Source: Patescibacteria group bacterium (GTDB lineage: Bacteria; Patescibacteriota; Gracilibacteria; JAHISY01). From it: DNA of 64,000 bases. The notes beneath the pieces are model-generated. The model was not told the origin of the DNA, did no database searches, and worked only from the letters and a program-made list of their open reading frames with translations. The position numbers and the translations under genes were made by a program. Where the stretch lies: contig JBDRMN010000058.1 of the NCBI GenBank assembly GCA_043812055.1, positions 184 to 64,183 on the forward strand, written 5' to 3'. The number at the start of each line of letters is the position of its first letter. Positions within the stretch are counted from its first letter, which is position 1. Shown one piece after another: positions 1 to 64,000 of this stretch.

Positions 1-1
1 C

Positions 2-268
2 CCAGATGAAAAAATAAGAATTGTTGTAAGAAAAGGTCATGGGGTAGTCGCGATAAAGGATAATTGGACGAAAAAAGAATTAGCGGCTGGTCGAATACCA
101 TATTTCATGGGAAGAGTTGGCAGACAAGAACCTAAGCTGATAAAAAATGGTAAATGTGTTTTACCCAAAAATCCTATCAAAAAAATAAACCGTTTCTTAA
201 AAAAATTACCTTTATTTATGCGACCAATAGTAATAAAGATATTTTTTAAAAAATATTTAGATCAATGA
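2..268 (+). CDS. 3' end of an unidentified AT-rich gene entering from upstream of the window
   Basis: Hand translation of frame 2 is open for 88 codons (...RIPYFMGRVGRQEPKLIKNGKCVLPKNPIKKINRFLKKLPLFMRPIVIKIFFKKYLDQ*). Its TGA (266-268) overlaps the xth ATG (265) as ATGA. No domain recognised. Confidence 0.35.
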   Translation, partial: PDEKIRIVVRKGHGVVAIKDNWTKKELAAGRIPYFMGRVGRQEPKLIKNGKCVLPKNPIKKINRFLKKLPLFMRPIVIKIFFKKYLDQ

Positions 269-1038
269 AATCCCTCCGCCTCATCTCGTGGAACGTCAAC
301 GGCATCCGAGCTGCTGCGCAGAAGGGTTTTTTGGAATGGCTGGACCGTGGCCCAGCTGATATCGTTGCCATTCAGGAAACCAAAGCCAACCCCGGACAGC
401 TGGGCATGAATCTCATTCAACCCAGCGGTTTTGAAAGTTTCTGGAATTCGGCAATCCGTCCTGGCTACTCGGGAACAGCTACCTATTCCAAAATAAAGCC
501 AATCCAGACTAAAACCGAATTCCCCGCCGCTGTTCTCAATAATGAAGGCCGCATCCTCCTGACTGAGTTTCGGCAATTCTATTTTCTCAATGTTTACTTC
601 CCGAATGGTAAATCAGGTGATACGCGACTGAAATACAAAATGAACTTCTACGCTGAGTTCTTGAAACTGATTGAGAGGCTGAGAAAAAAGAAACCAATCG
701 TCTTCTGCGGAGATGTGAATACCGCTCATACTGAAATAGATCTCTCGCGACCCAGGGAGAACGAAGCAATTTCCGGATTTCTCCCCGAGGAACGCGCCTG
801 GATTGATCAGGTCATCGCGAAGGGTTACATCGACACTTTCCGGGCGAAACATCCGAATGAAATCAATCGCTACTCCTGGTGGAGCCAACGTACGAAAGCA
901 CGCGAGAGAAATGTGGGCTGGCGGATTGATTACTTCTTTGTTAGCTCAGAGCTCGAAAAAAATATTGCGGCAGCGGAAATTCATCCGGAGGTGCCAGGGA
1001 GTGACCATTGTCCGATAGCTTTGGAGCTAAAACTCTAA
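265..1038 (+). CDS. xth: Exodeoxyribonuclease III (AP endonuclease, EEP fold)
   Basis: 257 aa. Shows ISWNVNGIRAA, AIQETKA and C-terminal GSDHCPI motifs typical of the ExoIII/Xth family. Confidence 0.9.
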   Translation: MKSLRLISWNVNGIRAAAQKGFLEWLDRGPADIVAIQETKANPGQLGMNLIQPSGFESFWNSAIRPGYSGTATYSKIKPIQTKTEFPAAVLNNEGRILLTEFRQFYFLNVYFPNGKSGDTRLKYKMNFYAEFLKLIERLRKKKPIVFCGDVNTAHTEIDLSRPRENEAISGFLPEERAWIDQVIAKGYIDTFRAKHPNEINRYSWWSQRTKARERNVGWRIDYFFVSSELEKNIAAAEIHPEVPGSDHCPIALELKL

Positions 1039-1083
1039 TTTTTGCCTTCTTGCTCTCTTTTTTTGTCTTCCCCGCCTCTCTTT

Positions 1084-1143
1084 TGTCTTCCCCGCGAAAG
1101 CGGGGATCCAGATCATTCCCCCGCTTGACGGGGGAATCCAGAC
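1084..1143 (+). repeat. Two GC hairpin units (TGTC-TTCCCCGC-GAAA-GCGGGGA-TCCAG; TTCCCCCG-CTTGA-CGGGGGAA-TCCAGAC)
   Basis: Stems and loops read directly from the sequence. Confidence 0.9.
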
Positions 1144-1233
1144 ACTTCTACCTGTTTAGCAGCAGTTTAGGAATATGAACTTTTATTCATGTAAGTTTTC
1201 GGGTTTTGGCTGATGCGTCTAGAATTGTCAGCT

Positions 1234-1536
1234 ATGTTTGTAGAAAAAATCTACTACGTTTATATTCTGGCCAGTAAAAAGAACGGCACTCTTTATGTCG
1301 GCGTTACAAACGATTTAGGATCAAGAGTTCGAGAACACAGACAAGGAGAAGGTAGTAAGTTTGCCAAGAAGTACAAAGTGAACAAGCTAGTCTACTTCGA
1401 AGATCACGGAGATGTGACTGAAGCAATTGCCCGAGAGAAACAAATTAAGAAGTGGGAACGAAAATGGAAACTGGAGCTAATCGAAAAGAACAATCCCGAA
1501 TGGCAGGATTTGTATTTCAAAGTTTACGAAGGGTAG
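1234..1536 (+). CDS. Small GIY-YIG (URI-domain) nuclease, COG2827/YhbQ-like
   Basis: 100 aa from the internal ATG: MFVEKIYYVYILASKKNGTLYVGVTNDLGSRVREH... with GIY..YVG..R..H/E motifs. 84/100 identical to the copy at 24214-24516. Confidence 0.85.
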   Translation: MFVEKIYYVYILASKKNGTLYVGVTNDLGSRVREHRQGEGSKFAKKYKVNKLVYFEDHGDVTEAIAREKQIKKWERKWKLELIEKNNPEWQDLYFKVYEG

Positions 1537-1540
1537 TTTT

Positions 1541-1597
1541 CTGGAATCCCGCGTACGCGGGATTATTTTCTGGGTTCCCGCTTTCGCGGGAATGACA
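1541..1597 (+). repeat. Two hairpin units in inverse orientation (CTGGA-ATCCCGCG-TA-CGCGGGAT; CTGGG-TTCCCGC-TTTC-GCGGGAA-TGACA)
   Basis: Read directly. 1575-1606 is identical to 24613-24644 (32 nt). Confidence 0.9.
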
Positions 1598-1643
1598 ATG
1601 TTTTTATTTTTTAAAGAGTCTTCTCGCGGGGAAGATAAAAGTA

Positions 1644-3275
1644 CTACATTTTCTTCGGCGCCCCCACCCCCACCAAATCTTCCAACACTATTCGCAAAAC
1701 TTCTTTGGTAACAGCAGTCAGCCGCAAACGGGCGGCAGTCAATTTTTCGTTATTATTATCAATCACCCGACAGTTTTCATAAAATTTATGGAAGAGTTCA
1801 GCGAGTTCGCGCGCGTAAGTCGTGAGCGTATGAATCGCGTAGCTTTCCGAAATTTCTGCCACCAAATCCGGCAGCTCGCTCATCTTTTTGATGAGATCCA
1901 GCTCCTCCGGTTTTTCGATTAATTTGAGATCACTTTTTTTGTAATCAATTTTGCCGGCCTTCGCGAGAATTGAAGCGAGCCGGGTGTGAGCATACTGCAC
2001 GTAGTAAACCGGATTATCATTGCTCTGTTTCTTCGCTAGCTCCAGATCAAAATTCAGATGCGTATTCCAATCACGCATTACAAAAAACCAGCGCGCCGCA
2101 TCAGCTCCAACTTCATCAATCAGATCGTCCATCAGCTCGAAATCCCCCGCCCGCTTACTCATCCGCACTTCTTTGCCTTCGCGAAAGAGTTTGACGAGCT
2201 GGGTAATGATTACCTCCACTTCCCCGAAACCCAGCATTTTCACCCCCGCCTTGAGCCGCGAAATGTAGCCGTGGTGATCCGCCCCCCAGATGTCGATCAG
2301 CTTCGTGAAACCCCGTTCGAATTTATCCTTGTGATACATCAGATCCGGCAAGAGGTAGGTTGCGGTCCCATCACTTTTTACAATCACCCGATCTTTATCA
2401 TCGCCATCTGCACTCGTCTTGAGAAAAAGCGCGCCGTCTTTCTTGTAAGTCAGTTTTTTCTTTTTGAGAAAATCCAAAGTCGCCTCAATCCCCCCGCCTT
2501 CCCGCAAGGTACTCTCGTGAAACCACTCGTCAAACTTGATTTCCATTTTTTTGACCGAGGGTTTGATTTCCTCTTCTAAGAGAATGTCCGCAAAGGCCTT
2601 TCCTGTTTCTCTCGCATCATCCGAAATCTTGTCAGCGTACTTCTTCGCCAGCTTATCTATATATTCCCCCTGATAAAATTCTTCCCCGTCACGTCGTTCG
2701 TGAACGACGTGGCCTGCGGCAGCCTGAATACTCGTTCCTAAAATCTCAACCTGCTTACCAGAGTCATTCAGATAAAACTCCCGCGCCACATCATAACCGG
2801 CTCGCGTAAGCACCCTCGCTAACACATCTCCCCCAAACCCGCCTCGCCCATTTGCAATCGTGAGCGGCCCTGTGGGATTGGCAGAAATAAACTCAAGTAA
2901 AACCTTCTCTTTTCCCTGTCCTGAGCGAGTCCGCCGCGGCGGACGAGTCGAAGTGGCGAACTTTTTGCCCTGCTTCTCAATCTCCGCGAGCACAGCTTGG
3001 AAAATTTCTGGTTTCAGAAAGATATTGATAAAGCCCGGACCGGCAATTTCGGCCTTTTTTATAAACTGCTGGTCGAGCTTCCCGACTATTTCCTCGGCCA
3101 GCTCCCGCGGGTTTTTCTTGAGCTTTTTTGCTAAAATGAGCGCTGCGTTACAGGCAAGATCGCCAAACTTTTTTTCGGGTGGCGTTTCGAGCGTGAAATC
3201 ACACTTTTCAGGATTGCCTTGAGTGTCACAAGGGAGGGCAGCCTGGACGATCTTGGTAACTCGTGCGATTAGCAT
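1644..3275 (-). CDS. argS: Arginyl-tRNA synthetase
   Basis: 543 aa. Shows SANPTGPL at the HIGH region, ADHHGY, RMSKRAGD at the KMSK position, and C-terminal YVQYAHTR (DALR anticodon-binding) signatures. Confidence 0.9.
   Translation of the reverse strand: MLIARVTKIVQAALPCDTQGNPEKCDFTLETPPEKKFGDLACNAALILAKKLKKNPRELAEEIVGKLDQQFIKKAEIAGPGFINIFLKPEIFQAVLAEIEKQGKKFATSTRPPRRTRSGQGKEKVLLEFISANPTGPLTIANGRGGFGGDVLARVLTRAGYDVAREFYLNDSGKQVEILGTSIQAAAGHVVHERRDGEEFYQGEYIDKLAKKYADKISDDARETGKAFADILLEEEIKPSVKKMEIKFDEWFHESTLREGGGIEATLDFLKKKKLTYKKDGALFLKTSADGDDKDRVIVKSDGTATYLLPDLMYHKDKFERGFTKLIDIWGADHHGYISRLKAGVKMLGFGEVEVIITQLVKLFREGKEVRMSKRAGDFELMDDLIDEVGADAARWFFVMRDWNTHLNFDLELAKKQSNDNPVYYVQYAHTRLASILAKAGKIDYKKSDLKLIEKPEELDLIKKMSELPDLVAEISESYAIHTLTTYARELAELFHKFYENCRVIDNNNEKLTAARLRLTAVTKEVLRIVLEDLVGVGAPKKM
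2915..2958. repeat. GC-rich palindromic unit inside the argS coding sequence
   Basis: CCTGTCCTGAGCGAGTCCGCCGCGGCGGACGAGTCGAAGTGGCG. The core GTCCGCCG/CGGCGGAC is a perfect 16-nt palindrome. It encodes ...TSTRPPRRTRSGQGK... on the minus strand. Confidence 0.7.
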
Positions 3276-3281
3276 GGAGGG

Positions 3282-3290
3282 ATTTTAACA
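3282..3290 (-). promoter_or_regulatory. Extended -10-like TGTTAAAAT, 6 nt before the argS ATG
   Basis: The minus strand reads TGTTAAAATCCCTCC-ATG. The same 12-mer TGTTAAAATCCC precedes trmD and gatB. Confidence 0.5.
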
Positions 3291-3385
3291 GGGATTGTAG
3301 TCGAACAAATAAACTGTTCTTAAAGTCAGCCTAAAAAAATGTTCGAGTTCTGTAAAAATCAGTAAAATCCGATATCAATTAAAAA

Positions 3386-5017
3386 ATGGCTCTTAAGAAT
3401 TCACTTCCATTTTTCGATTCACTACCACCTGACGACAAAGTCAGGAGTGAAATAGAGTTTGAATCCACTCTCCGTAGGGCCAAAGATGAGAACATGCCTA
3501 TCGCTACGGTGGCGGGTGGAACTCCAGTCTGCTGCATAGATGGTAAGTTTTCTCATGGTAAAGGTGTAACCGACAGGATAAATGGTCAGAAACGAGTAAT
3601 AGAGCCAGGCAAAGGACCTTCCGAGACAGAGATAGAGAGCTTGGAATTAGGCATGCAACTTATTAAGCATCTAAACCAAGAAGGTATTTCGAACATACTA
3701 GGGATACCCGAGTTTGACACACAGGGAGTTCCTCCAAAAGAGCGTGAAATCCTTCGTAAGCTCGGTTCGGAAGAGCTCGTGAGGATGTTTTTGCCTAAGA
3801 AGTATGAAGAAATAATTGGATCAAATATAGACCACGTAAGAATATTATTCTCTTCCGGCTACAGTCATGCTACTGGCGAACTCCTTAAAGGTGCTAAACG
3901 CAGACTAGATAGTAATCTGAGTAATACCGAAACAGCAGAGGGCAAAATTGCTAAGTTCTTTTATGAAACTACGGCCCTTATGTATAACGCTTATGTAAAG
4001 GCAGCCAAAAGTCCCTTCGTGCATCATGTTTTGCTTACTACCCCTCTTTCGCGCAAAGAACCACGACCGGAAGAAGAAATTAGTCTTGGTCTCGATATAG
4101 TGGATACTCTTCAGGTGTTAGGGTGCATCCTTTTAACTTTTGAAGACAAAATTCATTGCGGATCAGTAACCGCAGGGCGTCTTTCCGCGATAAGACGCTT
4201 ACTTGGAAAAATCTTTGATCAGATTAATAAAAATACTCCCATTATCACCGTAACTTTTCAGGATATTGTTGACGACGGAATGAGTGGTGTTAACTGGATG
4301 CGAGGTGTAGACATGCTTACAACTTTAAGTAAGGTTTTTGACCTACATTTACTTTTTCTTTCTCAGCGGGGAAAAATCGAGCGTTCCTTTTCCTCTCAGA
4401 TAAGTAAAAATGCGAAAGACGCCTATAAAGACGTACTGCACGGCAAAATAAAAACCGGGATCAGGGAATCAAAAATAGCCCTTCCTGAGGATGTACACAA
4501 CGTTATTGAAAATACCGAAAAGAGTGGGGAATTGCTATATCAACACCTACGTGAAGAGATTAAAGAAGTCACTCATACAGACAGATTAAAAATCGTTCCT
4601 CAAATCGGAAGTACATCCCTCAATCTAAGGGGAGATCCCGACGATAGAAATGTTAGAGATAAAATCGAATATGCGGCCGCAAGAGACCGAGCAGCAAAAG
4701 CAGCAGAAGAAGAAAAAACTCAATTAAGAGATACTGTAAGTGGATTTACTGCGGAGGCTCGGGCAACTGTAAACGAAATAGCTAAATCTACGACAGCAAC
4801 GGGACAATCAAAAATTAGGCAATTAAAAAAGTTGATTTTGAACCTGGCTTCAGAGATCAAAGATAGTGCTGAAGATAAAGACAAGGCAATGGCTGAAAGA
4901 ACGAGTCCACCAGACAGAAGAAAAAAACGGCAAGTAGGCAAAATACCTAATGGCACAGATAGGAGAAGTGGATTCAAGGATCGAAAAGATTGTGAATCTA
5001 AATCCTGCACCATATGA
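3386..5017 (+). CDS. Hypothetical protein, 543 aa, no recognisable domain (AT-rich ORFan)
   Basis: Long uninterrupted ORF with a charged, Lys/Arg-rich C-terminus. Composition is visibly AT-richer than the neighbouring genes. Confidence 0.6.
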   Translation: MALKNSLPFFDSLPPDDKVRSEIEFESTLRRAKDENMPIATVAGGTPVCCIDGKFSHGKGVTDRINGQKRVIEPGKGPSETEIESLELGMQLIKHLNQEGISNILGIPEFDTQGVPPKEREILRKLGSEELVRMFLPKKYEEIIGSNIDHVRILFSSGYSHATGELLKGAKRRLDSNLSNTETAEGKIAKFFYETTALMYNAYVKAAKSPFVHHVLLTTPLSRKEPRPEEEISLGLDIVDTLQVLGCILLTFEDKIHCGSVTAGRLSAIRRLLGKIFDQINKNTPIITVTFQDIVDDGMSGVNWMRGVDMLTTLSKVFDLHLLFLSQRGKIERSFSSQISKNAKDAYKDVLHGKIKTGIRESKIALPEDVHNVIENTEKSGELLYQHLREEIKEVTHTDRLKIVPQIGSTSLNLRGDPDDRNVRDKIEYAAARDRAAKAAEEEKTQLRDTVSGFTAEARATVNEIAKSTTATGQSKIRQLKKLILNLASEIKDSAEDKDKAMAERTSPPDRRKKRQVGKIPNGTDRRSGFKDRKDCESKSCTI

Positions 5018-5024
5018 TTTACCA

Positions 5025-7403
5025 ATGAAATCAGCTAAAAACACACAGCTCGGGAAAACAACGAGTGAGATTCTGCGTGATCTCAAAGTCGCGAATGAAA
5101 CTCTCCGTGCCGCCCACAATAAAAATGACGTGATCAATTTTGCGATTCGTTTTTTCCTGAAGCTTGGTTTTGATCGCGTGCGCGTCTGGCTAATAGACCA
5201 AGAGAGAGGCCTCAAGCATGGGGCGAAGTGTAGCTATATGCCCGACAGAAAATTTCAGAAGGCGGCAGTCGAGCTCCGTTTGCAGGACAGTAAAATACTC
5301 CCCATCAACTACATAAAAATAATCAAGCGGAAAAAGCCCTTCGTCAACAGGACCTTCCCGGTACTAAAAAACTTTTTCGGCGAAAAGAAGCTGAAGTATT
5401 CGGTCGAGTTCCCTCTCTTCGCCAGCCAGCACCCTCTCGGCCTCATCTCCGTCGACAACGCTGTCACCGGGCGGCCACTCGACACCAAGCAGACCGATCG
5501 TTTCATGCCTTTCGTCAATCAAATCGCTTTCGCGCTTGATCGAGTCATCCTGAGCGAGAAACTCGCTAAGACCAATATAGCGCTCAAGCAAAAGGTTACC
5601 AGCGCCACTGCTGAGCTAAAAACAAAAAATACCGAGCTGGAACACCTCGCCCACTACGACGAACTGAGTCAGCTACCCAACCGACGTTGCTTCGAAAAAT
5701 ACCTCAGCAAAGAGTTTAAAAAGGCTAGTCCCAGATGCACTCTGACTTTGGCCATGTTGGATATTGATTTCCTCAAGCATGTCAACGACACACACGGGCA
5801 CGATGCCGGCGACAAGTTAATCATCCAAATTGGCGCCATTCTCAAGAAAAACAAAGCTATCACTTTGGCTGCTCGTTTTGCCGGTGATGAATTTGTCTTT
5901 TTGCTCGTCAATAAATCAGCCAAGAAACACAGAGAGATTCTCGAGCGCCTGCTGCGCAGGATCAAGACCGCCACCAAAGAAACTGTCAGCATCGGGGTGG
6001 TGACTTGCCCCGATCCCAAGATTAAATCGGAAATTGATCTCCTGCGGATTGCCGACGATGCGCTTTACCACGCCAAACATACCGGTCGTGATCGTTTCGT
6101 CTGCGCTTTGGGCGAGAACACCGATGTTATTCCACTCGCCCAGAGACGCAAGGACCTGCAGGAAATCGAAAAGCACGGAACTTTCGCCGGCGACTACATT
6201 CGCCAGCTAAAGGCTGTCAATAAAATTTCCGAGCATCTTCGAACCGCTGTCAAAGAACAAACTATCCTCAAAAAAATAACGACAACTATTCGACGTGAGC
6301 TGGACTTCAAAAAAGTCTATCTCTATACGAAAAAAAGAGAGGATGAGGAGAGTAGCGACGAGTTAAGGCTGGCCGCTACCTCCGGGATCAGTAAAAAGGC
6401 TGAGAAAAAAATTCGGCATGGCTCTCGCGTCTTCCGCAAAAGCGGTTCTGTCGAACGCGCAATTCAAAGTCGTCGGGTGATTGATTTACGCGTCCGTAAT
6501 ATATCTCCACAGTTTGTCAAACTTTTTCGCACCAAGACGGCTCTGGTCATTCCCCTGATCGGCCGCTTCCACACTATCGGAGCGATAGTCGCTGAATACG
6601 ATATCGGTCGTCATTTCCGGGAAAGCGACCACCGTTTCTTCCTGACGCTAGGCGATCAGATCGAGAATGGGATTGTCAAAGCTCAGGCAATCAGAAATAT
6701 CGAAAGCTTCAATCGTAAGCTCAAACGGGAAGTCTCCGCCGCCACCCGTAAGCTAAAAGAACACTCGCGCTCACTAGGGCAACAAGTCAAGGACAATCAG
6801 AATCTACGTGGAAAGGAGCGACGTACGAATTTCGAACTGATCTCGGCACTGGCCACCAGTCTTGAAGAAAAAGACATCTACACCCGGGGTCACTCTGTGC
6901 GCGTAGCCAACTACGCCTGCCGGTTGGGAGCCGCTCTTGATTTTACCGAAAAGCAACTGGTCAACTTGCGTTACGCGGGGCTGCTCCACGATGTCGGTAA
7001 GGTGGCGATTGATCAATCCGTGCTCAATAAACGCACTGCTCTGAGTGAAGCCGAGATGAAAGAACTCGCCAAGCACCCTGTCGTGGGAGAAAAAATTGTT
7101 TCTTCCGTACGTTTCCTCCGGGATACCGCCCACATTATTCGCCACCATCACGAGCGCTGGGACGGTGCTGGTTATCCTGATCATGAAAAAGGAACCCGGA
7201 TCCCGGTCGAGTCACGCATCCTGGCTATCGCCGATGCTTACGACGCAATGATCACGCGCCGCAGCTACGGCAAGGCCATGAAAAAGAGTGCCGCAATCAA
7301 CGAGTTGATCACCGGCGGCGGCAAGCAGTTTGATCCTAAGTTAGTCAAGCTTTTCGCAAAATTGATGCGAAAATCACGTTCCCGCCCCAAAAAGAAATCC
7401 TAG
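5025..7403 (+). CDS. GAF-GGDEF-GAF-HD-GYP signalling protein (putative c-di-GMP cyclase/phosphodiesterase)
   Basis: GGDEF domain: LPNRR...DIDFLKHVNDTHGHDAGD...RFAGDEF...ADDALYHAKHTGRDR. HD-GYP domain: HSVRV...LLHDVGK...HHERWDGAGYP...ADAYDAM. Start moved to ATG 5025 to avoid overlap with the upstream ORF. Confidence 0.85.
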   Translation: MKSAKNTQLGKTTSEILRDLKVANETLRAAHNKNDVINFAIRFFLKLGFDRVRVWLIDQERGLKHGAKCSYMPDRKFQKAAVELRLQDSKILPINYIKIIKRKKPFVNRTFPVLKNFFGEKKLKYSVEFPLFASQHPLGLISVDNAVTGRPLDTKQTDRFMPFVNQIAFALDRVILSEKLAKTNIALKQKVTSATAELKTKNTELEHLAHYDELSQLPNRRCFEKYLSKEFKKASPRCTLTLAMLDIDFLKHVNDTHGHDAGDKLIIQIGAILKKNKAITLAARFAGDEFVFLLVNKSAKKHREILERLLRRIKTATKETVSIGVVTCPDPKIKSEIDLLRIADDALYHAKHTGRDRFVCALGENTDVIPLAQRRKDLQEIEKHGTFAGDYIRQLKAVNKISEHLRTAVKEQTILKKITTTIRRELDFKKVYLYTKKREDEESSDELRLAATSGISKKAEKKIRHGSRVFRKSGSVERAIQSRRVIDLRVRNISPQFVKLFRTKTALVIPLIGRFHTIGAIVAEYDIGRHFRESDHRFFLTLGDQIENGIVKAQAIRNIESFNRKLKREVSAATRKLKEHSRSLGQQVKDNQNLRGKERRTNFELISALATSLEEKDIYTRGHSVRVANYACRLGAALDFTEKQLVNLRYAGLLHDVGKVAIDQSVLNKRTALSEAEMKELAKHPVVGEKIVSSVRFLRDTAHIIRHHHERWDGAGYPDHEKGTRIPVESRILAIADAYDAMITRRSYGKAMKKSAAINELITGGGKQFDPKLVKLFAKLMRKSRSRPKKKS

Positions 7404-7405
7404 AT

Positions 7406-8362
7406 TTGATGCCTGCTCTTCTGCTCCATGGCGAAAACAGCTATCTCTTGCGTCGCGAGGTTAGTTTGCTGGTAGCAGATTTCAAGAATGCAGAGGGCGA
7501 TTTAAATCTGGCTATTCTGGACGGTCAGGGAACCGAAGAAGGTGAGATCATTTCTGCCTGTGAGACCCTGCCTTTTTTGGGCAGTTCCCGTCTCACGGTT
7601 GTGAGGGATTTTGATTTCAAGCACTCCGTACCCGGGCTCTCAAAATTTGTTGAAAATCTTCCTGAGCACTGCACCCTCGTCGTGACTACCCGGAAGGCCG
7701 ATGCCCGCACTGTACTTTTCAAAGCCTTCAAGGCTCACGGTGAGATCCGGGAATTTCCTCCTTTGAAGCCAGCAGCTTTCCAGAAGTGGTTGGGAGAAGA
7801 GGCTAGTAGAACAGGAACCCAGATTGACCCAGCTGCAGCAGAACTCTTGGCTACCTTCACTCTCGGCGATTGTGAAGCCGCGGTGAATGAGCTCAGCAAA
7901 TTAAAAACTTATGCAGCCGGATCAATGCTTACCCGATCCGACGTGGATGCGCTCGTTCACCCCAATTTGCATACTTCCGTCTTCCGCCTCACTGACGCGA
8001 TCGGTGAACGTCGAATCGAGAACGCTCTGGCTGATCTCCAGGATATCGTGAACCGTGGTGAAAATCTCATTCAAATCTTCTTCATGATCGTACGCCAGTT
8101 CCGGATCCTCATCACGCTGAGTGCCTTTCTGCCTAAACGTTTGCCGCCCAACGAAATTGCTCGACAACTCAAACTCCACCCCTTCGTCGTCCAAAACTCC
8201 CTTCGCCAGGTGAGGAATTTTTCCCCGGAAGAGCTTCTGCGCTCCTATCAGCAGTTACTCAAAATCGATACTGCAGTGAAGCTCGGCAAGATCGGCTACA
8301 GCTCGGCTAGTCCGGGTGAGTTTGCGCTGGCGCTGGAAAAGTTTATCGTGAGCTTTGGATAG
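7406..8362 (+). CDS. holA: DNA polymerase III delta subunit
   Basis: 318 aa. The N-terminal LLHGENSYLL pattern and the length fit the HolA family. This is a family-level call from motif memory only. Confidence 0.7.
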   Translation: MMPALLLHGENSYLLRREVSLLVADFKNAEGDLNLAILDGQGTEEGEIISACETLPFLGSSRLTVVRDFDFKHSVPGLSKFVENLPEHCTLVVTTRKADARTVLFKAFKAHGEIREFPPLKPAAFQKWLGEEASRTGTQIDPAAAELLATFTLGDCEAAVNELSKLKTYAAGSMLTRSDVDALVHPNLHTSVFRLTDAIGERRIENALADLQDIVNRGENLIQIFFMIVRQFRILITLSAFLPKRLPPNEIARQLKLHPFVVQNSLRQVRNFSPEELLRSYQQLLKIDTAVKLGKIGYSSASPGEFALALEKFIVSFG

Positions 8363-8365
8363 GCA

Positions 8366-8480
8366 GTTACCAGTTGCCAGTTGCCAGTGACTAGTAACTA
8401 TTTTCGCCATAATCCTAATATCTCCCAACATCTCTTAACATCTCCTAATCTCTCCCAGCCCAAAGACCCAAAGACTCGTA
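8366..8480. repeat. Intergenic degenerate word array (GTTACCAGTTGCCAGTTGCCAG...; ...CATCTCTTAACATCTCCTAATCTCTCC...; CCCAAAGACCCAAAGAC)
   Basis: Read directly. The same GTTACCAGTTGC word recurs at 54965-54993. Confidence 0.85.
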
Positions 8481-8557
8481 AATAAAGCATTTTCGTTGCA
8501 AAGTCCCCTGTAACCCAAATTGACAATCTGAGTGAAGGCGGGTAAAATGTGATCATT

Positions 8558-9415
8558 ATGAAGCTAGGAATTTTTTACTCCCACCCACGCACAGAAGAAA
8601 AAGCGCTTTTCGCTGCAGCGGAGGCTGACCCGGATGTTGAGCTTGTCAAAATCAAAGACAGTGAGCTTGAACTCGATCTCCACGAGAGCTCCCCTCTCTT
8701 GGATTGTGATGTAGTCCTGTTGCGAAGTGTTTCCCATACCAAAAATTTCTACGCAGCTAAGTTCCTCGAGGCCCAAGGGAAACGAGCGGTTAACGACTTT
8801 CAAACAATTGCTACCTGTGGCGACAAATTCCTCACCTCGATCCAGCTCGTGGAGCAGAAAGTTCCCACACCCAAAACCAAAGTCTGCTTCAGCGACGAAC
8901 AGGCCCTGAAGACCATCGAAGAGTGGGGCTACCCGGTCGTACTGAAGCCGGTGCTGGGCAGCTGGGGCCGACTGCTGAGCAAGATTGATAATAAAGACGC
9001 TGCTGAAACCGTACTTGAACACAAAAAAGTCCTCGGGGGCATCGCCCATGCTAATATTTTTTATATCCAAGAGTTCATCGACAAAAAAGCCAAGCGGGAC
9101 ATCCGGGCAGCTGTGATCGGTGACGAAGTGGTTGCGGCAATGTACCGGAAATCCGAACACTGGATTACGAACACCGCCCGAGGTGCTGATGTTGAGAATC
9201 TCAAAATTACAAAAGAACTTGAGAAATTAGTTCTCAGCGCCACCAAAGCCGTCAGCGGCAAACCGGCCTTACTTGGTGTTGATTTAATCGAAACAAAAGA
9301 AGGCCTGAAAGTCGTGGAGGTAAATTCCGGTGTCGAATTTCATGGACTTGCCGAGGCAACAGATGTCGATATTCCGACGAAGATTATTGAGTTTTGCAAG
9401 AAACTCGCGGGCTAA
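8558..9415 (+). CDS. ATP-grasp ligase of the RimK/LysX family
   Basis: About 285 aa. YPVVLKPVLGSWGRLL, IFYIQEFI and VDLIETKEGLKVVEVN are typical of RimK-type ATP-grasp enzymes. GGGTAAAAT lies 9 nt upstream of the ATG. Confidence 0.75.
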   Translation: MKLGIFYSHPRTEEKALFAAAEADPDVELVKIKDSELELDLHESSPLLDCDVVLLRSVSHTKNFYAAKFLEAQGKRAVNDFQTIATCGDKFLTSIQLVEQKVPTPKTKVCFSDEQALKTIEEWGYPVVLKPVLGSWGRLLSKIDNKDAAETVLEHKKVLGGIAHANIFYIQEFIDKKAKRDIRAAVIGDEVVAAMYRKSEHWITNTARGADVENLKITKELEKLVLSATKAVSGKPALLGVDLIETKEGLKVVEVNSGVEFHGLAEATDVDIPTKIIEFCKKLAG

Positions 9416-9708
9416 GCAAGATGCCTGCAGTCGAAAGGAGAACAACGCGGAGAGATCTCACCCATGAAAAGCTCTCTTAATTCTTGCACCTGAGCAAAAT
9501 CTTTAACTGTTACGACAACTTTCAAAACGTCCGGCAACCAGACTGTTTCTCCTGACCGATCCAAAAGATGAAGTTGTTCAATCTTTATATGATTACTACC
9601 TGCAATCTTTTTGACTGCTCTTCTGATTTCAAGTTTTAAGCGCCTCCATATTTCAAAAGTTACTTCCCACCTCTGAAAATTGAGTTCGGCAAATTTTTCA
9701 GATTCCAT
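9412..9708 (-). CDS. Hypothetical small protein (98 aa from the internal ATG), AT-rich
   Basis: This ORF fills the rimK-like/gatB spacer. No domain recognised. Coding status is uncertain. Confidence 0.3.
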   Translation of the reverse strand: MESEKFAELNFQRWEVTFEIWRRLKLEIRRAVKKIAGSNHIKIEQLHLLDRSGETVWLPDVLKVVVTVKDFAQVQELRELFMGEISPRCSPFDCRHLA

Positions 9709-9761
9709 TTGAAGTTTAAAGTACTGAAATCTAGCAAATCGCCCTTTGCTTCTCAAGTTTT

Positions 9762-9770
9762 TGTTAAAAT
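9762..9770 (+). promoter_or_regulatory. Extended -10-like TGTTAAAAT, 8 nt before the gatB ATG
   Basis: TGTTAAAATCCCTCGGT-ATG read directly. Confidence 0.5.
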
Positions 9771-9778
9771 CCCTCGGT

Positions 9779-11209
9779 ATGGAGCTTGAGGCAATCATTG
9801 GTCTCGAAATTCACGCGCAGGTCGCGACGAAGACGAAGATGTTCTGCAGTTGTGACAACGAAGCGTTTGGTGCGGAACCGAACTCGCGAATCTGCCCCAT
9901 CTGCACCGGCCACCCCGGTGTGCTGCCTGTGCCGAACAAGAAAGCGCTTGAGCTTGGCGTCAAAGCAGCTCTGGCACTCGGCTGCGAAATTCCCGAACAT
10001 TCCAAGTTCGACCGAAAGAATTATTTTTACCCCGATCTTCCTTACGGCTACCAGATTTCCCAGTTCGACGAGCCGATTTCAAAGAATGGCAACATCGAAA
10101 TCGAGGTGAATGGTGAACAAAAACAAATTGGGATCACCCGTCTGCACCTGGAAAATGACGCCGGGAAGTTAACACATGCTGGCAATTTTTCTTTCTGTGA
10201 TTACAATCGCGCCGGTACCCCTTTGATGGAAATCGTGAGTGAGCCGGATTTGCGCAGTGCGGAAGAGGCCAGAATTTTTGCGGAAGAAATTCAGCGCATC
10301 CTGCAGTTTGTCGGTTCCAGTAACGCCGACATGTACCGCGGCGAGATGCGTTTCGATGCTTCGGTAAGTCTGCGGGAAAAAGGTTCGACTGAGCTAAACG
10401 CGCGAGCGGAAGTCAAAAACCTGAACTCCTTCAAAGCTCTCGAATCCGCAATCACACATGAGATTGAACGCCAACAGAAACTCTGGGAAGCCGGGCAGCA
10501 ACCGGAAAAAGATTCCACCGTCGGCTGGGACGACGATGCGCAGGAGACTTACCTCATGCGCGAAAAAGAATCCGCCAGCGATTACCGTTACTTCCCTGAA
10601 CCCGATATTCCCCCGCTAGAGATTCCGAAGAAACAAGTCGAGCGGTGGAGGAAAGAGTTACCCGAACTTCCGATCGCCACCCGGGAGAGATTGATCCGAG
10701 AGCATGGTGTGAGTGAACAGGATTCCCAGACTCTCACGAGCTCGAAGGCACTACTTAGTTACTTCGAAAAGGTTGTCGAGGTTTCGGGAGACGCGAAGAA
10801 GTCAGCTGGCTGGGTTTTGTCTGAACTCCTCGCTCGAGTCAAAGAAAATGAAACCTCCATTACAGAACAAAAAATCTCAGCGGAAAATCTGGGTAAACTC
10901 GTGAAACTTATCGCGAGCAACAAAATTTCCGGCAAGATCGGTAAAGAGATTTTCCCGGAGATGTGGGAAACGAATGCGGATCCGGAGAAGATTATTGAAA
11001 GTAAGGGACTGAAACAAATTTCCGACACGGGTGAGATCGAGAAGTTTGTGGAACAAGCCATCGCCAACAATGCCTCCGCAGTTGAAGATTTCAAGAACGG
11101 CAAAGAGAAGGCGCTGGGGCGCATCGTGGGAGAAGTGATGCAGCTCTCGAAGGGCCAGGCGAATCCGGGAATGGTGAATGAGTTGTTGAAGAAAAAACTA
11201 GACAAATGA
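9779..11209 (+). CDS. gatB: Asp/Glu-tRNA amidotransferase subunit B
   Basis: MELEAIIGLEIHAQV..., GYQISQFDEPI, HLENDAGK and a C-terminal GatB/YqeY domain. Confidence 0.92.
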   Translation: MELEAIIGLEIHAQVATKTKMFCSCDNEAFGAEPNSRICPICTGHPGVLPVPNKKALELGVKAALALGCEIPEHSKFDRKNYFYPDLPYGYQISQFDEPISKNGNIEIEVNGEQKQIGITRLHLENDAGKLTHAGNFSFCDYNRAGTPLMEIVSEPDLRSAEEARIFAEEIQRILQFVGSSNADMYRGEMRFDASVSLREKGSTELNARAEVKNLNSFKALESAITHEIERQQKLWEAGQQPEKDSTVGWDDDAQETYLMREKESASDYRYFPEPDIPPLEIPKKQVERWRKELPELPIATRERLIREHGVSEQDSQTLTSSKALLSYFEKVVEVSGDAKKSAGWVLSELLARVKENETSITEQKISAENLGKLVKLIASNKISGKIGKEIFPEMWETNADPEKIIESKGLKQISDTGEIEKFVEQAIANNASAVEDFKNGKEKALGRIVGEVMQLSKGQANPGMVNELLKKKLDK

Positions 11210-11364
11210 AAGTAGCCCATGATGCAACCGCCAACGCCTCTTATCTTCATTTAAGCAAAAAACCGATAGTCAAAACTATAGGTTTTTCAGAATATTGCTT
11301 CATAGATTTAGATAAAGAAAAAGAGGTGGTAGGAATAGAAATACTTTTTTCAAAAAAGGGCTAA
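11206..11364 (+). CDS. DUF2283-family small protein (52 aa; below the ORF-track cutoff)
   Basis: Hand translation: MKVAHDATANASYLHLSKKPIVKTIGFSEYCFIDLDKEKEVVGIEILFSKKG*. It matches the DUF2283 pattern (MK..YD..AdAlYi.l......D.D..g.vVGIEIL). Its ATG overlaps the gatB TGA as ATGA. Confidence 0.6.
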   Translation: MKVAHDATANASYLHLSKKPIVKTIGFSEYCFIDLDKEKEVVGIEILFSKKG

Positions 11365-11395
11365 TTAAGTTTAGGATTTGGAATTTAGAATTTAT

Positions 11396-11443
11396 TTGCT
11401 TGCCCGCCGTAGCTCGAGTGAAACGAAAAGTGAAGGTGGGGGA
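11396..11443 (+). repeat. GC hairpin unit, type B (TTGCCCGCC-GTAG...GAAG-GTGGGGGA)
   Basis: TTGCTTGCCCGCCGTAGCTCGAGTGAAACGAAAAGTGAAGGTGGGGGA. A C-rich arm and a G-rich arm with GTAG/GAAG shoulders. Confidence 0.75.
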
Positions 11444-11532
11444 TTTGGAAATTAAAGCCCTGGCAATATTGCAAAATCTCAACCCCAAAACAAACTTGCC
11501 AGCAGCTCCCTTTTGAATTAAATTTGTATTCG

Positions 11533-11796
11533 ATGTTTGAAACCTCCAAAGACATTCTCAATATTGTCCTCGCCGTTGGCTTCGGTCTAATCGCGGTTTT
11601 CCTTTCGATTGCGCTCTTTTACGCAATCTTCGTCCTCCGTGATATCGGCGAAACGACAAAGGCAATGCGCAAGCTCGCCAGGCAAGCCAACAACATGATC
11701 ATTCAGCCGGCGAAATTTATGACCTTCCTCTTTGGCAAAGCACGGGTAATCGCCGATTTGGTTGAAAAGAGTGTTAGTAAAAAGATAAAAAAATAG
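11533..11796 (+). CDS. Small membrane protein (one hydrophobic helix), unknown function
   Basis: MFETSKDILNIVLAVGFGLIAVFLSIALFYAIFVL..., followed by an amphipathic tail. Confidence 0.4.
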   Translation: MFETSKDILNIVLAVGFGLIAVFLSIALFYAIFVLRDIGETTKAMRKLARQANNMIIQPAKFMTFLFGKARVIADLVEKSVSKKIKK

Positions 11797-11811
11797 TGAT
11801 TCTCAGAGCAG

Positions 11812-11975
11812 GCAGAATATAGGATTAAGGATATAGAATTAAGGATTAAGAGCCCCTCTTCGCCAAGACTACGAAGATCAAGCCAGGAACCTAAAGACGA
11901 AATAACGAAGTAACGAGGTAACGGAACCAAGAACCAAGAACTGGGAACCAGAGACCACACTAGGTAACCAAATAA
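11812..11975. repeat. Composite intergenic element: GGATTAAG heptamer words, a reverse-oriented type-B hairpin (11853-11881), then AACGAAG/AACCAAG heptamer words
   Basis: Read directly. The same layout occurs at 34725-34925. Confidence 0.8.
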
Positions 11976-12806
11976 CTAATTAACTAATCCCCGGTAAGCC
12001 GTCAGAATTTTTCGCCAGTCCTCAATCTCCAAGTCTTCTGGCCGTTTTTCGAGATTGATTCCAGCGTCTTCCAAGATCTGTTCGGCAACTTCCTTTTTTT
12101 GAGGCAAGCCAGAAGCGAAACTGCCGCGAATCTTTTTGCGAGGAGAATGAAAACCTGCATGCATGATCTGAAAAAAATCAGGTAAATCTTTTTCCGAAAC
12201 GGCAGCTTGTTGCCTGGACACAATCTTGAGAATCGCCGAATCAACTTTCGGTGACGGCAGGAAACTCTCCGCTTTCACAATCTCGACAATCTCAGGATCT
12301 GCGAAGATCTTCACTTCGAGCGCCAGCACGGAAAGTTTCTGGGGATCACAGATTTTCTCCGCTACTTCCCTCTGAACGAGTAGCACAGCCAAGCTGGGTC
12401 GGATCATCGTCTCTACAAAAAACTGGCGCAAGATCGGCGAGGTCAGATAGTACGGAATATTCGCTACCAGCTTGTAGTCTCTTGCAGGGGGTGTGAACTT
12501 GCGCACATCCAGATTCTGCAAATCAACATTCGTGAGCCCTTTTAAGTTTTCCTGAAGAACCGGAAAAATATTGCGGTCGAATTCGAGAGCCGTAACTGCT
12601 CGTGAACGCCCCGCCAATTCACGGGTGAGCGTCCCCACCCCCGCCCCGATCTCGATAACTTCGTCTGAATCTTTCAGCTCAGCAGCATCGACAATCTTCT
12701 GCAAGATTTCCTCGTCAACCAAGAAGTTCTGTCCCAAAGCGTGATCCGGCTTGAGGCTATGCTTTCGCAGAAAGCTTTCGAGCTCTAGAGAGTCACAAAG
12801 TTTCAT
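11976..12806 (-). CDS. rsmA: 16S rRNA (adenine1518/1519-N6)-dimethyltransferase
   Basis: GQNFLVDEEILQKIV and the SAM motif VIEIGAGVGTLT. Confidence 0.9.
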   Translation of the reverse strand: MKLCDSLELESFLRKHSLKPDHALGQNFLVDEEILQKIVDAAELKDSDEVIEIGAGVGTLTRELAGRSRAVTALEFDRNIFPVLQENLKGLTNVDLQNLDVRKFTPPARDYKLVANIPYYLTSPILRQFFVETMIRPSLAVLLVQREVAEKICDPQKLSVLALEVKIFADPEIVEIVKAESFLPSPKVDSAILKIVSRQQAAVSEKDLPDFFQIMHAGFHSPRKKIRGSFASGLPQKKEVAEQILEDAGINLEKRPEDLEIEDWRKILTAYRGLVN

Positions 12807-12846
12807 AAAAAAATCCTTACAAGCTTTAGCAACCTTACACCCTTTA

Positions 12847-13125
12847 TTAACCTTCTTTGAGGATACGAATCAGCTTGAGAGGATCAGTTGCCCCAGAAAT
12901 AATTTCCACATTCTCCTTAGCTACTTCAAATTCTTCCGCCAGGAAGCTCTTTAATTCTTTGTTGGCTCGGCCTTTCTCCGGAACTGCCGCCACCCGAATC
13001 TTCAAAGTCTCTTCATCGAGAAATCCGACAATCGCATTCCCCGCTGAGCGTGGAATTACCTTCACGCGCAAAGTGAGCCTGCCTGTCTTTTCGAATTCGG
13101 CAAAAAGATCATTGAGTGTTTTCAT
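12847..13125 (-). CDS. DUF167 (YggU-like) protein
   Basis: MKTLNDLF...LRVKVIPRSAGNAIVG...LKIRVAAVPEKGRANKELKSFL. Start set at the internal ATG; the longer ORF would read through upstream repeats. Confidence 0.7.
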   Translation of the reverse strand: MKTLNDLFAEFEKTGRLTLRVKVIPRSAGNAIVGFLDEETLKIRVAAVPEKGRANKELKSFLAEEFEVAKENVEIISGATDPLKLIRILKEG

Positions 13126-13192
13126 ACCCGCGAGCTTACAAAATTTATCTCTCTTGTGCCACACCATTGGCGAATTAACGAAACACCGTACA

Positions 13193-13210
13193 GGCAATTC
13201 ACGAATTGCC
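13193..13210. promoter_or_regulatory. 18-bp palindrome GGCAATTCACGAATTGCC (copy 1), operator-like
   Basis: Near-perfect inverted repeat GGCAATTC-AC-GAATTGCC, upstream of the yggU-like gene. Confidence 0.45.
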
Positions 13211-13246
13211 TCTCTGGATATAATTGCCTCTACAGATATCAGTACG

Positions 13247-13264
13247 GGCAATTCACGAATTGCC
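13247..13264. promoter_or_regulatory. 18-bp palindrome GGCAATTCACGAATTGCC (copy 2)
   Basis: Identical copy 54 bp from copy 1. The 26-bp context GTAC(A/G)GGCAATTCACGAATTGCCTCT is repeated. Confidence 0.45.
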
Positions 13265-13314
13265 TCTTCGAATAGAATCGCCCCTCCTAAATTTTCTCAA
13301 TAATCCTAATCATC

Positions 13315-13971
13315 CTAACCCAAGCGTTTCCTCCGCCACTCCCGAATCTTCGCATGATTTCCTTCCAATAAAACTTTCGGCACTTTCAGCCCCCGGAAGT
13401 CTTCCGGTCGCGTGTAGTGTGGGTATTCTTTTTTACGATCCAGCTTTTTCGAAAAACTCTCCTCTTCGACACTTTCATTTTTACCGACCACTCCGGGGAT
13501 CAGTCGAGCAAGCACATCGATGAAAACCATTGCCGGCAGTTCGCCGCCGGTGAGAACGTAATCCCCTAGCGAGATCTCATAATCCACGAGTGAGTCAATG
13601 AAACGTTGATCCACCCCCTCGTAGTGTCCGCAAACAAGGATCACGCGTTTCAGCCTCTTGGCAAAGTCTTCCGCCAACGGTTGCGTTAACCGCTTACCGC
13701 GGGGTGAAAAGTAAATCACTGGAATCTTCTTTTTACTCCGACCCTTAATACGCTTCACCGCATCAAAAAGCGGCTGACACTGCAGCACCATTCCCGCACC
13801 ACCGCCAAAAGGCTTATCGTCCACCTTCCGCCACTTGTTCTGGGCAAAGTCCCGCAGCTGGTGCAACTTGATCTGGACTTTCCTGAGCTTCTGTCCCCGT
13901 GCGAGAATGCTCGAACTGAGAACCGAGCTGAAACTCTCCGGAAAAAGCGTGATGACGTCAATTTGCAGCAT
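13315..13971 (-). CDS. trmD: tRNA (guanine37-N1)-methyltransferase
   Basis: MLQIDVITLFPESF... and GGELPAMVFIDVLARLIPGV; typical TrmD. Confidence 0.92.
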   Translation of the reverse strand: MLQIDVITLFPESFSSVLSSSILARGQKLRKVQIKLHQLRDFAQNKWRKVDDKPFGGGAGMVLQCQPLFDAVKRIKGRSKKKIPVIYFSPRGKRLTQPLAEDFAKRLKRVILVCGHYEGVDQRFIDSLVDYEISLGDYVLTGGELPAMVFIDVLARLIPGVVGKNESVEEESFSKKLDRKKEYPHYTRPEDFRGLKVPKVLLEGNHAKIREWRRKRLG

Positions 13972-13977
13972 GCGGGG

Positions 13978-13986
13978 ATTTTAACA
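13978..13986 (-). promoter_or_regulatory. Extended -10-like TGTTAAAAT, 6 nt before the trmD ATG
   Basis: The minus strand reads TGTTAAAATCCCCGC-ATG. Confidence 0.5.
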
Positions 13987-14042
13987 AAAAAGGATTTTAT
14001 TAATTTAATTCTAGTACTAAAATTAAACCTTATCCTAAAACC

Positions 14043-14543
14043 ATGGACGTTGATACACTTCCAGCTAATAGTAAAAAAGAGGCTGAACCGTTTAACCAAC
14101 TCAAAAAACTAATCCGTTTGCTTGAGGAAATCAGCAGACTCCAAGAAAAGTTACTATCAGCAGCAGGACAACACAGTAACGAGAAATGCAGGATTAGAGA
14201 TATAGTCTTCCAGCTATGGCGAGAGATTTGGAATTGGAAGACGACTTTTCAGGATTCAGATCGTAATGATCGTCTGGCACTTTGGAACACGACTAATCAG
14301 CTCTTCCCCCTACAAAGAGTAATGCCAGATGTCCTATTGATTCCGATATGGGACAAAGATCAAGTCGAGAAAATAAAAAGGGTGTTGGAGTTAATCAACG
14401 AGAGTTTAATAGAAGCAACTCGTTGTGGTGCAGATACTCGAAAAGAGATATCTGAAGCACTCCCAATTTTAAAAGAAGCCGAGAGTGAACAATCACCCAA
14501 AGACCCAAAACCCATTTTACCCCCGTCAGAGTTTCCACAGTAA
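14043..14543 (+). CDS. Hypothetical protein, 166 aa, AT-rich ORFan
   Basis: ORF only; predicted helical and charged. No domain recognised. Confidence 0.45.
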   Translation: MDVDTLPANSKKEAEPFNQLKKLIRLLEEISRLQEKLLSAAGQHSNEKCRIRDIVFQLWREIWNWKTTFQDSDRNDRLALWNTTNQLFPLQRVMPDVLLIPIWDKDQVEKIKRVLELINESLIEATRCGADTRKEISEALPILKEAESEQSPKDPKPILPPSEFPQ

Positions 14544-14699
14544 CTCTGATGCTCAGGATCCAGAACTAGGAGCGGCAGAGTCCACTTCATGAGACTTTGC
14601 CAGAGAGTAAAGGCATGTCCGCAATTTTTCACCTTGTAAAATAAAAGCAGAGCTCTCGCCCCACCTTTTATTAACACCAACACTATCCACTAACACTAA

Positions 14700-15854
14700 T
14701 TACTTTTTCATCTTCTTCCTGATAAACGCCGGGATCTCCAGCTCCTCATCTGCGGCCTCGGGGGAACGCATCGAACCAGCCGGACGGCCCGCCATAAGGT
14801 TGCGCTTGGCTTGTGCAGCAATGGCGGATTCTTTGCTGAAGCCTGTGGCGATCACGGTAATCTTGATCTCGCCCGTGTAGCTATCGTCGATCACTGCACC
14901 GAAGATGATATTGGCTCCCGGATCAGCGGCGGCAGTAATGACTTTCGCGGCTTCATCCACTTCGAACATCGACAGATCATTACCGCCGGTAATATTGAAA
15001 AGTAAGCCTTTCGCCCCATCAATCTCCTGCTCGAGTAACGGTGAATCAATCGCCGCCCGGGCTGCTTCCACCGCCCGATTCTCGCCGGTACCGTAACCGA
15101 TGCCCATCAGGGCTGAACCGGCATTTTGCATGATATTTCGTACATCCGCGAAGTCGACATTGATCATCCCGTGGACAGTAATCAGATCCGAGATACCCTG
15201 CACACCCTGGCGCAGTACGTCATCGACAACAGTGAAGGCATCGTGGATTGGAGTCTTTTTGTCGATGATCGAAAGAATCTTGTCATTGGGAATCGTGATG
15301 AGAGTATCCACTTTGTCCTTCAGCTCTTCGATCCCCATGTCCGCCCGCTCCCGACGCTTCTCTCCTTCGAAAGCAAACGGTCGCGTTACGACCGCCACAG
15401 TGAGGGCTCCGCTTTCTTTCGCCGCCTCGGCAATCACCGGCGACGCACCCGTACCGGTACCACCACCCATACCACAAGTGATGAAAACCATATCCGCATT
15501 CTCGAAATGAGAACGGATTTCCTCCGAACTCTCTTCGGCCGCCTTTTTGCCCAGAGTCGCGTCCGAGCCAGCCCCCAGTCCCTTCGTCGTACCTTTACCG
15601 ATATTAATCTTTGTCGGAGCGTTATTGTGATAAAGCGCCTGAGCGTCGGTATTGATCGCCACGAAATCAACTCCACTGACCTGAGCCTTGATCATTCGGT
15701 TGATGGCATTGCTGCCCGAACCACCGAGACCAAACACTTTGATCTTGGCCACCGGCGAGATGCCCGGACTCACTTCCTGAGCCGAGGAATCATCGGATTT
15801 CGAGGCTGGCCTGCCACCGAAAAGGTTTTTGAGACTATCAGAAGACATTTGCAT
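14700..15854 (-). CDS. ftsZ: Cell division GTPase FtsZ
   Basis: [20 protein letters not shown] and the C-terminal peptide [10 protein letters not shown]. Confidence 0.95.
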
Positions 15855-15933
15855 GGGGGGTTATGGTTTAGATTTTAGAGTTAAAGTTTGGGAACAGGAA
15901 ATTTTTGTTGAGTAATTTTTGTGACTGTCAAAA

Positions 15934-17163
15934 TCAGGGCAGTAATTTCTTGAAGAAATTTTTTACTCCAGAAAAGACCTTCCCGAAGTCCACACTCGCC
16001 ATGGTATAAGGCCGGGCGGGTGCCTTGGCACCATAGAGAATCAGTCCGATGGCCGTGGCGTAGGCTGGATCGTCGATCTTGTCGATCACTCCATCGACTT
16101 CCGTAGGGAAACCGATCTGGACCGGTAGCGAGAGTGTTTCGCGCGCCAGTTCGATCAGTCCGGGAACCTTCGCACCACCACCGGTGATCACCGCTCCCGC
16201 CGGCAGCTGCCCGTCCCGCTCACTCTCCGCCAACTTCTCATTGATCATCGTGAGAATCTCGTGGTAGCGTGCGTGAATTATTTCGGCCAGCTGGCGTCGG
16301 TCCACAGTCTGGGACTCGGACTTACTGATCGCCGCCAGATCAATTGTCTCACGCTCGGAAACATCCGTCGGGTTGCAAGTGCCGTATTCGATCTTGAGCT
16401 TTTCGGCCGTGTCCACACTAGTCTTGAGCCCAATTGCTACATCATTCGTCACGGCATCCCCGCCGATCGGCAGGACGGCAGTATCCAGCACCACCCCTTC
16501 TTCGAAAACCGCCATCGAGATAGAGGAAGCGCCAATGTCAATCGCCACGACTCCCAACTCCATCTGTCGGCGCGAGAGCACGGCTTCCGCCGCCGCGAGA
16601 GGAGCCGGTATGAAATCATCCACATCGACTCCGGACTGGTGTACGGCGTTCTCGAGATTTTTCAAAGCTGGCGTCAGTCCTGTGATGATGTGGGCTTCGA
16701 CCTCCAAGCGTACGCCCGTCATGCCGACCGGATTACGAATACCCTCCTGGTCATCCACAGTGTAGCTCTTGGGAATCACTCGCAAAATCTGACGGTTGGG
16801 TTGGATATTGACCGCCTGAGCCGCTTCGAGCACTCGTTCAATGTCAGCCACGCCGATCTCGCCACCGTGCGGAACCGCGATCACCCCTTTTGAATTTTGA
16901 GATTGGAGATGGGCGCCGCCGACAGCGACAGTAGCATGGTGAATTGGGTCGCCGCTCATTCTTTCCGCGTCTTCGAGACTGGTGGTAACTGCCGAGATCG
17001 TTTCATTCACATCTACGATCACCCCTTTTCGAAGGCCTGCCGAAGGAGATACTCCCGCACCCAGAACATTCGGCAAAACTTCTTTTTCGTCAGTACTGGC
17101 AATCACCGTACGGATACGGTGAGTTCCGATATCGAGACCGACGATAGTACTGTCTTTGGGCAC
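15934..17163 (-). CDS. ftsA: Cell division protein FtsA
   Basis: Actin-fold motifs IVGLDIGTHRIR, VVAIDIGASS and ITGGGAK. Lies immediately upstream of ftsZ. GTG start. Confidence 0.9.
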   Translation of the reverse strand: MPKDSTIVGLDIGTHRIRTVIASTDEKEVLPNVLGAGVSPSAGLRKGVIVDVNETISAVTTSLEDAERMSGDPIHHATVAVGGAHLQSQNSKGVIAVPHGGEIGVADIERVLEAAQAVNIQPNRQILRVIPKSYTVDDQEGIRNPVGMTGVRLEVEAHIITGLTPALKNLENAVHQSGVDVDDFIPAPLAAAEAVLSRRQMELGVVAIDIGASSISMAVFEEGVVLDTAVLPIGGDAVTNDVAIGLKTSVDTAEKLKIEYGTCNPTDVSERETIDLAAISKSESQTVDRRQLAEIIHARYHEILTMINEKLAESERDGQLPAGAVITGGGAKVPGLIELARETLSLPVQIGFPTEVDGVIDKIDDPAYATAIGLILYGAKAPARPYTMASVDFGKVFSGVKNFFKKLLP

Positions 17164-17414
17164 GCAAGGAGTTCTAAAATTGTGATCAGTCTAAATTCCA
17201 CGCTTGGCGCTGGCAAATTTGCTTGAACAATTTTTGTTTACAACAACGGTACCCTGAGGCCTTTTTGTGTTCAAGAAAATCCCCATTTAGACGGCTTAAG
17301 CTCGTACGCACAAAGTTCTTTTAAGCTGCGTGGATCGATAGAAAATAATCCGCTCATTTTCATTCGAACATTTTTTCAAAAAACTCTAAAATTCTCCGGC
17401 CTTAATCCTGAACA

Positions 17415-18104
17415 ATGCTTCAAAATACTCAAGCTTCTATCGCCAACAATGTCTCAAGGACTTTCTTCGGGCAGGTGATGGCCTTCTTTGGCCTGGCACT
17501 CGCCGCCGCCGCGGGCGGAGTTTTGGTTGGTTTTTATCTCTTACCTGCTGCTCTGATCTACAACACCGGCTTCATGCTCCTCATGTTCGCGGTAACTTTG
17601 ATCTTGGTATTCACTTCACGGCGCTGGAGCCGGGGACGTTTGGGTTATTTCTTTCTAATTGTTTTCGCAGCAATTTTTGGCCTGACTTTTGTCCCCCTGC
17701 TGGCAATCACCGCCCTCACTGCCGGCGCTCCTCTGATCGGCAAAGCCTTGCTGGCCACAGTCACTATGTTCGGCGGAATGGCTCTCTACGGCATCACGAC
17801 CAAGCGCGACCTCAGCGGCCTGGGTGGGGCATTGATCGCGAGTCTCATCGGTATGATCGTCGTCAGCTTGCTGACTTTCGTCCTGTATTTGTTCGGAATT
17901 AGTGTCTGGAGCAATGCTACCGAACTGGTTTTCTCCGGATTTGGCATCCTCGTTTTTGCCGGCTTTACAATGTATGATTTTCAGAAAATTCGGAGCCTTT
18001 CCGGTCAAATCACCCCTATTGAGGGTGCTATTAAGATTTTTCTCGATTTCATCCTGCTTTTCCAGTATATCCTGCGTTTTATGACTGCTCTAGGACGAGA
18101 TTGA
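17415..18104 (+). CDS. Bax-inhibitor-1/YccA family membrane protein
   Basis: 229 aa with seven hydrophobic segments and a C-terminal IKIFLDFILLFQYILRF pattern. Confidence 0.8.
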   Translation: MLQNTQASIANNVSRTFFGQVMAFFGLALAAAAGGVLVGFYLLPAALIYNTGFMLLMFAVTLILVFTSRRWSRGRLGYFFLIVFAAIFGLTFVPLLAITALTAGAPLIGKALLATVTMFGGMALYGITTKRDLSGLGGALIASLIGMIVVSLLTFVLYLFGISVWSNATELVFSGFGILVFAGFTMYDFQKIRSLSGQITPIEGAIKIFLDFILLFQYILRFMTALGRD

Positions 18105-18181
18105 AAAACTTTGCATTTGCTTTTGTTTTTCGTCTAAACTTTTGCTAACTTTATAGTAACTCTTCACTAACCCTCCCCGCC

Positions 18182-18574
18182 ATGTCCTCCAAAATCAAAG
18201 CTTTGGCCATCGGTTTGGTTGCCGTCGTCGGCGTTTCTGCACTAGCCATGGCGATAGAGCCTGTCTTCGCCGCAGATGACATCAGCAAGACCTGTACCGT
18301 GTGGCAGCAGCAGCAAGGTCTTTGTACCGCGGGCCTACGGACTCTCGTCCTAAACATCGTTAACTGGTTTCTCCTCTTTCTCGGCCTGGTTGCCACCGGC
18401 TTCCTGGTCTATGGTGGTTTTCTCTATGTCACCTCAGCCGGCAATGACGAGAACATCAACAAAGCCAAGAAGATTATCATCTACGCAGCAGTTGGCATCC
18501 TTATAATCGTGTTAGCTGCAGTACTTGTGAATGCGCTTGTCGATATTGTTGCCTCCGGACGCGTCGACCAGTAA
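18182..18574 (+). CDS. TrbC/VirB2-like type IV secretion pilin-like protein
   Basis: Signal peptide ending AMA, then two TM helices flanking YGGFLYVTSAGNDENINKAKKII. This layout is typical of T4SS pilin-like proteins common in CPR genomes. Confidence 0.6.
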   Translation: MSSKIKALAIGLVAVVGVSALAMAIEPVFAADDISKTCTVWQQQQGLCTAGLRTLVLNIVNWFLLFLGLVATGFLVYGGFLYVTSAGNDENINKAKKIIIYAAVGILIIVLAAVLVNALVDIVASGRVDQ

Positions 18575-18605
18575 TAAGCGCCATTATCTAAAATCTAAAA
18601 CAAAG

Positions 18606-18632
18606 AGCCTCCCGCTTAGCAGGAGGCTTTTT
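18606..18632 (+). terminator. Rho-independent terminator after the pilin-like gene
   Basis: AGCCTCC-9 nt loop-GGAGGCT followed by TTTTT. Confidence 0.75.
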
Positions 18633-18683
18633 GCTTGCTTGCTTGAGTGCAGAAAGAAAGAATTGTGCTACAATTTCCGCACT

Positions 18684-19634
18684 ATGAAAAGCGATTTCCA
18701 GTATCTCAAGATTTTCTTCGGCGGGAACAGCGAGGCGCTTGGGGAGAAAATTTGCCGAAAAATCGGAATTAAGCCTGGAAAGATAGAGACCAAGAAGTTC
18801 TCCTGCGGGGAGAACTACGTCCAAATCGGCGAGAGTGTGCGAGGCCGCAACTGCTTCGTGATAGCCACTGCTACGCAAAATGTGAATGAAGATTTGATGG
18901 AGCTTTTCTTGATCATCGATGCGCTGAAACGCAGTCTGGCGAAGTACATTCACGTTGTCATTCCTCACTTCGGTTACGCCCGCCAGGACAAGATCACCGA
19001 TCCCCGAGAACCGATCTCGGCCAAGCTGGTCGCAAACTTGATCGAGACCGCCGGAGCGAAGCACATTATCACGCTCGACCTGCACTCGGACCAGGCTCAG
19101 GCTTTCTTCGAAAAGCCCGTGGACAATCTAACCGCCAAATTACTTTTCTTTGATTATTTCAAAAAGAAACGGCTGACGAATCCAGTTATCGTCAGTCCGG
19201 ATGCCGGGGGAGCGAAAAATGCCGAGAAATTTGCCAAGCTTTTAAATGCCTCGCTGGCCATCCTGCACAAGACCCGCCCCGCCCATAACCGTGCCGAAGT
19301 GCAGCACATCATCGGTGAAGTAAAGGGTCGATCCGCAATTCTCTTTGATGATCTGGTCGATACCGCCGGTAGCGTTAGTGCGGCGATACAGGCTTTGCGC
19401 AAGCAAGGTGCCAAGGAGATTTACCTGGCCGCCACTCACGCAGTGCTCTCCGGTCCTGCTCAGGAACGTTTGAATAAAGCCAAGTTTAAGGAAATCGTCT
19501 TCACCGATTCAATCCCCCAGAACTTTGAAAAGCTAAAAAATGTAAAAGTGATCTCGATTGCTGAAATGCTCGCGAACACCATCAGAGGCGTCCACCTCGG
19601 CCGCAGTGTGAGTAAGTTCTGGGAGAGCCACTAA
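18684..19634 (+). CDS. prs: Ribose-phosphate pyrophosphokinase
   Basis: HFGYARQDK, VSPDAGGAK and DDLVDTAGS. Start set at the internal ATG (MKSDFQYLKIF). Confidence 0.9.
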   Translation: MKSDFQYLKIFFGGNSEALGEKICRKIGIKPGKIETKKFSCGENYVQIGESVRGRNCFVIATATQNVNEDLMELFLIIDALKRSLAKYIHVVIPHFGYARQDKITDPREPISAKLVANLIETAGAKHIITLDLHSDQAQAFFEKPVDNLTAKLLFFDYFKKKRLTNPVIVSPDAGGAKNAEKFAKLLNASLAILHKTRPAHNRAEVQHIIGEVKGRSAILFDDLVDTAGSVSAAIQALRKQGAKEIYLAATHAVLSGPAQERLNKAKFKEIVFTDSIPQNFEKLKNVKVISIAEMLANTIRGVHLGRSVSKFWESH

Positions 19635-19714
19635 GTGACCACTTTGTGGCGTGAGAGGTTAAATAATTTGCCAAACGTGAAAAGAATTAGGTAAGTTTGT
19701 TTATCAAACTTTTT

Positions 19715-20485
19715 ATGAATCCCGAAAAAGACGATGGATTTATCGAGAAAACTTACAATAAGATTTTTTATGGAGTACGCAGCTTGATTGATAAAGTCTC
19801 CCAGAAACCACTCAAAGCACTAAGCAAAAAAGTCCATCCTGACTCAATCACACTTAGTAGAATTCCGATTGGAGTCCTCGTCTTGCTCGCCTATCTTATC
19901 GATCAAAAAGAGATCGCTGCAGCGCTTTATTTTTTTAACTATTTCCTTGATGTTCTTGATGGTATGGTAGCTCGTGTTAGCGGGCAGGAAACAGGTAATG
20001 GGGCAAGACTGGATCCTTTTGTAGACAAGCTAACAAACTACCCTTTGCTCGCGATAGTAACGGGAAAAGCATTGGTGGGTTCTTTTTCAGAAATATCATT
20101 CAATTCTCTCGAGACGGCTATTCCCTTTTTCCGTGCACTTATTTTAACGTCACTCATGTTCAAGGCTGCTCAAAACGACGATGAATCTATGCAATTGCGA
20201 GGAGGGTTCCCGGCAGGCTTCGAAAGCATAGCAATAGCCCTGAGCAGATTAAAAGGCCAAACAATCACCAATCCCAAGCCGAATCCTGAAGAAATCCCTG
20301 TGGCTTTCGGAAAAACAAAATTTGTCTTTCAGTCGGGTGCAATTCTCAACTCAATGCTAAACGGTGCTAGCCTGACAACACTAGGACTGCTAGGTACCTC
20401 AATCATCTTGGGCAGGGGGAGTGTCCGCAAAAGAAGCGCACTCAAAGATACCCCTTCTCCACACATTCGTCCAGATCCTTCTTAA
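19715..20485 (+). CDS. CDP-alcohol phosphatidyltransferase family protein
   Basis: DVLDGMVARVSGQETGNGARLDPFVDK fits the D-x2-DG-x2-AR-x8-G-x3-D-x3-D motif. Confidence 0.7.
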   Translation: MNPEKDDGFIEKTYNKIFYGVRSLIDKVSQKPLKALSKKVHPDSITLSRIPIGVLVLLAYLIDQKEIAAALYFFNYFLDVLDGMVARVSGQETGNGARLDPFVDKLTNYPLLAIVTGKALVGSFSEISFNSLETAIPFFRALILTSLMFKAAQNDDESMQLRGGFPAGFESIAIALSRLKGQTITNPKPNPEEIPVAFGKTKFVFQSGAILNSMLNGASLTTLGLLGTSIILGRGSVRKRSALKDTPSPHIRPDPS

Positions 20486-20840
20486 ACATATCCTCAAGTG
20501 GAATCTTGTTTTTGGCATGCAGCTTGACGAGCTTATCCAGATCTTTCGCAAAATCTTTTTCGAATTCAGCGAAGCTTTTACCATCCACTATCGCGGCCAG
20601 CGAAAGCCAGTAAAAAAATTGGGAACTCTCCAGGAGAAAATCTTTCTTGAAATCATCCGAGTGGCGATGCTCTTCGTCAGTCAATTCCTTCCACTCTTCT
20701 TTCGCCCGGCCTTGGAAAAATTTCGTGTCTTTCTCCTGCAGCATTTTGGCCGTGCCCGATCCCGGGAACTTTTTGGGTTTCCTGAATTGATCTAGAACAC
20801 CATAAAGCTTTTCGGCGAGTTCACGTTCAGTGTCATTCAT
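20442..20840 (-). CDS. hisE: HisE-like phosphoribosyl-ATP pyrophosphatase (MazG-fold) with an insertion
   Basis: LYGVLDQFRK..PGSGTAKML...EEWKEL...FFYWLSLAA...IPLEDMF follows the HisE pattern. Adjacent to hisI. Its 3' end overlaps the convergent gene by 44 nt. Confidence 0.55.
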   Translation of the reverse strand: MNDTERELAEKLYGVLDQFRKPKKFPGSGTAKMLQEKDTKFFQGRAKEEWKELTDEEHRHSDDFKKDFLLESSQFFYWLSLAAIVDGKSFAEFEKDFAKDLDKLVKLHAKNKIPLEDMFKKDLDECVEKGYL

Positions 20841-21163
20841 TTGATCTTTTTAAAGAAACAAGTTCGTTCCCCTGTGTGACAAGCCTGGAGATTCTCGTCG
20901 TGCTCGACCTTGATCAGCACAGAATCTTCGTCACAATCTGTGATGATTTCGACAACCTTCAAAACGTTTCCGCTTGTCTCTCCCTTTTTCCAGAGCTTTT
21001 GCTTACTGCGGGAAAAGAAATAGACCTCGCCGGTCTCTACAGTTTTCTCATAAGCCTCTTCATTCTGAAAAGCCAGCATGAGAATTTCATTCGTCTCGAT
21101 ATCCTGGACGACTGCCGGAATTAGTCCATTCATTTTTTCGAAATCTAGTTTGATCTCACTCAT
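20837..21163 (-). CDS. hisI: Phosphoribosyl-AMP cyclohydrolase
   Basis: GLIPAVVQD...FFSRSKQKLWKKGETSGN...DCDEDSVLIKV...CHTGERTCFF. Confidence 0.85.
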   Translation of the reverse strand: MSEIKLDFEKMNGLIPAVVQDIETNEILMLAFQNEEAYEKTVETGEVYFFSRSKQKLWKKGETSGNVLKVVEIITDCDEDSVLIKVEHDENLQACHTGERTCFFKKIK

Positions 21164-21255
21164 GCAAATATTTTACACGCATAATCTTTGGATTTTGGAA
21201 TTTATTTGGGATTTGGGATTTGGGATTTGGAAATTTGGGAGCTCACCCACACAGA

Positions 21256-22032
21256 TCAAACCTCTCTAACGAGCACCCCTTTTTTAGCAAGAAAACTTTT
21301 AATCAATCCAATAGAAGTCTCCTTGAAGTGAAAGATGCTCGCCGCCAACGCCGCCTCTGCGCCCGTCTTCTCAAAAACCTCGACAAAATCCTCCGCCTTC
21401 CCCGCTCCACCACTCGCAATCACCGGAACATTCACCGCTTCGGCAACTGCCTGCGTCAAAGCAATGTCGAAGCCATTCTTCATCCCGTCCGTATCCATCG
21501 ACGTCAGGAGAATTTCCCCGGCACCAAGTTCAACGCCTTTTTTCGCCCACTCCACCGCATCCATCCCGGTCTCCTTCCTTCCTCCGTAAGTCACCACCTC
21601 CCAATTGTTCCCTGTTCCCTGTTCCCTGTTCCCTGTTTTGGCATCAATCGCTAGCACTAAGTTCTGACTTCCAATCGCCCCGGCAATCTCTTTGATCAGT
21701 TCGGGCTTCTCAACAGCGGCAGTATTCACCGAAACCTTATCCGCTCCCGCCTGCAAAATCTTTTTCGCATCCGCAACGGAGCGAATCCCACCGCCGACTG
21801 TAAGGGGAATGAAAACTTGCTTGGCAACTGCTTCAACCATCTCGTAAACGGTTTCCCGCGAATCACTGGAAGCAGTGATGTCGAGAAAACAAAGTTCATC
21901 TGCTCCCTCCGCATCATAGAACTTCGCCAGCTCTACCGGATCACCCGCATCACGAATATTCACAAACTTCTCGCCTTTCACGACACGACCAGCGTCGACA
22001 TCGAGACACGGGATAATTCTCTTAGTTAGCAT
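21256..22032 (-). CDS. hisF: Imidazole glycerol phosphate synthase cyclase subunit
   Basis: [30 protein letters not shown] and [12 protein letters not shown]. Start at the ATG preceded by TGCTAAAAT. Confidence 0.92.
21607..21637. repeat. (GTTCCCT)x4 heptamer tandem repeat inside hisF
   Basis: GTTCCCT at 21607, 21614, 21621 and 21628, plus a partial copy. Encodes [10 protein letters not shown] on the minus strand. Confidence 0.9.
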
Positions 22033-22056
22033 AGGCGACAATTTTAGCATTTTAAC

Positions 22057-22065
22057 TGGTAAAAT
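22057..22065 (+). promoter_or_regulatory. Extended -10-like TGGTAAAAT, 6 nt before the ATG at 22072
   Basis: TGGTAAAATAGCCGT-ATG. An identical TGGTAAAAT lies at 40816-40824. Confidence 0.5.
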
Positions 22066-22071
22066 AGCCGT

Positions 22072-23760
22072 ATGGGTTTGAAAAATCTACGCCAGAAAAT
22101 CGATACACTCGACACGGAGCTACTGAAATTGCTCGCTCAGCGGCAAGAAGTAGCGGCGGAAATCGCTGCGGCCAAGAAGGCCTCGGGGAAGAAAGTATTC
22201 GATCCGAAACGGGAAAGACAATTGCTCAAGGAAAAGAAAAAGTTGGCCGAGAGTCTGGGCCTGCCCGTTGCCTACGTGGACAAAATCTTCCAAGTGCTCT
22301 TCCAAAGTTCCCGGGGAGCGCAAACGAGCTACTTCGAATTGGCCGAAAAGCTGAAGCCGCGAAAACTGAGTTATCGTAAAAAAAAAATTAAAACAGGTCT
22401 CAGTCTCCTCGAAATCTTCGCGAGACTAAAGCAAAACTTCGAAACTTGCTTCCTGCTCGAGTCTCTCGGTGAATACGACGACTTCTCCCGCAAAAGTTAC
22501 CTAGGCTTCTCTCCCTACTCCATCATCCAGGCCGAACCGGGAAAATTAATTGTTGATCAGAAAAAATTCGCAACACCGAATCCCTACGAAGCACTCAAAC
22601 TTTTTCTTCCCCGCTTTCCCAAAGGCCCGGGTTTCCGGGGCGGGCTGTTTGGTTACCTGAGTTACGAAGCTACGCGTTACTTCGAGCCCAGTCTGAACTT
22701 CGGGAAGCATCCAGCTTTCCCCGACTTCGAGTTCGGGCTCTACTACGATGGTTTGATCTTCGATAAGAAAACTAAAGAGCTAACTTATTTCTATCTAAGC
22801 AAAGACCGCAGCAAGCTGCTCCAGAAGGTTCTCCGGCAACCACTGAAGAAAGAAAAAGCATTTAAGGCCAAGGCCGCCGGCAATAACCACAGCCAGGCCT
22901 ACTTCGAGAAGGCTGTTCGCGAGGGTAAAAAGGAAATCTTCGCGGGGAACACTTTTCAGTTCGTCATCGGCCGCAAGTATTTCTATAAGCTCTCCGGTGA
23001 CCGTCTAAAATTCTACGAGAAACTCCGCGAGGTGAATCCCAGTCCGCACATGTTCTACCTGCAGTTTGGAAAGAAACTTGCCAAACGACCTGTCCCCCGT
23101 AGTCTTGACGAAGGGGGAAGCTCGCAGAGCGCAGTTCGGGAGCTGATCGGCAGTTCCCCTGAGCTAATTGTCAGAGTCGAGAACGGAGTCGTGGAAAACT
23201 ATCCCCTTGCCGGCACACGGAAAATCACCGGAGATCGTAAAAAAGATCAGCAGCTCGCGAAAGAGTTGCTAGCGGATGAGAAAGAAAAAGCTGAACACAT
23301 GATGCTCGTAGACCTCGGAAGAAATGATGTGGGTAGAGTTTGTAAATTCGGTAGCGTAAAAGTCAGCAAACTCATGGTGATTAAGAAGTTTTCTCACGTC
23401 CAGCACATCGCCAGTGAAATCATCGGCAAGTTACGGAACGACAAAACCGCTTTCGACGCGCTGGCCGCCCAGATGCCGATGGGCACCGTTTCAGGCGCTC
23501 CGAAGATCGAAACAATGAAGATTATCAAACGGCTTGAGCGCGACCCACGGGGTCCCTACGCTGGCGCGGTCGGCTTCTTTAGTCTCGCCGGGGATTGTGT
23601 TTTCGCCGTGAATCTGCGCAGCCTCTTCGCGGCCAACGGCAAAGCGACCATCCAGGCGGGCGCCGGAGTAGTCGCCGATTCGGTTCCGCGGAATGAATTT
23701 AAGGAGGTGGAAAAAAAGGTTCGCGGGGTTATAACCGCACTTAAACAAGCTAGCCACTAG
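22072..23760 (+). CDS. Fusion of AroQ-type chorismate mutase domain with a TrpE/PabB-type chorismate-binding enzyme
   Basis: The N-terminus [30 protein letters not shown]...KRERQLL is AroQ-type chorismate mutase. The C-terminus carries [41 protein letters not shown] and GPYAGAVG. Confidence 0.8.
23091..23118 (+). repeat. Type-B hairpin unit in frame inside the TrpE-like gene
   Basis: TGTCCCCC-GTAG-TCTTGA-CGAA-GGGGGA, translated as [10 protein letters not shown]. Confidence 0.8.
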
Positions 23761-23762
23761 CA

Positions 23763-24098
23763 CTACTTCACCAAGCGAATGTGTTTGAGCCCGTAAATAA
23801 ATAACGCCAGCGCAATTATTATCAAAACAATCTGCCCTGCGCGCAGTACCATCAGATTTTCCACGATCTTATCTAGGCCAACGAAAACGCCCTGCTCCTG
23901 CAAAACCACTGCCAAAACCAGAGAGACTCCTCCTACAAGGTAAATAATTCCTCGCACTACTTCGGCAAAACGCAAAGCAGTTGAGGCTTTTTCTTCGGGC
24001 GCAATAACTTTTGACTGCTGCGCTTCCGCCTTTGCCTGCGCCTTCGCGAGCTTGATCTCCGCTTTGAGGCGTTTCTTGGCGGCCTTGTCTGATCCCAT
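23763..24098 (-). CDS. Small membrane protein, unknown function
   Basis: 111 aa with a Lys/Ala-rich N-terminus and two hydrophobic helices. Confidence 0.45.
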   Translation of the reverse strand: MGSDKAAKKRLKAEIKLAKAQAKAEAQQSKVIAPEEKASTALRFAEVVRGIIYLVGGVSLVLAVVLQEQGVFVGLDKIVENLMVLRAGQIVLIIIALALFIYGLKHIRLVK

Positions 24099-24130
24099 GC
24101 GTAGATTTTACTTCAAATTCTCAAAAAACT

Positions 24131-24644
24131 TGTCATCCCGGCCGATCCCGAGCCTGTCGAGGGAGAGAGCCGGGACCCAGACAAAATTTCCGCGCAAGCG
24201 GAAATCCAAACAATCAACCCTCGTAAAACTTAAAATACAAATCCTTCCATTCGGGGTTATTCTTTTCTATTAATTCTAGTTTCCACTTTCGCCTCCACTT
24301 CTTAATTTGTTTCTCTCGGGCAATTGCCTCAACTATATCTCCGTGTTCTTCGTAATAAACAAGCTTATTTATCTTATATTTCTTCGCAAATTTACTACCC
24401 TTTCCTTCCCTGTGTTCTCGAACTCTCAAGCCTGGATCATTGGTAACACCAATGTAAAGGGTGCCATTCTTCCTGCTCGCCAAGATATAGACGTAATAGA
24501 TTTTTTCTGTCCACATAGCTGGTAATTCTAAATGTATTAACTAAAACTCAAAAACTTACATGAACTAAAGTTCATGTTTCTGGACCCCTGCTTTCGCAGG
24601 GGATAATCTGGTTTCCCGCTTTCGCGGGAATGACAATGTTTTTA
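24131..24644. mobile_element. Candidate GIY-YIG cassette copy 2 (gene inverted relative to copy 1)
   Basis: Left units at 24131-24182 and 24186-24210. Right units at 24580-24602 and 24608-24635. 24613-24644 is identical to 1575-1606. Confidence 0.55.
24214..24516 (-). CDS. Small GIY-YIG (URI-domain) nuclease, second copy
   Basis: MWTEKIYYVYILASRKNGTLYIGVTNDPGLRVREH...; 84/100 identical to the protein at 1234-1536. Confidence 0.85.
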   Translation of the reverse strand: MWTEKIYYVYILASRKNGTLYIGVTNDPGLRVREHREGKGSKFAKKYKINKLVYYEEHGDIVEAIAREKQIKKWRRKWKLELIEKNNPEWKDLYFKFYEG

Positions 24645-24715
24645 GTTTTTTATTCAAATTATTTTTACCGTGAAAGTATGACAATTTCCCGCGTTACTTC
24701 TAAACTCATCAAAGT

Positions 24716-26434
24716 ATGGCCAAAGCAAAAGCTGAGCTCGATCTGGAATCTTTGAAGCATTCCACCAGCCACGTGCTCGCGGCTGCTGTACTCGAAATGT
24801 TTCCCGACGCGAAACTGGGAATTGGCCCGGCGATTGAGGACGGTTTTTATTATGACTTTCTGCTGCCGAGGACGTTAATTCCAGAAGACCTTCCGCTGAT
24901 CGAAAAAAAGATGAAGCATCTGATCAAGCAGAATCTAAAGTTCGAGCAACACGAAGAAGCAATCGATAAAGCGGAAGAATCTCTCAAAGAATCCGGGCAG
25001 AATTTCAAAGTCGAGCTCATCGCCGAACTGAAACAAATGGGTGAAACGAAGGCGAGCTTTTATAAATGTGGAGAATTCGTCGATCTCTGCAAAGGACCCC
25101 ATGTCGAGTCCACCGGAAAAATCAAAGCCTTCAGGCTTACCAAGATCGCCGGTAGTTACTGGCGTGGCGATAGCGAACGACCGCAGTTGCAACGAATTTA
25201 CGGTGTAGCCTTCACGGATCCCAAAGAACTGCAGGAATGGGAAGAGCGGATAAAAGAAGCTGCCAAACGCGACCATCGCGAGCTGGGGAAAAAACTAGAT
25301 CTTTTCTCTTTCCACCCCGAAGCCCCCGGCGCGGCCTTCTGGCATCCCCGGGGCAAATTCGTCTACGACCAGCTGATTAACTTTATGCGAGCCGAGAATG
25401 CAAAACGGGGCTACGTCGAAATCAAAACTCCAATTGTGCTCAGTAGTGAGCTTTGGAAGCAGTCGGGTCACTACAACAATTTCAAAGAACACATGTACTT
25501 TACCGAGTTCGAGGAAAGAGAGTTCGCCGTGAAGCCAATGAACTGTCCGGGAGGTTGTTTGCTTTTCGCTGAACGCGTTCCTAGTTACCGAGAACTGCCG
25601 CTGAAAGTGGCGGAATTTGGGATCGTCCACCGTATGGAGCTCTCGGGAGTATTGCACGGACTTTTGCGCGTGCGGGAATTCGTCCAAGATGATGCCCACG
25701 TTTACTGCACGCCGGGGCAGCTGGAACAAGAAATCGAAGAAATCATTAAATACACTATCGACGTTTACGAAAAGTTTGGATTCAAGGATTACGAGCTCAT
25801 GATCGCGACCAAGCCGCCCCAGAAAGCCATCGGTGATGACGCGGTGTGGGACAAGGCCACCAAGGCCCTCGAGAACGCCATGCAGAAATTAAAGCTTGAA
25901 TGGGGCGTGAAAGAGGGTGAGGGCGCTTTCTATGGTCCGAAGATTGAATTCAATGTAAAAGACGCGATTGGCCGCAATTGGCAGCTCGGCACTTGCCAGA
26001 TTGATTTCAACCTGCCGGAACGCTTCGAACTGAATTACACCGGACCTGACGGTGAGAAGCACAGACCCGTAATGATCCACCGGGCGATCATCGGAGCAGT
26101 GGAGCGTTTCCTCGGTGTCTATCTCGAACACACTGCCGGAGAACTGCCGGATTGGCTCGCGCCGGAGCAGGCCCGCTTAATTCCGGTTGCTGCTGAATTT
26201 GTCAAAGACTGTGAAAAGTTTGCGGAAGAACTCCAGAAGAAGGGCGGACGAGTCGGAATCGATAAATCAAATGAATCGCTTAGTAAAAAGATTCGCAACG
26301 GCGAGCTTATGAAGATCCCCTATCTACTCGTGGTCGGCGAGAAAGAAGCCAAAGCGAAGAAGGTTACTATTCGCGAGCGAGGCAAGAAAGAACAAGAGAC
26401 TGTCGCACTCGCAGCATTCGCTAAAAATTTCTAA
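24716..26434 (+). CDS. thrS: Threonyl-tRNA synthetase (no N-terminal TGS domain)
   Basis: The HSTSHVL editing-domain motif, class II motifs (FRHPEAP-like FHPEAPGAAFWHPRG, MNCPG, RVREFVQDDAHV) and a C-terminal anticodon-binding domain. Confidence 0.93.
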   Translation: MAKAKAELDLESLKHSTSHVLAAAVLEMFPDAKLGIGPAIEDGFYYDFLLPRTLIPEDLPLIEKKMKHLIKQNLKFEQHEEAIDKAEESLKESGQNFKVELIAELKQMGETKASFYKCGEFVDLCKGPHVESTGKIKAFRLTKIAGSYWRGDSERPQLQRIYGVAFTDPKELQEWEERIKEAAKRDHRELGKKLDLFSFHPEAPGAAFWHPRGKFVYDQLINFMRAENAKRGYVEIKTPIVLSSELWKQSGHYNNFKEHMYFTEFEEREFAVKPMNCPGGCLLFAERVPSYRELPLKVAEFGIVHRMELSGVLHGLLRVREFVQDDAHVYCTPGQLEQEIEEIIKYTIDVYEKFGFKDYELMIATKPPQKAIGDDAVWDKATKALENAMQKLKLEWGVKEGEGAFYGPKIEFNVKDAIGRNWQLGTCQIDFNLPERFELNYTGPDGEKHRPVMIHRAIIGAVERFLGVYLEHTAGELPDWLAPEQARLIPVAAEFVKDCEKFAEELQKKGGRVGIDKSNESLSKKIRNGELMKIPYLLVVGEKEAKAKKVTIRERGKKEQETVALAAFAKNF

Positions 26435-26587
26435 TTTTCAATTTTCAATTTCTAAACGATTTTTAATTAACCAATTTCTAAATTTTTAAACCCCAAACTA
26501 GTCATCTTGAGATGATCTTTAGTTTGAAAATTAGAATATTGAAACATTGGAAATCGTTTAGAAATTAGAAATTAGAAATTGAAAATT
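26433..26587. repeat. About 155-nt imperfect palindrome built from AATTTCT/AGAAATT words
   Basis: The arm AATTTTCAATTTTCAATTTCTAAACGATTT (26433-26462) pairs with AAATCGTTTAGAAATTAGAAATTAGAAATTGAAAATT (26551-26587). An inner hairpin lies at 26495-26526. Confidence 0.85.
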
Positions 26588-26591
26588 AACC

Positions 26592-27632
26592 TTGCCCTTC
26601 AGTAAAATTCGTAACGAAAAGACAACGCCCAAAATTGTTCTAGTAGGCAATTTTGGTGCAGGCAATGTTGGCGATGAATTAATTCTCGCGGGCTTCCTCA
26701 AAAAACTCACGCATGAGCTCAGTCGAGACCGCCACACTCGCAAGGCGCGGGTAACCGTGCTCGCTGCCAATCCCCAGAGCGTGCGCCGCTGGCACGGAGT
26801 CACCGCTTTGCCGACGCTTCCCTGTGGTTTACGAAGCTTCTTTCGCTGGAACTGGTGGCGCAGTATTCAGGAAATTAAGCATGCCGACCTGGTAATTTTT
26901 CCCGGAGGCGGATTATTCACCGACGAAGAAAGTTGGTTAGCTGTGTTGCTCTGGGGTCTCCATATCCTAGTCGCCCGTTACTTTTGGAAACCGGTTTACC
27001 TGCTCGGCCAATCCGTAGGGCCGCTAACTGGCGACCGGGCGAAACAATTCACCCGTTTTTGTCTGAAAAAAGTTGAATGGATCGCTCTGCGAGACAAGGC
27101 TAGCGAAACCGAGTTCAAGCAGCTTGGAGTCCCGGCCAAAAAAATTAAACAGGGCAAAGATTCGGCTTTTTGGTTAGCCGGCAAGCTGCCCAAAGTAAAA
27201 GCGCTGGAAAAACAGGGTAGATTGAAAATTTTGGTCTCAGTAAGAGACTATCCGAAAATCGAGGAAGAATTTTTTACGGAGCTTCAGCAAGCACTTGACC
27301 AGATTTCCGAGAAACTCCCGGCCCGAATTTACTTCGCTGAGTTCGGCCGGGGTGATGCGGCAAGCTGGAGGAGGGTCTGTCGCCAAGCCAAGCACACCAA
27401 GCTCTGGAGAGAAATTCCCCTGCGCGAAAGCGCCGAAAAAGTTTTGGCTGAAGTCAAAAAGTTCGATCTCGTGATTGGCATGCGTCTCCATTCTCTGATC
27501 GCCGCCGAGCTCACAGGCGTTCCCAGCATCGGGCTTAGCTACTCCCGCAAGATCACCGGCCTGCGAAAAGAAAGCCTGGCAATCGAAGGATTCAAAGCTG
27601 AGCAACTCCTAAAAATTCTGAACTTATTCTAA
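26592..27632 (+). CDS. Polysaccharide pyruvyl transferase family protein
   Basis: The N-terminal VGNFGAGNVGDELIL motif and the length fit the CsaB/WcaK-type family. TTG start. Confidence 0.65.
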   Translation: MPFSKIRNEKTTPKIVLVGNFGAGNVGDELILAGFLKKLTHELSRDRHTRKARVTVLAANPQSVRRWHGVTALPTLPCGLRSFFRWNWWRSIQEIKHADLVIFPGGGLFTDEESWLAVLLWGLHILVARYFWKPVYLLGQSVGPLTGDRAKQFTRFCLKKVEWIALRDKASETEFKQLGVPAKKIKQGKDSAFWLAGKLPKVKALEKQGRLKILVSVRDYPKIEEEFFTELQQALDQISEKLPARIYFAEFGRGDAASWRRVCRQAKHTKLWREIPLRESAEKVLAEVKKFDLVIGMRLHSLIAAELTGVPSIGLSYSRKITGLRKESLAIEGFKAEQLLKILNLF

Positions 27633-27661
27633 GCTCCGAACAAAAATTTCTGCACCAATAA

Positions 27662-27690
27662 GTAGGAACGCCCCGGCGGGGCGTTCCTAC
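27662..27690. terminator. Perfect 13-bp stem, 3-nt loop hairpin between convergent genes
   Basis: GTAGGAACGCCCC-GGC-GGGGCGTTCCTAC. There is no clean U-tract on either side, so a terminator role is inferred only from its position. Confidence 0.5.
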
Positions 27691-27700
27691 CTGTTCCCTG

Positions 27701-28105
27701 TCACTTCCACCACCAAAAAACCCGACCAATCCCACGCAGTTTATTTTTCTGATAAAACTTTTTGCTCCGAGCCAATGACCAGAGGAAAAAGCCCAACGCT
27801 TTGCGCCGGATCGAGAAGCCTTTGATCTTGCGCAGCAGCAACGAACCCACTCCCTTGCCCCGCAAACTTCGATCCACCGCGAGCTTCCGAACGTAAAGCA
27901 TTGATAAGATCCCCGCAATTCCCAGCAGCGCAAAGGAAAACGCTCCTGCGATTTTTTTGCGGCGGTGAAAGACCACAACCTTTTTCTCCCGAATCAGGTC
28001 TTTGATCTCACGGGGATCAAGCTTTTCATCAATTTCCCGAAAAAGTCGGGCAACCTTCTTTGTGTCGCGCTTCCGCGCAAAACGCATTTTAAACTTACGG
28101 AACAC
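27701..28105 (-). CDS. GNAT-family N-acetyltransferase
   Basis: The LAVDRSLRGKGVGSLLL motif (acetyl-CoA-binding Q/RxxGxG/A). Confidence 0.6.
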   Translation of the reverse strand: MFRKFKMRFARKRDTKKVARLFREIDEKLDPREIKDLIREKKVVVFHRRKKIAGAFSFALLGIAGILSMLYVRKLAVDRSLRGKGVGSLLLRKIKGFSIRRKALGFFLWSLARSKKFYQKNKLRGIGRVFWWWK

Positions 28106-28207
28106 ATCATCATTTTATACTCAATCTCAGCACTCCCAACAATCCCAACCAGATTCAACAACGCAAAGGCGTAAAAAACCCAAAGACCCAGAAACCTAAA
28201 AACCCAT

Positions 28208-29137
28208 CTATTTCTTATCTGCGATTTTTTCGAGTGCTCGTAACGCCTCAACCGGCAACATCCAGACTGTCGTATTCGACTGATCCGAACTTAGGTCATT
28301 CACTGACTGTAATGTACGCAGATGTAGGGCGCCCGGAGCCGCGGAAAGTGTGTTGGCCGCTTTGGCCATATTGTCCGCGGCAGAGACTTCACCCTGCGCC
28401 TTGATAATTACTGCTCGTTTCTCCCGCTCCGCCTCAGCCTCCTTACCCATTACGCGCTTCATTTCATCGTTGAGGACGATATCTTTGAGCTCCACGTTAC
28501 TCACATCAATCCCCCATGGATTGGTGGCTTCATCTACGATTGTCTTAATTTTTTTGGAGATCGCATCACGCTGCCCCAGCACATCATCGAGTGGGACTTC
28601 GCCAACTACGTTCCGCATCGTGGTTTGAGCAAGTTGTGCCGTCGCGTTGCGAAAATTCTCAACTTCGATCAATGCTTTGGCTGCGTCTTTCACTTTGTAA
28701 TAAATTACCGCATTGATCCGTACCGAAACATTATCTTTGGTCATCGCTTCCTGGTCCGGCACATCTACCGCCTTTACGCGAATATCGACTTTTGTCAGCG
28801 ATTGGAAAATTGGAATCACAATCCGCCAGCCCGGATCAACCGTCTTAGAATATTTTCCCAACGTAAAGAGAATCCCCCGCTCGTATTGATTGACCTGCCG
28901 GATAAAGATCACCAGCAGGATGATGATCAGCGGCAGGAGGCCGATGCCAGTGAAAAAAGGTGGTAGTTCAGACATATCAGAGAGGTTAATGGATTCTAAA
29001 AGTGGAGGGACTACATTTATGAGAATGATCGCCGCGATAAACCATTTGATTCCTTTACGGAACTTCTGACTACCCTCGGAGTCCTTATCCTTGAGACCAC
29101 GGAAAAACTTTTCGAGATCAGGTGCTTCGTTGGCCAT
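28208..29137 (-). CDS. SPFH/band-7 (stomatin/HflK-C-like) membrane protein
   Basis: An N-terminal TM segment followed by an SPFH domain (VNQYERGILFTLGKY...VDIRVKAVDVP...). Confidence 0.85.
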   Translation of the reverse strand: MANEAPDLEKFFRGLKDKDSEGSQKFRKGIKWFIAAIILINVVPPLLESINLSDMSELPPFFTGIGLLPLIIILLVIFIRQVNQYERGILFTLGKYSKTVDPGWRIVIPIFQSLTKVDIRVKAVDVPDQEAMTKDNVSVRINAVIYYKVKDAAKALIEVENFRNATAQLAQTTMRNVVGEVPLDDVLGQRDAISKKIKTIVDEATNPWGIDVSNVELKDIVLNDEMKRVMGKEAEAEREKRAVIIKAQGEVSAADNMAKAANTLSAAPGALHLRTLQSVNDLSSDQSNTTVWMLPVEALRALEKIADKK

Positions 29138-29143
29138 TGACGC

Positions 29144-29458
29144 TTAGAGTGCTTTATCCAACTCTTCAACTATTTTATCCTTGCCCACGGCCCCGGTGAG
29201 TGAGCCAACCTCTTGGCCGTCTTTGAGAATCTTGAAAGTCGGAATGCTCATCACGCCAAACTTCTGAGCAGTCTCCGGATTCTCATCAATATTGAGCTTG
29301 CCGACTTTGGCCTTACTTTTGTAATCCTTAGTAATTTCCTCGACCACCGGCATCATCGCCAGACAGGGCCCGCACCACGGTGCCCAAAAATCAACGAGGA
29401 CAACTCCGGAGGAGGTTTCGGCTTTGAAATTGTCATTATTCAGAGTGACTTCAGCCAT
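29144..29458 (-). CDS. trxA: Thioredoxin
   Basis: 104 aa with the FWAPWCGPC active site. Confidence 0.9.
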   Translation of the reverse strand: MAEVTLNNDNFKAETSSGVVLVDFWAPWCGPCLAMMPVVEEITKDYKSKAKVGKLNIDENPETAQKFGVMSIPTFKILKDGQEVGSLTGAVGKDKIVEELDKAL

Positions 29459-29542
29459 TGTCAGAAAGTTAAAGAGATTTTGATTTTAGGTACTCCTAAT
29501 CGGATTTTCAAACAGAGCCAAGATTAAGGATTAAGAAAATAG

Positions 29543-29591
29543 CATACTACAAAATGGCGTAAGTTTGCGCTATTTTGTAGTATGAATTTGG
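29543..29591. repeat. Conserved AT-rich hairpin element (copy 1)
   Basis: CATACTACAAAATGGCGTAAGTTTGCGCTATTTTGTAGTATGAATTTGG. About 41/49 identical to 48594-48643. Confidence 0.85.
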
Positions 29592-29597
29592 AGTGTG

Positions 29598-29638
29598 TTT
29601 GTCCGCCGTAGTTCCGAACACGCAGAACGAAGGTGGGA
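29598..29638 (+). repeat. Type-B hairpin unit
   Basis: TTTGTCCGCCGTAGTTCCGAACACGCAGAACGAAGGTGGGA. Shares the exact 15-mer TTGTCCGCCGTAGTT with 50359-50373 inside dnaX. Confidence 0.85.
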
Positions 29639-29647
29639 TGATTGGAT

Positions 29648-29675
29648 GTAGAAACGTTGCGCGCAACGTTTCTAC
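29648..29675. repeat. Perfect 28-nt palindrome
   Basis: GTAGAAACGTTGCG/CGCAACGTTTCTAC. Confidence 0.9.
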
Positions 29676-29733
29676 GCACACCTGTCCCCTAATTTCTGAA
29701 AACTCCTGTTCCCTGAAACCTGTTCCCTGTCCC

Positions 29734-30591
29734 CTAATTTCTAGCCTTATAAAAAATCTTCCCCCGTACCCGCAAATCAATATACTCATAACGCTGACTG
29801 CCAATCCGCAAAACATCCGCCGCTTCGACAAGTTTATTCAGCTGAACCCGGTAGTCCTGAGTAAAATCGAGCCAGACATCGAAATTCTTCTCACTTTTCA
29901 GGTGCAGCTCTCGCGCGACCGGGAAATACTTCACATTGAGCACCCGGAAGTCCGTGAGCGATTCGAAGTAAAACACGGCATCGCGGATAAAGCTCAAGTG
30001 CGTCACTGAAATCACCGGGCGGGTCGGATCCTCCAAATCAACTGTCTCACCCTCGCCGAGATGCAAACGTAAGGTATCCCGATCCGGAGTATCCCCGACG
30101 ACCTGGTGACCGTTTTCGTTGATAAAGACCGACTCCGTACCAATCCGCAGCTCCGCCACAATCGGGAATTTAAAAACCTCCACGGCGATTTCCCGGGGAT
30201 ACTTCTTGCGAATGCGAACGTGTGCGATATCCGGTCGCATCTCTCGTACTGCTGTATCCACCTCCAAGCGGTCGATTGAAAAAATATTTTTACCCAAGAC
30301 CCGCTCACGCACAGCCAGCTCAATTTCCTTGAGGGGTAGATCGAGACTACTACGGGCCACCGAAACTTTCGTAACGTCGAAAAACCCGGAGAAGTGGGTG
30401 AAGCCAATGAGGGCACCCCCCGATATCACGACAATCACGAGAAGGATTTTTTGACGCAGAGTGAGCAAATCCTTTAAGCGTTTCTGTCCCCGAAAAATAC
30501 GCGCTTCGAGATGAGCCTGGCGACGCCGGCGAAAAACCCGTGCCCAGAGCCGCTTAACTCTGCGCTGCCGAAAAGAAGGGACTGGACTCAC
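29734..30591 (-). CDS. ftsQ: FtsQ-like cell division protein (TM plus POTRA)
   Basis: A basic N-terminus, one TM helix, then FFDVTKVSVARSS...LGKNIFSIDRLEV (POTRA_FtsQ pattern). Confidence 0.65.
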   Translation of the reverse strand: MSPVPSFRQRRVKRLWARVFRRRRQAHLEARIFRGQKRLKDLLTLRQKILLVIVVISGGALIGFTHFSGFFDVTKVSVARSSLDLPLKEIELAVRERVLGKNIFSIDRLEVDTAVREMRPDIAHVRIRKKYPREIAVEVFKFPIVAELRIGTESVFINENGHQVVGDTPDRDTLRLHLGEGETVDLEDPTRPVISVTHLSFIRDAVFYFESLTDFRVLNVKYFPVARELHLKSEKNFDVWLDFTQDYRVQLNKLVEAADVLRIGSQRYEYIDLRVRGKIFYKARN

Positions 30592-30634
30592 CTGCGCATT
30601 TTATACTACCCTCAGCCGAAAAAGTGACTGCGCC

Positions 30635-32734
30635 CTAACAGGACAGCGTCTCGAACTTTTGCGGAATTGCCAAGATAAAACCTTTACCGTAGTCCCGGGG
30701 TGAGTCGAGCAGACGGGGATCCAGGGAAATGAATTTCCTCGCTTCAGGCAGAGTGGCGAAATCCGCCCACATTTTTTTGAAACGCAGCATCGTGACGGGC
30801 AGAGTCTCACTGCCGAAATCAGCACCATCCCGAACGAAGAACGGCAGTTTTACCAACACAAAGTTGTGCGTGGCAATCGGCAGTAAGCGGCTACCCGGCG
30901 TGAGCAGCACGACCGCCCTGTCAAATTCAGCTAATTGTTCATTACTTGGAATCTTGCGGAAGAAAACGGGCAGCCCGGTCTCAGCAGCCGCTCGCTCAGC
31001 AAAGGTGCCAGCCTCCAGTCGATTTGGAAAGACAACGACCGTGAGGCCATCAAGATCAATCAAGAGTTTTAGCAAAGTTTTGGTAGCCGCTGGTATGAAC
31101 TTAGGAGTGTTGGCCTTGGGTAGACCCTCCCCTACGATAAACTGAGGCAACTCCCCCTCCGTTGGTAGTTTCTCAGCAGGTAGCTCTTCGGGAATCCGGA
31201 GGGTTTTGCGAACAAACGCAAAATTATCATTCGCATCGAGAGCGGCATCGAGCAGGATTGCGTTTGTGAGATCCGGCATTTCAGAAGTCACCGGTTCAAG
31301 CACAAGTGTGATCTCATTCAAGGCGTTAATGCGCAGTGTGCGTTGAAAGTCCGGGCTATCTCCCAGGAAGTTCTCCAAAGCCTGGCTCAGTCGGGGCGGC
31401 AAATCTGCTCGCGCGGCAGCCAGAAAACTGCGACCGGCCTCGATTGCTTTTTGGTAACTTGCCTGTCCTTGCAATTCTGCGAGATTCAAACGACCAAACT
31501 GTGGAGCAGCTTCGCGAATCAAGAGCCCCAGCAAACCCCACCAGATTGAAACTTTCTCAGCATGCTGTGAGACAAGAGTTTCGAGAGTGATCAAGTCGAG
31601 TATGAGTGTTTGAGCTCGGGTAAGGTTCTCGGGCAACGTAGCAGCGTCGGCAATAATCGTCAGCCGTGTAGAATCTAATAATTTCGGCAAGCTGGCGTGG
31701 TCGGAAGTCAGTACCTTGCTCTCTGGAAGCTGAACCTCCCCTCTTCGACCCACCCAGTCAAAGAGCAGCCCCTCCGGGCGTGTCAGGTTAAGCTCATGTG
31801 AGTTCGCACCAGTATGCAAGATTAGTTTTGCCGCCAAGGATGTTTCGGCCGAGCTGAGCTCTTGAGCTAGGAACTTGGTCAATTTCTCAGGATCAACTTG
31901 AGCTGTTGCCGAGAAAATTTGTTCTCCGGGAGCAGCCCGGGCAGAGAAATTACTGCCGAAAAAAATTGTGGCTGGCTGCTCCAACGCCTCCACCGTTGTG
32001 ACCAACTCTGGGGCTGATACCATCACCTCAAGCAGGGCGGGAGTGTGCACCGAAAGCGCCTTCAGTTTTTCAAGTAGTTTTGGGTTAGAAACAGCCTGCT
32101 CAGTCTTGACGGGAGCCGGAAAATCCTTTTTCTCGAAATTAGGATTAGCGAGAACTAATCTGGCGAAGCTTTGCACCCAGCTCTCTTCCGTAGATTTCAA
32201 ATCAGCAATTTGTTGCCAGCCTGCTTGCGAAAAGTTCTGGGCCAGCCCCAGGAAGGCCCGCAACAAATCTCTGGTTGCCTCGGCATCGGCCAGGGCCCGG
32301 TGAGCTTCGCTATGCGCAACACCGAATCGTGCTGCCAAGTTCATCAACGAGAGACCTTCCCCGCGCGGGAGCAGGAGACCGGCCAGCTGAAAGGTGTCGA
32401 GCTGTGGCTGACTGCTCAGATCCAGCCCGGCGCTGGCCAGAAAATCAATATCGAACTGCAGATTGTGGCCAACAAGAATCGCGTCACGACAGAATTCAGC
32501 AAATTCCGTCTGCTTTCCCGAGAACTTCGGAGCGTTCTCGAGATCCGCATTGGAGATCCCTGTGAGCTGCTCGACGAACTGCGGGATGCGCGTGGGTGAG
32601 TGAAAGAGCGAGTCGAAGGAAGCCTCGTCGGTTAAGATCGAAAACTTGACGGCACCCAGCTCAATCAGGTTATCCTTTTCCGAGTTGAGGCCGGTTGTTT
32701 CGCAATCTAAAGCCACAAAATTGATCCGCTGCAT
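30635..32734 (-). CDS. DnaQ-type 3'-5' exonuclease fused to a DinG-like helicase-derived domain lacking Walker A
   Basis: The N-terminus carries FVALDCETTGL, VGHNLQFDIDFL and HRALADAEAT (DEDDh). The C-terminus resembles the DinG C-terminal lobe (VVLLTPGS...VLVKLPFF). There is no GxxxxGK[ST] anywhere in the 699 aa. Confidence 0.7.
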   Translation of the reverse strand: MQRINFVALDCETTGLNSEKDNLIELGAVKFSILTDEASFDSLFHSPTRIPQFVEQLTGISNADLENAPKFSGKQTEFAEFCRDAILVGHNLQFDIDFLASAGLDLSSQPQLDTFQLAGLLLPRGEGLSLMNLAARFGVAHSEAHRALADAEATRDLLRAFLGLAQNFSQAGWQQIADLKSTEESWVQSFARLVLANPNFEKKDFPAPVKTEQAVSNPKLLEKLKALSVHTPALLEVMVSAPELVTTVEALEQPATIFFGSNFSARAAPGEQIFSATAQVDPEKLTKFLAQELSSAETSLAAKLILHTGANSHELNLTRPEGLLFDWVGRRGEVQLPESKVLTSDHASLPKLLDSTRLTIIADAATLPENLTRAQTLILDLITLETLVSQHAEKVSIWWGLLGLLIREAAPQFGRLNLAELQGQASYQKAIEAGRSFLAAARADLPPRLSQALENFLGDSPDFQRTLRINALNEITLVLEPVTSEMPDLTNAILLDAALDANDNFAFVRKTLRIPEELPAEKLPTEGELPQFIVGEGLPKANTPKFIPAATKTLLKLLIDLDGLTVVVFPNRLEAGTFAERAAAETGLPVFFRKIPSNEQLAEFDRAVVLLTPGSRLLPIATHNFVLVKLPFFVRDGADFGSETLPVTMLRFKKMWADFATLPEARKFISLDPRLLDSPRDYGKGFILAIPQKFETLSC

Positions 32735-32911
32735 AAAATTTTTATTAGTCTATAGAAATAATTTTGAAGTCAATCGGCAAGCCGGTTTTGTCTATTTTGC
32801 GACTCCAAAAGGGGGGGGTCAATGGCAATCCGAGAAATTCTTTTGTAAGTTGAAGTTCCCAAGCGAGTTCTCTCACTCAACCCAAAATCTCAGATCCTTA
32901 ATCTCCCTGAC

Positions 32912-34330
32912 TTGGATTGTAAAAATCTCTGGATTTCGATTCTCCGCCGTCTGGAACCGACCATTGCTCGGGCTAAATTTTTGACTTGGTTTCAAAACAC
33001 CACCATCCTCGACATCGCGGGAGAGACACTCGTGGTCGGTGCTCCGACTACTTTCGCCCGTGACTGGATTGCCAACAAATACGCTCTCAAAATTCTCCAA
33101 GCCGCCGAAGAGGAAAATCCTCAGATCAAAGAAGTTGAGTTCGCAGTCGATGCCGCACTCGGTGACGGCATCGACCCTCGCACGATTGATATCAAGGCTG
33201 TCTTTGCCAAGCCCGGAGACAAAAAAATCTACAAAGTTCGCGGTCGCGAGGAAGTTTTCGTCACCAATTCTGGGATCCTCTCCGCCAAGCTCAACCCACG
33301 CTACACGCTGGCCAACTTCGTACCTGGTGAAGAAAACCGCCTCGCTCACGCCGCAGCACTTTCTGTTTCCCGGACTCCCGGGATGACTTACAATCCCCTC
33401 GTGATTTACGGCGGAGTGGGGCTGGGCAAGACCCACCTCCTCTCCGCAATCGGACACGAGGTCCTCGCCAACAACCCCAACAAGGTTATCGCACTCACGA
33501 CTGCCGAGATTTTTACCCGTGAGTTTGTCGCTGCTGCCAAGGCATTGCGGGCAGATGAATTCAAAAAGAAGTATCGCGACATCGATGTTTTCCTCTTCGA
33601 CGACGTCCAATTTCTCGAAAACCGAGATAAGACTCAGGCTGAACTCTTCAATATCTTCAACGAGCTGCACAATAGCGGCAAACAAATCGTCCTCAGCTCT
33701 GACCGCCCTCCCAGTGAGCTGACCGAAATCATGGACCGTCTGCGTAACCGCCTTACCTGGGGTCTGGTTGCCGAGATCGAGCAGCCCAGCTTCCAGTCCC
33801 GTTTGGAAATTCTCAAAAACAAAACTCAGGAGCGTCGGGTAATCCTCGATCCCGAGCTTCTGGAATTTATCGCGATGAATGTCACTGAATCCGTACGCGA
33901 GCTCGAAAGCGCTCTCCATTGGTCCATCGCCCAAACCGAGCTCCTCCACACTCAACCAACCATCCGTGAGCTGGGCCGCATGCTTGGGAAAATCAATAAA
34001 AAGGAACGCATACTTGGTCTCCCTGAGTCCGCTACGGAGGTTTCAGTCAGGACTCCTGCTGAATTGGTTGAGCTTGTTTCTAAATACTTTCAATTGCCCG
34101 TAGCGGAAATCTGTGGAGCCTCCCGCAAAAAAGAATTCCGCACCGCCCGTCAGATCGTCATGTATCTTTCCCGCGAAGTGCTCGGTTGTGGCTTGGCCGA
34201 AATCGCCCAGAACTTCGACCGCGATCACAGCACCGTCCTGCATTCCTGCCGTCGCATCACTGCCGCGCTCCAAAAAGACGAGGCTCTCGTCCGGCATGTG
34301 AATGCGGTCAAGAAAGAGATGGGACTGTAA
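32912..34330 (+). CDS. dnaA: Chromosomal replication initiator DnaA
   Basis: NPLVIYGGVGLGKTHLL, FLFDDVQFL and a C-terminal DNA-binding domain (RQIVMYLSRE...DHSTVLH). TTG start. Confidence 0.93.
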   Translation: MDCKNLWISILRRLEPTIARAKFLTWFQNTTILDIAGETLVVGAPTTFARDWIANKYALKILQAAEEENPQIKEVEFAVDAALGDGIDPRTIDIKAVFAKPGDKKIYKVRGREEVFVTNSGILSAKLNPRYTLANFVPGEENRLAHAAALSVSRTPGMTYNPLVIYGGVGLGKTHLLSAIGHEVLANNPNKVIALTTAEIFTREFVAAAKALRADEFKKKYRDIDVFLFDDVQFLENRDKTQAELFNIFNELHNSGKQIVLSSDRPPSELTEIMDRLRNRLTWGLVAEIEQPSFQSRLEILKNKTQERRVILDPELLEFIAMNVTESVRELESALHWSIAQTELLHTQPTIRELGRMLGKINKKERILGLPESATEVSVRTPAELVELVSKYFQLPVAEICGASRKKEFRTARQIVMYLSREVLGCGLAEIAQNFDRDHSTVLHSCRRITAALQKDEALVRHVNAVKKEMGL

Positions 34331-34354
34331 AATACAGTTGCAACTAAAAGCATA

Positions 34355-34594
34355 TTGATAAAGACTTTCGTTCTTGACTATGTAATTATGAAACCACCAA
34401 AAGAAAATATCACTAGAGCACACAGTTTGATTCCTGAAGATTCTAATCGCCTAGAAGAAATCTTTAAATCTACTCGCAGAGGAGTGCAGCCAGTACTAAA
34501 TCCAGAGATAAATGGAACTGGTGCTGTAGTTGACCGAATCTGGAAGCTTAGAGGGACGGCTAAGAGAAATGGACCAACATTGCTGCCAAAATAA
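34355..34594 (+). CDS. Possible small ORF (79 aa), AT-rich, unknown
   Basis: ORF only. No domain recognised, and the start codon is uncertain. Confidence 0.25.
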   Translation: MIKTFVLDYVIMKPPKENITRAHSLIPEDSNRLEEIFKSTRRGVQPVLNPEINGTGAVVDRIWKLRGTAKRNGPTLLPK

Positions 34595-34724
34595 TAGGAT
34601 AAATCATTGTTTTTTCTCCTGCATCCGTTTAAAATCCTCCGGCTATTTAGCTAGGGGTTGTTTCCCTTAAGCACTTGAAGGCTAGTCCCTAGAACCTGGT
34701 AGGAATAGTAGAACAAGAGAATAA

Positions 34725-34925
34725 TAGGATTAAGGATACAGGATTAAGAATTAAGAACCCTTCATTGTCGACGCTCCTCAGAGCAAGTAGCTCAGTTCCG
34801 GCGAAAACGAGATAACGATTCGCCAACTAACCAATTAACTAAATAACCAAGTAACCGAACATCCGAACCAGGAACTTAAAGACCAAATCCTAACCACTAA
34901 CTACTAATTACTAACTACTCCCTAC
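34725..34925. repeat. Composite intergenic word element, homologous in layout to 11812-11975
   Basis: GGATTAAGGATACAGGATTAAGAATTAAG (34727-34755), then a hairpin-like segment (34764-34810), then TAACCAA/TAACTAA words. Confidence 0.8.
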
Positions 34926-34938
34926 CCCCTTACCCTAA

Positions 34939-35691
34939 ATGGTTGCCCCCGTCATCCTCACCGCCACGAAACGCGATCCGAAGGTACGAGCGCGCGATCT
35001 CCGCAAAAAACGTCAGATTCCTGCGGAGTATTACGGCGCGGGTCAAGAGAACGTCCATCTCGTCCTTGACTACCAGACTTTCCGCAAGATCTATCACGAA
35101 GCCGGCGGGAGTTCAATTATTGATCTAAACATCAAAGGTGAGGCTGAACCCCACAAGATTCTCATCCACGAGATAAGTCACGATCCAGTCACTGATGAGT
35201 TTCAGCACGTAGATCTGATGCGGGTGGATATGCAGAAGAAAATCACCACCAATGTGCCGATCCACCTGGAGGGTGAGAGCCTCGCTGTTAAGAATCTCGG
35301 CGGCATCCTGACTCAGAATAAAAACGATCTCAGTATTCGCTGTCTGCCGGAGAACTTGATCAAAGAAATCACCGTCGACATTGGCAAGCTTGAGGAAATC
35401 GGTGATTCGGTCCGAGTAGCCGATCTGAAGCTTGACGCGGCGAAATACGAGCTTGGTGAAGAAGCTGATGCGATCGTCTGCGCTATCCTCGCTCCAAAAA
35501 CCGAGGAGGAGATTGAGGAGGAACTGGCTGAAGACGTGGGTGGAGCGGTTAGCGAAGAAGTGGCGGAAGAGGCTGAGGCGGAGAAAGCCGAAGCTGAGGC
35601 CCGCAAGGAAGGCGACGCCGAGAAAAAGGGTAGCGAGAAGGACGAGAAGAAAGAAACCAAAAAGAAAGAGTCCCCTGGGCATGAGGACTAA
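34939..35691 (+). CDS. rplY: Ribosomal protein L25/Ctc with acidic-lysine-rich tail
   Basis: LTATKRD...LRKKRQIPAEYYG...IDL, followed by the Ctc beta-domain and a long E/K/A tail. Confidence 0.85.
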   Translation: MVAPVILTATKRDPKVRARDLRKKRQIPAEYYGAGQENVHLVLDYQTFRKIYHEAGGSSIIDLNIKGEAEPHKILIHEISHDPVTDEFQHVDLMRVDMQKKITTNVPIHLEGESLAVKNLGGILTQNKNDLSIRCLPENLIKEITVDIGKLEEIGDSVRVADLKLDAAKYELGEEADAIVCAILAPKTEEEIEEELAEDVGGAVSEEVAEEAEAEKAEAEARKEGDAEKKGSEKDEKKETKKKESPGHED

Positions 35692-35709
35692 TCTCCGCAA
35701 ACACACAGT

Positions 35710-36834
35710 ATGGATTTTTCATTTTTTTGGAAACGGAAGGTGCTCTGGCTATCGATCGCCGGTGCGCTTGTTTTTTTAATTTTGTTGATCTTGGGTGGAC
35801 GGATTTATTTCGAGTACCGCGCGAGCCTTGAGCAACCCGCGACGGAAAACGAGAAGGAGATTTGGAAGGCCATCGAGGAGCTAACCACTCCCGAATCCGA
35901 GCGGCTGCGTGAGCTCGATTCCGAACCGGAAAAAGTCTCCTGGCTCGACGGACAGCCACTCCCGGACGACACCGAACGAAGCGTAGTCTCTGTCGTTGTC
36001 GAGAACCATCCCACCTCCCGGGCTCAGATGCGCGGACTGCATGAAGCCGGTCTCGTGATCGAGGCCCTCACCGAAGGGGGGATCACTCGCTTTCTGGCTG
36101 TCTTCGACACTTCCGAGCGTAAGAAGATCGGCCCGGTTAGATCCGCCCGGCCCTACTTCGTGGATTGGGCCGAGGAACTGGGAGGAGCTTTCGTTCACGC
36201 CGGTGGTAGTACCGCGGCCCTGGAGCAACTGCAGACAAGCAATCTGCTCGATTTCGACGAAGACGGTGAAACCCTTTATCGCGATTTCCGCTACCTCAAA
36301 CCGCACAACCTGTTTGTAAATCTCGCGGCGGTACGTGAGTCTCTCGAAAAACTTGAGTGGAACAACAATCTCACGGAGCCCTGGTTTGATTTCTCAGGAG
36401 AAATTCCGGCAGCGGCGAGCTCTGTGAAAGAGTTTTCACTGGATTTCAGCCTGCCCAGCTATTACGTCGATTATGTCTACGATCCAGCAAGTGGTGCTTA
36501 TCGTCGCTCAATCGGAGGAGTCGAACATACGTCGAACGGTGATGAAATCCGCCCCCGTAATATCATCGTACAATTTACCGAGTACTGGCCGATTGATGAC
36601 GTGGGTCGGTTGGACCTGAGAACGACTGGAGAAGATGTTGCTTGGTATTTTTCCGGCGGCAAGCATTGGCAAGGTACCTGGCGCAAGAGTGGTAGCCGTA
36701 CTCATTTCTTCGGGCAAACCGGTCAACCAGTCAGCCTTCAGCCGGGCCAAAGCTTCATCGAGATTCTCGACAGCTCGACCCGGGTGAAGCTCCCAGAGCC
36801 AAAGATAGTCATCGAACAAACAACTGAACCATAA
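35710..36834 (+). CDS. DUF3048-domain protein (YerB-like), N-terminal TM anchor
   Basis: VVVENHPTSRAQMRGL...GITRFLAVF...VRSARPYFVDWAEE...HAGGS pattern. Confidence 0.7.
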   Translation: MDFSFFWKRKVLWLSIAGALVFLILLILGGRIYFEYRASLEQPATENEKEIWKAIEELTTPESERLRELDSEPEKVSWLDGQPLPDDTERSVVSVVVENHPTSRAQMRGLHEAGLVIEALTEGGITRFLAVFDTSERKKIGPVRSARPYFVDWAEELGGAFVHAGGSTAALEQLQTSNLLDFDEDGETLYRDFRYLKPHNLFVNLAAVRESLEKLEWNNNLTEPWFDFSGEIPAAASSVKEFSLDFSLPSYYVDYVYDPASGAYRRSIGGVEHTSNGDEIRPRNIIVQFTEYWPIDDVGRLDLRTTGEDVAWYFSGGKHWQGTWRKSGSRTHFFGQTGQPVSLQPGQSFIEILDSSTRVKLPEPKIVIEQTTEP

Positions 36835-37002
36835 TTTCCAATTTCCAAGCACCAAATTTTAAGTACTGCAGTGTGATCTCGAAGAACGAACCGTGAAGTT
36901 TGGAGAGGATGTAATTGCTTTCTTACGAACGGCAGTGCCAAACTGTCAGGGAGTGCGAAAGGTAAGTTAGTGCTTGGTGTTTATTTAGAAATTGGAATTT
37001 GG
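36834..37002. repeat. Imperfect long inverted repeat of TTCCAAT words flanking about 110 nt
   Basis: AATTTCCAATTTCCAAGCACC (36834-36855) pairs with GTGCTTGG...GAAATTGGAATTTGG (36970-37002). Confidence 0.75.
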
Positions 37003-37130
37003 TAATTGTAAAACTTAAAACCTAAAAGCAAACCGGTCTTGTTGCCCGATCAAATCTCTAAGTAAACTCACAAAAACATTGCTGTCCTCCGGAGAATTCG
37101 TTAATCTTCTCTTCGAATTAAACGTTCCCG

Positions 37131-38336
37131 ATGATTGACAATTTCTCTCACCTTTTTAATAAGGCTCGCCGGATGATTAAGTCCCTCCGGACGGAAGCTG
37201 AACATAACCGAGCCGAAGGCAGCCGCCTACTTGCTTTGGAAAGAAAAATGGCTTCCCACACCGAGAAGAGCGGTGGTCGGGCGGTTGTGGATATTTCGAC
37301 AGGCTCGGTCACTCGGGCAACCCTGGCAATTTTGGGCATTATCGCCCTGGCCTGGTTTTTGTTGGAAATTAAAAATGTTTTAGCGCTTTTCTTCATCGCC
37401 ACCTTCCTGGCCCTCTCTCTCGATCCTTTCGTCGACAAGATGCAGGAACGGAAAATCCCCCGTGCTGTCGGGATTCTCTTGATCTACACCATCTTTATCG
37501 GTATCACCGGAATTGTAATTTCTTCTTTTGTTCCGATCCTCGCTACGGAAATCCCGAATCTTGCCAAAGCCGTGCTCGGTTGGGTGGCTGGTTTTGGGAT
37601 CGATACTTCGATAATCCAGGAACAGGTCAGCGACCTGCAAAACTACCTTGCTAACCTCCAGAGTAACCTTAGTCGTGAGAATATTGAAGCCGGTTTGGAT
37701 GTGCTCAGTGTGGTTGGCCAAAATGCTTTCGCCGTCCTGAAGTCCATCGCTGGCGGAGTCTTTAGCTTCGTCATGGCGCTGGTAATCGCCTTTTTCATGA
37801 TTATCGATGAAGATGGTATCAAGAGCTTCTTGATCGCCCTATTCCCCCGTCGCTACCACCGCTACATCTTCGAGAAGGGTTCAGCTGTCGAAGATAAATT
37901 CGGAGCCTGGGTCCGTGGAATGGTGATCCTAATGATTTCAGTCGGACTCCTCACCTACATCGCTCTCAAAATCGCTGGCGTCAATTACGCCGCCACTTTG
38001 GCAATTTTAGCCGGTCTCACCGAGATTCTCCCCTACGTCGGTCCCCTGATCGCCTTCATTCCCGCGGTAATCCTGGCGCTCAGCCAGGGCGGGCTTGTCT
38101 TCGCCTTGATCGTAGCTGCCATCTACATCGGAATCCAACAGATCGAAGGAAACGTGCTGGTGCCGCTCGTAATGAGAAAGGCTGTCGGACTCTCGCCGGT
38201 GATTGTCATGTTTGCCATGCTGGTCGGCGCGAGTTTCCCCGAGACAATCAACCCGATCGTGGGTATTATTATCTCAGTGCCGCTGGCTACTGCTATCTCG
38301 GTCTTTGTTCGGGACTACGTGATTAAGGAGAAGTAG
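37131..38336 (+). CDS. AI-2E/PerM (UPF0118) family transporter
   Basis: 401 aa, about 8 TM segments, and the conserved C-terminal half (ILPYVGPLIAFIP...EGNVLVPLVM). Confidence 0.8.
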   Translation: MIDNFSHLFNKARRMIKSLRTEAEHNRAEGSRLLALERKMASHTEKSGGRAVVDISTGSVTRATLAILGIIALAWFLLEIKNVLALFFIATFLALSLDPFVDKMQERKIPRAVGILLIYTIFIGITGIVISSFVPILATEIPNLAKAVLGWVAGFGIDTSIIQEQVSDLQNYLANLQSNLSRENIEAGLDVLSVVGQNAFAVLKSIAGGVFSFVMALVIAFFMIIDEDGIKSFLIALFPRRYHRYIFEKGSAVEDKFGAWVRGMVILMISVGLLTYIALKIAGVNYAATLAILAGLTEILPYVGPLIAFIPAVILALSQGGLVFALIVAAIYIGIQQIEGNVLVPLVMRKAVGLSPVIVMFAMLVGASFPETINPIVGIIISVPLATAISVFVRDYVIKEK

Positions 38337-38435
38337 TATTAGTGGATAGTGTTAGTGTTAGTAATTAGTGTTAAGTTTTATTAAGCAGCTCTTTTTCTGT
38401 AACCTGTTCCCTGAAACCTATAACCTATAAAAAAA

Positions 38436-39065
38436 ATGCTCAACGATGAAATCGCCAAACTCCTCCTTGACAAGGGCGCGGTGAAGATAAATCCCACTGA
38501 ACCCTTCACCTGGACGAGCGGGATCAAGTCCCCTATCTACTGCGACAACCGGGCGCTGCTAAGTTTCGTCGACGCTCGCAAGCAGATCCTGGATGGCTAC
38601 TTGAAAGTAATTGCCGAAAACAAACTTGAGTTTGATGCCATTGCCGGAGTCGCCACTGGCGCAATTGCCTGGGGAGCACTCGTCGCCGACCGTTTGGAAA
38701 AACCGTACTGCTATATCCGCCCCGAGAAAAAAGAGCACGGGACTGGCAAACAGGTCGAGGGGCTGATCGAAAAAGGCTCGAAGTTGTTGGTAATCGAGGA
38801 TCTCTTTTCAACGGCCGGATCGACCGTGAAAGCCGTCGCCGGTGCTAGGTCCGAGCTGGAGGCGGGGATCATCGGCGTAATCGCCATCTCTACTTACGAA
38901 TTCGAAAAAGCTCAGACCCGACTGGAAGAAGCCGGGCTCAAGTGGTGGACCCTCACCAACTTCTCCGCCCTCGTGAGGCAACTCGAGATTCCCGAGGAGC
39001 AGAAAAAAACAGTCCTCGACTTTGCGAACGACCCGACCGGTTGGGCGAAACGTGCTGGCGTCTAA
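38436..39065 (+). CDS. pyrE: Orotate phosphoribosyltransferase
   Basis: FTWTSGIKSPIYCDNR and the PRPP motif LLVIEDLFSTAGS. Confidence 0.85.
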   Translation: MLNDEIAKLLLDKGAVKINPTEPFTWTSGIKSPIYCDNRALLSFVDARKQILDGYLKVIAENKLEFDAIAGVATGAIAWGALVADRLEKPYCYIRPEKKEHGTGKQVEGLIEKGSKLLVIEDLFSTAGSTVKAVAGARSELEAGIIGVIAISTYEFEKAQTRLEEAGLKWWTLTNFSALVRQLEIPEEQKKTVLDFANDPTGWAKRAGV

Positions 39066-39110
39066 CAAGCTCAAATACCTAGAGACCCAAAAAACCTAAG
39101 AGCCCAAAGA

Positions 39111-39839
39111 CTAGACCCTAAACTTCGTCAAAATCTTCTTCGCCCGTGCCAACATTGGTTCCGGTGTGTTCGCATTGTTATGCAAAACAATATCCGCCAC
39201 ATCAGTCAGTGGAGCGATGTACTTTTTGTAATTCGGTTTCACGTATTCGAAGTAATACTTGAACTCCCCCTCCAAACCTCCTTCACCAACCGCGCCTCGA
39301 TTTCCTTTCACGAAGTCCCGGATAATTCTGCGAGAGAGTCGCACGTCGTCGTCCACGTGAATGAAAACTGAAAGATCAGCGAGTTCCCGAATCTCCGGAA
39401 CGGCTAAAGTCAAAATCCCTTCGATAATCACAACTTTCTTTGGCTCGACACGGAGAGTTTTTTCCAAACGATCCTTGGTCTGGAAATCGTAAATTGGCGT
39501 ATCAACCGCCTCTCCGTTCTTCAGCTTAATCAGATGTTCAGCCAAAAGTTCATTGTCCAAGCTTTCGGGTGAGTCGTAGTCCACGCGGTAATCCGGATCA
39601 AATTTGTCCTTGTCGATGTAATACATATCATGGCTCAGCACTTCACAGTCACCGCCGTAAATATTCTCCGCAATGAAGTTGGCGAGTAAGGTCTTGCCGC
39701 TGCCACTACCCCCCGTAATCACGACAATCCGCGAGCCCTCCCGTCCGTCTTCCTGCGGAAGCTCATGAAACACCCCGGAAGCGGCTGCGGACTTCTTCCG
39801 GAATTGCATCTCCGATGGTTTGGTTTTTGCTATTTTCAT
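39111..39839 (-). CDS. udk: Uridine kinase family protein
   Basis: P-loop ITGGSGSGKT, DMYY and IIEGIL motifs. Confidence 0.8.
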   Translation of the reverse strand: MKIAKTKPSEMQFRKKSAAASGVFHELPQEDGREGSRIVVITGGSGSGKTLLANFIAENIYGGDCEVLSHDMYYIDKDKFDPDYRVDYDSPESLDNELLAEHLIKLKNGEAVDTPIYDFQTKDRLEKTLRVEPKKVVIIEGILTLAVPEIRELADLSVFIHVDDDVRLSRRIIRDFVKGNRGAVGEGGLEGEFKYYFEYVKPNYKKYIAPLTDVADIVLHNNANTPEPMLARAKKILTKFRV

Positions 39840-39864
39840 TTTTATTTTTGAGAAAACCTAGAAC

Positions 39865-40314
39865 CTAGATCGTTACCAAAATTCCCCCCGCCACCACCAG
39901 TACCGCTCCGACAATTACTTTCACAATCCCAATACCGGTGAGAGTAGCAAACTCTTTGAGGATAATCAGACCCAGGACAGTGGCCACCAGTGTATTCGTA
40001 TTGAAAAGCGCCACGAACTGGCTCGCATTCGCGCCACTACGATACCCCAGCGCGATGCAGACCGACCCCGCGACAAAAAGCAGGGCGGCGAGTAGCGCAA
40101 AGCTCCACTCCTTTTTCGCAAAAAACTGGAAGTTGTCTTTGAAGTAAAGTAGTAGGGCGATATTCACGAGGATCATCACGATCCCGGCCATGATCCCGTA
40201 AGCAAATGGCGAAAGCGTGTGTTCACCCAGGCCCCCCAGCGCAAATTTCTGAGGGATATTGGCCGCCCCGAGCATGAGCGCCGCCCCGATTCCGAAGAGT
40301 ATCCACGCAGGCAA
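39865..40314 (-). CDS. Small DMT/EamA-like membrane protein (149 aa, about 5 TM)
   Basis: Hydrophobic throughout. This is an EamA half-size pattern, so the call is family-level only. Confidence 0.5.
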   Translation of the reverse strand: MPAWILFGIGAALMLGAANIPQKFALGGLGEHTLSPFAYGIMAGIVMILVNIALLLYFKDNFQFFAKKEWSFALLAALLFVAGSVCIALGYRSGANASQFVALFNTNTLVATVLGLIILKEFATLTGIGIVKVIVGAVLVVAGGILVTI

Positions 40315-40443
40315 ATTAATTTTAGATTTTAGATTTATGATTTTTTAAGCTTATAAATCCCTTTAATTTTAACAAAAAATTCAATTTTTAGCAAGGATGC
40401 CCTCACCCAAAGACTTAAAGACCCAGAGACCTAAAGACCTAAC

Positions 40444-40647
40444 CTACTTGTTGCGAGCCAACCCCAGAGATCCGGATTTCTCCGCCTTAGTCGCCTGCTT
40501 CGTGTGTTTCCGACATTTCGCACAGAAACGCTTGCGGTTCTCAATCTTCGAATTGTTCGCCTTATTGAGATAAGTCTGACCAGTCTGCACGCCACATTCG
40601 CTGCAAATCCAGACTGAGGCGGTGATTTTAGTTCCTCCACGAGGCAT
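40444..40647 (-). CDS. rpmG: Ribosomal protein L33 (zinc-ribbon type) with C-terminal extension
   Basis: MPRGGTKITASVWICSECGVQTGQTYLNKANNSKIENRKRFCAKCRKHT. The CxxC...CxxC and KN..N pattern fit L33. Start at the internal ATG. Confidence 0.7.
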   Translation of the reverse strand: MPRGGTKITASVWICSECGVQTGQTYLNKANNSKIENRKRFCAKCRKHTKQATKAEKSGSLGLARNK

Positions 40648-40795
40648 TGTTACGAATTTTAAATTATAAGTTTTAATTTCCTTATAATCCTTAAGGCTCC
40701 TTACTAACGTTACTAACCTTATAAACCTTATCAACCTTACTAACCTTCCAACCGGACGCGCAGTTTAAACGAAAAGTCCTTTTTTGGGAAGAAAC

Positions 40796-40824
40796 TTGAT
40801 TAGAAAGCTGTTTTATGGTAAAAT
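40796..40824 (+). promoter_or_regulatory. Sigma70-like promoter (TTGATT-17 nt-TAAAAT with TGG extension)
   Basis: TTGATT at 40796-40801 and TAAAAT at 40819-40824. The ATG of the downstream ORF is at 40839. Confidence 0.55.
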
Positions 40825-40838
40825 GAAATGATCTAAAA

Positions 40839-41084
40839 ATGCAAACTGGCTCTACTTATCGAGGGGCCTTCGACACCCTGCGTAGAACGAAACTACGCAG
40901 CGAAAAGCTCAAGGTAGCCCTGAAAAAGATTAAAGAGCAGCTCAAACAAAAGCCCAATCTTCCTAAGCTCAAAAACTTTATCAGAGAACGAGCCCACAAG
41001 GCTCAGCTCACGAACCTCCGCCTCGTCATTAAACTCCGAAAAAAGATGGATGCGGTGAAGCAAAATATTCGTAAAACTGATTAA
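40839..41084 (+). CDS. Small basic coiled-coil protein (81 aa), unknown
   Basis: ORF directly behind the promoter and 7 nt before the 945-aa ORF. Lys/Arg-rich and helical. Confidence 0.4.
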   Translation: MQTGSTYRGAFDTLRRTKLRSEKLKVALKKIKEQLKQKPNLPKLKNFIRERAHKAQLTNLRLVIKLRKKMDAVKQNIRKTD

Positions 41085-41091
41085 AACAAAT

Positions 41092-43929
41092 ATGGCCTCC
41101 CCTATCGAAACTCTCAACCGAAGACGTCAAGAGCTAGCCAAGAAGCTCGAGTTTTTGGAGAATGATCCGGATAGCAAACAGTTGAAAGAAAAATTAAAAA
41201 TCGAAGCAAGGCTGAGCCGTCTTGATGGAAAAATCGAAACTGTGCGTAAATCCCGCCAAGCAAGTGCTGAACTACTCCAGGAAATTAATAAAGAGATTGA
41301 AGCACTCGAAGCGCAGATCGAGACTCCCGAATTTGTGCAGAAATTTGCAGTAAGCGAAAAAATCATCATGCATCTCCTGGAGAACCCGAAAGCTAAACTG
41401 GAAAACCTGAAGCCAGCCGACTTCACTGAAAACCCCGCATTACAAGAAGTGACTGCTTGGAAAAATATCTTAGAGGATGCTAAGAAAGGACTTCCCTATG
41501 CTCAAGTTTTAACCGCAAAAGAATTTGACTGGAAAAATCCAAAAGATTCCATTGATAAGATCATGAAAAAGGGTACTAAAGTTGGTAAAGAGATTATCGA
41601 CCAAATCCAAAAGCATCCCTACATTGCAGCTGGCTGTCTAATCGCCGGAGCTTACGCTCTATACCAATTTTTCAAAAAGGACAGCAAGCTTTGGGACAAA
41701 GCTAAGGGAGCGATTGCGGGAGGAATAGCGATATGGCTAGGGTTGTCCGCTGCCGGCAGCAATATGCCCCAAAAAATTGCCGAGCGTGGAGCGAGAGCAC
41801 TGTTTGGAGATGATCTTGTTGATAAGTTTTTTGGAATAAAAAAGGATGTTTCTGAAAAGACGAAGAATGCCGCTGAAACAGTCAAGGCAGGAGCCGAGAA
41901 AACTTTGGAAGGTTTGGGGAAACGTGCTCCTGAGACAGTCAAATCAATCAAAAAACTCTGGAAAGATTTTGAGATAGATAATGTCTCCGGGTCTAAAGAG
42001 AACCTTGCGGAGCTACTCAAAAACATCAAAGCTGAGGGTGGTCAGGCAGTTCTGGAAATTACGAAAGATGGCTCTTTTAAGTTGCTTTTCCTTGGCCTCA
42101 AGGGCGCCAAAGAGGCTTACTGTTTTAGCTACAAGATCACCCAAAAAATGGTTCATCGGCTTGGCGAAATGCTTGCAGATCCTGACAAGCCTTGGTGGAC
42201 AGATCCCGCAACAATTATCAAAATCGATTCTTACATCGCAGGAGTCGGAGGGGCTTATGGTTTCACCAAAGCGCTTTTTACTACCGACATAGAGTTCAAG
42301 CATCCCCTCAAAACAATTAGAAGGGTGGTCGGCAATACTACCGTCGAAACTTTCAAAGGGGCCACCTGGGGTCAAGTCAAAGCCGGCCACCGTATTTTTC
42401 AAACGATCCATTATCGCAAGGAAATTATGAATTTTTATAAGTCTCAAATTAAATTAGGCAAAATTACAGTTACCGAAAATTTGGGAAAGAGGCAAGTAAG
42501 ATGGTTTGCTGAACACCTCACCGACAGGGCCAATAGGCATAGTCACGAATACCAAAAAGGTATTTACCACGCGAGGAGAGCGGCTTTTTGGGACCAAATG
42601 TCAAATGAGGTCTGGATGAGTAAAGGAGAATCAGAACATTTTTCTGACAAAGCTAAGACCGAAGCAAGAGAGGCAAGAAGGTACATGCAGAGACTCGATA
42701 AGCGTTTTGAACACGCTTCCGAGAGCGAAATTATCAAAGAGGGCGCAAAAATAAATGAGGACATGAAAAAAACTCCGAAACCCAAACCAGCTAAAGCCGC
42801 AAATCCTAAACCACAAAAACCCAAAACAGGGTCCTCTCCTGAGCCTAACGCAAACGTAATAGATCTCGAGAAGATAAAAAGGCAAAAAGTGGGTCTGGGG
42901 CCCGGGCCAGAGCTCAGAACAACTGAACAAAAAGTTCCCGAGCTAGCCCCAATGGCAAAACCACACCTCAGAGTTGTTGAAAAACCAAAGCCAGCTCCAG
43001 AGATTCTTTCCGAAGCCGAAATCAGGCAATACGCGGACTGGTGTGAGCAAAAAGGCGTGAAGCCGATTGCTAAAAAAATTCTCCGAGAGAGGTTAGCGAC
43101 TTTCGGGACAGAGGCTCTCAAACTGGGTGCCACCCCCTTAATGATTTTCCTGACTATTCACAACATCGAGTCCGCACCGCCCAGCCAACGCAATGAAGCA
43201 ATCGCAGAAAACGGTGCTGCACTCACTGCTTTCTATATCGCTCTCAAGGCTGGATCTGCTACCTTCAAGGCCGCCCCAGGACCATTCCTACACAAAACAG
43301 TTGGAGCAATCTCTATCGCCATGCTGTCTTTTTTCATCGGAGAGAAGGGGGTCGAGAAAATTTCCAATGCTATTCTCAAAAAACTAAATCTCGATTTTTC
43401 CGAAGGCGGCATTGTGGATAATGTCCTTTTATCAAGTGAGATCATTTTTGGATTCGGTGGTTTGTTTGGACTTCTCAAAAACAAACTTCACACGGGAGAA
43501 AATGCTCGCGAATTCCTGGAAAGAAATATGCCCAGCATATCTTTGAGTAAGGGGATTTCCCGTTTTCGTTACAACAGCGTGAACGGTTGGAATAAACGTA
43601 TTCAAAAAAAGATTTTTGCTTCTCGATTAGGGGTTGAGAAAAATTTCTTAAAAACACTTCTGATCAATGAAGACTGGCGAAAAATAGAAGCTGCCAAACT
43701 GGCAGATTTGGAATTTCGAAAAGAACTAGCCAAGGGTAAAACAAAAGAGCAGCTTGAACAGGCAATTGCTGAACACAAAAAGTTCCTGGGAGGCATCGGC
43801 CAATTCAATAAGAAAGACTTTTCCAACAAAGAGTTCATTCAAGCAGGTGTTTTGAGGTTGCTCGAACAGCAAACCTTAGCCCTGGAAAGAAAGAAACGGA
43901 AAAAAACAACAGCACGAAGAAGCCGATAG
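41092..43929 (+). CDS. Large (945 aa) coiled-coil and polytopic membrane protein, unknown function
   Basis: An N-terminal coiled coil, hydrophobic helix pairs (around aa 185-225 and 700-800), a central Pro/Lys-rich linker (KPKPAKAANPKPQKPK) and a basic C-terminus. No domain recognised. Confidence 0.65.
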   Translation: MASPIETLNRRRQELAKKLEFLENDPDSKQLKEKLKIEARLSRLDGKIETVRKSRQASAELLQEINKEIEALEAQIETPEFVQKFAVSEKIIMHLLENPKAKLENLKPADFTENPALQEVTAWKNILEDAKKGLPYAQVLTAKEFDWKNPKDSIDKIMKKGTKVGKEIIDQIQKHPYIAAGCLIAGAYALYQFFKKDSKLWDKAKGAIAGGIAIWLGLSAAGSNMPQKIAERGARALFGDDLVDKFFGIKKDVSEKTKNAAETVKAGAEKTLEGLGKRAPETVKSIKKLWKDFEIDNVSGSKENLAELLKNIKAEGGQAVLEITKDGSFKLLFLGLKGAKEAYCFSYKITQKMVHRLGEMLADPDKPWWTDPATIIKIDSYIAGVGGAYGFTKALFTTDIEFKHPLKTIRRVVGNTTVETFKGATWGQVKAGHRIFQTIHYRKEIMNFYKSQIKLGKITVTENLGKRQVRWFAEHLTDRANRHSHEYQKGIYHARRAAFWDQMSNEVWMSKGESEHFSDKAKTEAREARRYMQRLDKRFEHASESEIIKEGAKINEDMKKTPKPKPAKAANPKPQKPKTGSSPEPNANVIDLEKIKRQKVGLGPGPELRTTEQKVPELAPMAKPHLRVVEKPKPAPEILSEAEIRQYADWCEQKGVKPIAKKILRERLATFGTEALKLGATPLMIFLTIHNIESAPPSQRNEAIAENGAALTAFYIALKAGSATFKAAPGPFLHKTVGAISIAMLSFFIGEKGVEKISNAILKKLNLDFSEGGIVDNVLLSSEIIFGFGGLFGLLKNKLHTGENAREFLERNMPSISLSKGISRFRYNSVNGWNKRIQKKIFASRLGVEKNFLKTLLINEDWRKIEAAKLADLEFRKELAKGKTKEQLEQAIAEHKKFLGGIGQFNKKDFSNKEFIQAGVLRLLEQQTLALERKKRKKTTARRSR

Positions 43930-43971
43930 GGCTGCCGACCTAGGTAGTCTGTAGGATTTAGATTAGAGCAG

Positions 43972-45051
43972 CTACTTCAAATACCCCTTCTTCGCCAGCA
44001 ACTCCGCAACCAAGATTGCTCCTCCCGCCGCCCCGCGGACGGTATTGTGCGAGAGACAGACAAAACGGTAATCCAGCACAAGGCATTTTCGCAAACGGCC
44101 GATAGTTGCCGCCATGCCCTTCCCCGCGTCACGATCGAGTCTGGTTTGCGGGCGGAAGTCGTCCTTGAGATAGATTAACGGTGGCTTCGGAGCACTGGGT
44201 AGATTCAACTTTTGCGGAACGCCCTGGAAACTTTTCCACGCCGCGAGAATCTGCTTCTCAGTCGGTTTCTTCGCGAACTCAATCGAAACCGTCGCCATAT
44301 GGCCGTCAGTCGCCGCTACCCGATTGCAGTGGGCGGAGATTTTGAGCTTTTTTTCTTCAATAATCCTGCCGTTTTTTAGTTTTCCCAAAATCTTCATCGG
44401 TTCACGCTCGGATTTCTCTTCCTCTCCACCAATATTGGGAATTACGTTGTCGATAATCTCCGGAAAAGTGTCGAAAGTCTTACCGGCTCCGGAAATCGCC
44501 TGCATCGTCGTGATGATTAGCTTCGTCGGCTTAAACTTCCGCAGTGCGTGAACAGCGAGGAGGTAGCTCTGCAGGCTGCAATTAGGTTTCACTGCTATTA
44601 AACCTTTTTTCCAGCCCCTCTTCTTACGTTGGGTTTTGATCAGCTCGATGTGTTCCGGATTTACTTCCGGCATGATCATCGGCACATCCGGAGTCCAGCG
44701 GTGGGCGGAGTTATTGGAAACGACGGGAACGTCGGCCTTCGCATAAGCATCCTCAAGATCTCGGATCTTGTCCTTGGGCATATCCAGCGCGGAGAAAACG
44801 AAGTCAACCTGGCCTTTAATCTTTTCAATCTCGTTAACGTTTAAGACTACAAGATTTTTGACAGCAGCGGGAACCTTTTTACCCGGAACGGCCCAACGGG
44901 CTTTGACAACCGTACCATACTTTTTACCCGCCGAACGCGGGCTCGCTGCCACTGCAACAACCCGGAACCACGGATGGCCGTCAAGCAGAGAAACGAAACG
45001 TTGGCCGACCATGCCGGTAGCACCGAGCACGCCGACTTTGAACTTGGGCAT
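43972..45051 (-). CDS. asd: Aspartate-semialdehyde dehydrogenase
   Basis: VGVLGATGMVGQRF, the active-site region KPNCSLQ and HNTVRGAAGG. Confidence 0.9.
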   Translation of the reverse strand: MPKFKVGVLGATGMVGQRFVSLLDGHPWFRVVAVAASPRSAGKKYGTVVKARWAVPGKKVPAAVKNLVVLNVNEIEKIKGQVDFVFSALDMPKDKIRDLEDAYAKADVPVVSNNSAHRWTPDVPMIMPEVNPEHIELIKTQRKKRGWKKGLIAVKPNCSLQSYLLAVHALRKFKPTKLIITTMQAISGAGKTFDTFPEIIDNVIPNIGGEEEKSEREPMKILGKLKNGRIIEEKKLKISAHCNRVAATDGHMATVSIEFAKKPTEKQILAAWKSFQGVPQKLNLPSAPKPPLIYLKDDFRPQTRLDRDAGKGMAATIGRLRKCLVLDYRFVCLSHNTVRGAAGGAILVAELLAKKGYLK

Positions 45052-45094
45052 TTGAAGAAAATTAAAAAAAATCAGTCCCTAAGGAAATAAGGAG

Positions 45095-45451
45095 CTATTT
45101 TTTGAATAAAATAAAAGTTGCCATCAAAACCAGAAGGGCGGCAAAAAAGTAGCGGAAGGTTTTTTCGTCGAGGTGGGGTTGGATGAAGGTATTAGCCAAC
45201 CAAACCCCGACTATCGAGCCCGTTCCTAAAAAAATACCCGCCCTCCAGTCGACCTGACCTTTGGAACCGTAAAGCAAAAGGGCGGTGAGCGCCACGATGA
45301 TAACGTTTACAAAGCTCGTCCCCACTGCCAGATTTTTGGAAAAACCCAACCAGAGCAAAATTGGCACCAGTAAAAACGCCCCACCAACTCCAGCCGTACC
45401 GCCGAGCAAGCCGACCAGTAAACCCGCTAGTGGCAGATAAAAATAATTCAT
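45095..45451 (-). CDS. Half-size TauE/SafE-family membrane protein (118 aa, 4 TM)
   Basis: GLLGGTAGVGGAFLLVPIL and AVGTSF patterns. Its start overlaps the lysC stop as TAATG. Confidence 0.55.
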   Translation of the reverse strand: MNYFYLPLAGLLVGLLGGTAGVGGAFLLVPILLWLGFSKNLAVGTSFVNVIIVALTALLLYGSKGQVDWRAGIFLGTGSIVGVWLANTFIQPHLDEKTFRYFFAALLVLMATFILFKK

Positions 45452-46815
45452 TATCTTTTACCGTTTTCAAAAAACTTTTTATGCAAAACCTGAACAGCTT
45501 TATCCGCATCTTTTTCATCTACGACAAAGGTAATGTTGATTTCGCTCGCTCCCTGAGAAATCTGATCCACGCTGATACCGACTTTTCCCAGCGTGGCGAA
45601 AACTTCACCCGCTACTCCCTTGCGCTTGTAAATTCCCATACCAACTAAGCAAATGATCGCTTTATTGTGTTGAACGGAAATTTTCGCGTAAGGCTGCAGC
45701 TCCTTCACAATTTCCTTCAGATGGGTAGGATCCTCGATCGTCACTGAAACCGAAACTTCAGAAGTGGAGACTACATCGATAGAAGTTTCGTATTTAGCAA
45801 ATACTTCGAAAACCTTTGCCAAAAAGCCGTACTGGAGCAACATCCGAAAGCTCGCGATACTCACCACCGTAACATCCTTCTTGCTTGTGACCGAGGTCAT
45901 AATTTGCTTCGGCTTCTTCACCTGGAAAAGAATCTCGGTGCCGCGATCGCGTGGTGCGAAGGTGTTTTTGATCCAGACGGGAACACGGGCGCGGATTGCC
46001 GGATGAATTGATTGCGGGTGGATTACTTTGGCCCCGAAGTGGGCCAACTCCGCCGCTGCCTCTGAAGAGATTACATCCAGGATTTTTGCCTTCGGGACTT
46101 TACGGGGATCGGCAGTGAAAATGCCAGAAACATCGGTCCAAATCTCAAGTTCTTGGGCTTTCGCCCCGGCAGCGATGAGAGCCGCACAGTAGTCAGAGTA
46201 ACCCCGCCCGACCGAGTCGAGCATACCGCCCGGTACCCAGCCGAAGTAACCAGTCGCTACTGGAATCTTTTTCTTCGCCAGAATTTTCCTAACTTTTTGA
46301 GCAAAGATCTTTTCGGTGGCCACATAAAAATCGTGATCAGCCCGTTTAAATTTCGGTGGAATAACTTTCTCGAGATCAAGCTGCTCAGCCGGCCAACCCT
46401 GATCGGTCAAAATCCCCGCCAGCATCTTCGCGGCCAAACGCTCCCCGATCGCTATAATCTTATTCCGGGAGCGAGTCGAAAGTTTTCCGAGCTTTTCGAT
46501 TGCCTTCAAAAAAACAGAGAGTTTGCCAAGCACATTGCCAAAATAGCCTATCACTTCGGTCTGGATCTTCTCACTTTTAACAACATTTTCCACCATCTCG
46601 GTGTGGCGGGCCAGTAGGTCAGCGATGGTTTTCTTGGCTGTTGCCCGTTTTCCGGCCAGAGCTGCCTGCGTGGCTGCCAGCAAAGAATCGGTCACTCCGC
46701 TCATCGCACTGACAACCACCACCTGTTTGCCACGGCATGACTCGATGATGCCTGTAACAGCTCGGAGACTCTTGATGGAACCCATTGAGCTGCCACCAAA
46801 TTTCCGGACAAGCAT
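45451..46815 (-). CDS. lysC: Aspartate kinase
   Basis: MLVRKFGGSS, the kinase core and C-terminal ACT repeats (ISVDQISQGASEINITFVV). Confidence 0.9.
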   Translation of the reverse strand: MLVRKFGGSSMGSIKSLRAVTGIIESCRGKQVVVVSAMSGVTDSLLAATQAALAGKRATAKKTIADLLARHTEMVENVVKSEKIQTEVIGYFGNVLGKLSVFLKAIEKLGKLSTRSRNKIIAIGERLAAKMLAGILTDQGWPAEQLDLEKVIPPKFKRADHDFYVATEKIFAQKVRKILAKKKIPVATGYFGWVPGGMLDSVGRGYSDYCAALIAAGAKAQELEIWTDVSGIFTADPRKVPKAKILDVISSEAAAELAHFGAKVIHPQSIHPAIRARVPVWIKNTFAPRDRGTEILFQVKKPKQIMTSVTSKKDVTVVSIASFRMLLQYGFLAKVFEVFAKYETSIDVVSTSEVSVSVTIEDPTHLKEIVKELQPYAKISVQHNKAIICLVGMGIYKRKGVAGEVFATLGKVGISVDQISQGASEINITFVVDEKDADKAVQVLHKKFFENGKR

Positions 46816-46872
46816 AAAAAAAAATTAAGTTGCTGTTCCACATTATCCCTTTTAGAGGCTAAAATCAAGTCC

Positions 46873-48213
46873 GTGCTCACCAGAAACAAGACCGCGCTCA
46901 GTTTGCTGGCGCTGACCATTGCGACAGTTGCCGTCTTTGCTCCTGTTCTTACTCTCAGCCTAATCGCAGCGATTCTTTTTTTGGGAGCAACTTTTCGTTG
47001 GCCTGTTCTGGGAATTATTGTCGCCCTGTTGGTAACCGTGCTCGGTGAATTTGGCCGGGGGGAAATTCTCGGTATTTCACTGCTCGCAATTGACCTCGTT
47101 GCCCCGGCTGTTTTGGTAACCTGGTTTGTCCGCAAATTGGTCCGCAAGGAACAGATCACTCTCGATCGCGTAAACGGAACGCTGTTGCTTTTTTGGGGAA
47201 TCGTTATTGTCAGTTTGTTTTTGGGATCCCCTGAACTGGCCAGTGCTGAACTGAAGTTTGCCGCGCTGCACTCTGTGCGTTTTATCACGATCAGTGGGTT
47301 CCTCTTTGTGGCTCGCGACCTGAGCAAAAAGGACATCTCAAAAGTTACGGGTTTCTTGCTAGCTACGGGAATCCTGCTCGCCGCCAGCGGATTTATCCTA
47401 TTGAAGCTGATTCCCGATTTCGCCGAGGCCGGCCTCGTCGCTAGCGGCTGGGATCCGCACATTGGCCGTTTAGCTGGCACCTGGCTTGATCCGAATTTCG
47501 CAGCCGGAGCCTTTGCCTTTTTGCTTCCCTTGGCTGGGGCGTATTTTTTCAGTTCGAAAAAAATATCCCGGCAGGTCGGCTCCCTAATCATCGCCGGAGT
47601 ACTGCTGGCAGCCCTACTGCTAACTTATTCCCGCGGCGGTTTACTGGCTCTCGGTGTGGGGGGAATCATCCTGGGACTGATTAAAAGTCGTCGCTTGTTG
47701 ATCGCTGTGTTGATCGTGGGTGTGGTCGGCATTGCCAGCATTCCACGTCTCGGTGAACGCGTGATGGAACTCGGCCGTTCCGCTACTTCGCTGGCAGGAG
47801 AGAGCCAACAGGTCCTCGATCCGACGGCGCAGCTACGAGTTGATTCGTGGCAGGAGGGCCTCCGAGTCTGGCAAGCTAGTCCGATCCTGGGAACAGGCTT
47901 TGGCGCCTACAAGTTTCATCAAACTTTTACATCAGAGGATTCCCACGCCGCCACGGGAACCGACGCCTCCCTGTTAAACGTTGCCGCCAGTACCGGAACC
48001 GTTGGTCTTTTATTCTTTTTACTATTTTTACTCAACCTCGGTAGAAGCGCCTGGATCCGCCGAGCTGACCCCGCCGCTCTCTCCTTCCTTGCTGCCGGGG
48101 CGGCCCTACTTACTCATTCGGTATTCGTAAATTCACTCTTCTTCCCCCCACTGGCACTCTACTTCTTCGTGAGTGCGGGAATCGCGACACGATTTGAAAG
48201 CACCAAGGAGTAA
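46873..48213 (+). CDS. O-antigen ligase/polymerase-like (Wzy_C) membrane protein
   Basis: About 12 TM segments and the LLLTYSRGGLLAL motif. GTG start 7 nt after TAAAAT. Confidence 0.7.
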   Translation: MLTRNKTALSLLALTIATVAVFAPVLTLSLIAAILFLGATFRWPVLGIIVALLVTVLGEFGRGEILGISLLAIDLVAPAVLVTWFVRKLVRKEQITLDRVNGTLLLFWGIVIVSLFLGSPELASAELKFAALHSVRFITISGFLFVARDLSKKDISKVTGFLLATGILLAASGFILLKLIPDFAEAGLVASGWDPHIGRLAGTWLDPNFAAGAFAFLLPLAGAYFFSSKKISRQVGSLIIAGVLLAALLLTYSRGGLLALGVGGIILGLIKSRRLLIAVLIVGVVGIASIPRLGERVMELGRSATSLAGESQQVLDPTAQLRVDSWQEGLRVWQASPILGTGFGAYKFHQTFTSEDSHAATGTDASLLNVAASTGTVGLLFFLLFLLNLGRSAWIRRADPAALSFLAAGAALLTHSVFVNSLFFPPLALYFFVSAGIATRFESTKE

Positions 48214-48245
48214 CGCTAAAATTTTCCGGCTCTTTAAATCTATGT

Positions 48246-48332
48246 GCTCGGGTGGCGGAATTGGTAGACGCGTACGCTTGAGGGGCGTATGGGCATTAGC
48301 CCGTGGAGGTTCAAGTCCTCTCCCGAGCACCA
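48246..48332 (+). tRNA. tRNA-Leu (anticodon GAG), long variable arm, CCA encoded
   Basis: Acceptor GCTCGGG/CCCGAGC. Anticodon stem TACGC/GCGTA with loop TTGAGGG. Variable arm TGGGCATTAGCCCGT. T-arm GGAGG-TTCAAGT-CCTCT, then ACCA. Confidence 0.9.
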
Positions 48333-48434
48333 AAAAGGTTCTTAGTCTGAGCGAAGCGAGGACCAAGGTTCTTTTTGGTGTAGGTGGAGGTGGTGAGAAT
48401 CTCCCCGTAGAGGAAAAGCGGTTAGTATTTTAAA

Positions 48435-48563
48435 GCCGGAGCGCACTTGTAGTGCGCTTCGTAACGTTTAATGATCAGCTAACGGGTGATATGCGGAACT
48501 TAGTTGGACAATCTACAAGATTGCCCGGAAACGTTACGAAACGGAGCGTAGCTCCGTTCCGGC
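48435..48563. other. Nested palindrome cluster (candidate structured RNA or REP-like DNA element)
   Basis: Outer pairing GCCGGA/TCCGGC. Hairpin GCGCACT-TGT-AGTGCGC. 12-bp long-range stem TTCGTAACGTTT/AAACGTTACGAA. Hairpins CAATCT-ACA-AGATTG and ACGGAGC-GTA-GCTCCGT. Confidence 0.45.
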
Positions 48564-48593
48564 GTAACTTCCTAACTACTCACACTATAACGT

Positions 48594-48643
48594 CATACTA
48601 CAAAACAGCATAAATTTACGCTATTTTGTAGTACGATATTTGG
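48594..48643. repeat. Conserved AT-rich hairpin element (copy 2)
   Basis: CATACTACAAAACAGCATAAATTTACGCTATTTTGTAGTACGATATTTGG. Confidence 0.85.
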
Positions 48644-48654
48644 TCAATCTTAAA

Positions 48655-49890
48655 TTACTCGCCTTCCTCTTCCGTACCTTCAACCGCAGTAACCTTACCA
48701 GTCTTTAGAAACTCCACCGCCGCGTCGAGCTGCGGATCTTTCTTGGCGAAGTAGTCTTCCGGAGAAAGCTCTACTTCGATATCCGGCGTGATCCCCTCTT
48801 CGTTCACATCCCGTCCGCTTGGCGTGAACCATTTCGCAATCGTGATTCGCAGCATTGAACCGTCCTCGAAATTATTCACGAGCTCTTGAACCGTACCCTT
48901 ACCAAAACTCTGCTCGCCAATCACTGTAGCCCGCCCGTTGTCCTGCAAGGCTCCCGCCATGATCTCACTCGAGCTGGCTGAGCCTGCGTTGATCAAAACC
49001 ACCAGAGGTGTCTCGGGCAACAGCGCCGCTCCCGAAACGACAATCGTTTTGTCTGAGCTTTGCCTTTCGTGGATCGTCACGATGTTGCCAGTGGCCAGCA
49101 ACTTCGAAGTCATCTCTACCGCCGCATCGAGGAAGCCTCCGCCATTGAAACGCAAATCCAAAATCAAACCTTGAGGATTTTTTAAGGCCAGGTCGGCCAG
49201 TGCCTTCGTAAATTCCTCAGCCGTATCATCCGCGAAAGTCGCCACAGTCACGACTGCCAGACCGTCCGGTCGTAGCTCGGTAACCACACTTTCGATGTCA
49301 ATGAAGTCGCGAGTAATCGTGATCTCTTGAGACTTGGGGTTACCGTTACGGAAAATTGTCAGCGTAACCTGCGTACCCGGTTCGCCCCGGATCCGCTTCA
49401 CCGCTTCAAACAGCGAGTAGTCGGCTGAGAATTCATCGTTAATCTTAAAAATATGGTCACCCGGCAGCAATCCGGCTGCTTCAGCTGGTGAGCCCCGCAA
49501 GGGGCTGATCACCACCAACTTGTTGTCCCGGGTGCCAACTTCCGCCCCAATCCCGGTGAGATCGCCCTCCAACGAATCAAGGAATTCTTCGCTTTCCGTC
49601 GGGTCCAGAAACTCCGAGTTGGGATCACCCAAGCTGTCCACAACCCCCTTTATCGCCCCGTAAAGCATTTTGGTTGGATCAAGTGCCTCCACGTCGACAA
49701 ACTTCTCTTTGGTTTTGCGCCACACGTCCCAAAAAAGACCCAGCTCCACACCGTCCTCGGATGATCCGGAGCGCACTGCTCCACTATCTGTTTCCGCCGG
49801 GAACTGCAGCTGTGTGCCAACAAAGTAACCGGCCCCAAAAGTCAGGACGATGATAGCTGAAGCTAGAATTTTTTTCTTCACTTTTTTCAT
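48655..49890 (-). CDS. Carboxy-terminal processing protease (S41)
   Basis: Signal/TM segment, PDZ domain (GSPAEAAGLLPGDHI), catalytic region LINAGSASSSEI...GEQSFGKGTVQ. Start set at MKKVKKKIL. Confidence 0.85.
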   Translation of the reverse strand: MKKVKKKILASAIIVLTFGAGYFVGTQLQFPAETDSGAVRSGSSEDGVELGLFWDVWRKTKEKFVDVEALDPTKMLYGAIKGVVDSLGDPNSEFLDPTESEEFLDSLEGDLTGIGAEVGTRDNKLVVISPLRGSPAEAAGLLPGDHIFKINDEFSADYSLFEAVKRIRGEPGTQVTLTIFRNGNPKSQEITITRDFIDIESVVTELRPDGLAVVTVATFADDTAEEFTKALADLALKNPQGLILDLRFNGGGFLDAAVEMTSKLLATGNIVTIHERQSSDKTIVVSGAALLPETPLVVLINAGSASSSEIMAGALQDNGRATVIGEQSFGKGTVQELVNNFEDGSMLRITIAKWFTPSGRDVNEEGITPDIEVELSPEDYFAKKDPQLDAAVEFLKTGKVTAVEGTEEEGE

Positions 49891-49919
49891 TTTAGAAAAA
49901 TTTAAAACGACACAGGAGT

Positions 49920-51506
49920 TTACCATCCCTCCTCAAAAAGTTCTTCGGCGGTTTCGACCAGACTCTTTTTCGCCAGTGCCGGACTGCTGGCTGCCGGATC
50001 CGGTGCACTTGATTTTAGTCCGATTTCTGCTCGTTCGACGTCTACCTGGACCGACGTTCCCAATAGTTCTGAAAAAATCTCAGCCAGCCCCGCTCGGGCT
50101 TCTTTACTTTCGAGCTTACCCATCAAAAAATCCGAACCAACCCCTAGCACCACTTTGTCATCTTCGGTACGCAAAACGATACACTCTTTCAAAGCTAGTT
50201 TGATCGCCGACTTCTTGACCTTGGTAATCACCTCAGGCAACGCCGCCTTGGCCGCCTCCAGGCTCAGCCCTTTGGGGGCTTTAACTTCTTTAGCTGGCTG
50301 CGTTTTTGATTTAGCAGGGCTCTTCTTTTCTGAGGTCTCACTCTTTTTACTAGCACCCTTGTCCGCCGTAGTTTCGCCTTGCGGAGCGGAGGCGGATGAA
50401 ACCTGCTTGCCCTGAGCTTGCCGAAGGGTTCCCTGCTTGCCCGCCGAAGCCTTGGCGAAGGCGGGGAACCTGGAACCTGTCACGTCGCTCGCGAGCGACG
50501 TGACCTGAATTACAGCCATCTCCAGCGGCAACTGTGGAATAATCGCATTCTTCAGTTCCTCCCCTGTCCGAGTAAAAACCTCGACAATGGTGAGAACTTC
50601 TTTGGCTTCCGCCAGGCAGTTTTCAGCCACCTTCTCGAGCATGATCTCTCGCAAACGCATCAGGAGATTTTTATTGAATTGAATCAGATTTACCCCCTCG
50701 GCGACCAAACCGTTGATCGTCTCGAGAGCTTCGGGAAGTTTCTGAAAGAGCAGGGCAAAGACAAAATCCTCCACCGCCTGTGGACGGGTCAGCCCGAGAT
50801 TTTGGGCAACTGCCGCTGTGTTAATTTCTCCGGTCTGCCCGAACTGTTCGAGCATCCCCACAGCATCCCGCATGCCTCCGGCCGACTGCTTAGCAATTAG
50901 CTCCAAAGCTTCGGGCTCAGCCTTGATCCCCTCTTTTTCCGCAATCTCCGCCAGGTGTTTGGTGATCTTGGCATTCTCAATCCGGTGAAAATCAAAACGC
51001 TGGGTGCGAGAGAGAACCGTCTCGGGAACTTTGTGAGGTTCGGTGGTAGCAAGGATAAAGTAAGCGTGTCCCGGTGGTTCTTCCAGAGTTTTCAGCAAAG
51101 CGTTGAAGGCTTCCTTGGTCAGCATGTGCGCTTCATCAATCACGTAAACTTTGACCCGCGCCCGCGAAGGGGTGAATTGAATCTTTTCTTTAAGCTCGCG
51201 AATTTCATCGATACCCCGATTGCTCGCTGCATCGATTTCGATCAAATCAACTAAGCGACCATTCAGGGCGTCCACGCAAATCTCACACTCGTTGCAAGGC
51301 TCACCATCCTCGTCTGGATTGAGACAGTTGAGCGAACGGGCGATTATCCGAGCCAGGGAAGTCTTGCCTGTTCCGCGGGTTCCCGCGAAGAGGTAAGCAT
51401 GCGTGAGCCCCTTGTTTTTGAGAGCATTACGAAAAGTCTGTTTGACATGATCTTGCCCTACAATTTCGGCTAATTTCTGCGGTCGGTATTTGCGGTAGAA
51501 ACTCAA
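49920..51506 (-). CDS. dnaX: DNA polymerase III gamma/tau subunit
   Basis: YRPQKLAEIVGQDHV, GTRGTGKTS, a Zn module CxxC...CNECEIC, and VIDEAHML. TTG start. Confidence 0.92.
   Translation of the reverse strand: MSFYRKYRPQKLAEIVGQDHVKQTFRNALKNKGLTHAYLFAGTRGTGKTSLARIIARSLNCLNPDEDGEPCNECEICVDALNGRLVDLIEIDAASNRGIDEIRELKEKIQFTPSRARVKVYVIDEAHMLTKEAFNALLKTLEEPPGHAYFILATTEPHKVPETVLSRTQRFDFHRIENAKITKHLAEIAEKEGIKAEPEALELIAKQSAGGMRDAVGMLEQFGQTGEINTAAVAQNLGLTRPQAVEDFVFALLFQKLPEALETINGLVAEGVNLIQFNKNLLMRLREIMLEKVAENCLAEAKEVLTIVEVFTRTGEELKNAIIPQLPLEMAVIQVTSLASDVTGSRFPAFAKASAGKQGTLRQAQGKQVSSASAPQGETTADKGASKKSETSEKKSPAKSKTQPAKEVKAPKGLSLEAAKAALPEVITKVKKSAIKLALKECIVLRTEDDKVVLGVGSDFLMGKLESKEARAGLAEIFSELLGTSVQVDVERAEIGLKSSAPDPAASSPALAKKSLVETAEELFEEGW
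50358..50504. repeat. Cluster of four GC hairpin units in frame within dnaX
   Basis: Units at 50358-50400 and 50406-50433, a near-palindrome at 50433-50473 (CCCGCCGAAGCCTTGGCGAAGGCGGG) and a perfect 26-nt palindrome at 50479-50504 (GTCACGTCGCTCG/CGAGCGACGTGAC). Confidence 0.85.
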
Positions 51507-51613
51507 ATTAGTAGAAGTTGGAAATTAGAGATTGGAAGAACCTGCGACCCAGACTGGGATTTTATCTTGTGGGAGCTAACGAGTAAACTGGCTCGGTACT
51601 TAATTTCGAAAAA

Positions 51614-52192
51614 ATGCTCAAAGCAATCTTTAGAACCAGCTTGGTTTTTACCTTGCTGCTGCTTACCGGCTGTGGAGGCAGTCAGTTCCTCACGCGCGAC
51701 ACCCCGCCCGCCAATACAAAAGTGGTAGTCGTAGAATTTTCCGACTTCAATTGTCCCGCCTGTGCGAGTGCTTCCGAGTTGGCAAAAAAAATCAAAGCTA
51801 TTCCCGGCCTTTATTTCGAATTCCGTCATCTCCCCCTCCCGATCCGCGGCCATGAAACAAGTAGCGCTGCTGCAAACGCTTTCGAGTGTGCCCGTGAACA
51901 AGGTCAGGGTGACGAAATGGAAAGTGCCCTTTTTGATAACCAGGGCCGCTTGGACGCAGAGCTGTTCGCGAAGCTTCCCTCGCTTTACGATTTCGGAGAA
52001 AACTTTGACGGGGAAGATTACGAGCAGTGTTTGAAAGAAGACCGCTACGGAGGACTGGTCGGCAAAGACAAACGGACCGCTGCTGTGAATGGAGTCAATT
52101 CAACGCCAACGTTTTTCGTAAACGGAGAAAAAACTTCCGGCAGCAATTTACTCGAAGTGGTGAAGCAGGCTTTCGAAGAAGCAACCGAATAA
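51614..52192 (+). CDS. DsbA-like thiol:disulfide oxidoreductase lipoprotein
   Basis: Lipobox LLLTGC and CPAC active site (FSDFNCPACA). Confidence 0.75.
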   Translation: MLKAIFRTSLVFTLLLLTGCGGSQFLTRDTPPANTKVVVVEFSDFNCPACASASELAKKIKAIPGLYFEFRHLPLPIRGHETSSAAANAFECAREQGQGDEMESALFDNQGRLDAELFAKLPSLYDFGENFDGEDYEQCLKEDRYGGLVGKDKRTAAVNGVNSTPTFFVNGEKTSGSNLLEVVKQAFEEATE

Positions 52193-52198
52193 ATCCTC

Positions 52199-52897
52199 AT
52201 GCAAGTTCGGTTAAATAAACATCTCGCTGATCTCGGCATTGCTTCCCGTCGCAAAGCGGACGAGTTAATTGCGGACGGACAAGTCAAAGTAAACGGAAAA
52301 ATCGTGCAGGAGCTGGGAACAAAAGTCGATCCGGAGAAAGACAAGGTCACAGTTTCGGAAAAAGTTCTGGCAGAACAAAAAGAGCTCACTTATTATTTAC
52401 TGAATAAACCCCTTGGGTTTGTCACTTCCAGCGCTCCTACTAAAACAGAAAAACAAATCGTGGTGGATTTGCTTCCGCAGAATCCTCGGATCTTTCCCGT
52501 AGGCCGCCTCGACAAAGACACGACCGGCCTGCTCATCCTCACGAATGACGGCGTGCTGGCCTACCGCCTCACCCATCCGAAATTCGAATGTGAGAAAGAG
52601 TACGAAGTAACCGTTGATGCTCCCTTGACCCATGAACGGATCAGAAAAATTGAAGTTGGTGTGAAACTCGAAAGAAAACCGACTCAGACGACCCAGGTAA
52701 AAACCCTCGGTGAGCATAAAGCCCGGATCATTCTTACCGAAGGTAAAAATCGACAGGTGCGTAAAGTTTTTGGCAAAGTCGGCTGCGAGGTCCTGAGTCT
52801 CAAAAGAGTACGGGTGAAAAAACTACTGCTTGGAGATTTACTACCCGGAAAATTTCGCAAACTTACAGATAAAGAAGTTTCTGATCTTAATTCTTAA
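52199..52897 (+). CDS. Pseudouridine synthase, RsuA/RluB family
   Basis: S4 domain (RLNKHLADLGIASRRKADELI) and catalytic GRLDKDTTGLLILTNDG. Confidence 0.85.
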   Translation: MQVRLNKHLADLGIASRRKADELIADGQVKVNGKIVQELGTKVDPEKDKVTVSEKVLAEQKELTYYLLNKPLGFVTSSAPTKTEKQIVVDLLPQNPRIFPVGRLDKDTTGLLILTNDGVLAYRLTHPKFECEKEYEVTVDAPLTHERIRKIEVGVKLERKPTQTTQVKTLGEHKARIILTEGKNRQVRKVFGKVGCEVLSLKRVRVKKLLLGDLLPGKFRKLTDKEVSDLNS

Positions 52898-52922
52898 TCC
52901 TGTATCCTTAATCCTGTATCCT
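52886..52922. repeat. GGATTAAG word array, reverse orientation, overlapping the stop codon of the pseudouridine synthase gene
   Basis: 52886-52914 is the exact reverse complement of 34727-34755 (29 nt). Confidence 0.9.
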
Positions 52923-52927
52923 CACAG

Positions 52928-53776
52928 ATGCTAGAAAGTCTCTTCCTCCTTCTCGGACTCAGCGCTGAACCTGCCTTCGCACCCCCTGCACTCGAGCATT
53001 TGATGATCCATCCAGTTCCTCAGCTGACCGAGCTCCGCCCGGCCCCGATCGTTGATGCCGCTTCGGCACTCGTACTTGATCTCGGCTCCGGCAAAATTCT
53101 GTTTGAAAAAAACTCTCAGGATGCGCGCGCAATCGCCTCGCTGACGAAACTCATGACCGCTGTCGTTGCTCGGGAGAATTTCGACCTCACTGAAGTCGTG
53201 ACTGTCAGCAAGGACGCGGCTGCTCAGCCACCCGCGAAGATCTGGTTGCGGGCGGGTGAAAAAATCACGGTTGAGAACCTACTCAAAGCGACCTTGATGG
53301 AATCCGGTAACGATGCGGCGCTATCTCTGGCTGAACATAAGTACGGAGTCGCTGAATTCGTTGAAAAAATGAACCGTAAAGTCGCCGCCCTGGGACTACA
53401 ACAAACTCATTTCACCAATCCGATCGGTTATGACGATCCGGAAAATTACGGAACTGCTTATGATCTCGCGCTACTGTCTGGCTATGTCCTGCGTGACCCA
53501 CTCCTGAAGGAGATTGCCGCCACCCAGCGGGACATCATCACCGATACCCAGCAAACCAACACCCACCACCTGCTCTCTACCAATATTCTTTTCAATACTT
53601 ATCTCGATATTCGTGGACTCAAGACTGGCTCCACCGACGCAGCTGGAGAATGCCTCGCGGCAATCGCCCAAAACGAAAACGGCAATAATGTTTTGGCCAT
53701 TGTGCTGGATTCACCGAACCGTTTCCAGGAAGCCAAGATTATGCTCAACTGGGCAATCGAAAATTTCCGGTGGTAG
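52928..53776 (+). CDS. D-alanyl-D-alanine carboxypeptidase (S11 PBP)
   Basis: The SLTK (SxxK), SGN and KTG motifs occur in order. Confidence 0.85.
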   Translation: MLESLFLLLGLSAEPAFAPPALEHLMIHPVPQLTELRPAPIVDAASALVLDLGSGKILFEKNSQDARAIASLTKLMTAVVARENFDLTEVVTVSKDAAAQPPAKIWLRAGEKITVENLLKATLMESGNDAALSLAEHKYGVAEFVEKMNRKVAALGLQQTHFTNPIGYDDPENYGTAYDLALLSGYVLRDPLLKEIAATQRDIITDTQQTNTHHLLSTNILFNTYLDIRGLKTGSTDAAGECLAAIAQNENGNNVLAIVLDSPNRFQEAKIMLNWAIENFRW

Positions 53777-53903
53777 CCCGCCACAACCCCGGGGTTACAG
53801 ATCCCGAAAAACAGCCTTTTAACGCCCTTAACTTTATACTTTTCACTTTTGAATTTAGGCTTTCCGCTTTATACTTTTCACTTTCAACTTTATACTTTCA
53901 CTT

Positions 53904-54965
53904 GTGCTTGAAAACCTAGCCTTCATTATCTCCTTCGGTGCGCTCTCCTTCACGGTAGCGATGCTATTCGCCCCGGCTTTTATCAAATTCCTGCGCGACA
54001 ATCGTTTCGGCCAGCAAATCCGTGATACTTCGGTAGATGGGAAGGATTCCCCGGTCTTTCGTTCTCTACACCTCGGCAAATCCGGCACCCCTACGATGGG
54101 CGGAGTTCTGATCTGGGGCACGGTGATCACGATGGTACTGATTTCTTTTATTCCGCAAAAACTGGGCTTCACTACGCACTCACTCTGGAACCGCGCCGAA
54201 ACCTACATCCCTCTCTTTACCCTGGTCGCGGCCGGGCTCCTCGGAATGCTGGATGACTGGTTCAATATCCGCGGAGTCGGTAAACAAAAAGGTTTACGGG
54301 TTCGTCCAAAATTGATTTGGCTGACTGCTTTTGCTGCGGTAGGGGCTTGGTGGTTTTTCGCTAAACTCGGCTGTCTCGATGGCATTGCCGACGCTTGTTT
54401 TATTCACCTACCCCGCCTTGGTGATTTCGACATCGGACTTTGGTATCTTCCGCTCTTTGTCCTGGTAATTCTCTCTTCGGCCAACGCCGTGAATATTACT
54501 GACGGTCTGGATGGACTGGCGGGAGGCTTGCTGGCAATTGCTTTCGGCTCATTTGCCGTGATTGCTTTTTTCAAGGGGCTCTTTTTGCTCGCAACCCTCT
54601 GTGTCGCCATTGTCGGCGCGCTGATCGCTTTCCTCTGGTGGAATGTGCCCCCCGCCAAATTCTTCATGGGTGACACCGGCAGCTATTCTCTGGGAGCCAC
54701 ACTCGGTGTGATTGCGATGCTTACAGATTCCGTCGTGCCCTTTTTCTTCATCGCTGCGGTTTTCATCTTTGAAACTCTCTCCGTGATTATTCAACTCGCT
54801 AGCAAAAAATTCTTCGGCCGCAAAGTTTTCCGTATCGCCCCCCTGCACCACCACTTCGAAAAACTCGGCTGGCCCGAGCATCAGATTGTCATGCGTTTCT
54901 GGCTCATCGGTGGAGTCTTTGCCAGTCTGGGACTAGTGCTAGGAATTGTAGGGATGGGCAATTAG
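53904..54965 (+). CDS. mraY: Phospho-N-acetylmuramoyl-pentapeptide transferase
   Basis: MLDDWFNI, NAVNITDGLDGLAGG and APLHHHFE. GTG start. Confidence 0.92.
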   Translation: MLENLAFIISFGALSFTVAMLFAPAFIKFLRDNRFGQQIRDTSVDGKDSPVFRSLHLGKSGTPTMGGVLIWGTVITMVLISFIPQKLGFTTHSLWNRAETYIPLFTLVAAGLLGMLDDWFNIRGVGKQKGLRVRPKLIWLTAFAAVGAWWFFAKLGCLDGIADACFIHLPRLGDFDIGLWYLPLFVLVILSSANAVNITDGLDGLAGGLLAIAFGSFAVIAFFKGLFLLATLCVAIVGALIAFLWWNVPPAKFFMGDTGSYSLGATLGVIAMLTDSVVPFFFIAAVFIFETLSVIIQLASKKFFGRKVFRIAPLHHHFEKLGWPEHQIVMRFWLIGGVFASLGLVLGIVGMGN

Positions 54966-55075
54966 TTACCAGTTGCGAGTTGCGAGTTACCAGCATCAAG
55001 AACTAGGCCAACTAGATCAGCTCCTGGTAACTGGGATCTGGTAACCCCGAAGGGGCCCCTTAGGGGCTGGCAACT
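54965..55075. repeat. Inverted word arrays (GTTACCAGTTGCGAG... / ...CTGGTAACTGGGATCTGGTAAC ... CTGGCAACTC) plus the mini-hairpins CCCCGAAGGGG and CCCCTTAGGGG
   Basis: Read directly. Lies between the convergent genes mraY and virB4. Confidence 0.8.
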
Positions 55076-55204
55076 CAATCCTAAACAGAAATCCTCTTCT
55101 GAATTCGGCTATAACGCGCAAGCATCTTTTTATAGTTTTCCCGCAGAGTTTTTTCGTGCTCCGCAATCTGCTTCTTGAGTTGGCGCGCGATAGGTGTGTA
55201 GTCC

Positions 55205-58033
55205 TTATTCACTTTTGTTCTTAAAACCCTTGGTCTGCGCTTCTCGCTGGGCGAGCACTTCCTCAGGGTTGGTAGTGACAATTTGATTTTCCGAATAGCT
55301 CGCAATTACCTGAATCGCCACGTGCTTGTTGTCCGCGAAGAAAAGTCCCTGCCCCATTCCGGAATTCAGCAACATGTATTTCTCTCCGTCAGTGAGGTTG
55401 AAGGTTTTTTGCAGAACATCCATCGAGCTCGGCGCCTGTTTGAGCAGCAGTTGCATCGAGGAGTTGGTCACGATCGGACGACCGTAAGAGCTACCGAGGA
55501 AGTCCTCCACGTCTTGCGTGATTGCCGTAATCCCAAGGTAATACTTGCGAGCCCGCTTTACCAGACCAAAAAGGAATTTGGCAGCATCCTCGTGCTGCAT
55601 CAAAATCCAGGCCTCGTCGACCACGAGCAGGCGTTTCTTCATTTCGCTGCGGACCCGATTCCAGATGTAGTTCAGAATGATGAACATTGCGGTTGGTCGC
55701 AATTCGTCTTCGAGATCACGGATGCAGAAGACCACGACTCCCGAATTCAGATCCACGTTTGTTTCCTTGTTAAAAATTCCCCCAAAAGTTCCGCTCGTGT
55801 ATTTCTGCAAACGTTGGGCAAGATCTTCCGCCCCTTTCGTCGAGCTGAGTACCGAGTGGAAGTCTTCCATCGTCGGCATCGCGACTGAGTTGGGATCCTC
55901 TACTTTCATCGTAATTCCCTTGACCGCGTAAGTATCGATCAAGGCTTTATCGATCAGCGCTTCTTCAGTTGAAGTCATCTTCCCGAGCATCAGCTTCATC
56001 AGGGCAGTGAGGGTAATGACGTTCTCGCGCAAGAGGTCTCCTGGTTTGAGATCATCACCCTCGAAAGGTTTGGGCAAGTCGAAAGGATTGATACGCTGAT
56101 TTGAGTTGAGGGAGACTTGCAAATAGGTTCCGCCCATGGTTTCACAAAGCGCTTCATATTCGTTCTCCGGATCGATCACAATCATGTCCGTGCCAAACAT
56201 CGCTTGGCGTAAAATCTCGAGCTTCACTGCATACGACTTTCCTGCTCCCGAACTCGCAAACACACAGGAATTGGCATTCGGCAAAGCAAAACGGTCAAAG
56301 ATGATGAGTGAATTATTGTGACGATTGAGCCCGTAGAGAATTCCTTCATCCGTTGCCAGTGTCGAGCTCACGAACGGGAAGGTCGTCGAAAGTGGTGAGG
56401 TATTCATATTGCGGTGCACCTCCAGCTCATCCACGCAGATTGGCAGAGTGGAATTAAACGCATGCTCACCCTGGATGTCAGCCCGTTTCGTGAGGACAAG
56501 CTTCCCACCCAGCTGATTCTCGAGCATCTTGGTCGTTGCTTCGAGCTTTTTGAGATCGTCCGCGTAAACCGTGAAATAAAAACCAAACTGGAAGAACTTC
56601 TCCTGACCACGCTGGAGATCAGTCCGTAGTTGTTCCGCGTCCTCAAGTGCAGTCTCGAGCACCGGATCACGCACATTCCCCTTTTCGCGCTGCATGGTGA
56701 TAGAGCTCTGGATCTGCGCTACTTTCTTTTTCAGTATGTGCATAATTTCATCCGAGGAAATCGGATAGATAAATTGCGCCATGTCAACCGTCGCGTCGAA
56801 ATTAATCACCGGACTAAGCCAGTTGGTCTCGAGGAAACGCGGATAGGCGTAAACAAAGAAGCTCCGCATGTAGACACCCGAGAGATTGAGATGATCGTAG
56901 TGAATCTCGAGTGAACTCGGTGAAATCAGGTCCTTCACGCTAGCCAGACCTTGCTGATAAATTCGTTCCGCTTCCACAAACTTTTTCTGTTCAGGGTTCT
57001 TGGTGACTGACTGGCCTGGAGTCGGATAGACAGTTTGCTTAGCCTTTTCGAAGATTTTTCTCAAAAAAGAACCAGTCGCTTTTTGGTTGTGATTGAGATA
57101 CTGCTCAGTAGCAGTTTGGTCTCCGGTCACTTGTGGCTTTCCGGGATTGGCCGGTACTGGTTTCGCAGACACAGCTTTGGTGGCTGCGAAAGTTGGCAGT
57201 TCCTTCGCGCCTGGATTGGCAGCTGAGATTTGTCTGATCGAGACCGCCTGCTTGGACTGAGTAGTTGTGGCAGTGACAGGAGACCCGCTTCGTGGGGCCC
57301 CTTTTGCGGCAACTGCTTGCTGTTTCCGCACTGCGATTGCCGGGCTCTGGGCCGCCAGTTTCGACACAGGCTGCGCATTGCTGGCTGCCTCAATTTCAGC
57401 TGCGGTTTTATTGCGAATGGTTTTTGTGACTACTTTGGCTGCTGTTTGCTTGGGCACCTGAGCCACTTCGGTAACTTCGTTAGGAAGCGGTTTGAAAACT
57501 GTTCCGATTGGGGTCGTTTTTATCTGTTTCTGTTTGCTGGCTGCCTCAATTTCTGCCACAGTTTTGGTCTTAATTACAGTTGCATCTGCAGATTTTAAAT
57601 TCGCTGCAGCCTGTTTTTGGGGAACTGGCGAAAAGCCCTGCTTAGGAGCAGAGACAGCTGCCGGGCTCTGGGCTGCCAGTTTCGACGCAGACTGCGCATT
57701 GCTGGCTGCCTCAATTTCAGCCGTGGTTTTATTGCGAATGGTTTTTGTGACTGCTGCTGCTTGCTTGGGCACCTGAGCCACCTTGGCAACTTCGTTGGGA
57801 AGCGGCTTGAAAGTTACTTCAACTGTGGCCGTTCTTGTCTGCTTCTGTTTGCTCGCTGCCTCGATTTCCGCCGCAGTTTTAACCTTGATTGCGTTTGCGT
57901 TTACAGATTTCACACTTGCTGCAGTCTGTTTTTGAGGAACTGGCGAAGAGCCCTGCTTGGAAGCAGGTACAACTGCCGGAGATGCAGACTGGGCAGTATT
58001 GCGCGGATCGGTCACGGGAGAGTTTTCCGCCAT
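55205..58033 (-). CDS. virB4: VirB4/TrbE-family type IV secretion ATPase with a repetitive N-terminal extension
   Basis: Walker A region CVFASSGAGKSYAV, Walker B LLVVDEAW and ITQDVEDF. The first ~320 aa are Ala/Lys/Gln-rich repeats. Confidence 0.8.
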   Translation of the reverse strand: MAENSPVTDPRNTAQSASPAVVPASKQGSSPVPQKQTAASVKSVNANAIKVKTAAEIEAASKQKQTRTATVEVTFKPLPNEVAKVAQVPKQAAAVTKTIRNKTTAEIEAASNAQSASKLAAQSPAAVSAPKQGFSPVPQKQAAANLKSADATVIKTKTVAEIEAASKQKQIKTTPIGTVFKPLPNEVTEVAQVPKQTAAKVVTKTIRNKTAAEIEAASNAQPVSKLAAQSPAIAVRKQQAVAAKGAPRSGSPVTATTTQSKQAVSIRQISAANPGAKELPTFAATKAVSAKPVPANPGKPQVTGDQTATEQYLNHNQKATGSFLRKIFEKAKQTVYPTPGQSVTKNPEQKKFVEAERIYQQGLASVKDLISPSSLEIHYDHLNLSGVYMRSFFVYAYPRFLETNWLSPVINFDATVDMAQFIYPISSDEIMHILKKKVAQIQSSITMQREKGNVRDPVLETALEDAEQLRTDLQRGQEKFFQFGFYFTVYADDLKKLEATTKMLENQLGGKLVLTKRADIQGEHAFNSTLPICVDELEVHRNMNTSPLSTTFPFVSSTLATDEGILYGLNRHNNSLIIFDRFALPNANSCVFASSGAGKSYAVKLEILRQAMFGTDMIVIDPENEYEALCETMGGTYLQVSLNSNQRINPFDLPKPFEGDDLKPGDLLRENVITLTALMKLMLGKMTSTEEALIDKALIDTYAVKGITMKVEDPNSVAMPTMEDFHSVLSSTKGAEDLAQRLQKYTSGTFGGIFNKETNVDLNSGVVVFCIRDLEDELRPTAMFIILNYIWNRVRSEMKKRLLVVDEAWILMQHEDAAKFLFGLVKRARKYYLGITAITQDVEDFLGSSYGRPIVTNSSMQLLLKQAPSSMDVLQKTFNLTDGEKYMLLNSGMGQGLFFADNKHVAIQVIASYSENQIVTTNPEEVLAQREAQTKGFKNKSE
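57329..57994 (-). repeat. Tandem coding repeat, about 2.1 copies of about 318 bp (105-107 aa)
   Basis: Residues 14-112 and 113-219 align (KQG.SPVPQKQ...KT.AEIEAASKQKQ...FKPLPNEV..VAQVPKQ...TKTIRNKT.AEIEAASNAQ). Confidence 0.85.
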
Positions 58034-58138
58034 TAAATAATTTGGTATTTGGATTTAATTTATCGTCTTATTTTAACAAAAAAGGGCTTAAAAAGCAAGC
58101 ATTCTCCCTTTAAAAATGTTAGAATTTGCGTCGATTTT

Positions 58139-59044
58139 ATGACCAAGACTATTACAGTTCGTTGGCATTCCCGCGCCGGTCAAGGTGCGATAACAGCTGC
58201 CACGGCCCTGGCCGAAATACTGGGAAAACACGGAAAACAAGTGCAGAGTTTTCCTGATTTTGGAGCGGAAAAACGCGGTGCTCCCGTGGTAGTTTTTAAC
58301 CGAATCTCTGAAGAAAGAGTCGCGGACGTGAGTCACCCGCGGGAAGTTGATGCGGTTGTTTTGCTAGATCCAACTCTCGTAACCAGCTGTGAAATTGCCA
58401 GTAGTGAACTGCTCGCTGGTCTCTCGGCACAAGGAAAGTTGCTGGTAAACACTGCTCAGAAGTCGCTAAAACTTCCTACCAAGGCAGAAGTCTTTTCGGT
58501 TGACGCGAGCGCAATCACGGTCAAAGAAATTGGCAAAGACATCCCGAATGTGCCGATTTTGGGAGCGCTGGTAAACATCTTGAAACTGGCGAGTGCTGCT
58601 GGCTTTGCAAAAGATCTCGAACAATACCTTGCCGCTCATCTGCCTCCGGGAATTGTAAAAGGAAACTTGCACGCGTTTCAGCGTGGCTTTCAAGAAGTCC
58701 GGAAGATCACGACAGCGCAGTCAGCTAAGAACGAAAAAGTTTGCCAAAAGCTTCCTGGCTGGCAGCAAACCCCGCTCGCAGGAACGATCAAAGATTCTGG
58801 TAATTCGAAAGAATATGACACCGGGAACTGGAGCCAGCAAACCTGCGAGTGGAACCAACAAACCTGCATCAACTGCAACCTCTGCTGGCCGGTCTGTCCC
58901 CACGATGCGATTAAGATTGACCCGCAGGGAGAGATGAACGGTGTGGCTGCGGACAAATGCACCGCCTGCGCACTCTGTGTCGGCGCCTGCCCCACCAAGC
59001 CAAACAGTCTGAAAATTGTTTCTAAGAAAAACTCGGAAATCTGA
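58139..59044 (+). CDS. Pyruvate:ferredoxin oxidoreductase gamma-delta fusion subunit
   Basis: The gamma part shows RWHSRAGQGAITAA. The delta part has two 4Fe-4S motifs, CINCNLCWPVCP and CTACALCVGACP. Start at the internal ATG. Confidence 0.8.
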   Translation: MTKTITVRWHSRAGQGAITAATALAEILGKHGKQVQSFPDFGAEKRGAPVVVFNRISEERVADVSHPREVDAVVLLDPTLVTSCEIASSELLAGLSAQGKLLVNTAQKSLKLPTKAEVFSVDASAITVKEIGKDIPNVPILGALVNILKLASAAGFAKDLEQYLAAHLPPGIVKGNLHAFQRGFQEVRKITTAQSAKNEKVCQKLPGWQQTPLAGTIKDSGNSKEYDTGNWSQQTCEWNQQTCINCNLCWPVCPHDAIKIDPQGEMNGVAADKCTACALCVGACPTKPNSLKIVSKKNSEI

Positions 59045-59229
59045 CGATTTCAATTTCCAATTTCTAAACAATTTCCAATTTACCAATTTATTAATTTTCC
59101 AAACTCGCCTATTTAAAAATAAATCTACATCTATAGCTGGTTTAAAAAATTAAAGCATTGAAATATTAAAAATTGTTTTAAAACTTAAAACTTAAAATTT
59201 AAAATTACATCGCCTTAAGTAAATAAGTC

Positions 59230-60408
59230 GTGTCACCAAACACCACACATCGCGTCCTAACGGGTAATGAAGCCGTCGCCCATGCGATGAAGCAGATCAA
59301 TCCTGATGTAGTCGCGGCGTATCCGATCACACCGTCGACGACGATTCCGGAGAAGTTCTCGGAATTTGTCGCCAACGGTGAAGTTGAGACTGAATTCGTC
59401 CCTGTCGAGAGCGAACACTCGGCGCTGTCCGCCTGTATCGGCACAGCTGCTAGTGGCGCCCGCGCAATGACTGCCACCGCCAGCCAAGGTTTGGCTTTAA
59501 TGCACGAAGTGCTTTTCAACGCGAGTGGCTTGCGTTTACCAATCGTGTTAGCAAACGCGAATCGCGCGCTTTCTTCTCCGCTTTCGATTCACGGCGATCA
59601 CGGGGATAGCATGAGTGAGCGTGATACTGGCTGGATTCAGCTCTTCGCGGACTCCCCCCAGGAGGTCTATGACCTGATGGTCCAAAGTTTTCCGATTGCG
59701 GAGAATGAAAAAGTACGCACACCCGTGATGGTCTGTTTCGACGGTTTCGAAACGAGTCATCTAACGACCAACGTGGAAATTTTGAAAGATACGGACGTGC
59801 AGAAATTCATCGGTAAACCAAAAGCTGCTGATTCCCTTTTTGATTTTGAGAATCCGAAAACTTTTGGCGCTTATGCCAATCCCGAATACTTTTTCGAAAT
59901 TCGCCGCGGTCAGCATGAAGGCCTGGAGAATTCACGGAAGACAATCACCGCTGTCGGTAAACAATTCGAGAAAATTTCGAAACGTGACTATGGTAGCCAT
60001 CTGGAAGAGTTCGAAACGCAAGGTGCGGAAATCATCGTCGTGATCATAGGCTCGGCAGTTGGAGCTGTAAAGAAGGCTGTGCAGAAACTGCGGAACCAGG
60101 GCAAAAAAGTTGGGCTGGTCCGCGTCCGAACCTTCCGCCCCTTCCCGGCCGAGGAGATTGGGAAAGCCCTGAAGGGTGCCAAAAATGTTGCCATTCTTGA
60201 CCGCACGATGCCGAGCGGTGCCTTCGGTGGTCCGCTTTTCAACGAGATTAATTCAGCTCTCCATTCTGGAAACTGGAAACTGGAAACTCGCAACTTCGTT
60301 TACGGAATTGGTCAGCGACAGTTCTCCCCGGCCGACGCCGAAGCAGTTTTCCAAAAAACGGCGAGCGGCAAGGCGGAAAAAATTAACTTCGTAAATTTGA
60401 GAGCATGA
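59230..60408 (+). CDS. porA: Pyruvate:ferredoxin oxidoreductase alpha subunit
   Basis: LTGNEAVAHAM...VAAYPITPST...ESEHSA. GTG start. Confidence 0.88.
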   Translation: MSPNTTHRVLTGNEAVAHAMKQINPDVVAAYPITPSTTIPEKFSEFVANGEVETEFVPVESEHSALSACIGTAASGARAMTATASQGLALMHEVLFNASGLRLPIVLANANRALSSPLSIHGDHGDSMSERDTGWIQLFADSPQEVYDLMVQSFPIAENEKVRTPVMVCFDGFETSHLTTNVEILKDTDVQKFIGKPKAADSLFDFENPKTFGAYANPEYFFEIRRGQHEGLENSRKTITAVGKQFEKISKRDYGSHLEEFETQGAEIIVVIIGSAVGAVKKAVQKLRNQGKKVGLVRVRTFRPFPAEEIGKALKGAKNVAILDRTMPSGAFGGPLFNEINSALHSGNWKLETRNFVYGIGQRQFSPADAEAVFQKTASGKAEKINFVNLRA

Positions 60409-60737
60409 TCGCTTACTTAAACATTTTCGCCGCCACCACACTTTTCGTTATTGGTAATTTTCTTTTCAAATCGTGGGCTCTGCGCGACAAGTTGTGGTTG
60501 CTCCTGCTGGGCATCGCCCTCTTCGCGATTGGCAACGCCATCCGCGCCTTCGCGATCAAACAAACCTCACTCTCTGTCGTAATTCCACTCGTGCTTCTCG
60601 TTAACATGGTTGCCGGATTGCTCATCGCCTACTTTTACTTCCACGAGAAACTCAGCACCGTGCAGTACGTCGGCGTCGCCTTCGCCATTGTGTCCATCAT
60701 CCTGATCGCCTTCCCTTTTTCTGCCCTGGCAAAATGA
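60405..60737 (+). CDS. Small 4-TM membrane protein (SMR/EamA-like) embedded in the por operon
   Basis: 110 aa and hydrophobic. There is no Glu in TM1, so it is not a classical EmrE. Its ATG overlaps the porA TGA as ATGA. Confidence 0.5.
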   Translation: MIAYLNIFAATTLFVIGNFLFKSWALRDKLWLLLLGIALFAIGNAIRAFAIKQTSLSVVIPLVLLVNMVAGLLIAYFYFHEKLSTVQYVGVAFAIVSIILIAFPFSALAK

Positions 60738-60937
60738 ATTTCATTGCCAAAATCAAATCTGTAAACCTATGTGAACAATTCTTTAAATCATTGAAAATTA
60801 AAACATTTCCGCCAGAGGCGGATGAGCCTATGGCTCAAAAAATTATTTACTTGTCCTCCGTAGCCCGGAGGGCGAAGGATGGAGAAATTAGAAATTTAAA
60901 ATTAGAAATTCCAACCAAGCATTATTTCAAAAACTGA
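60734..60937 (+). CDS. Doubtful 67-codon ORF spanning repeat filler between the membrane-protein gene and porB
   Basis: It has start/stop overlaps on both sides (ATGA, TGATG). However, its sequence consists of hairpin units (60808-60822, 60824-60836, 60851-60884) and AGAAATT words. Confidence 0.2.
   Translation: MNFIAKIKSVNLCEQFFKSLKIKTFPPEADEPMAQKIIYLSSVARRAKDGEIRNLKLEIPTKHYFKN
60851..60884 (+). repeat. Type-B hairpin unit
   Basis: TTGTCCTCCGTAGCCCGGAGGGCGAAGGATGGAG. Confidence 0.75.
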
Positions 60938-61881
60938 TGACCAACTTTGTTCCAAATCTCAAAACTATAACTAAGAACCCACAAAGGTTGGCGGGGGGCC
61001 ATCGTCTGTGCCCCGGTTGCGGGATTGGATCAATCGTGAAGCAAGTCCTGACTGTCACCACAGACCCAATCGTCGTAGTAACTGCGACTGGATGCCTGGA
61101 GATCTGTACCAGTCCTTATCCCCAGACTAGCTGGCGCACTCCGTGGATTCATTCGCTTTTCGAAAACACTGCTGCTGTTGCGAGTGGTATCGATGCGGCC
61201 CGCAAATCCCTAGAACGCAAGGGTCGGCTTTCTGCCAAACAGGAGAAACTAAAGATTGTCGCTTTCGCCGGTGACGGTGGAACCTACGATATCGGCCTGC
61301 AGGCTCTGAGTGGTGCCATCGAACGTGGCCATGACTTTACTTTCGTGTGTTTAGACAACGAGGGCTACATGAATACCGGCTACCAGCGTTCGAGCGCCTC
61401 ACCGTTCGGAGCGGCTACCACGACTTCGCCGGTAGGGAAGTGCATCCCCGGCAAACAGACTCAGCGCAAAGACATCACTGCCATCGTTGCCGCGCATCGG
61501 ATTCCCTACGTCGCACAAGCTACCCCGGCAAACCACACCGACCTGATGCAAAAGGCTCATAAAGCGATCAATACTCCTGGGCCGGCCTTTTTGAATGTCT
61601 TCTCCCCCTGCCCGACCAACTGGAAATCGGCTCCTGCAGCGGGAATGGAAATCTGCAAGGCTGCTGTCGAGACCAATTTCTGGCCACTTATTGAGGTCGA
61701 GAATGGTAAATGGAAGCTTAACTATCAGCCCAAAGAGCGACAGCTCATTGAAGAATTCTTGAAAGGCCAGAAGCGCTTCCGCCACTTGTTAAAACCAGAA
61801 AACGCCGAACTAAAAGCCGCCTTGCAGAAAGAGGTGGACGAACGCTGGGCTGAGCTTTGTAAACTAGCCGAAATTAGTTAA
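60937..61881 (+). CDS. porB: Pyruvate:ferredoxin oxidoreductase beta subunit (TPP-binding)
   Basis: CPGCG and GDGGTYDIG motifs. Confidence 0.88.
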   Translation: MTNFVPNLKTITKNPQRLAGGHRLCPGCGIGSIVKQVLTVTTDPIVVVTATGCLEICTSPYPQTSWRTPWIHSLFENTAAVASGIDAARKSLERKGRLSAKQEKLKIVAFAGDGGTYDIGLQALSGAIERGHDFTFVCLDNEGYMNTGYQRSSASPFGAATTTSPVGKCIPGKQTQRKDITAIVAAHRIPYVAQATPANHTDLMQKAHKAINTPGPAFLNVFSPCPTNWKSAPAAGMEICKAAVETNFWPLIEVENGKWKLNYQPKERQLIEEFLKGQKRFRHLLKPENAELKAALQKEVDERWAELCKLAEIS

Positions 61882-61939
61882 AATCCCCCAATCGCCTGTA
61901 TGTTCCTATGCCTTATACCCTATTCCCTAATCTCTAGAC

Positions 61940-62557
61940 ATGCCTAACGAAAAAAATTCCAAAGACGAACTTACCGAGGAAGATCTGACCCTGACTGGCG
62001 CCAGCACGCTCGGTGACGACGATGCTTCCCCGCAAGGCGGAGGGGGTGATGAAGACGATGACGAGGACGGCAGCGGGACTGGCGACGGTCAGCAAACCTT
62101 CGTCACTCGAGAGGGTTTGCGCAGGTTAAAAGAAGAACTCGAGCAGCTCGAAACTATAAAGCGCAAGGAAGTCGCCCAGCGTCTGAAGGAGGCGATTAGT
62201 TTCGGTGACCTGAGTGAAAACAGCGAATACGAAGACGCGAAGAATGAGCAGGCCCTGGTCGAGAATAGAATTGCCGAACTCAGGAGGAAGATCAAAACAG
62301 CCAAGATCATTACCGAAAAGAAAAGCAGTGGCAAGCTGGTGAAAATTGGCTCCACGGTGAAAATTCAAAACCTTACCGACAGAGACGAAGCGGCGACTTA
62401 CACGATCGTGGGAGCGACTGAGGCCAACCCAGCTGAGGCCAAAATTTCCAACGAAAGTCCCATCGGCGCTGCGATCATCGACCAAGAACAGGGCGCCGAA
62501 GTGACGGTACAAGCTCCAGCCGGAGAGTTGAAGTACAAGATCGTAAAAATCAGCTAG
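61940..62557 (+). CDS. greA: Transcription elongation factor GreA with about 50-aa acidic N-terminal extension
   Basis: FVTREGLRRLKEELEQL...SFGDLSENSEYEDAK, followed by the C-terminal FKBP-like domain. Confidence 0.85.
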   Translation: MPNEKNSKDELTEEDLTLTGASTLGDDDASPQGGGGDEDDDEDGSGTGDGQQTFVTREGLRRLKEELEQLETIKRKEVAQRLKEAISFGDLSENSEYEDAKNEQALVENRIAELRRKIKTAKIITEKKSSGKLVKIGSTVKIQNLTDRDEAATYTIVGATEANPAEAKISNESPIGAAIIDQEQGAEVTVQAPAGELKYKIVKIS

Positions 62558-62562
62558 GTGTT

Positions 62563-62685
62563 GTTCTAATTGTTCGAGATGTTCTAAGTGTTCTAATGCA
62601 CCGCTTCTCTTATTTGCGGAATTCAGCAACCTGCCAAAAAACAATTAGAACAAGCGAGTGGAGCGAGTGGTAGAACAATTCGAAC
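62563..62685. repeat. Inverted GTTCTAA word arrays around the central hairpin CCGC-N11-GCGG
   Basis: GTTCTAATTGTTCGAG (62563-62578) pairs with ACAATTAGAAC (62641-62651) and TAGAACAATTCGAAC (62671-62685). Confidence 0.8.
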
Positions 62686-62699
62686 GCGAGCAGCCAACC

Positions 62700-63158
62700 T
62701 CAGCTAGCTGCGAACGCTATTGCCAGCGCGTCCGCTGCATCGTCTGGTTTCGGAATTTTGTCGAGTCCGTAAATTTCCTTAACCATTTGCTGAATCTGCT
62801 TTTTGTCTGCCCGACCATAACCGGTGACTGCTTGCTTCACCTGCAAAGGGGTGAGCTCCACTATCGGCAGCTTGTAGCGAGCAACCGTAAGTAGCACCGC
62901 TCCCCGGGCCTGGGCTACCGCAAATGCGGTTTTTTGGTTTTTAAAAAAGAAGAGCGATTCGATTGCCACCAAGTCCGGCTCATGTAGAACAATTAACTCA
63001 CTCAAATTGTCCGCGATCTCGACCAGGCGAGAGTCCAGAGAAGTCTTGGCCCGGGTTGTAATCGCTCCAAAATCAATTGCCTGCAATTCTCCGTTTACTT
63101 TTTCCACCACGGCAAAACCAGTCGTCGCCGTACCGGGATCGAGACCAAGTATTTTCAT
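62700..63158 (-). CDS. ruvC: Holliday junction resolvase RuvC
   Basis: MKILGLDPGTATTGFAVV and the catalytic-acid pattern including C-terminal DDAADALAIA. Confidence 0.9.
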   Translation of the reverse strand: MKILGLDPGTATTGFAVVEKVNGELQAIDFGAITTRAKTSLDSRLVEIADNLSELIVLHEPDLVAIESLFFFKNQKTAFAVAQARGAVLLTVARYKLPIVELTPLQVKQAVTGYGRADKKQIQQMVKEIYGLDKIPKPDDAADALAIAFAAS

Positions 63159-63291
63159 TTAGGGGGTTGGGCAAATCGAGTTAATAATTTGAATTGTAGA
63201 AAACTCAAATCTAAGAACTAAAGTCAAAAAGAAGTTTGTTTTATTCTATCCCACCCTTCAGGGGGTTGGATAAGATAGTCTATCCCACCAC

Positions 63292-64000
63292 CTAAACGAT
63301 TTTACGAATGAGTGAAACAGAGTTCCACTTTTTGGAGCCTTTCGTTGGCCGCAAAACTTGATCGAACTCAACCGGAAAGCGCGCGGCAATTTCAGAGGCT
63401 CCCTCGTTGCGATAACCAAACTCACGAGTAGCAGGCAAGACGAGGATTTTCTGTGCCCGGGATTGCTTAAACGCCGCGGTAAAGCCGGCCACCGCGAAAT
63501 GCACCAGCAAGCTCCCAAACAAGCTTCCCGGTCCCAGCACAATTTTGTCAGCCTGTTTTAATAACTTCTTAATCTGCGGATTCAGTTTCGCTCCAGGTTG
63601 AAGTGAGATTCCTACGATTTTTTCATTCTTAAATTTCTGTGGCGGATGATCGAATTTATTCTCGCCTCGGATTTTTGCACCGCTCTCAAGCTTCCCAACC
63701 AGTTGCGAATTCGAAAATGAAACTGGCAACACCGCTGCTTCCGCAAACTTGCTGAAAATCTGAGTAGCTTTTTCGAAACCCAGCTCGCGCACCAATTCTA
63801 CCAGCGCCAGATTCCCCAGCGCGTGACCAATTGGTAAACGTTTCTCGAAAAACTTACTAATCGGTCCGGCAGTCGCTGACACACACCGGCGGAAGTCCCC
63901 TACTGCGGGAATACCGAATTTCTTTCGCAGCACCCCGCTCGAACCACCGTTGTCAAAAACAGTTGTCACCGCGACAACTTCGCTACTACGAACTTTCCGG
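63292..64000 (-). CDS. YvcK/CofD-like (UPF0052) protein, 5' end outside the window
   Basis: VTTVFDNGGSSGVLR...GDFRRC pattern. The frame stays open to position 64000 (hand check: ...RKVRSSEVVAVTTVFD), so the GTG shown in the ORF track is internal. Confidence 0.7.
   Translation of the reverse strand, partial: RKVRSSEVVAVTTVFDNGGSSGVLRKKFGIPAVGDFRRCVSATAGPISKFFEKRLPIGHALGNLALVELVRELGFEKATQIFSKFAEAAVLPVSFSNSQLVGKLESGAKIRGENKFDHPPQKFKNEKIVGISLQPGAKLNPQIKKLLKQADKIVLGPGSLFGSLLVHFAVAGFTAAFKQSRAQKILVLPATREFGYRNEGASEIAARFPVEFDQVLRPTKGSKKWNSVSLIRKIV

Follow-up and report, generated by a model that had tools for sequence, protein, structure and literature searches.

IS200/IS605 elements have both of their hairpins on one strand, use a Y1 transposase (TnpA), and undergo precise excision and insertion. 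RAYTs belong to the HUH/Y1 enzymes and act through covalent chemistry, and their REP repeats are scattered over the whole genome. GIY-YIG enzymes, in contrast, hydrolyse DNA, form no covalent intermediate, and cannot rejoin strands. Among them, I-TevI and I-BmoI have long DNA-binding extensions, cut duplex DNA, and are located in introns or phage genomes.

The closest described system is built around Ssn, a family of single-domain GIY-YIG proteins of ~94 amino acids (Chenal et al. 2025, Nat Commun, PMC11893778). Their target is an oriented hairpin of 28 nt, which they bind solely when the DNA is single-stranded; the cut lies upstream of the hairpin, at a distance of a few nucleotides. In Neisseria, where units are present in hundreds of genomic copies, the hairpin goes by the name NTS (CGTCATTCCCGCGMAVGCGGGAATCYRG), and the general term is SRM (Ssn-related motif). 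Four homologues were assayed, all of them proteobacterial. Ssn homologues cleave just one strand, and neither duplex DNA nor RNA is a target; binding takes the hairpin and the base after it, and cutting needs the three bases before it. Mutations of Y6, Y17, and E64 abolish cleavage by N. meningitidis SsnA. Units flank 71% of ssn homologues, and 42% have them on both sides. The authors likened the NTS-ssnA-NTS layout to an insertion sequence and to IS200/IS605 and REP/RAYT, and raised the idea of an autonomous mobile element as a hypothesis only. In N. meningitidis, ssnA has a transformation phenotype, and its proposed role is the trimming of incoming DNA. Membership in the family was defined by a tblastn E-value below 1e-10 to Neisseria SsnA, and by cd10448 (GIY-YIG_unchar_3) as the best conserved domain (PMC11893778).

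The stretch analysed here (the window) comprises 64,000 nucleotides of DNA from the Patescibacteria (CPR), a group that is absent from the text of that paper. It contains an ORF of 100 amino acids between xth and argS, and both genes converge on the cassette that carries it (Table 1). We assign a probability of roughly 0.8 to the reading that this region is an SRM-ssn-SRM module, in which the gene of an Ssn-family nuclease is accompanied by its cognate recognition hairpins. The predicted protein carries a GIY-YIG domain (PF01541, E 6e-19 in a Pfam domain search) spanning residues 7-80; the sole other match, to the related family T5orf172, covers the same stretch, and the C-terminus lies ~20 residues past the catalytic domain. 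As a proxy for N. meningitidis SsnA we used the gonococcal orthologue, taken from two N. gonorrhoeae chromosomes that are filed as plasmids in PLSDB. A tblastn search of these chromosomes with the window protein finds a single ssnA locus (E 3e-25), and the 94-aa product aligns without gaps at 52% identity (BLASTP E 2e-36). Y6, Y17, and E64 of SsnA align with Y10, Y21, and E68 of the window protein, and these residues are invariant in 25 homologues. The published SRM pattern matches the window three times (0.27 matches are expected in shuffled sequence), at 1084-1111(+), 1570-1597(-), and 24608-24635(-). All three matches are outer units of two ssn cassettes, and the ssn gene of copy 1 is thus flanked on both sides.

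The locus therefore shares with the described Ssn/SRM system a single-domain GIY-YIG protein of ~94-100 amino acids with the same catalytic residues, units on either side of the gene, and a nearly identical oriented hairpin of 28 nt (TGTCATTCCCGCGAAAGCGGGAAYCCAG here versus the published CGTCATTCCCGCGMAVGCGGGAATCYRG). It differs in that the hairpins are confined to the cassettes rather than scattered in hundreds of copies, that each end consists of a complete outer unit and an inner unit without the GTC flank, and that a conserved leader of 90 nt precedes the gene. The preliminary description of this DNA held that no element of the type had been described, but Ssn, NTS/SRM, and the NTS-ssnA-NTS arrangement are all presented in PMC11893778, where the same analogies are drawn. 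The system itself is already known, and what is new is a member in a new host group. Unpublished details include the statistics on convergent orientation, the distinction between outer and inner units, the arrays of half units, and the orthologous sites with and without a cassette. The Ssn/hairpin system, so far characterised in Proteobacteria, thus appears to be present also in reduced Patescibacteria genomes.

An exact-sequence look-up found no identical copy of the 100-aa window protein on record, and a relative at 92% identity (P0002) led to the sister genome considered below. Neither NCBIfam nor PADLOC gave a match above cut-off. When PDB sequences were searched with the window protein, only distant UPF0213 proteins and no Ssn structure were recovered. 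These UPF0213/YhbQ structures (1zg2, E 8e-7; 1ywl, E 3e-5) are of similar size and belong to the same fold family, although the match is only distant, and we know of no hairpin association for UPF0213/YhbQ proteins. The GIY-YIG homing endonucleases I-TevI and I-BmoI share the GIY-YIG core, and their selfish lifestyle, which proceeds via DNA breaks and host repair, may be comparable. However, the window protein has no C-terminal extension, and it scores 21.3 bits against the group I intron endonuclease model TIGR01453, below the cut-off of 56. Both ssn genes of the window have dN/dS values of 0.02-0.06, which points to strong purifying selection.

The hairpin units of copy 1 are of two types. 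The outer upstream unit (1084-1111) consists of a TGTC flank, a 7-bp stem, a GAAA loop, and a TCCAG flank, and folds as DNA at -9.3 kcal/mol. It equals the reverse complement of the outer downstream unit (1570-1597) at 24 of 28 positions, as had been reported, and a repeat search extends the likeness to inverted arms of 42 nt (1083-1124 and 1557-1598) that are 79% complementary. The inner upstream unit has a 9-bp stem (-10.3 kcal/mol) and a TCCAGA flank, and is without the GTC 5' flank. The inner downstream unit, read on the + strand, is followed by ATTTTCT and was scored as terminator-like (1545-1564), and it may serve as an additional terminator of the ssn gene. Among the units, only this one has the layout of an intrinsic terminator, with a GC stem and an immediate T-run; the upstream units are without a T-run, and the T-run of the outer units is 8-9 nt away. 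Of the eight units in the two cassettes, seven form single-stranded DNA hairpins of -8.3 to -10.3 kcal/mol (z -3.7 to -5.5), and the long-stem unit of copy 2 is unremarkable (z -1.3). The core pattern TCCCSS-N3-8-SSGGGA occurs six times in the window versus 0.39 times expected, and five of the six occurrences are inside the two cassettes. Upon re-reading of positions 1-2400, the coordinates and sequences previously given for the units (inner ones at 1116-1143 and 1541-1563), half units (1064-1075 and 1626-1637), and ORF all proved correct.

Table 1. Features of the two ssn cassettes and their surroundings in the 64-kb window.
Feature	Position	Strand	Basis or remark
xth gene	265-1038	+	
Outer 5'-arm half unit, TTTTGTCTTCCCCGC	1061-1075	+	Exact direct repeat of 1081-1095 (100%), 20 nt upstream of complete unit
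Copy 1, outer upstream SRM/NTS unit, complete	1084-1111	+	Published SRM pattern; covariance model 46 bits, E 7e-12
Copy 1, inner upstream unit	~1115-1143	+	Covariance model 17.6 bits, E 0.006, matching only from position 8
Copy 1, leader	1143-1233	+	~90 nt; kept in 4/4 cassettes of the lineage (alignments)
Copy 1, leader hairpin, T-run after	1174-1192	+	Alignments of cassettes
Copy 1, TAGAAT box, ending 8 nt before ATG	1220-1225	+	Alignments of cassettes
Copy 1, ssn gene	1234-1536	+	ORF, 100 aa; Pfam domain search
Copy 1, inner downstream unit	~1538-1564	-	Covariance model 21.2 bits, E 4e-4
Copy 1, outer downstream SRM/NTS unit, complete	1570-1597	-	Published SRM pattern; covariance model 49.4 bits, E 6e-13
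Mirrored outer-arm half unit, TCGCGGGGAAGATAAAAG	1624-1641	-	94% complementary to 1080-1097
argS gene	1644-3275	-	
Cassette 2, same layout as copy 1	24131-24635	-	tblastn, SRM pattern, covariance model
Copy 2, outer downstream unit, lengthened stem	24131-24179		Downstream of ssn; layout
Copy 2, inner downstream unit	24186-24208		Downstream of ssn; layout
Copy 2, ssn gene	24214-24516	-	tblastn, 84% aa identity to copy 1
Copy 2, inner upstream unit	24577-24603	- (cassette)	Covariance model/layout
Copy 2, outer upstream unit	24608-24635	-	Published SRM pattern match

The association between hairpin and gene extends well beyond this window. A scan of species-representative genomes yielded 80 ssn loci from many phyla, at 56-69% protein identity. 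In these loci, the density of strict SRM units is 1.42 per kb up to 350 nt from ssn and 0.035 per kb beyond. Relative to the coding strand, upstream units are predominantly in forward orientation (34 versus 5 in reverse) and downstream units predominantly in reverse (31 versus 7 in forward); with a looser detector, the order forward unit, gene, reverse unit is found in 35 of the 80 loci. A set of 70 distinct units, drawn from many phyla, has a stem that is 98% paired. Five of the eight pairs covary, with 38 double-change cells versus 6.3 in shuffles, and the flanks, which give the unit its orientation, are conserved from one phylum to the next. With a covariance model derived from this 70-unit set (significance at E < 0.01), significant matches in the window lie only beside the two ssn genes, and those in 55 kb of sister and relative loci likewise lie only beside ssn genes. 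As a negative control we used 360 kb of xth loci from a metagenome scan with Xth; in these loci three units match the model, and ssn is absent. Both the covariation and the distribution indicate that the hairpin is a selected structure tied to the ssn gene.

Half units lie outside the complete units on both sides of copy 1, and together (1061-1075 and 1626-1640) they form a 15-nt imperfect inverted repeat. They had been regarded as an older hairpin split by the insertion of the cassette. However, both correspond to the outer (5') arm, in mirrored arrangement, and therefore cannot be two halves of one oriented hairpin; moreover, the sister genome carries the cassette at the same site with both half units absent, and similar arms are found in other phyla. 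For 13 of 94 units, the outer-arm sequence recurs on the outer side at a distance of up to 70 nt, versus two on the inner side. About 10 of the 13 are truncated arms without a partner, often in tandem, and the remainder are neighbouring complete units. Such truncated arms occur in Omnitrophus (L032), Planctomycetales, Dehalococcoidia, and other Patescibacteria, and the Omnitrophus layout shares nearly the same spacer (TTCTCTTTC versus CTCTCTTT). Partial arm copies also adjoin the gene at the gonococcal ssnA locus, where they lie beside complete units. This is one likeness to the dRS3 repeats and intergenic mosaic elements of Neisseria, which have the same palindromic core, ATTCCC-N8-GGGAAT, although the Neisseria copies number in the hundreds and cluster around surface-protein genes. 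On these comparisons, the half units are best read as mirrored duplications of the outer arm, and as a recurrent and fast-changing trait of these ends.

The second cassette of the window is placed between a DUF1206 gene and thrS, and has the same order of units around its ssn gene. When the two copies are aligned, similarity opens at the outer TGTC and closes at the outer TGACA and a short T-rich tail, and the flanks of the copies are unrelated. At 78% nucleotide identity, the copies appear to be old and diverged, and nothing here points to recent movement. Site patterns tend towards plain orthology rather than gene conversion between the copies (17 versus 6 and 6), and the copy 2 pair shows a high dS of 2.7, a value estimated from 100 codons. 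Ssn enzymes are of practical interest as sequence-specific cutters of single-stranded DNA, and two diverged copies with their own hairpin variants are candidate new specificities.

Comparison with other genomes reveals both filled and empty sites. In the sister genome, whose neighbouring proteins are 86-92% identical to those of the window and whose neighbouring genes differ at a dS of 0.65-1.56, both cassettes reside at the same two sites. Relatives of the window organism's ThrS include Peribacteraceae. In one relative (L010; ThrS 75% identical, with the same gene order on both sides), thrS begins 10 nt after a pabB-like gene, and both the DUF1206 gene and the cassette are absent. Two relatives with ArgS proteins of 72-73% identity (L013 and L015) have short argS-xth spacers of 76 and 172 nt without ssn, and one of the two has ssn on the opposite side of xth. 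The spacer of L013 contains a weak SRM-like hairpin, and no hairpin target was found at the empty sites of L010 and L015. For population-level presence or absence, the metagenome scan with Xth returned only relatives at 57% identity or less. In a further relative (P0245), the argS-xth spacer is 407 nt long and has no called gene.

These comparisons show that the module is a discrete unit that has been gained or lost as a whole in this patescibacterial lineage, and that the cassette has been stable since before the window and sister genomes split and is now vertically inherited. A duplicated block in Candidatus Desulfacyla euxinica, described below, likewise speaks for a discrete unit. The cassette thus bears signs of having once been mobile, and its presence or absence in relatives may reflect deletion rather than insertion. 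The preliminary description had proposed a discrete cassette with inverted hairpin ends, and had made this proposal depend on boundaries common to the copies, on empty sites in relatives, and on hairpins that do not flank unrelated genes equally often. The proposal survives: similarity between the copies is limited by the outer units, the xth-argS spacer is empty in two relatives and the thrS site in a third, and the hairpins of the window and its relatives lie beside ssn, with three units in 360 kb of control loci. Such orthologous sites, some filled and some empty, provide a simple system for asking whether, and how, Ssn modules move.

By analogy with the assayed homologues, a single-stranded unit would fold into the hairpin, and Ssn would read its stem and 3' TCCAG flank, with hydrolysis of that strand on the 5' side, a few nucleotides ahead of the GTC flank (PMC11893778). 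For the window protein, the position and strand of cleavage are thus extrapolated from four proteobacterial enzymes. The coding strand carries the upstream units, and the opposite strand the downstream ones. Nicks at the outer units are accordingly predicted ~3 nt beyond the cassette, one at the left end in the + strand and one at the right end in the - strand. Inner units, which have TCCAG, are perhaps bound without being cut because they are missing the GTC flank. Transposase-type strand transfer is unlikely, since GIY-YIG chemistry is hydrolytic and passes through no covalent intermediate. The module would most likely spread between genomes, and occasionally within one, either by hitch-hiking or because its hairpin ends become substrates of recombination or repair.

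A more active role for the nuclease can also be envisaged. The block may be mobile in its own right and represent an as yet undemonstrated class of element, in which Ssn nicks outside its own convergent end hairpins and replication or repair copies the block to new sites, a hypothesis also raised in PMC11893778. Such an element might home into other hairpin sites. Convergent hairpin pairs without a gene would then be targets or non-autonomous derivatives, and these pairs, solo units in frame, and tandem outer-arm half units could be accounted for as derivatives and footprints. The convergent end units, which put both predicted nicks just beyond the cassette, are in keeping with this idea. So is the case of Candidatus Desulfacyla euxinica, in which a hairpin-gene-hairpin block of 517 bp is present on two contigs with 98.6% identity and unrelated flanks. 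This looks like a recent duplication, and the Desulfacyla loci also contain convergent hairpin pairs without a gene. In L015, a complete unit is inserted in frame within an ssn ORF; the tandem half units could be footprints of repair; and a protein identity of 56-69% over many phyla suggests horizontal spread. Nevertheless, neither near-identical copies nor solo hairpin targets are present in the window or the sister loci, the positions of both copies are unchanged in the sister genome, the empty sites of L010 and L015 are without a hairpin target, and a GIY-YIG enzyme, being hydrolytic, cannot itself rejoin strands. We regard autonomous mobility as possible but rather unlikely.

A domesticated host function, as proposed for Neisseria, is also unlikely, and somewhat more so. 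Ssn would then trim single-stranded DNA at hairpins, either incoming transforming DNA or replication and repair intermediates, and the flanking units of an immobile cassette would mark or regulate their own locus. The strong purifying selection on both copies, their stable positions in two genomes whose neighbouring genes have diverged considerably, and the transformation phenotype of N. meningitidis (PMC11893778) are consistent with such a function. However, there are no dispersed units to act on in the 64 kb of the window, and the Neisseria role, which involves cutting incoming DNA at hundreds of sites, is not directly transferable because no dispersed units are seen here. Furthermore, relatives are without the cassette at both sites, one of them having it elsewhere, and two paralogues with private hairpin sets are hard to fit to a housekeeping task. 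Recognition hairpins that surround the nuclease gene only look more like a selfish cassette than like genome-wide control of transformation.

It is improbable that the block is passive cargo of some unrelated transposase or recombinase that acts in trans on terminal inverted repeats beyond the hairpins. In Desulfacyla, an inverted repeat of 20-23 bp (GCATTACCAGTTTGTTAAAG) encloses the duplicate outside its hairpins, which hints at mobilisation by another machinery, and the 15-nt imperfect inverted repeat of the half units around copy 1 could be viewed in the same way. The latter repeat, however, is itself a hairpin arm and is absent in the sister genome, the two window copies share no terminal repeat past the units and the short T-rich tail, and no transposase gene adjoins either copy.

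The preliminary description had likened the cassette to IS200/IS605 or REP/RAYT, but with a GIY-YIG enzyme; that it is literally a single-strand transposon of this type, with a GIY-YIG protein in place of the Y1 transposase, is very improbable. Like IS200/IS605, the cassettes have subterminal hairpins that the encoded nuclease would recognise in single-stranded DNA, and REP/RAYT systems with their BIMEs are alike in layout only, in that a nuclease gene lies between inverted copies of a repeat recognised as single-stranded DNA. Here, however, the units change from the + strand upstream of the gene to the - strand downstream of it, with the same trend in the 80 loci, whereas IS200/IS605 would need both on one strand. 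This arrangement, together with hydrolytic chemistry that forms no covalent 5'-phosphotyrosine link, makes IS200/IS605-like peel-and-paste unlikely. Further, a domain search of the cassette protein found GIY-YIG only and no HUH/Y1 domain, neither a Y1 transposase nor precise excision and insertion was found, and only two diverged copies are present. Unlike in REP/RAYT systems, the enzyme is a GIY-YIG protein, and no dispersed repeats were detected, either in the 64 kb of the window or in the sister and relative loci, which add up to 55 kb.

That the hairpins are ordinary transcription terminators or RNA elements, functionally unlinked to the nuclease, is barely credible: the inner downstream unit with its ATTTTCT does score as terminator-like, but the T-runs of the other units are missing or distant, an Rfam scan of 900-1800 at a permissive threshold gave only chance matches below threshold, N. 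meningitidis SsnA does not bind the RNA form of the hairpin (PMC11893778), and the units occur almost only beside ssn genes and have oriented flanks conserved across phyla, and are therefore not generic terminators.

Within the SRM-ssn-SRM module that we favour, the leader between the upstream units and ssn may contribute to expression of the gene. A sigma-70 consensus scan of copy 1 found no promoter, and the conserved TAGAAT box, or the leader more generally, is a candidate for this role. The leader hairpin of copy 2 was flagged as terminator-like.

A complete unit can lie inside a nuclease gene. In a relative lacking a cassette in its xth-argS spacer (L015), the 115-aa ORF of an ssn gene, which encodes a single-domain GIY-YIG nuclease and is also found in L016, is interrupted in frame by such a hairpin unit; lone units can therefore insert by themselves, and the nuclease gene is included among their targets. 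Half units (TTGTCATTTCCGCCCCCCCAC twice) follow this ORF in tandem.

Cassettes at the same site also differ in their units. The first downstream unit of copy 2 in the sister genome (L004) has exactly the sequence of that in copy 1 of the window, not copy 2, and orthologous copy 2 cassettes carry two versus three units per side. This pattern suggests that copies exchange sequence or that unit arrays turn over rapidly.

In Candidatus Desulfacyla euxinica, a 517-bp hairpin-ssn-hairpin block is present on two contigs (98.6% identical), and is bounded outside the hairpins by an inverted repeat of 20 to 23 bp (GCATTACCAGTTTGTTAAAG). Convergent hairpin pairs without a gene on these contigs could be deletion derivatives of cassettes, or landing sites for a cassette. 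The DNA next to ssnA of Neisseria gonorrhoeae holds a unit in reverse orientation and, after it, incomplete copies of the arm (GCGGGAATGACG, GCGGGAATGATG and GGGGATAACG); the 94-codon ssnA frame of this strain opens with ATT, not ATG.

The 76-nt xth-argS spacer of another relative without a cassette there (L013) contains TTCCAGATCA, GACAAT, and an AT-rich hairpin with SRM-like flanks, which may be the remnant of a decayed cassette. This spacer hairpin gets no score from the covariance model built from SRM units of many phyla. Because only 10 nt separate thrS from its upstream gene in a relative lacking copy 2 (L010), the insertion near thrS may have brought this gene a new promoter. A promoter-like site in the window ends 9 nt upstream of the thrS start, and its ATGACA hexamer falls in TGACAATTTCCCGCG, which resembles a hairpin arm.

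Positions of units, cassettes and other elements
Feature	Locus	Coordinates	Sequence or arrangement
Interrupted ssn ORF	L015	6116-6463	
Inserted unit	L015	6249-6277	TGTCATTCCCGTGAAAACGGGAATCCAGA
Sister copy 2, first downstream unit	L004	3466-3498	CTGGAATCCCGCGTACGCGGGATTATTTTCTGG
Copy 1, same unit	window	1541-1573	CTGGAATCCCGCGTACGCGGGATTATTTTCTGG
Desulfacyla block	L080	2874-3390	
Desulfacyla block	L083	2874-3390	
Gene-less pair	L080	5115-5197	forward unit, ~22-25 nt spacer, reverse unit
Gene-less pair	L083	4126-4210	forward unit, ~22-25 nt spacer, reverse unit
ssnA-adjoining unit and arms	L177	490-570	
Spacer with AT-rich hairpin	L013	3780-3855	TGTCA-TCCTGAA-TTTA-TTTCAGGA-TCTC
Promoter-like site	window (+)	24678-24706	ATGACA, 17 nt, TAAACT
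Perfect palindromes	window	2690-2711, 50479-50504	arms CACGTCG/CGACGTG
Perfect GC-rich stem, 13 bp	window	27662-27690	GTAGGAACGCCCC-GGC-GGGGCGTTCCTAC

Two palindromes with common arms, CACGTCGTTCGTGAACGACGTG within argS and GTCACGTCGCTCGCGAGCGACGTGAC, are unrelated to SRM units. The GC-rich stem is probably a terminator.

Follow-up and report, generated by a model that had tools for sequence, protein, structure and literature searches.

How does a GC-rich palindrome come to lie within the reading frame of an essential gene, and of what is it a copy? The question is raised by argS, the arginyl-tRNA synthetase (ArgRS) gene, in a 64-kb stretch of Patescibacteria (CPR) DNA (hereafter the window, meaning that whole stretch), in which a first-pass annotation had seen an in-frame copy of a dispersed repeat. 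From the composition of the argS sequence, the ArgRS genes of relatives and the copies of the repeat in this and other genomes, we conclude with high confidence that argS holds a nested, in-frame and tolerated copy of a dispersed GC-rich repeat.

Build of the element in argS

The product of the host gene contains the Pfam domains Arg_tRNA_synt_N, tRNA-synt_1d and DALR_1 (profile search) and is 64–76% identical to the ArgRS of same-family genomes. On the plus strand, window positions 2915–2958 read CCTGTCCTGAGCGAGTCCGCCGCGGCGGACGAGTCGAAGTGGCG, and the perfect palindrome inside this stretch falls in frame within the argS open reading frame (ORF), just as first annotated (Table 1). The composite element that surrounds it is likewise in frame, with a predicted translation, ATSTRPPRRTRSGQG, at residues about 107–121 and a local product context of ...KKF-ATSTRPPRRTRSGQG-KEKVLLEFISANPTGPL. 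The ORF is intact despite the element, both flanks of which are collinear, in-frame argS that matches orthologues residue for residue. Read across the insert, the predicted argS peptide is TSTRPPRRTRSGQGK.

Table 1 Features of the argS element, its host gene and related units (positions without a prefix refer to the window)
Feature	Position	Strand	Basis
argS, arginyl-tRNA synthetase, 543 aa (host gene)	1644..3275	minus	ORF list, Pfam, identity, AF2
Whole composite repeat element, TGTCCTGAGCGA-[palindrome]-GAGTCGAAGTGG, 40 nt	2917..2956	plus, antisense to argS	sequence
Left arm of outer type-2 unit, TGTCCTGAGCGA	2917..2928	plus	aligned to palindrome-less units at the same argS site
Perfect 16-nt palindrome GTCCGCCGCGGCGGAC, CCGCGG inside	2929..2944	n/a	sequence, copy counts
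Nested module, 18 nt = 6 codons, GTCCGCCGCGGCGGAC + GA	2929..2946	plus	removal of 18 nt restores a type-2 unit
Right arm of outer type-2 unit, GAGTCGAAGTGG	2945..2956	plus	aligned to P0004, P0012 and P0013
Possible second, degenerate type-2-like unit TTGCCTTGAGTGTCACAAGG, 5-bp stem	3214..3233	plus	resemblance only
CCTGAG...CGAAGG frame, examples	50411-50428; C27:2401-2433		
Small GIY-YIG gene	C76:2327-2569		PF01541, E 5e-17

The element is modular. When 18 nt are taken out, what is left is a normal type-2 unit whose loop has 5 nt (CCTGAG-CGAGT-CGAAG), and palindrome-less 24-nt units of this kind occupy the same argS site, strand and frame in the related lineages P0004 (TTGCCCTGATCTTGTCGAAGGGTT), P0012 (CCGCCCTGAGCCTATCGAAGGGTT) and P0013 (TTGCCTTGAGCCCGTCGAAAGGTT). 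Against these three, the left arm aligns with TTGCCCTGAT, CCGCCCTGAG and TTGCCTTGAG and the right arm with GTCGAAGGGTT, ATCGAAGGGTT and GTCGAAAGGTT, respectively; the argS sequence is a normal 24-nt unit plus 18 nt. The exact boundaries of the 18-nt module are ambiguous because 5-nt direct repeats (CGAGT, 2926–2930 and 2944–2948), which border the 13-nt core of the element, flank it. What the first-pass annotation had treated as one insert is in this respect refined to a nested one, an 18-nt module inside what is probably an older 24-nt unit. Nesting also occurs elsewhere in the genome: the loop of another hairpin contains a type-2 unit (C35:1038-1055), and the empty counterpart of that hairpin lies at window positions 48440–48458. 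Judged from their letters, other palindrome copies relieved of the same 18 nt would leave hairpins with GTAA or GAAA loops.

We therefore propose a build in two steps, in which a 24-nt CCTGAG...CGAAGG unit probably entered the 10-residue interdomain linker of ArgRS, and the 18-nt palindromic module then probably inserted into the loop of the 24-nt unit. Each piece spans a whole number of codons, contains no stop codon in the argS orientation and encodes small, polar or basic residues; with lengths divisible by three and no stop, argS would stay open and carry a net eight extra residues as a disordered surface loop.

The interdomain linker as a recurrent insertion site

The ancestral linker comprises 10 residues between the catalytic domain and the tRNA-binding domain at the N terminus. 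Between flanking anchors we counted exactly 30 residues in 108 of 118 ArgRS homologues, versus 38 here, and in a codon alignment at the DNA level the segment is missing from every same-family ArgRS gene that covers the site (6/6); ArgRS from distant bacteria provided no homologous segment of the same length. The expected insertion of about 14 residues is thereby upheld as an insertion, and its size is corrected: the net gain is eight residues, since some of the 10 ancestral linker residues are overlapped or replaced by the element.

In the ArgRS tree, insert carriers are scattered among sisters without an insert. A clean 24-nt difference separates P0013 from its sister P0019 (L006) at the argS site, with GGCAA/TTGCC repeats flanking the P0013 unit and leaving a 2-nt misfit if taken as a target-site duplication. 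Furthermore, a fourth lineage (P0007) carries a heptamer array, three copies of GGATCGT, at the same linker position. Compared across these sequences, the argS linker appears to be a recurrent insertion point in related lineages. A linker that is otherwise fixed in length, yet has taken up repeats several times within one bacterial family, is a natural candidate for a permissive site: only permissive insertions of this kind would persist in an essential gene, which would explain why the same linker accepts repeats again and again.

This recurrence could be questioned if a single type-2 unit had entered the family ancestor and had since been lost many times by precise deletions mediated by hairpins or direct repeats. 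Such a history, which would affect the recurrence of the site only, is possible, although we doubt it. It agrees with the shared site, strand and frame in P0001, P0004, P0012 and P0013, with P0012 and P0013 units that differ at 7 of 24 nt (our own count), roughly like their host genes (an impression rather than a computed value), and with the GGCAA...GGCAA direct repeats around the P0013 unit, which could promote deletion. It would, however, demand six or more exact losses across about 27 close relatives (again our own count), and the unit boundaries differ, with P0004 and P0001 lacking two to four ancestral codons that P0012 and P0013 keep; the heptamer array, a quite different repeat at the same place, suggests that the site is simply permissive.

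We also considered whether two halves of argS had been joined through the repeated palindrome during assembly, or whether the contig stems from a rare strain. The assembly, a metagenome-assembled genome (MAG), is in 80 contigs, the palindrome is multi-copy, and in G011 argS is split over two contigs whose ends overlap exactly at the linker, where strain heterogeneity could exist. Such an origin is nevertheless very improbable given the collinear, in-frame flanks described above and the type-2 arms, which three independent assemblies of other samples show at the same site. Moreover, in both G001 and G011 argS breaks near the linker across contigs, yet the linkers are plain and free of an insert, and the G011 ends merely overlap; contig breaks were accordingly rejected as a sign of insertion.

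In an AF2 model of the argS product (mean pLDDT 92.7), residues 106–123 form a coil between a helix (89–105) and a strand (124–132), and residues 111–120 have a mean pLDDT of 54. The insert is thus predicted to be a disordered loop at a surface, non-catalytic position compatible with folding of the protein.

Copies in this genome, in other genes and in other phyla

The exact palindrome occurs 11 times in the 996,996-bp genome, against ~0.0005 copies expected for a random 16-mer (our own arithmetic), and 14 or 23 times when up to one or up to two mismatches are allowed. The flanks of the 11 exact copies are related to each other, and similar flanks are present at intergenic copies. It is these genome-wide exact copies that give the palindrome its significance, rather than the 64-kb window, where the statistics are weak (one palindrome match; 22 of 100 shuffles yield a match with three mismatches allowed). 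The reversed sequence, used as a control, had no match in any of the 61 genomes searched. The TGTCC...CGAAG(T)GG frame noticed by the first-pass annotation is real as well: the genome has about 24 instances of CCTGAG...CGAAGG, some enclosing the palindrome and others not. Sister type-1 units read CCGTA-G(hairpin)C-GAAGG.

Beyond this genome, the exact 16-mer is present in 8 of 60 other genomes searched, and 5 of 11 same-family genomes hold one to three palindrome copies. The 34-nt core of the argS composite, CCTGAGCGAGTCCGCCGCGGCGGACGAGTCGAAG, is letter-identical at four loci of other genomes (L068, L079, L148 and L161), and two genomes of Acidobacteriota carry the 34-nt composite without a single letter changed. 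A 19-mer, AGTCCGCCGCGGCGGACGA, recurs in more than 119 stretches of a species-representative genome collection, in Acidobacteriota, Bacteroidota, Planctomycetota, Elusimicrobia and Patescibacteria. That an essential gene carries an in-frame copy of a dispersed repeat, as first suggested, is therefore borne out by the 11 exact copies and by the composite in other genomes, with the refinement that the repeat itself is not lineage-specific and occurs across phyla. These counts likewise refute ordinary expansion of the linker by local slippage, with a palindrome that owes its existence to chance or to quasi-palindrome correction and has no relation to a repeat family. Linker sequence does vary among relatives and CGAGT direct repeats do flank the core; against 11 identical 16-mers in the genome, an identical 34-nt composite in other phyla and intergenic copies with similar flanks, slippage retains virtually no probability.

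Units lie inside genes in about 21–33% of cases, versus 84% coding sequence in the genome, a scarcity as expected under purifying selection. Similar in-frame type-2 units were found in argC, purC, tsaD, dgt, nusA, an M24 peptidase gene and dnaX. Among ten candidate in-gene units, nine are antisense to the open frame (7 of 8 in Pfam-confirmed hosts). In the related genome G007 the palindrome is in frame in an RluA-like pseudouridine synthase gene (product YPSTRPPRRTRSEQ) with flanks near-identical to those in argS, TCTGAGCGA[pal]GAGTCGAAGGG, and the G000 orthologue of this gene is without the palindrome.

The G007 gene bears on whether the argS peptide has been put to use, that is, whether its Arg/Pro-rich sequence (RPPRRTR, five arginines) forms an adaptive basic patch at the junction of the tRNA-binding Add1 domain and the catalytic core, aiding tRNA binding or another interaction. 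Of the possible readings, the one in use yields RPPRRT and not VRRGGL or SAAAD, this second RNA-binding enzyme reads the palindrome in the identical frame (PSTRPPRRTRS), and the argS insert adjoins the N-terminal tRNA-recognition domain. Two same-frame cases are, however, too small a sample, and a G033 aminoacyl-tRNA synthetase-like (aaRS-like) ORF reads the palindrome as VRRGGQ; other hosts carry units in other frames that encode other peptides, and most copies of this DNA lie between genes. A compensatory pair (CCCT/AGGG versus CCTT/AAGG) separates the P0012 unit from the P0013 unit, which speaks for persistence of the unit but also indicates that something besides the peptide is conserved. 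Considering further that the loop is predicted to be disordered and that the majority of close relatives manage with no insert at all, we regard an adaptive role as quite improbable and retain the reading of a tolerated repeat copy.

Predicted folding gives little distinction to these sequences. As DNA, the 45-nt argS element folds at -7.3 kcal/mol (z about 0) and the 24-nt units at -1 to -2 kcal/mol, values that shuffled sequences match; as RNA, the argS element has a z-score of +1.05. Fold stability exceeded that of shuffles only for the type-1 plus palindrome form (z -1.8) and for an N-terminal unit (z -2.0). Because predicted stability is unremarkable, hairpin is used here as a name for sequence symmetry, not for a demonstrated structure. 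At gathering thresholds, Rfam returned one tRNA only across the whole window and no RNA family over the element.

Candidate mobilisers and known repeat systems

We consider that the repeat would most likely have reached argS as a duplicate of a copy with the same frame elsewhere in the genome, after a nick or break had set off ectopic gene conversion or template switching among hairpin-forming repeats. As the enzyme that starts this process, the best candidate would be a small GIY-YIG (Ssn-like) single-strand nuclease, whose gene (Table 1) has the palindrome on both sides, just upstream (C76:2300) and just downstream (C76:2612). Its G002 orthologue, 75% identical, has a palindrome upstream in the same arrangement, and 3 of the 11 palindrome copies have a GIY-YIG gene no more than 150 nt away, versus about 0.06 expected (our own arithmetic). 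Against NCBIfam the C76 gene gave only a sub-threshold group-I-intron-endonuclease match. None of 80 cross-phylum palindrome loci had a GIY-YIG gene nearby, a weak test because few copies per genome would flank the gene. We put forward this GIY-YIG-driven route, taken by itself, only tentatively; since the gene is flanked by palindromes, the idea of recognition is directly testable by the published Ssn single-strand cleavage assays.

The palindrome in this bacterial family is found mostly in pseudo-5′-halves of tRNA genes (Phe, Ala, Met and His), apparently in place of the 16-nt D-arm. These pseudo-halves sit just upstream of an intact tRNA, sometimes with a GIY-YIG gene between. A joint account, which we think unlikely, would make the 18-nt module the cognate hairpin of a family of small GIY-YIG (Ssn-like) nuclease cassettes that target tRNA genes and spread by nuclease-triggered repair. 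Such repair may place a copy of the module in the loop of any resident hairpin repeat with a similar frame, including units already inside essential genes; the module may have spread across phyla, with phages as possible carriers, and the CCGTA-G..C-GAAGG family may descend from tRNA-Phe 5′ halves. If this were true, essential proteins would gain loops through the stepwise, nested insertion of hairpin modules whose lengths are multiples of three. The proposed two-step build and arrival leave the letter-perfect 34-nt identity between phyla unaccounted for; identity between a CPR bacterium and two Acidobacteriota calls for a very broad mobile agent or a conserved recognising protein.

REP-associated transposases (RAYT) were rejected as mobiliser. 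A single gene passes NCBIfam NF047646 (C33:14042-14491, 115.5 bits), alongside several weaker RAYT-like Y1 genes; it is flanked by different hairpins, GAACGCACGTAAGCAAACGTGCG, not by the argS palindrome. The flanks examined held other hairpins or, upstream of one of these genes, only a type-2 unit, so that no consistent link between RAYT genes and the repeat emerges. REPs are defined by a GTAG or GTGG tetranucleotide 5′ of an imperfect palindrome, and are normally species-specific, not common to several phyla. The present units resemble REPs and REPINs as short, GC-rich, imperfect palindromes in many copies, in a genome that encodes a RAYT, and their sister type-1 units have a GTAG-plus-hairpin head. 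Unlike REPs, the argS copy lacks that head (it reads GAGCGA-palindrome) and is intragenic, as are about a quarter of related units; unlike in REP/RAYT systems, the RAYT gene is flanked by another hairpin, and no inverted doublets were seen.

By comparison of descriptions, the closest known system is that of the Rickettsia palindromic elements (RPEs; Ogata et al. 2000), relative to which the argS case is much shorter, modular and nested. As summarised in PMC10969869 and PMC3184786, RPEs are elements of about 105–150 bp confined to Rickettsia, with defined families and a conserved encoded peptide. Like RPEs, the present repeat is dispersed and palindromic, lies both between genes and in frame within unrelated housekeeping genes, is absent from orthologues and adds a peptide segment at positions compatible with folding. 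The argS element shares the traits of this functional class, being multi-copy, in frame in an open gene and, by the AF2 prediction, at a fold-compatible position. Unlike RPEs, the units measure 18–45 nt (40 nt for the argS element, versus about 105–150 bp) and are built as nested modules; hosts read a given unit in more than one frame, and its sequence is letter-identical across phyla.

Ssn GIY-YIG single-strand nucleases act with NTS/SRM hairpins (Chenal et al. 2025, PMC11893778), which share with our repeat the placement on both sides of a small GIY-YIG gene, the additional solo copies and a nearly identical motif in distant phyla. Unlike those hairpins, our palindrome falls outside the published degenerate SRM pattern and has 11 copies rather than hundreds, and the sections of PMC11893778 consulted describe no in-frame insertion into genes. 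No match to that pattern, HGTCWYN(0-2)YYVSBRHN(0-5)WNVSBRGN(0-2)RNCYNB, overlaps the argS element; genome-wide there are 16 matches versus 3–9 in shuffles, the clear ones being NTS-like TGTCATYCCCGCGAAAGCGGGRA hairpins. Canonical NTS-like hairpins with their GIY-YIG genes also lie inside the 64-kb window. Coxiella intragenic MITEs (QMITE), BOX, ERIC and RUP span 100–400 bp, many with terminal inverted repeats and target-site duplications, according to PMC10969869 and PMC3184786 (see also PMC5896051); like the present units, they are small non-autonomous repeats that are sometimes fused in frame with host ORFs. Unlike MITEs, the units here are far below MITE size (50–500 bp) and show no clear target-site duplication. 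Among the matches listed (15 of 51), a literature search with the repeat strings returned only unrelated papers with chance letter matches.

Selfish DNA in essential genes has been known since the RPEs, with few cases described. What this case adds is that far smaller units (18 and 24 nt) can do likewise and can stack, one in the loop of another, and such stacking offers a stepwise route to new surface loops in the proteins of streamlined CPR genomes. In practical terms, inserts of this kind inflate alignments and can yield spurious "hypothetical proteins" in annotation.

The argS gene may hold a second, degenerate unit near its start (Table 1). This stretch overlaps seven extra argS codons (3210–3230; residues 16–22, CDTQGNP), read in a different frame of the unit, and these residues are missing from all 29 other ArgRS aligned and from the DNA of L002–L007. 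The sequence TTGCCTTGAGTGTCACAAGG occurs once in the genome and folds as DNA at -3.6 kcal/mol (z -2.0); by its resemblance to type-2 units, it possibly belongs to the repeat family.

A palindromic repeat in the ArgRS linker

The first-pass annotation had described the argS segment as an in-frame copy of a dispersed repeat, and both parts of that description were borne out: the perfect 16-nt palindrome lies in frame within an open reading frame with the ArgRS Pfam domains (see table), and it occurs as 11 exact copies with common flanks across the entire assembly (996,996 bp, 80 contigs, 48.6% GC), compared to ~0.0005 expected for a random 16-mer by our own arithmetic. Within the window alone, the palindrome count was statistically not notable. 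The reversed 16-mer, as a control, gave 0 matches across 61 genomes, and hairpin stability upon folding of the element and its relatives was not above shuffled controls.

Features of the window, in plus-strand numbering
Feature	Position	Strand	Remarks
argS ORF	1644-3275	minus	543 aa; all three ArgRS Pfam domains
Stretch holding the composite (type-2 unit with nested palindromic module)	2915-2958	plus	reads CCTGTCCTGAGCGAGTCCGCCGCGGCGGACGAGTCGAAGTGGCG
Perfect 16-nt palindrome	2929-2944		GTCCGCCGCGGCGGAC; within argS
5-nt direct repeats CGAGT	2926-2930, 2944-2948		flank the palindromic module
Class I HIGH signature site	2850-2861		TIAN; argS residues ~139-142 (PTGPLTIANGRGG)
Seven more extra codons near argS N-terminus	3210-3230		CDTQGNP
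TTGCCTTGAGTGTCACAAGG	3214-3233		overlaps CDTQGNP codons
NTS-like hairpins (TGTCATTCCCGCGAAAGCGGGAA...)	1083-1124, 1545-1598, 24186-24205, 24599-24636		frame both window GIY-YIG genes
129-nt element	48435-48563		35-nt inverted ends
Empty counterpart hairpin	48440-48458		
dnaX	49923-51524		
In-frame hairpin units, dnaX linker	50411-50428, 50479-50504		

The predicted argS product, which shares 64-76% identity with ArgRS from same-family genomes, reads ATSTRPPRRTRSGQG at residues 107-121, with KEKVLLEFISANPTGPL immediately after. Comparison with orthologues upheld the suspected insertion: the linker between anchors ...IEK and ...EFISANP spans exactly 30 residues in 108 of 118 aligned ArgRS homologues and 38 here, and the extra codons are absent from all six same-family argS genes with DNA at hand that span the site. 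AlphaFold2, given a 48-sequence alignment, produced a model that was confident overall (mean pLDDT 92.7) and placed residues 106-123 in a coil (average pLDDT of 54 over 111-120) running from the N-terminal-domain helix 89-105 to the catalytic fold's first strand; on this basis the extra residues are predicted to form an interdomain loop. The HIGH signature of the same protein reads TIAN; in 3FNR, the closest structure available, it is HIGH. At this site the 118 aligned homologues have TLGN as their majority consensus, so TIAN seems to be a trait of the clade at large and not a gene defect.

Nested units and recurrence at the argS site

All eleven palindrome copies share flanks, in which two frame types were distinguished. 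The type-1 frame, CTTGYCC(G/T)CC-GTA-G[inner hairpin]C-GAA-GG(C/A)GGR (38 copies in a strict scan), has outer stems that covary as judged by eye and interchangeable inner hairpins (GCCTTGGC, GCTCGAAGAGC, GCCCGGAGGGC or the palindrome), and the type-2 frame, YTG(C/T)CCTGAG-(3-6 nt)-CGAAGGG, has ~24 copies. In the argS element, a type-2 frame (TGTCCTGAG ... CGAAGTGG) encloses the palindrome, and a copy on another contig (C27:2401-2433) is built alike. Without the 18 nt GTCCGCCGCGGCGGACGA, the argS element would read CCTGAG-CGAGT-CGAAG, a normal type-2 unit. Taken with the palindrome-less units that relatives carry at this site (below), the simplest history would be that a type-2 unit entered the argS linker first and the 18-nt palindromic module later entered the loop of that unit. 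We infer that other palindrome copies, minus 18 nt, would be small hairpins whose loops read GTAA or GAAA. Nesting is also seen at C35:1038-1055, a type-2 unit within a hairpin loop whose counterpart in the window is empty. The 129-nt window element represents a cassette in its empty, MITE-like state; the full version (C35:1000-1760) has a RAYT-like gene (C35:1106-1654) between the shared ends.

Other long ArgRS linkers were confined to close relatives: P0004 (+6), P0012 and P0013 (+8) and P0007 (+4), with locus DNA taken from independent assemblies. The first three carry type-2 units without the palindrome (TTGCCCTGATCTTGTCGAAGGGTT, CCGCCCTGAGCCTATCGAAGGGTT and TTGCCTTGAGCCCGTCGAAAGGTT, respectively), identical to the argS element in site, strand and frame, and P0013 shows a clean 24-nt difference from its sister P0019. 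A maximum-likelihood tree of 32 ArgRS spreads the four carriers over two well-supported clades, among insert-less sisters; by our own count this pattern takes either 3-4 gains or a single gain with six or more exact losses. Given that unit boundaries vary from carrier to carrier and that P0007 (L035:7883-9580, another metagenome) holds a different repeat in the same linker (GGATCGT three times in frame, SWIVDRGS), we prefer to see the linker as a permissive site, with selection acting as the filter, rather than as a strictly specific target. TTGCC at the element end and GGCAA in the conserved Gly-Lys codons represent microhomology. The short stems of P0012 (CCCT/AGGG) and P0013 (CCTT/AAGG) differ by a compensatory pair, which indicates that symmetry is retained even within the gene. 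Near the argS N-terminus, where seven more extra codons are present, TTGCCTTGAGTGTCACAAGG resembles a degenerate type-2 unit translated in a different frame.

Occurrence in other genes and genomes

In-frame type-2 units were found in seven further Pfam-confirmed hosts (argC, nusA, purC, an M24 peptidase, tsaD, a dGTPase-like HD protein and dnaX). Units run antisense to the open frame in 9/10 candidates (7/8 Pfam-confirmed hosts), and six of the ten encode a peptide resembling (N/D/C)PS(T/A)xSGQ. On the sense strand, one frame is interrupted by TGA and the encoded residues are bulkier, so the antisense bias is explicable by selection for stop-free, flexible peptides. Using a crude gene map (84% coding), 8/38 type-1 and ~8/24 type-2 units lie in genes, a depletion expected if most gene insertions are lethal.

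Several other gene-associated arrangements were observed. Several hairpin units lie in frame in the dnaX linker, a type-2 unit and a perfect palindrome of 26 nt (GTCACGTCGCTCGCGAGCGACGTGAC) among them. At C17:31134-31260 the rsmI 5′ end is duplicated: an orphan start (MLYVVATPI) precedes a type-1 unit with the palindrome, and the real start (MALYVVATPIGN...) follows ~45 nt downstream of the palindrome, which looks like an insertion near the gene start repaired by copying the gene 5′ end. In-frame Y1_Tnp matches (IS200/RAYT, PF01797) in an IleRS-like 1273-aa frame (C33:9335-13153, E 2.4e-13) and a LeuRS-like open frame (C68:2-2137, E 1.3e-8) suggest that two more aminoacyl-tRNA synthetases may embed a transposase-like domain.

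Judging by what its homologues and relatives are called, the source genome probably belongs to Patescibacteria (class Gracilibacteria, Peribacteria-like). Across the 61 genomes searched, the exact 16-mer is present in 5/11 further genomes of the same family and in a few that are less closely related. In one same-family genome (G007), it lies in near-identical flanks (TCTGAGCGA[pal]GAGTCGAAGGG), in frame (…GDDLYPSTRPPRRTRSEQ…), within an RluA-like pseudouridine synthase whose orthologue in the source genome lacks it. In a less closely related genome that belongs to the same class (G033:C18, L178), the palindrome lies in frame (VRRGGQ) between differing flanks in an 871-aa ORF that we took to be aaRS-like from its DRWIVSEL motif. 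The 19-mer AGTCCGCCGCGGCGGACGA matched >119 stretches in a species-representative genome collection, with hosts among the matches listed being mostly Acidobacteriota, also Bacteroidota, Planctomycetota, Elusimicrobia and Patescibacteria; ten IMG/VR viral contigs carry it as well. Outside the source genome it is again nested in frames (e.g., TGTCATCC-TGA[pal]GAA-GGATC), and the exact argS composite occurs in several Acidobacteriota genomes, 34 nt (CCTGAGCGAGTCCGCCGCGGCGGACGAGTCGAAG) being identical in loci L068, L079, L148 and L161.

Candidate mobilisers, known repeats and tRNA context

The genome encodes one IS200-type TnpA with its own hairpins, one RAYT passing NCBIfam NF047646, several weaker RAYT-like Y1 genes and nine small GIY-YIG genes. 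Another hairpin flanks the RAYT gene, which speaks against the RAYT as the palindrome's mobiliser. One GIY-YIG gene (C76:2327-2569, PF01541) is bordered on both sides by GGCCGGGTA-[palindrome]-GA(A/G)GGACT and then followed by tRNA-Phe; its orthologue in G002, a same-family genome, is 75% identical and similarly arranged. Three of the 11 palindrome copies lie ≤150 nt from a GIY-YIG gene (~0.06 expected, own arithmetic), and such a gene is nearby in 0/80 cross-phylum palindrome loci. The mechanism we tentatively prefer is copying, set off by a nick or break, from one dispersed copy of a frame to another copy of that frame, which would explain module swapping without a transposase.

Rickettsia palindromic elements (RPEs) are palindromic repeats that lie in frame within housekeeping genes where the protein structure permits it (PMC10969869, PMC3184786). 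Functionally, the argS element is this same phenomenon, but its size falls outside that of RPEs. Unlike REPs, the argS copy is intragenic and without a GTAG head, and no cognate RAYT was found in the genome. Ssn nuclease genes and their NTS/SRM hairpins are described in the same layout as the palindrome-flanked C76 gene (PMC11893778). The palindrome does not fit the published SRM pattern, which, like the 0/80 result, speaks against counting it as an SRM. Canonical NTS-like hairpins and their GIY-YIG genes are present in the window, some of these hairpins match the published SRM pattern, and elsewhere (e.g., C6:5192) type-1 units have the TCCCGCGTACGCGGGA hairpin as their inner module. In-frame palindromic repeats are known; the argS kind is several-fold shorter, modular and nested, with one unit read in several frames and common to different phyla.

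The palindrome was also observed within partial tRNA 5′ halves shortly upstream of intact tRNA genes, both in the source genome (C76:2230-2760) and in same-family genomes (G002:C2, L169; G001:C34, L166; G001:C48, L167; G011:C65, L175; G011:C45, L174; G008:C33, L171); for 7/10 same-family copies, a tRNA gene (Phe x3, Ala, Met, His) follows within 200 nt downstream. Within these pseudo-tRNA halves it appears to replace the 16-nt D-arm, as in GGCCGGGTA[pal]GAAGGACT beside genuine tRNA-Phe GGCCGGGTAGCTCAGTGGTAGAGCGAAGGACT, with the Met and His cases judged by eye. A small GIY-YIG gene sits between pseudo-half and tRNA in the source genome and G002. Among other GIY-YIG genes examined in the source genome (C14:11400-12000, C7:4300-5000, C20:12900-13700 and C41:14000-14800), tRNA-Met, tRNA-Met and tRNA-Ser lie directly downstream, pseudo-tRNA 5′ parts with other hairpins after GTAG or in the anticodon stem lie upstream of the tRNA-adjacent genes, and one gene is located within 23S rRNA domain V sequence.

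Follow-up and report, generated by a model that had tools for sequence, protein, structure and literature searches.

The Rickettsia palindromic elements (RPEs) are repeats of ~100–150 bp that are confined to Rickettsia. Passages in a study of REPs (PMC3733652) and in a review of MITEs (PMC10969869) describe them as lying in frame within genes that still encode functional proteins, to which they add a surface peptide, as well as in intergenic DNA. Among the REPs, GTAG- and CGTC-tagged types are known, including intragenic REPs (Di Nocera et al. 2013, PMC3733652), as are REPs associated with RAYTs (Nunvar et al. 2010, PMC2817692). MITEs have a length of 70–300 bp (PMC3733652), and the DNA mini-hairpins GCGNAGC and GCGAAGC are the subject of a recent review (PMC13037366). 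By analogy, the family of repeats described below, two members of which are found in a trpE-like gene, appears to work in the manner of REPs and RPEs.

The gene in question lies in a stretch of 64,000 nucleotides from a Patescibacteria group bacterium (contig JBDRMN010000058.1), referred to here as the window, and encodes a chorismate mutase fused to a TrpE/PabB-type enzyme. Pfam assigns residues 6–84 of the protein to CM_2, 111–238 to Anth_synt_I_N and 275–549 to Chorismate_bind, and its sequence matches in the PDB are TrpE/PabB proteins (1qdl at E 3e-77). The AF2 model, with a mean pLDDT of 86 in the core, has a TM score of 0.87 against 1qdl (normalised to the target), and Foldseek comparison of the model with TrpE/PabB structures gives target-normalised values of 0.82–0.87. 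By its domains and its fold, the host gene encodes a chorismate-utilising enzyme of the TrpE/PabB type. Its closest orthologue (P0002/L001) encodes 541 amino acids and shows 86% nucleotide identity.

Between MFYLQFGKK and ELIGSSPE the gene carries exactly 63 nt (23077–23139) that are absent from this orthologue in the DNA alignment. An in-frame insert between conserved TrpE motifs had been proposed in a preliminary description of this DNA, and the insert is real; its length had been put at about 22 extra codons, one more than the actual 21. Solved TrpE structures also lack it, with ..KFDEK joined directly to YLIGSSPE, so that residues 336–356 of the query have no counterpart. In the AF2 model pLDDT drops below 50 at residues 335–353, which are flanked by strands at 326–332 and 356–361, and the insert is predicted to be a disordered loop joining two β-strands at a β-hairpin turn, with the enzyme core unchanged. 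Alignment of orthologues and modelling of a possible surface loop had been suggested beforehand as checks: the extra residues are missing, with cleanly defined edges, from the nearest related genome, and AF2 places the insert in a loop of low confidence that joins two β-strands. Other relatives that do have extra residues at this site also have hairpin-forming DNA of the same family. All the refuting conditions named beforehand turned out in favour of the reading. The odd 21-residue loop of this TrpE can be explained without a new function. As the exact protein is recorded from one contig only, an assembly artefact or chimera in a metagenome-assembled genome might be considered, but it is barely credible: the insert is in frame, its flanks are collinear orthologous sequence and related inserts occupy the same codon boundary in five other sampled orthologues, all from independent assemblies.

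Very probably, the 63 extra bases represent two members, one nested in the other, of a dispersed family of small, imperfect palindromes resembling REPs, and arose by the route set out further below. The insert comprises two nested units of different age (Table 1). The inner, 30-nt unit is near-canonical, agreeing with the cross-phylum consensus at 25 of 30 bases, and lies at CGA^AGC, the most frequent junction of the family; the arrangement TGTCCCCC-GTAG-TCTTGA-CGAA-GGGGGA had been read correctly at 23091–23118. When 23089–23118 is excised, the remaining bases join to give CTTG-C-CAAAC-GAAG-CTCGCAGAG-CGCA-GTTCG-G, a unit of the 33-nt class with decayed outer arms. Some 7 of the 33 positions in this outer unit are off consensus (~7/33, manual count) and it therefore looks older than the split between P0001 and P0002. 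A manual base count makes it ~70% identical to the 33-nt insert of another orthologue (L004), and its inner hairpin CTCGCAGAG is also present in foreign copies (L048, L107 and L007:4942). A second hairpin, AGCTC...GAGCT, had been drawn at 23119–23144; it is present there, but the drawing takes in GAGCT from the conserved E-L codons, and the element has an inner hairpin of its own, GCTC-GCA-GAGC at 23120–23130.

Table 1. Coordinates of the host gene, the nested units and the other copies in the window
Feature	Position	Strand	Evidence
Fused chorismate mutase (CM_2) and TrpE/PabB-type chorismate-binding enzyme, 562 aa	22072..23760	+	Pfam, PDB matches, AF2
Whole in-frame insert, 63 nt, 21 codons	23077..23139	+	Exact gap in DNA alignment with L001/P0002
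5′ part of outer, older 33-nt unit (CTTGCCAAACGA), split by inner unit	23077..23088	+	Remainder after removing 23089-23118
Inner, young 30-nt unit CCTG-T-CCCCC-GTAG-TCTTGA-CGAA-GGGGG-A; outer stem TCCCCC/GGGGGA	23089..23118	+	R1 match 23087-23120, 37.8 bits, E 1.2e-8
3′ part of outer unit (AGCTCGCAGAGCGCAGTTCGG), with inner hairpin GCTC-GCA-GAGC at 23120-23130	23119..23139	+	Hairpin also in foreign copies
Intergenic copy, ~190 nt downstream of gatB (9746-11209, +), sense; G-T wobble in outer stem	11397..11442	+	R1 30.5 bits, E 1.3e-6; Pfam GatB
Intergenic copy, ~90 nt downstream of rRNA adenine dimethylase gene (11976-12806, -), sense	11856..11884	-	R1 18.7 bits, E 0.003; gene by Pfam
Intergenic copy between thioredoxin (-) and POTRA/FtsQ-like gene (-), antisense to both	29596..29639	+	R1 23.7 bits, E 1.2e-4; Pfam
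39-nt unit inside dnaX (minus-strand gene), translated from antisense strand	50356..50398	+	R1 30.9 bits, E 1e-6
Canonical 30-nt copy inside dnaX; minus-strand reading PAFAKASAGK	50434..50467	+	R1 52.5 bits, E 8.5e-13
Intergenic copy between EamA-like gene (60405-60737, +) and TPP-enzyme gene (60937-61881, +), sense	60848..60885	+	R1 26.7 bits, E 1.6e-5; Pfam

The units follow the plan CTTG-[YCCNCC]-G(T/A)AG-[small hairpin]-CGAA-[GGNGGR] and are 30 or 33 nt long, with a CTTG tag, a 6-bp outer stem (YCCNCC/GGNGGR), a symmetric 3×3 internal loop in which G-T/A-A faces G-A-A, and a short, variable apical hairpin. Pattern matches peak sharply at lengths of 29 and 32 nt, equivalent to 30 and 33 nt with the paired R base, and the GAAG form is common beside GTAG, being seen in the dnaX copy at 50434 and in many foreign copies. 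The CTTG tag was fixed in the DNA search pattern and the Y-R pair only partly so; the latter is T-A in 77 cases, C-G in 34 and something else in 8. At the middle pair of the stem there are 65 GC, 20 TA, 5 AT and 13 GT combinations and 14 non-pairs, and the stem covariation score was reached by none of 500 shuffles. Folding energy at the trpE copy is unexceptional by comparison with shuffled sequence (z = −0.15 for an 80-nt stretch folded as RNA and −1.0 for the 38-nt hairpin folded as DNA); as these values are insignificant, the structure is argued from covariation across copies and not from stability. A number of known elements were considered and, on inspection, rejected: a kink-turn (there is no 3-nt bulge followed by GA), an archaeal bulge-helix-bulge intron (the loops face each other and are not staggered), a sarcin-ricin loop (stem covariation fixes the symmetric 3×3 register), a CRISPR repeat (there are no arrays) and an IS91-type CTTG target (nested copies show the CTTG to be part of the unit).

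To search the window we used a covariance model, R1, built from 48 copies, all of them in other genomes and with the window copies left out. R1 recovers the trpE unit and six more sites at 18.7–52.5 bits, with the best other match at 13 bits. At E ≤ 0.003 this foreign-built model therefore places seven copies in 64 kb, with extents of 30–46 nt: beside the trpE unit there are two inside dnaX, on the antisense strand, and four (4/7) in intergenic DNA, three of these being downstream of, and in sense to, a gene. The similarity of the trpE unit to intergenic and dnaX units, which had been open to refutation by a proper search, is significant under the independent model. A core common to trpE and the intergenic unit near 11853–11881 (−) had also been noted, and indeed the 16-mer CGTAGTCTTGNCGAAG is found exactly at 23098 (+) and 11858 (−). 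It occurs at these two places in all, with 0 occurrences expected from 100 dinucleotide-preserving shuffles. The trpE unit and the 11856 copy have in common a rare inner variant, GTAG-TCTTGR-CGAAG, that is carried by 1 of 89 foreign copies, which on the sequences may be counted in favour of copying within the genome. Intergenic spacers are too divergent between the window and L001 for a filled/empty reading.

These results bear on another explanation, that the insert is an ordinary lineage-specific extension of the loop by slippage or indels whose likeness to other GC-rich hairpins is due to chance. The site is a variable loop in the clade, folding energy is, as noted, unexceptional, and the gene has another indel hot spot, which carries short palindromes unrelated to these; for this reason a reading of that hot spot in the trpE orthologues as reverse-oriented copies of the family was rejected. 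Set against this are the E-value of ~1e-8 under the independent R1 model, the exact 16-mer at 11858 where none is expected, and the fact that the boundaries of the trpE insert coincide with unit boundaries defined from other phyla, all of which make slippage or indels highly improbable.

The translated RSLDEGG of the trpE insert had been likened to an RRSLGEGG reading of the dnaX units. The dnaX units do belong to the family, but the DnaX protein reads PAFAKASAGK, and RRSLGEGG corresponds to an unused plus-strand frame; RSLDEGG-like peptides should not be read as motifs. The 50356–50398 copy falls in a linker region, since the Pfam domains of dnaX end before residue 300. Beyond the earlier reading, then, the trpE insert contains two nested units that differ in age, its codon boundary is occupied in several other lineages, the family extends across many phyla and the dnaX copies are read from the opposite strand.

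The motif, with its covarying stem pairs, is present in many bacterial phyla, from Patescibacteria to Bradyrhizobium, and in phage contigs; in viral stretches 73 matches were obtained, versus 2 for a composition-matched complement control pattern. The family is not lineage-specific, and lies in both genes and spacers of many phyla. Copies in other genomes are often in frame within housekeeping genes, and canonical ones fall inside the Pfam domains of HsdM, Pyr_redox_2, class I aminoacyl-tRNA synthetases, SerRS, GluRS, RlmN, RecF/SMC, DnaJ and GyrB. The length of in-ORF copies at low-GC loci is divisible by three in 18 of 20 cases, and five of the six frames of the 30-nt consensus are open (all six if W = A). 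Such open frames yield spurious ORFs and low-complexity segments (SLGEGG, SFAKATADK, SYGGQA) in many genomes, which a model of the R1 type could mask. R1 also matches the trpE insert of orthologue L008, along with intergenic or other copies in L001, L005 and L007. A BLAST search of the PLSDB plasmids with the consensus produced three weak Rhizobium matches, without annotation, whilst literature searches with unit sequence strings returned unrelated primers only and those on CPR, palindromes and insertion nothing specific to such units.

Might the units be kept for a function, as a selected cis-acting RNA element (a 3′-end or stability element, or a site of processing or of translational pausing) rather than as selfish DNA? 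G-T wobbles in the stems far outnumber A-C (13 vs 3), and three of the four intergenic window copies follow a gene and have the sense orientation relative to it. One convergent spacer has a unit in L001 and a different perfect GC hairpin in the window (27664–27688), and L149, which belongs to a set of related phage contigs, has a unit ~50 nt downstream of its capsid gene, with both on one strand. Over ~120 foreign copies, however, orientation with respect to genes is random (crude ORF calls): 34 sense versus 39 antisense in ORFs and, for intergenic copies, 21 with the upstream gene on the same strand versus 23 on the opposite strand. Three window copies, the two in dnaX and the one at 29596, lie antisense to transcription, and the closest orthologue has no copy in trpE. 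With the Rfam 15 covariance models at gathering score, the window contains one tRNA only, matches around the trpE insert are at chance level, and there were none on 18 loci with foreign copies, nor on 4 such loci at E ≤ 1. We consider a selected RNA element improbable on this evidence.

The family can be compared with the systems introduced above. Like REPs, the units are imperfect palindromes of 20–40 bp with frequent G-T pairs, dispersed in multiple phyla, with some copies in replication/repair genes (here dnaX; elsewhere GyrB and RecF/SMC), and they share with GTAG-3 REPs, such as those of E. coli, a modular arrangement of stem, internal mismatch and inner hairpin. A position downstream of ORFs may be a further likeness: three of the four intergenic window copies have it, but over the foreign loci orientation is random and many copies are inside ORFs (crude ORF calls). 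Unlike GTAG- and CGTC-tagged REPs, their unpaired end tag is CTTG, with the G(T/A)AG being internal and forming half of the 3×3 loop opposite CGAA, and units also occur within the loops of both REP types. The peptides SLGEGG, YGGQ and ATADK that the units encode are absent from the table of intragenic REPs in PMC3733652. The trpE insert resembles an RPE in being in frame with the host fold kept (AF2 core), foreign units likewise lie within Pfam domains, and the family also occurs between genes; it differs in that the units are of 30–33 nt and of unrelated sequence, with hosts across many phyla and in phage contigs. In common with MITEs the units are small, non-coding, dispersed and sometimes intragenic, but each is a single 30–33 nt hairpin without 15–30 bp terminal inverted repeats or target-site duplication. 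Finally, the commonest unit junction and the host-REP loops have the mini-hairpin form GCGA^AGC, and the unit contains two C-G(A/T)A-G motifs; the mini-hairpin is a structural motif and not a repeat family, and its link to insertion sites is drawn from junction counts.

At the DNA level, three sister pairs of trpE orthologues have one filled and one empty site: window/L001, L004/L263 and L005/L262. In all three the extra DNA begins with CTTG or CCTG right after the second codon past FG, and its last codon, for Arg, precedes GAR-YT. The difference between L004 and L263 is exactly one 33-nt unit. The filled/empty pairs show no target-site duplication beyond an ambiguity of 1–2 nt and no terminal inverted repeats. 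A metagenome scan for further trpE alleles produced six close relatives, each being L005's contig, a P0016-like filled allele or without insert, and no new kind of insert among them.

An alternative to repeated insertion is that one ancient unit entered trpE in a Peregrinibacteria/Gracilibacteria-like ancestor and descended vertically, diverging to forms of 33, 42 and 81 nt and being lost precisely in many lineages, including the closest relative of the window; the window lineage would then have gained nothing but the inner 30-nt unit. All trpE inserts have the same orientation and codon boundary and are partly alike. The outer unit of the window and the L004 unit, both 33 nt, have a common inner hairpin (CTCG-N-AGAG) and, at ~70% identity, are about as divergent as the gene itself, the 42-nt forms of L005 (clade A) and L006 (clade B) are ~71% identical, and the apparent age of the outer unit points the same way. 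Against this, the NJ tree would need ~8 independent losses, each back to exactly 541 aa, the alternative being four gains and one loss. Empty, 33-nt and 42-nt states are all found within one tight clade, and the L008 copy, with intact CCTCC/GGAGG arms, a different inner hairpin and a sequence that still scores with R1, looks younger and separately derived. A single ancient insertion is possible, though we lean against it. The locus offers a case of repeat-driven gain and loss of a loop at one codon boundary of an essential-type enzyme, in several bacterial lineages with very small genomes.

The alignments, model searches and structural comparisons above establish family membership, the exact insert boundaries, nesting, presence and absence in sister lineages, loop location and occurrence in many phyla. 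On the reading that we prefer, the older 33-nt unit would have landed exactly between the codons of FG-x-x and ELIGSSPE, and the younger 30-nt unit would later have entered the CGA^AG loop of the older one. A copy that lands in a tolerant loop would simply be translated, since the common sizes are multiples of three and the unit is open in most frames, giving in this case a disordered excursion of 21 residues. We infer mobility of the units, present or past, in the form of single-stranded hairpins, probably with a preference for loop sequences of the CGN^AGC kind; the enzyme responsible would be supplied in trans.

Over the family as a whole, 18 of 192 junctions are CGA^AGC and 26 of 192 CGN^AGC, most being otherwise, and the trpE site itself (RRR^GAR) merely resembles CGN^AGC. 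Self-nested copies are present in L103, L104 and L125, at CGN^AGC, whereas those of L041 and L086 occupy the apical loop (TTT^AGC). In Bradyrhizobium, copies lie in the GCGA^AGC loops of both GTAG- and CGTC-tagged REPs, and empty versions of both hosts are present; these REP-plus-unit composites could have been amplified whole rather than repeatedly hit. No transposase or other mobilising enzyme was found within the 64-kb window, and all-versus-all clustering of the ORFs around ~190 copies revealed no recurrent enzyme, only phage capsid/portal modules and a few orthologous loci. A wider proposal, which we put forward tentatively and think unlikely, is that the unit is a pan-bacterial, frame-neutral mobile mini-hairpin that enters exposed single-stranded C-GNA-G/GCGA^AGC loops, among them those in other copies of the unit and in GTAG and CGTC REPs. 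Its movement would depend on some host or phage enzyme of wide conservation and not on a transposase of its own, and the unit would supply housekeeping proteins quite generally with new disordered loops, above all in the streamlined genomes of Patescibacteria. Should mobility and loop targeting prove true, a 30-nt element of many phyla and phages, nested in classical REPs, would bear on how REP-like sequences spread without an evident RAYT, a long-open question.

Across the window, GC skew shows no switch that would tie strand bias to replication. Six of the seven window copies lie on the plus strand, and their tags read CTTG, CCTG or TTTG.

The insert lies in a trpE-like gene whose product has, at its N terminus (residues 6-84), a type II chorismate mutase domain and, after it, both domains of anthranilate/aminodeoxychorismate synthase component I. 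The gene adjoins hisF and hisI, not trp genes, and both the fused architecture and this neighbourhood are kept across Peregrinibacteria/Gracilibacteria-like relatives (loci L001, L004-L008). The exact protein is found in one record, from an NCBI metagenome-assembled Patescibacteria group bacterium, and its relatives, labelled Gracilibacteria, Peregrinibacteria or Peribacteraceae, are in the majority 541 amino acids long. Alignment with TrpE/PabB orthologues bears out the presence of extra residues: the match to solved structures is split in two by residues 336-356, which fall in Sulfolobus TrpE (1qdl) between the contiguous residues 218 and 219, where ..KFDEK runs directly into YLIGSSPE, and Bacillus subtilis PabB is gapped at the same position. 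The segment is also absent from the closest relative, P0002 (carried by L001, 95% identical over the aligned protein and found on five contigs from several samples), and the two genes, 86% identical as DNA, differ here by a clean 63-nt gap. The preliminary description, which had transcribed the DNA correctly, put the insertion at about 22 codons; an in-frame insert is real and its interpretation is supported, but because the gap measures 63 nt the exact size is 21 codons. In an AlphaFold2 model of the protein built on a 31-sequence alignment (mean pLDDT 86), residues 335-353 fall below pLDDT 50 between beta-strands 326-332 and 356-361, agreeing with the loop placement that had been raised, and the remainder superposes on TrpE and PabB structures. 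From this model we infer that the insert is probably a disordered excursion at a beta-hairpin turn, the kind of site that tolerates added residues.

Folding energy alone does not set the trpE hairpin apart from chance (z = -0.15 for the 80-nt stretch against its shuffles, and -1.0 for the first hairpin); what does so is its likeness to other copies. The window holds just two copies of the 16-mer CGTAGTCTTGNCGAAG, where none is expected: one in trpE and a reverse-oriented one at 11858. Further copies, sought with an nhmmer profile and then with a simple pattern, follow the plan CTTG - [Y CCNCC] - G(T/A)AG - [variable short hairpin] - CGAA - [GGNGG R]. Two pairs are not fully fixed by that pattern: Y and the base after GGNGG give T-A 77 times, C-G 34 times and other combinations 8 times, and the middle stem pair is G-C in 65 cases, T-A in 20, A-T in 5 and G-T in 13, with 14 non-pairs. 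In an alignment of 48 sequences, none of 500 shuffles reaches the observed covariation, and the pairing is lost once the partner column is slid. G-T wobbles in the stems greatly exceed A-C, so it is on the strand as written, be it RNA or single-stranded DNA, that pairing counts. A covariance model trained exclusively on 48 copies from other genomes (R1), run over the window with filters off, scores at seven sites, the next best match reaching 13 bits. The kinship proposed earlier between the trpE unit, the reverse-strand intergenic unit and the dnaX units thus holds.

Features of the window; R1 E-values are rough (short calibration), and the score gap is clear
Feature	Coordinates	Strand	Remarks
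trpE ORF	22072-23760	+	562 aa
trpE insert	23077-23139		63 nt
Inner unit of insert	23089-23118		30 nt
Inner hairpin of outer unit	23120-23130		GCTC-GCA-GAGC
dnaX unit	50434-50467	+	R1 52.5 bits, E 8.5e-13
trpE unit	23087-23120	+	R1 37.8 bits, E 1.2e-8
dnaX unit	50356-50398	+	R1 30.9 bits, E 1e-6
Intergenic unit	11397-11442	+	R1 30.5 bits, E 1.3e-6
Intergenic unit	60848-60885	+	R1 26.7 bits, E 1.6e-5
Intergenic unit	29596-29639	+	R1 23.7 bits, E 1.2e-4
Intergenic unit	11856-11884	-	R1 18.7 bits, E 0.003
dnaX	49920-51506	-
DnaX linker repeat DNA	50340-50510
Weak third dnaX unit	50404-50430		10.5 bits
dnaX palindrome	50479-50504		26 nt, DNA fold z = -4.7
Spacer GC hairpin	27664-27688
GIY-YIG gene	1213-1536	+
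GIY-YIG gene	24214-24516	-
Inverted repeat	1158-1585 and 24165-24592		428 nt, 78% identical
Hairpins beside GIY-YIG copies	1575-1592 and 24613-24630		TTCCCGC-TTTC-GCGGGAA
AT-rich repeats	11814-11851, 34726-34756, 52885-52922, 21606-21653, 29707-29740		also in other spacers
Tandem repeats	57338-57979		~157 and ~315 nt, 81-94% identical
ORF with tandem repeats	55205-58033	-	942 aa

The trpE insert holds a near-canonical inner unit, CCTG-T-CCCCC-GTAG-TCTTGA-CGAA-GGGGG-A, which agrees with the consensus at 25 of its 30 bases. Once this is removed, what is left reads CTTG-C-CAAAC-GAAG-CTCGCAGAG-CGCA-GTTCG-G, an outer unit of 33 nt, the second size class, whose outer arms have decayed and whose inner hairpin recurs in foreign copies. 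Thus an old unit has a young one nested within it, at the junction CGA^AGC. The second hairpin of the preliminary description (AGCTC...GAGCT) is formed between a portion of the old unit and the conserved codons for Glu-Leu, so that only part of it lies in the insert. CGA^AGC is the commonest junction (18 of 192 copies), CGN^AGC being seen in 26 of the 192; nested copies occur in this loop at L103, L104 and L125 as well as in the window trpE, and in an apical loop before AGC at L041 and L086. In Bradyrhizobium, the GCGA^AGC loops of two kinds of REP harbour units, one kind GTAG-tagged (GTAGGGTGGGCAAAGCGA^AGCGTGCCCACC) and the other CGTC-tagged (CGTCATTGCGAGCGAAGCGA^AGCAATCC); the fetched loci also include both hosts in their empty form. 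Such composites (L027, L100, L114, L121; L055, L096, L102, L115, L123, L190) may have spread as wholes, and may be what PMC3733652 mentions as 'long loop' REP variants. GCGAAGC is a classic, very stable DNA mini-hairpin (PMC13037366). We infer that units prefer exposed loops of this kind, although the majority of junctions differ from CGN^AGC.

Five other trpE orthologues carry inserts at the same position: P0004, P0007 and P0010 (42 nt each), P0014 (33 nt) and P0016 (81 nt). Sister genes without inserts were fetched, and in the three pairs compared (window/L001, L004/L263 and L005/L262) the extra DNA of the filled allele opens with CTTG or CCTG, immediately behind the second codon past Phe-Gly, and finishes with an Arg codon before GAR-YT (Glu-Leu). 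L004 differs from L263 by exactly one 33-nt unit, which in frame 1 is near the consensus peptide, RSSKSE being common to both. Since these boundaries are those of the unit as defined from other phyla, the comparison shows that it is the whole unit that enters or leaves the gene. The targets (AGA^GAA, AAG^GAG and CGA^GAA) bear a mere resemblance to CGN^AGC. On a neighbour-joining tree of the orthologues, with the insert columns masked, filled alleles adjoin empty ones at four places, implying one of two histories: roughly four gains with a single loss, or a single gain with some eight exact losses. The latter history, a single ancient insertion, is kept alive by the orientation, the one bond and the partial sequence similarity that the other inserts share; the L008 copy, however, is still recognised by R1 and differs in its inner hairpin, which favours at least some independent hits. 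Under either history a precise process is involved. The same enzyme has a second indel hot spot, between GKLIVD and KxFATPNPY (alignment A1 columns 193-200), where four scattered orthologues are longer by 7-8 codons; the two inserts examined at the DNA level (trpE of L005 and L008) hold other short palindromes, TCCCGC-AAAC-GCGGGA and ACCTGCAGGT, and the CTTG-tagged family is absent from them.

The family plan was searched in one genome per species. The matches listed, on more than 119 contigs, come from many lineages of Patescibacteria and from Verrucomicrobiota, Acidobacteriota, Planctomycetota, Bacteroidota, Bradyrhizobium species, Gammaproteobacteria, Elusimicrobia and others, and their lengths show sharp peaks at 29 and 32 nt, that is, main unit sizes of 30 and 33 nt once the paired final base is counted. 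Among IMG/VR viral contigs 73 stretches match the plan, against 2 for a complement pattern of the same composition. Many of the viral hits belong to two sets of related phages, adjoining capsid and portal genes (Phage_capsid_4, Phage_portal_2, SU10 portal and major capsid protein; loci L130, L139-L141, L149, L158, L159 and L165, and further L133, L166, L174, L185, L190, L193 and L195); in L149 the unit follows the capsid gene after ~50 nt and shares its strand. Copies inside genes were judged in low-GC genomes, where ORF calls are trustworthy. Canonical copies lie there within long ORFs, and the ten scanned are real housekeeping genes: HsdM methylase, pyridine-nucleotide disulphide oxidoreductase, class I aminoacyl-tRNA synthetase, SerRS, GluRS, RlmN, RecF/SMC, DnaJ, GyrB and a glycosyltransferase. 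In half of them (HsdM, the oxidoreductase, the class I synthetase, GluRS and RlmN) the copy is inside a Pfam domain envelope. Lengths in these loci are a multiple of three for 18 of 20 in-ORF copies against 14 of 24 outside ORFs, and a consensus unit of 30 nt has five of its six reading frames open (all six when W = A). Copy orientation relative to genes is random in the foreign sample, which disfavours a general RNA-level role, although three of the four intergenic copies in the window follow a gene and share its orientation.

In-frame palindromic repeats are already known, as Rickettsia palindromic elements and as intragenic GTAG and CGTC REPs, the latter frequent in replication and repair genes (PMC3733652), and RAYT transposases are thought to move REPs (PMC2817692). 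The CTTG-tagged family behaves alike and, taken as a single case, the trpE insert is a commonplace instance of a known phenomenon in an unstudied lineage. Unlike REPs, the family has no defining unpaired GTAG or CGTC end tag; its end tag is CTTG, and G(T/A)AG is internal, forming half of a 3x3 loop. Its encoded peptides are missing from the list of intragenic REPs in PMC3733652, no Rfam model matches it, and no description was found in the part of the literature covered. What raises its interest is that a structurally conserved family crosses phyla, that its units nest in loops, classical REP loops included, and that one trpE codon boundary is occupied in several lineages.

The dnaX units belong to the family by R1, but the RRSLGEGG reading given to them earlier is an unused plus-strand frame: because dnaX lies on the minus strand, they appear in DnaX as ..PAFAKASAGK.., within the linker that follows domain III. 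This linker is largely repeat DNA, comprising two R1-positive units, a weak third and the perfect palindrome GTCACGTCGCTCGCGAGCGACGTGAC, all translated from the strand opposite to the units. A convergent spacer between pyruvyl-transferase-like and acetyltransferase genes holds a perfect GC hairpin, AGGAACGCCCC-GGC-GGGGCGTTCCT, in place of which the closest genome (L001, 15493-15526) has a canonical unit (52.9 bits); the difference may be a functional replacement at a 3' end. Two small GIY-YIG nuclease genes, one a near neighbour of trpE, sit in an inverted repeat with the same hairpin beside each copy, and the pair may be a mobile cassette. Spacers also carry AT-rich repeats with a 7-8-nt period (GGATTAAG.., TGTTCCC.., GAACC..), in both orientations and often flanking hairpin units, and a long minus-strand ORF contains tandem repeats.
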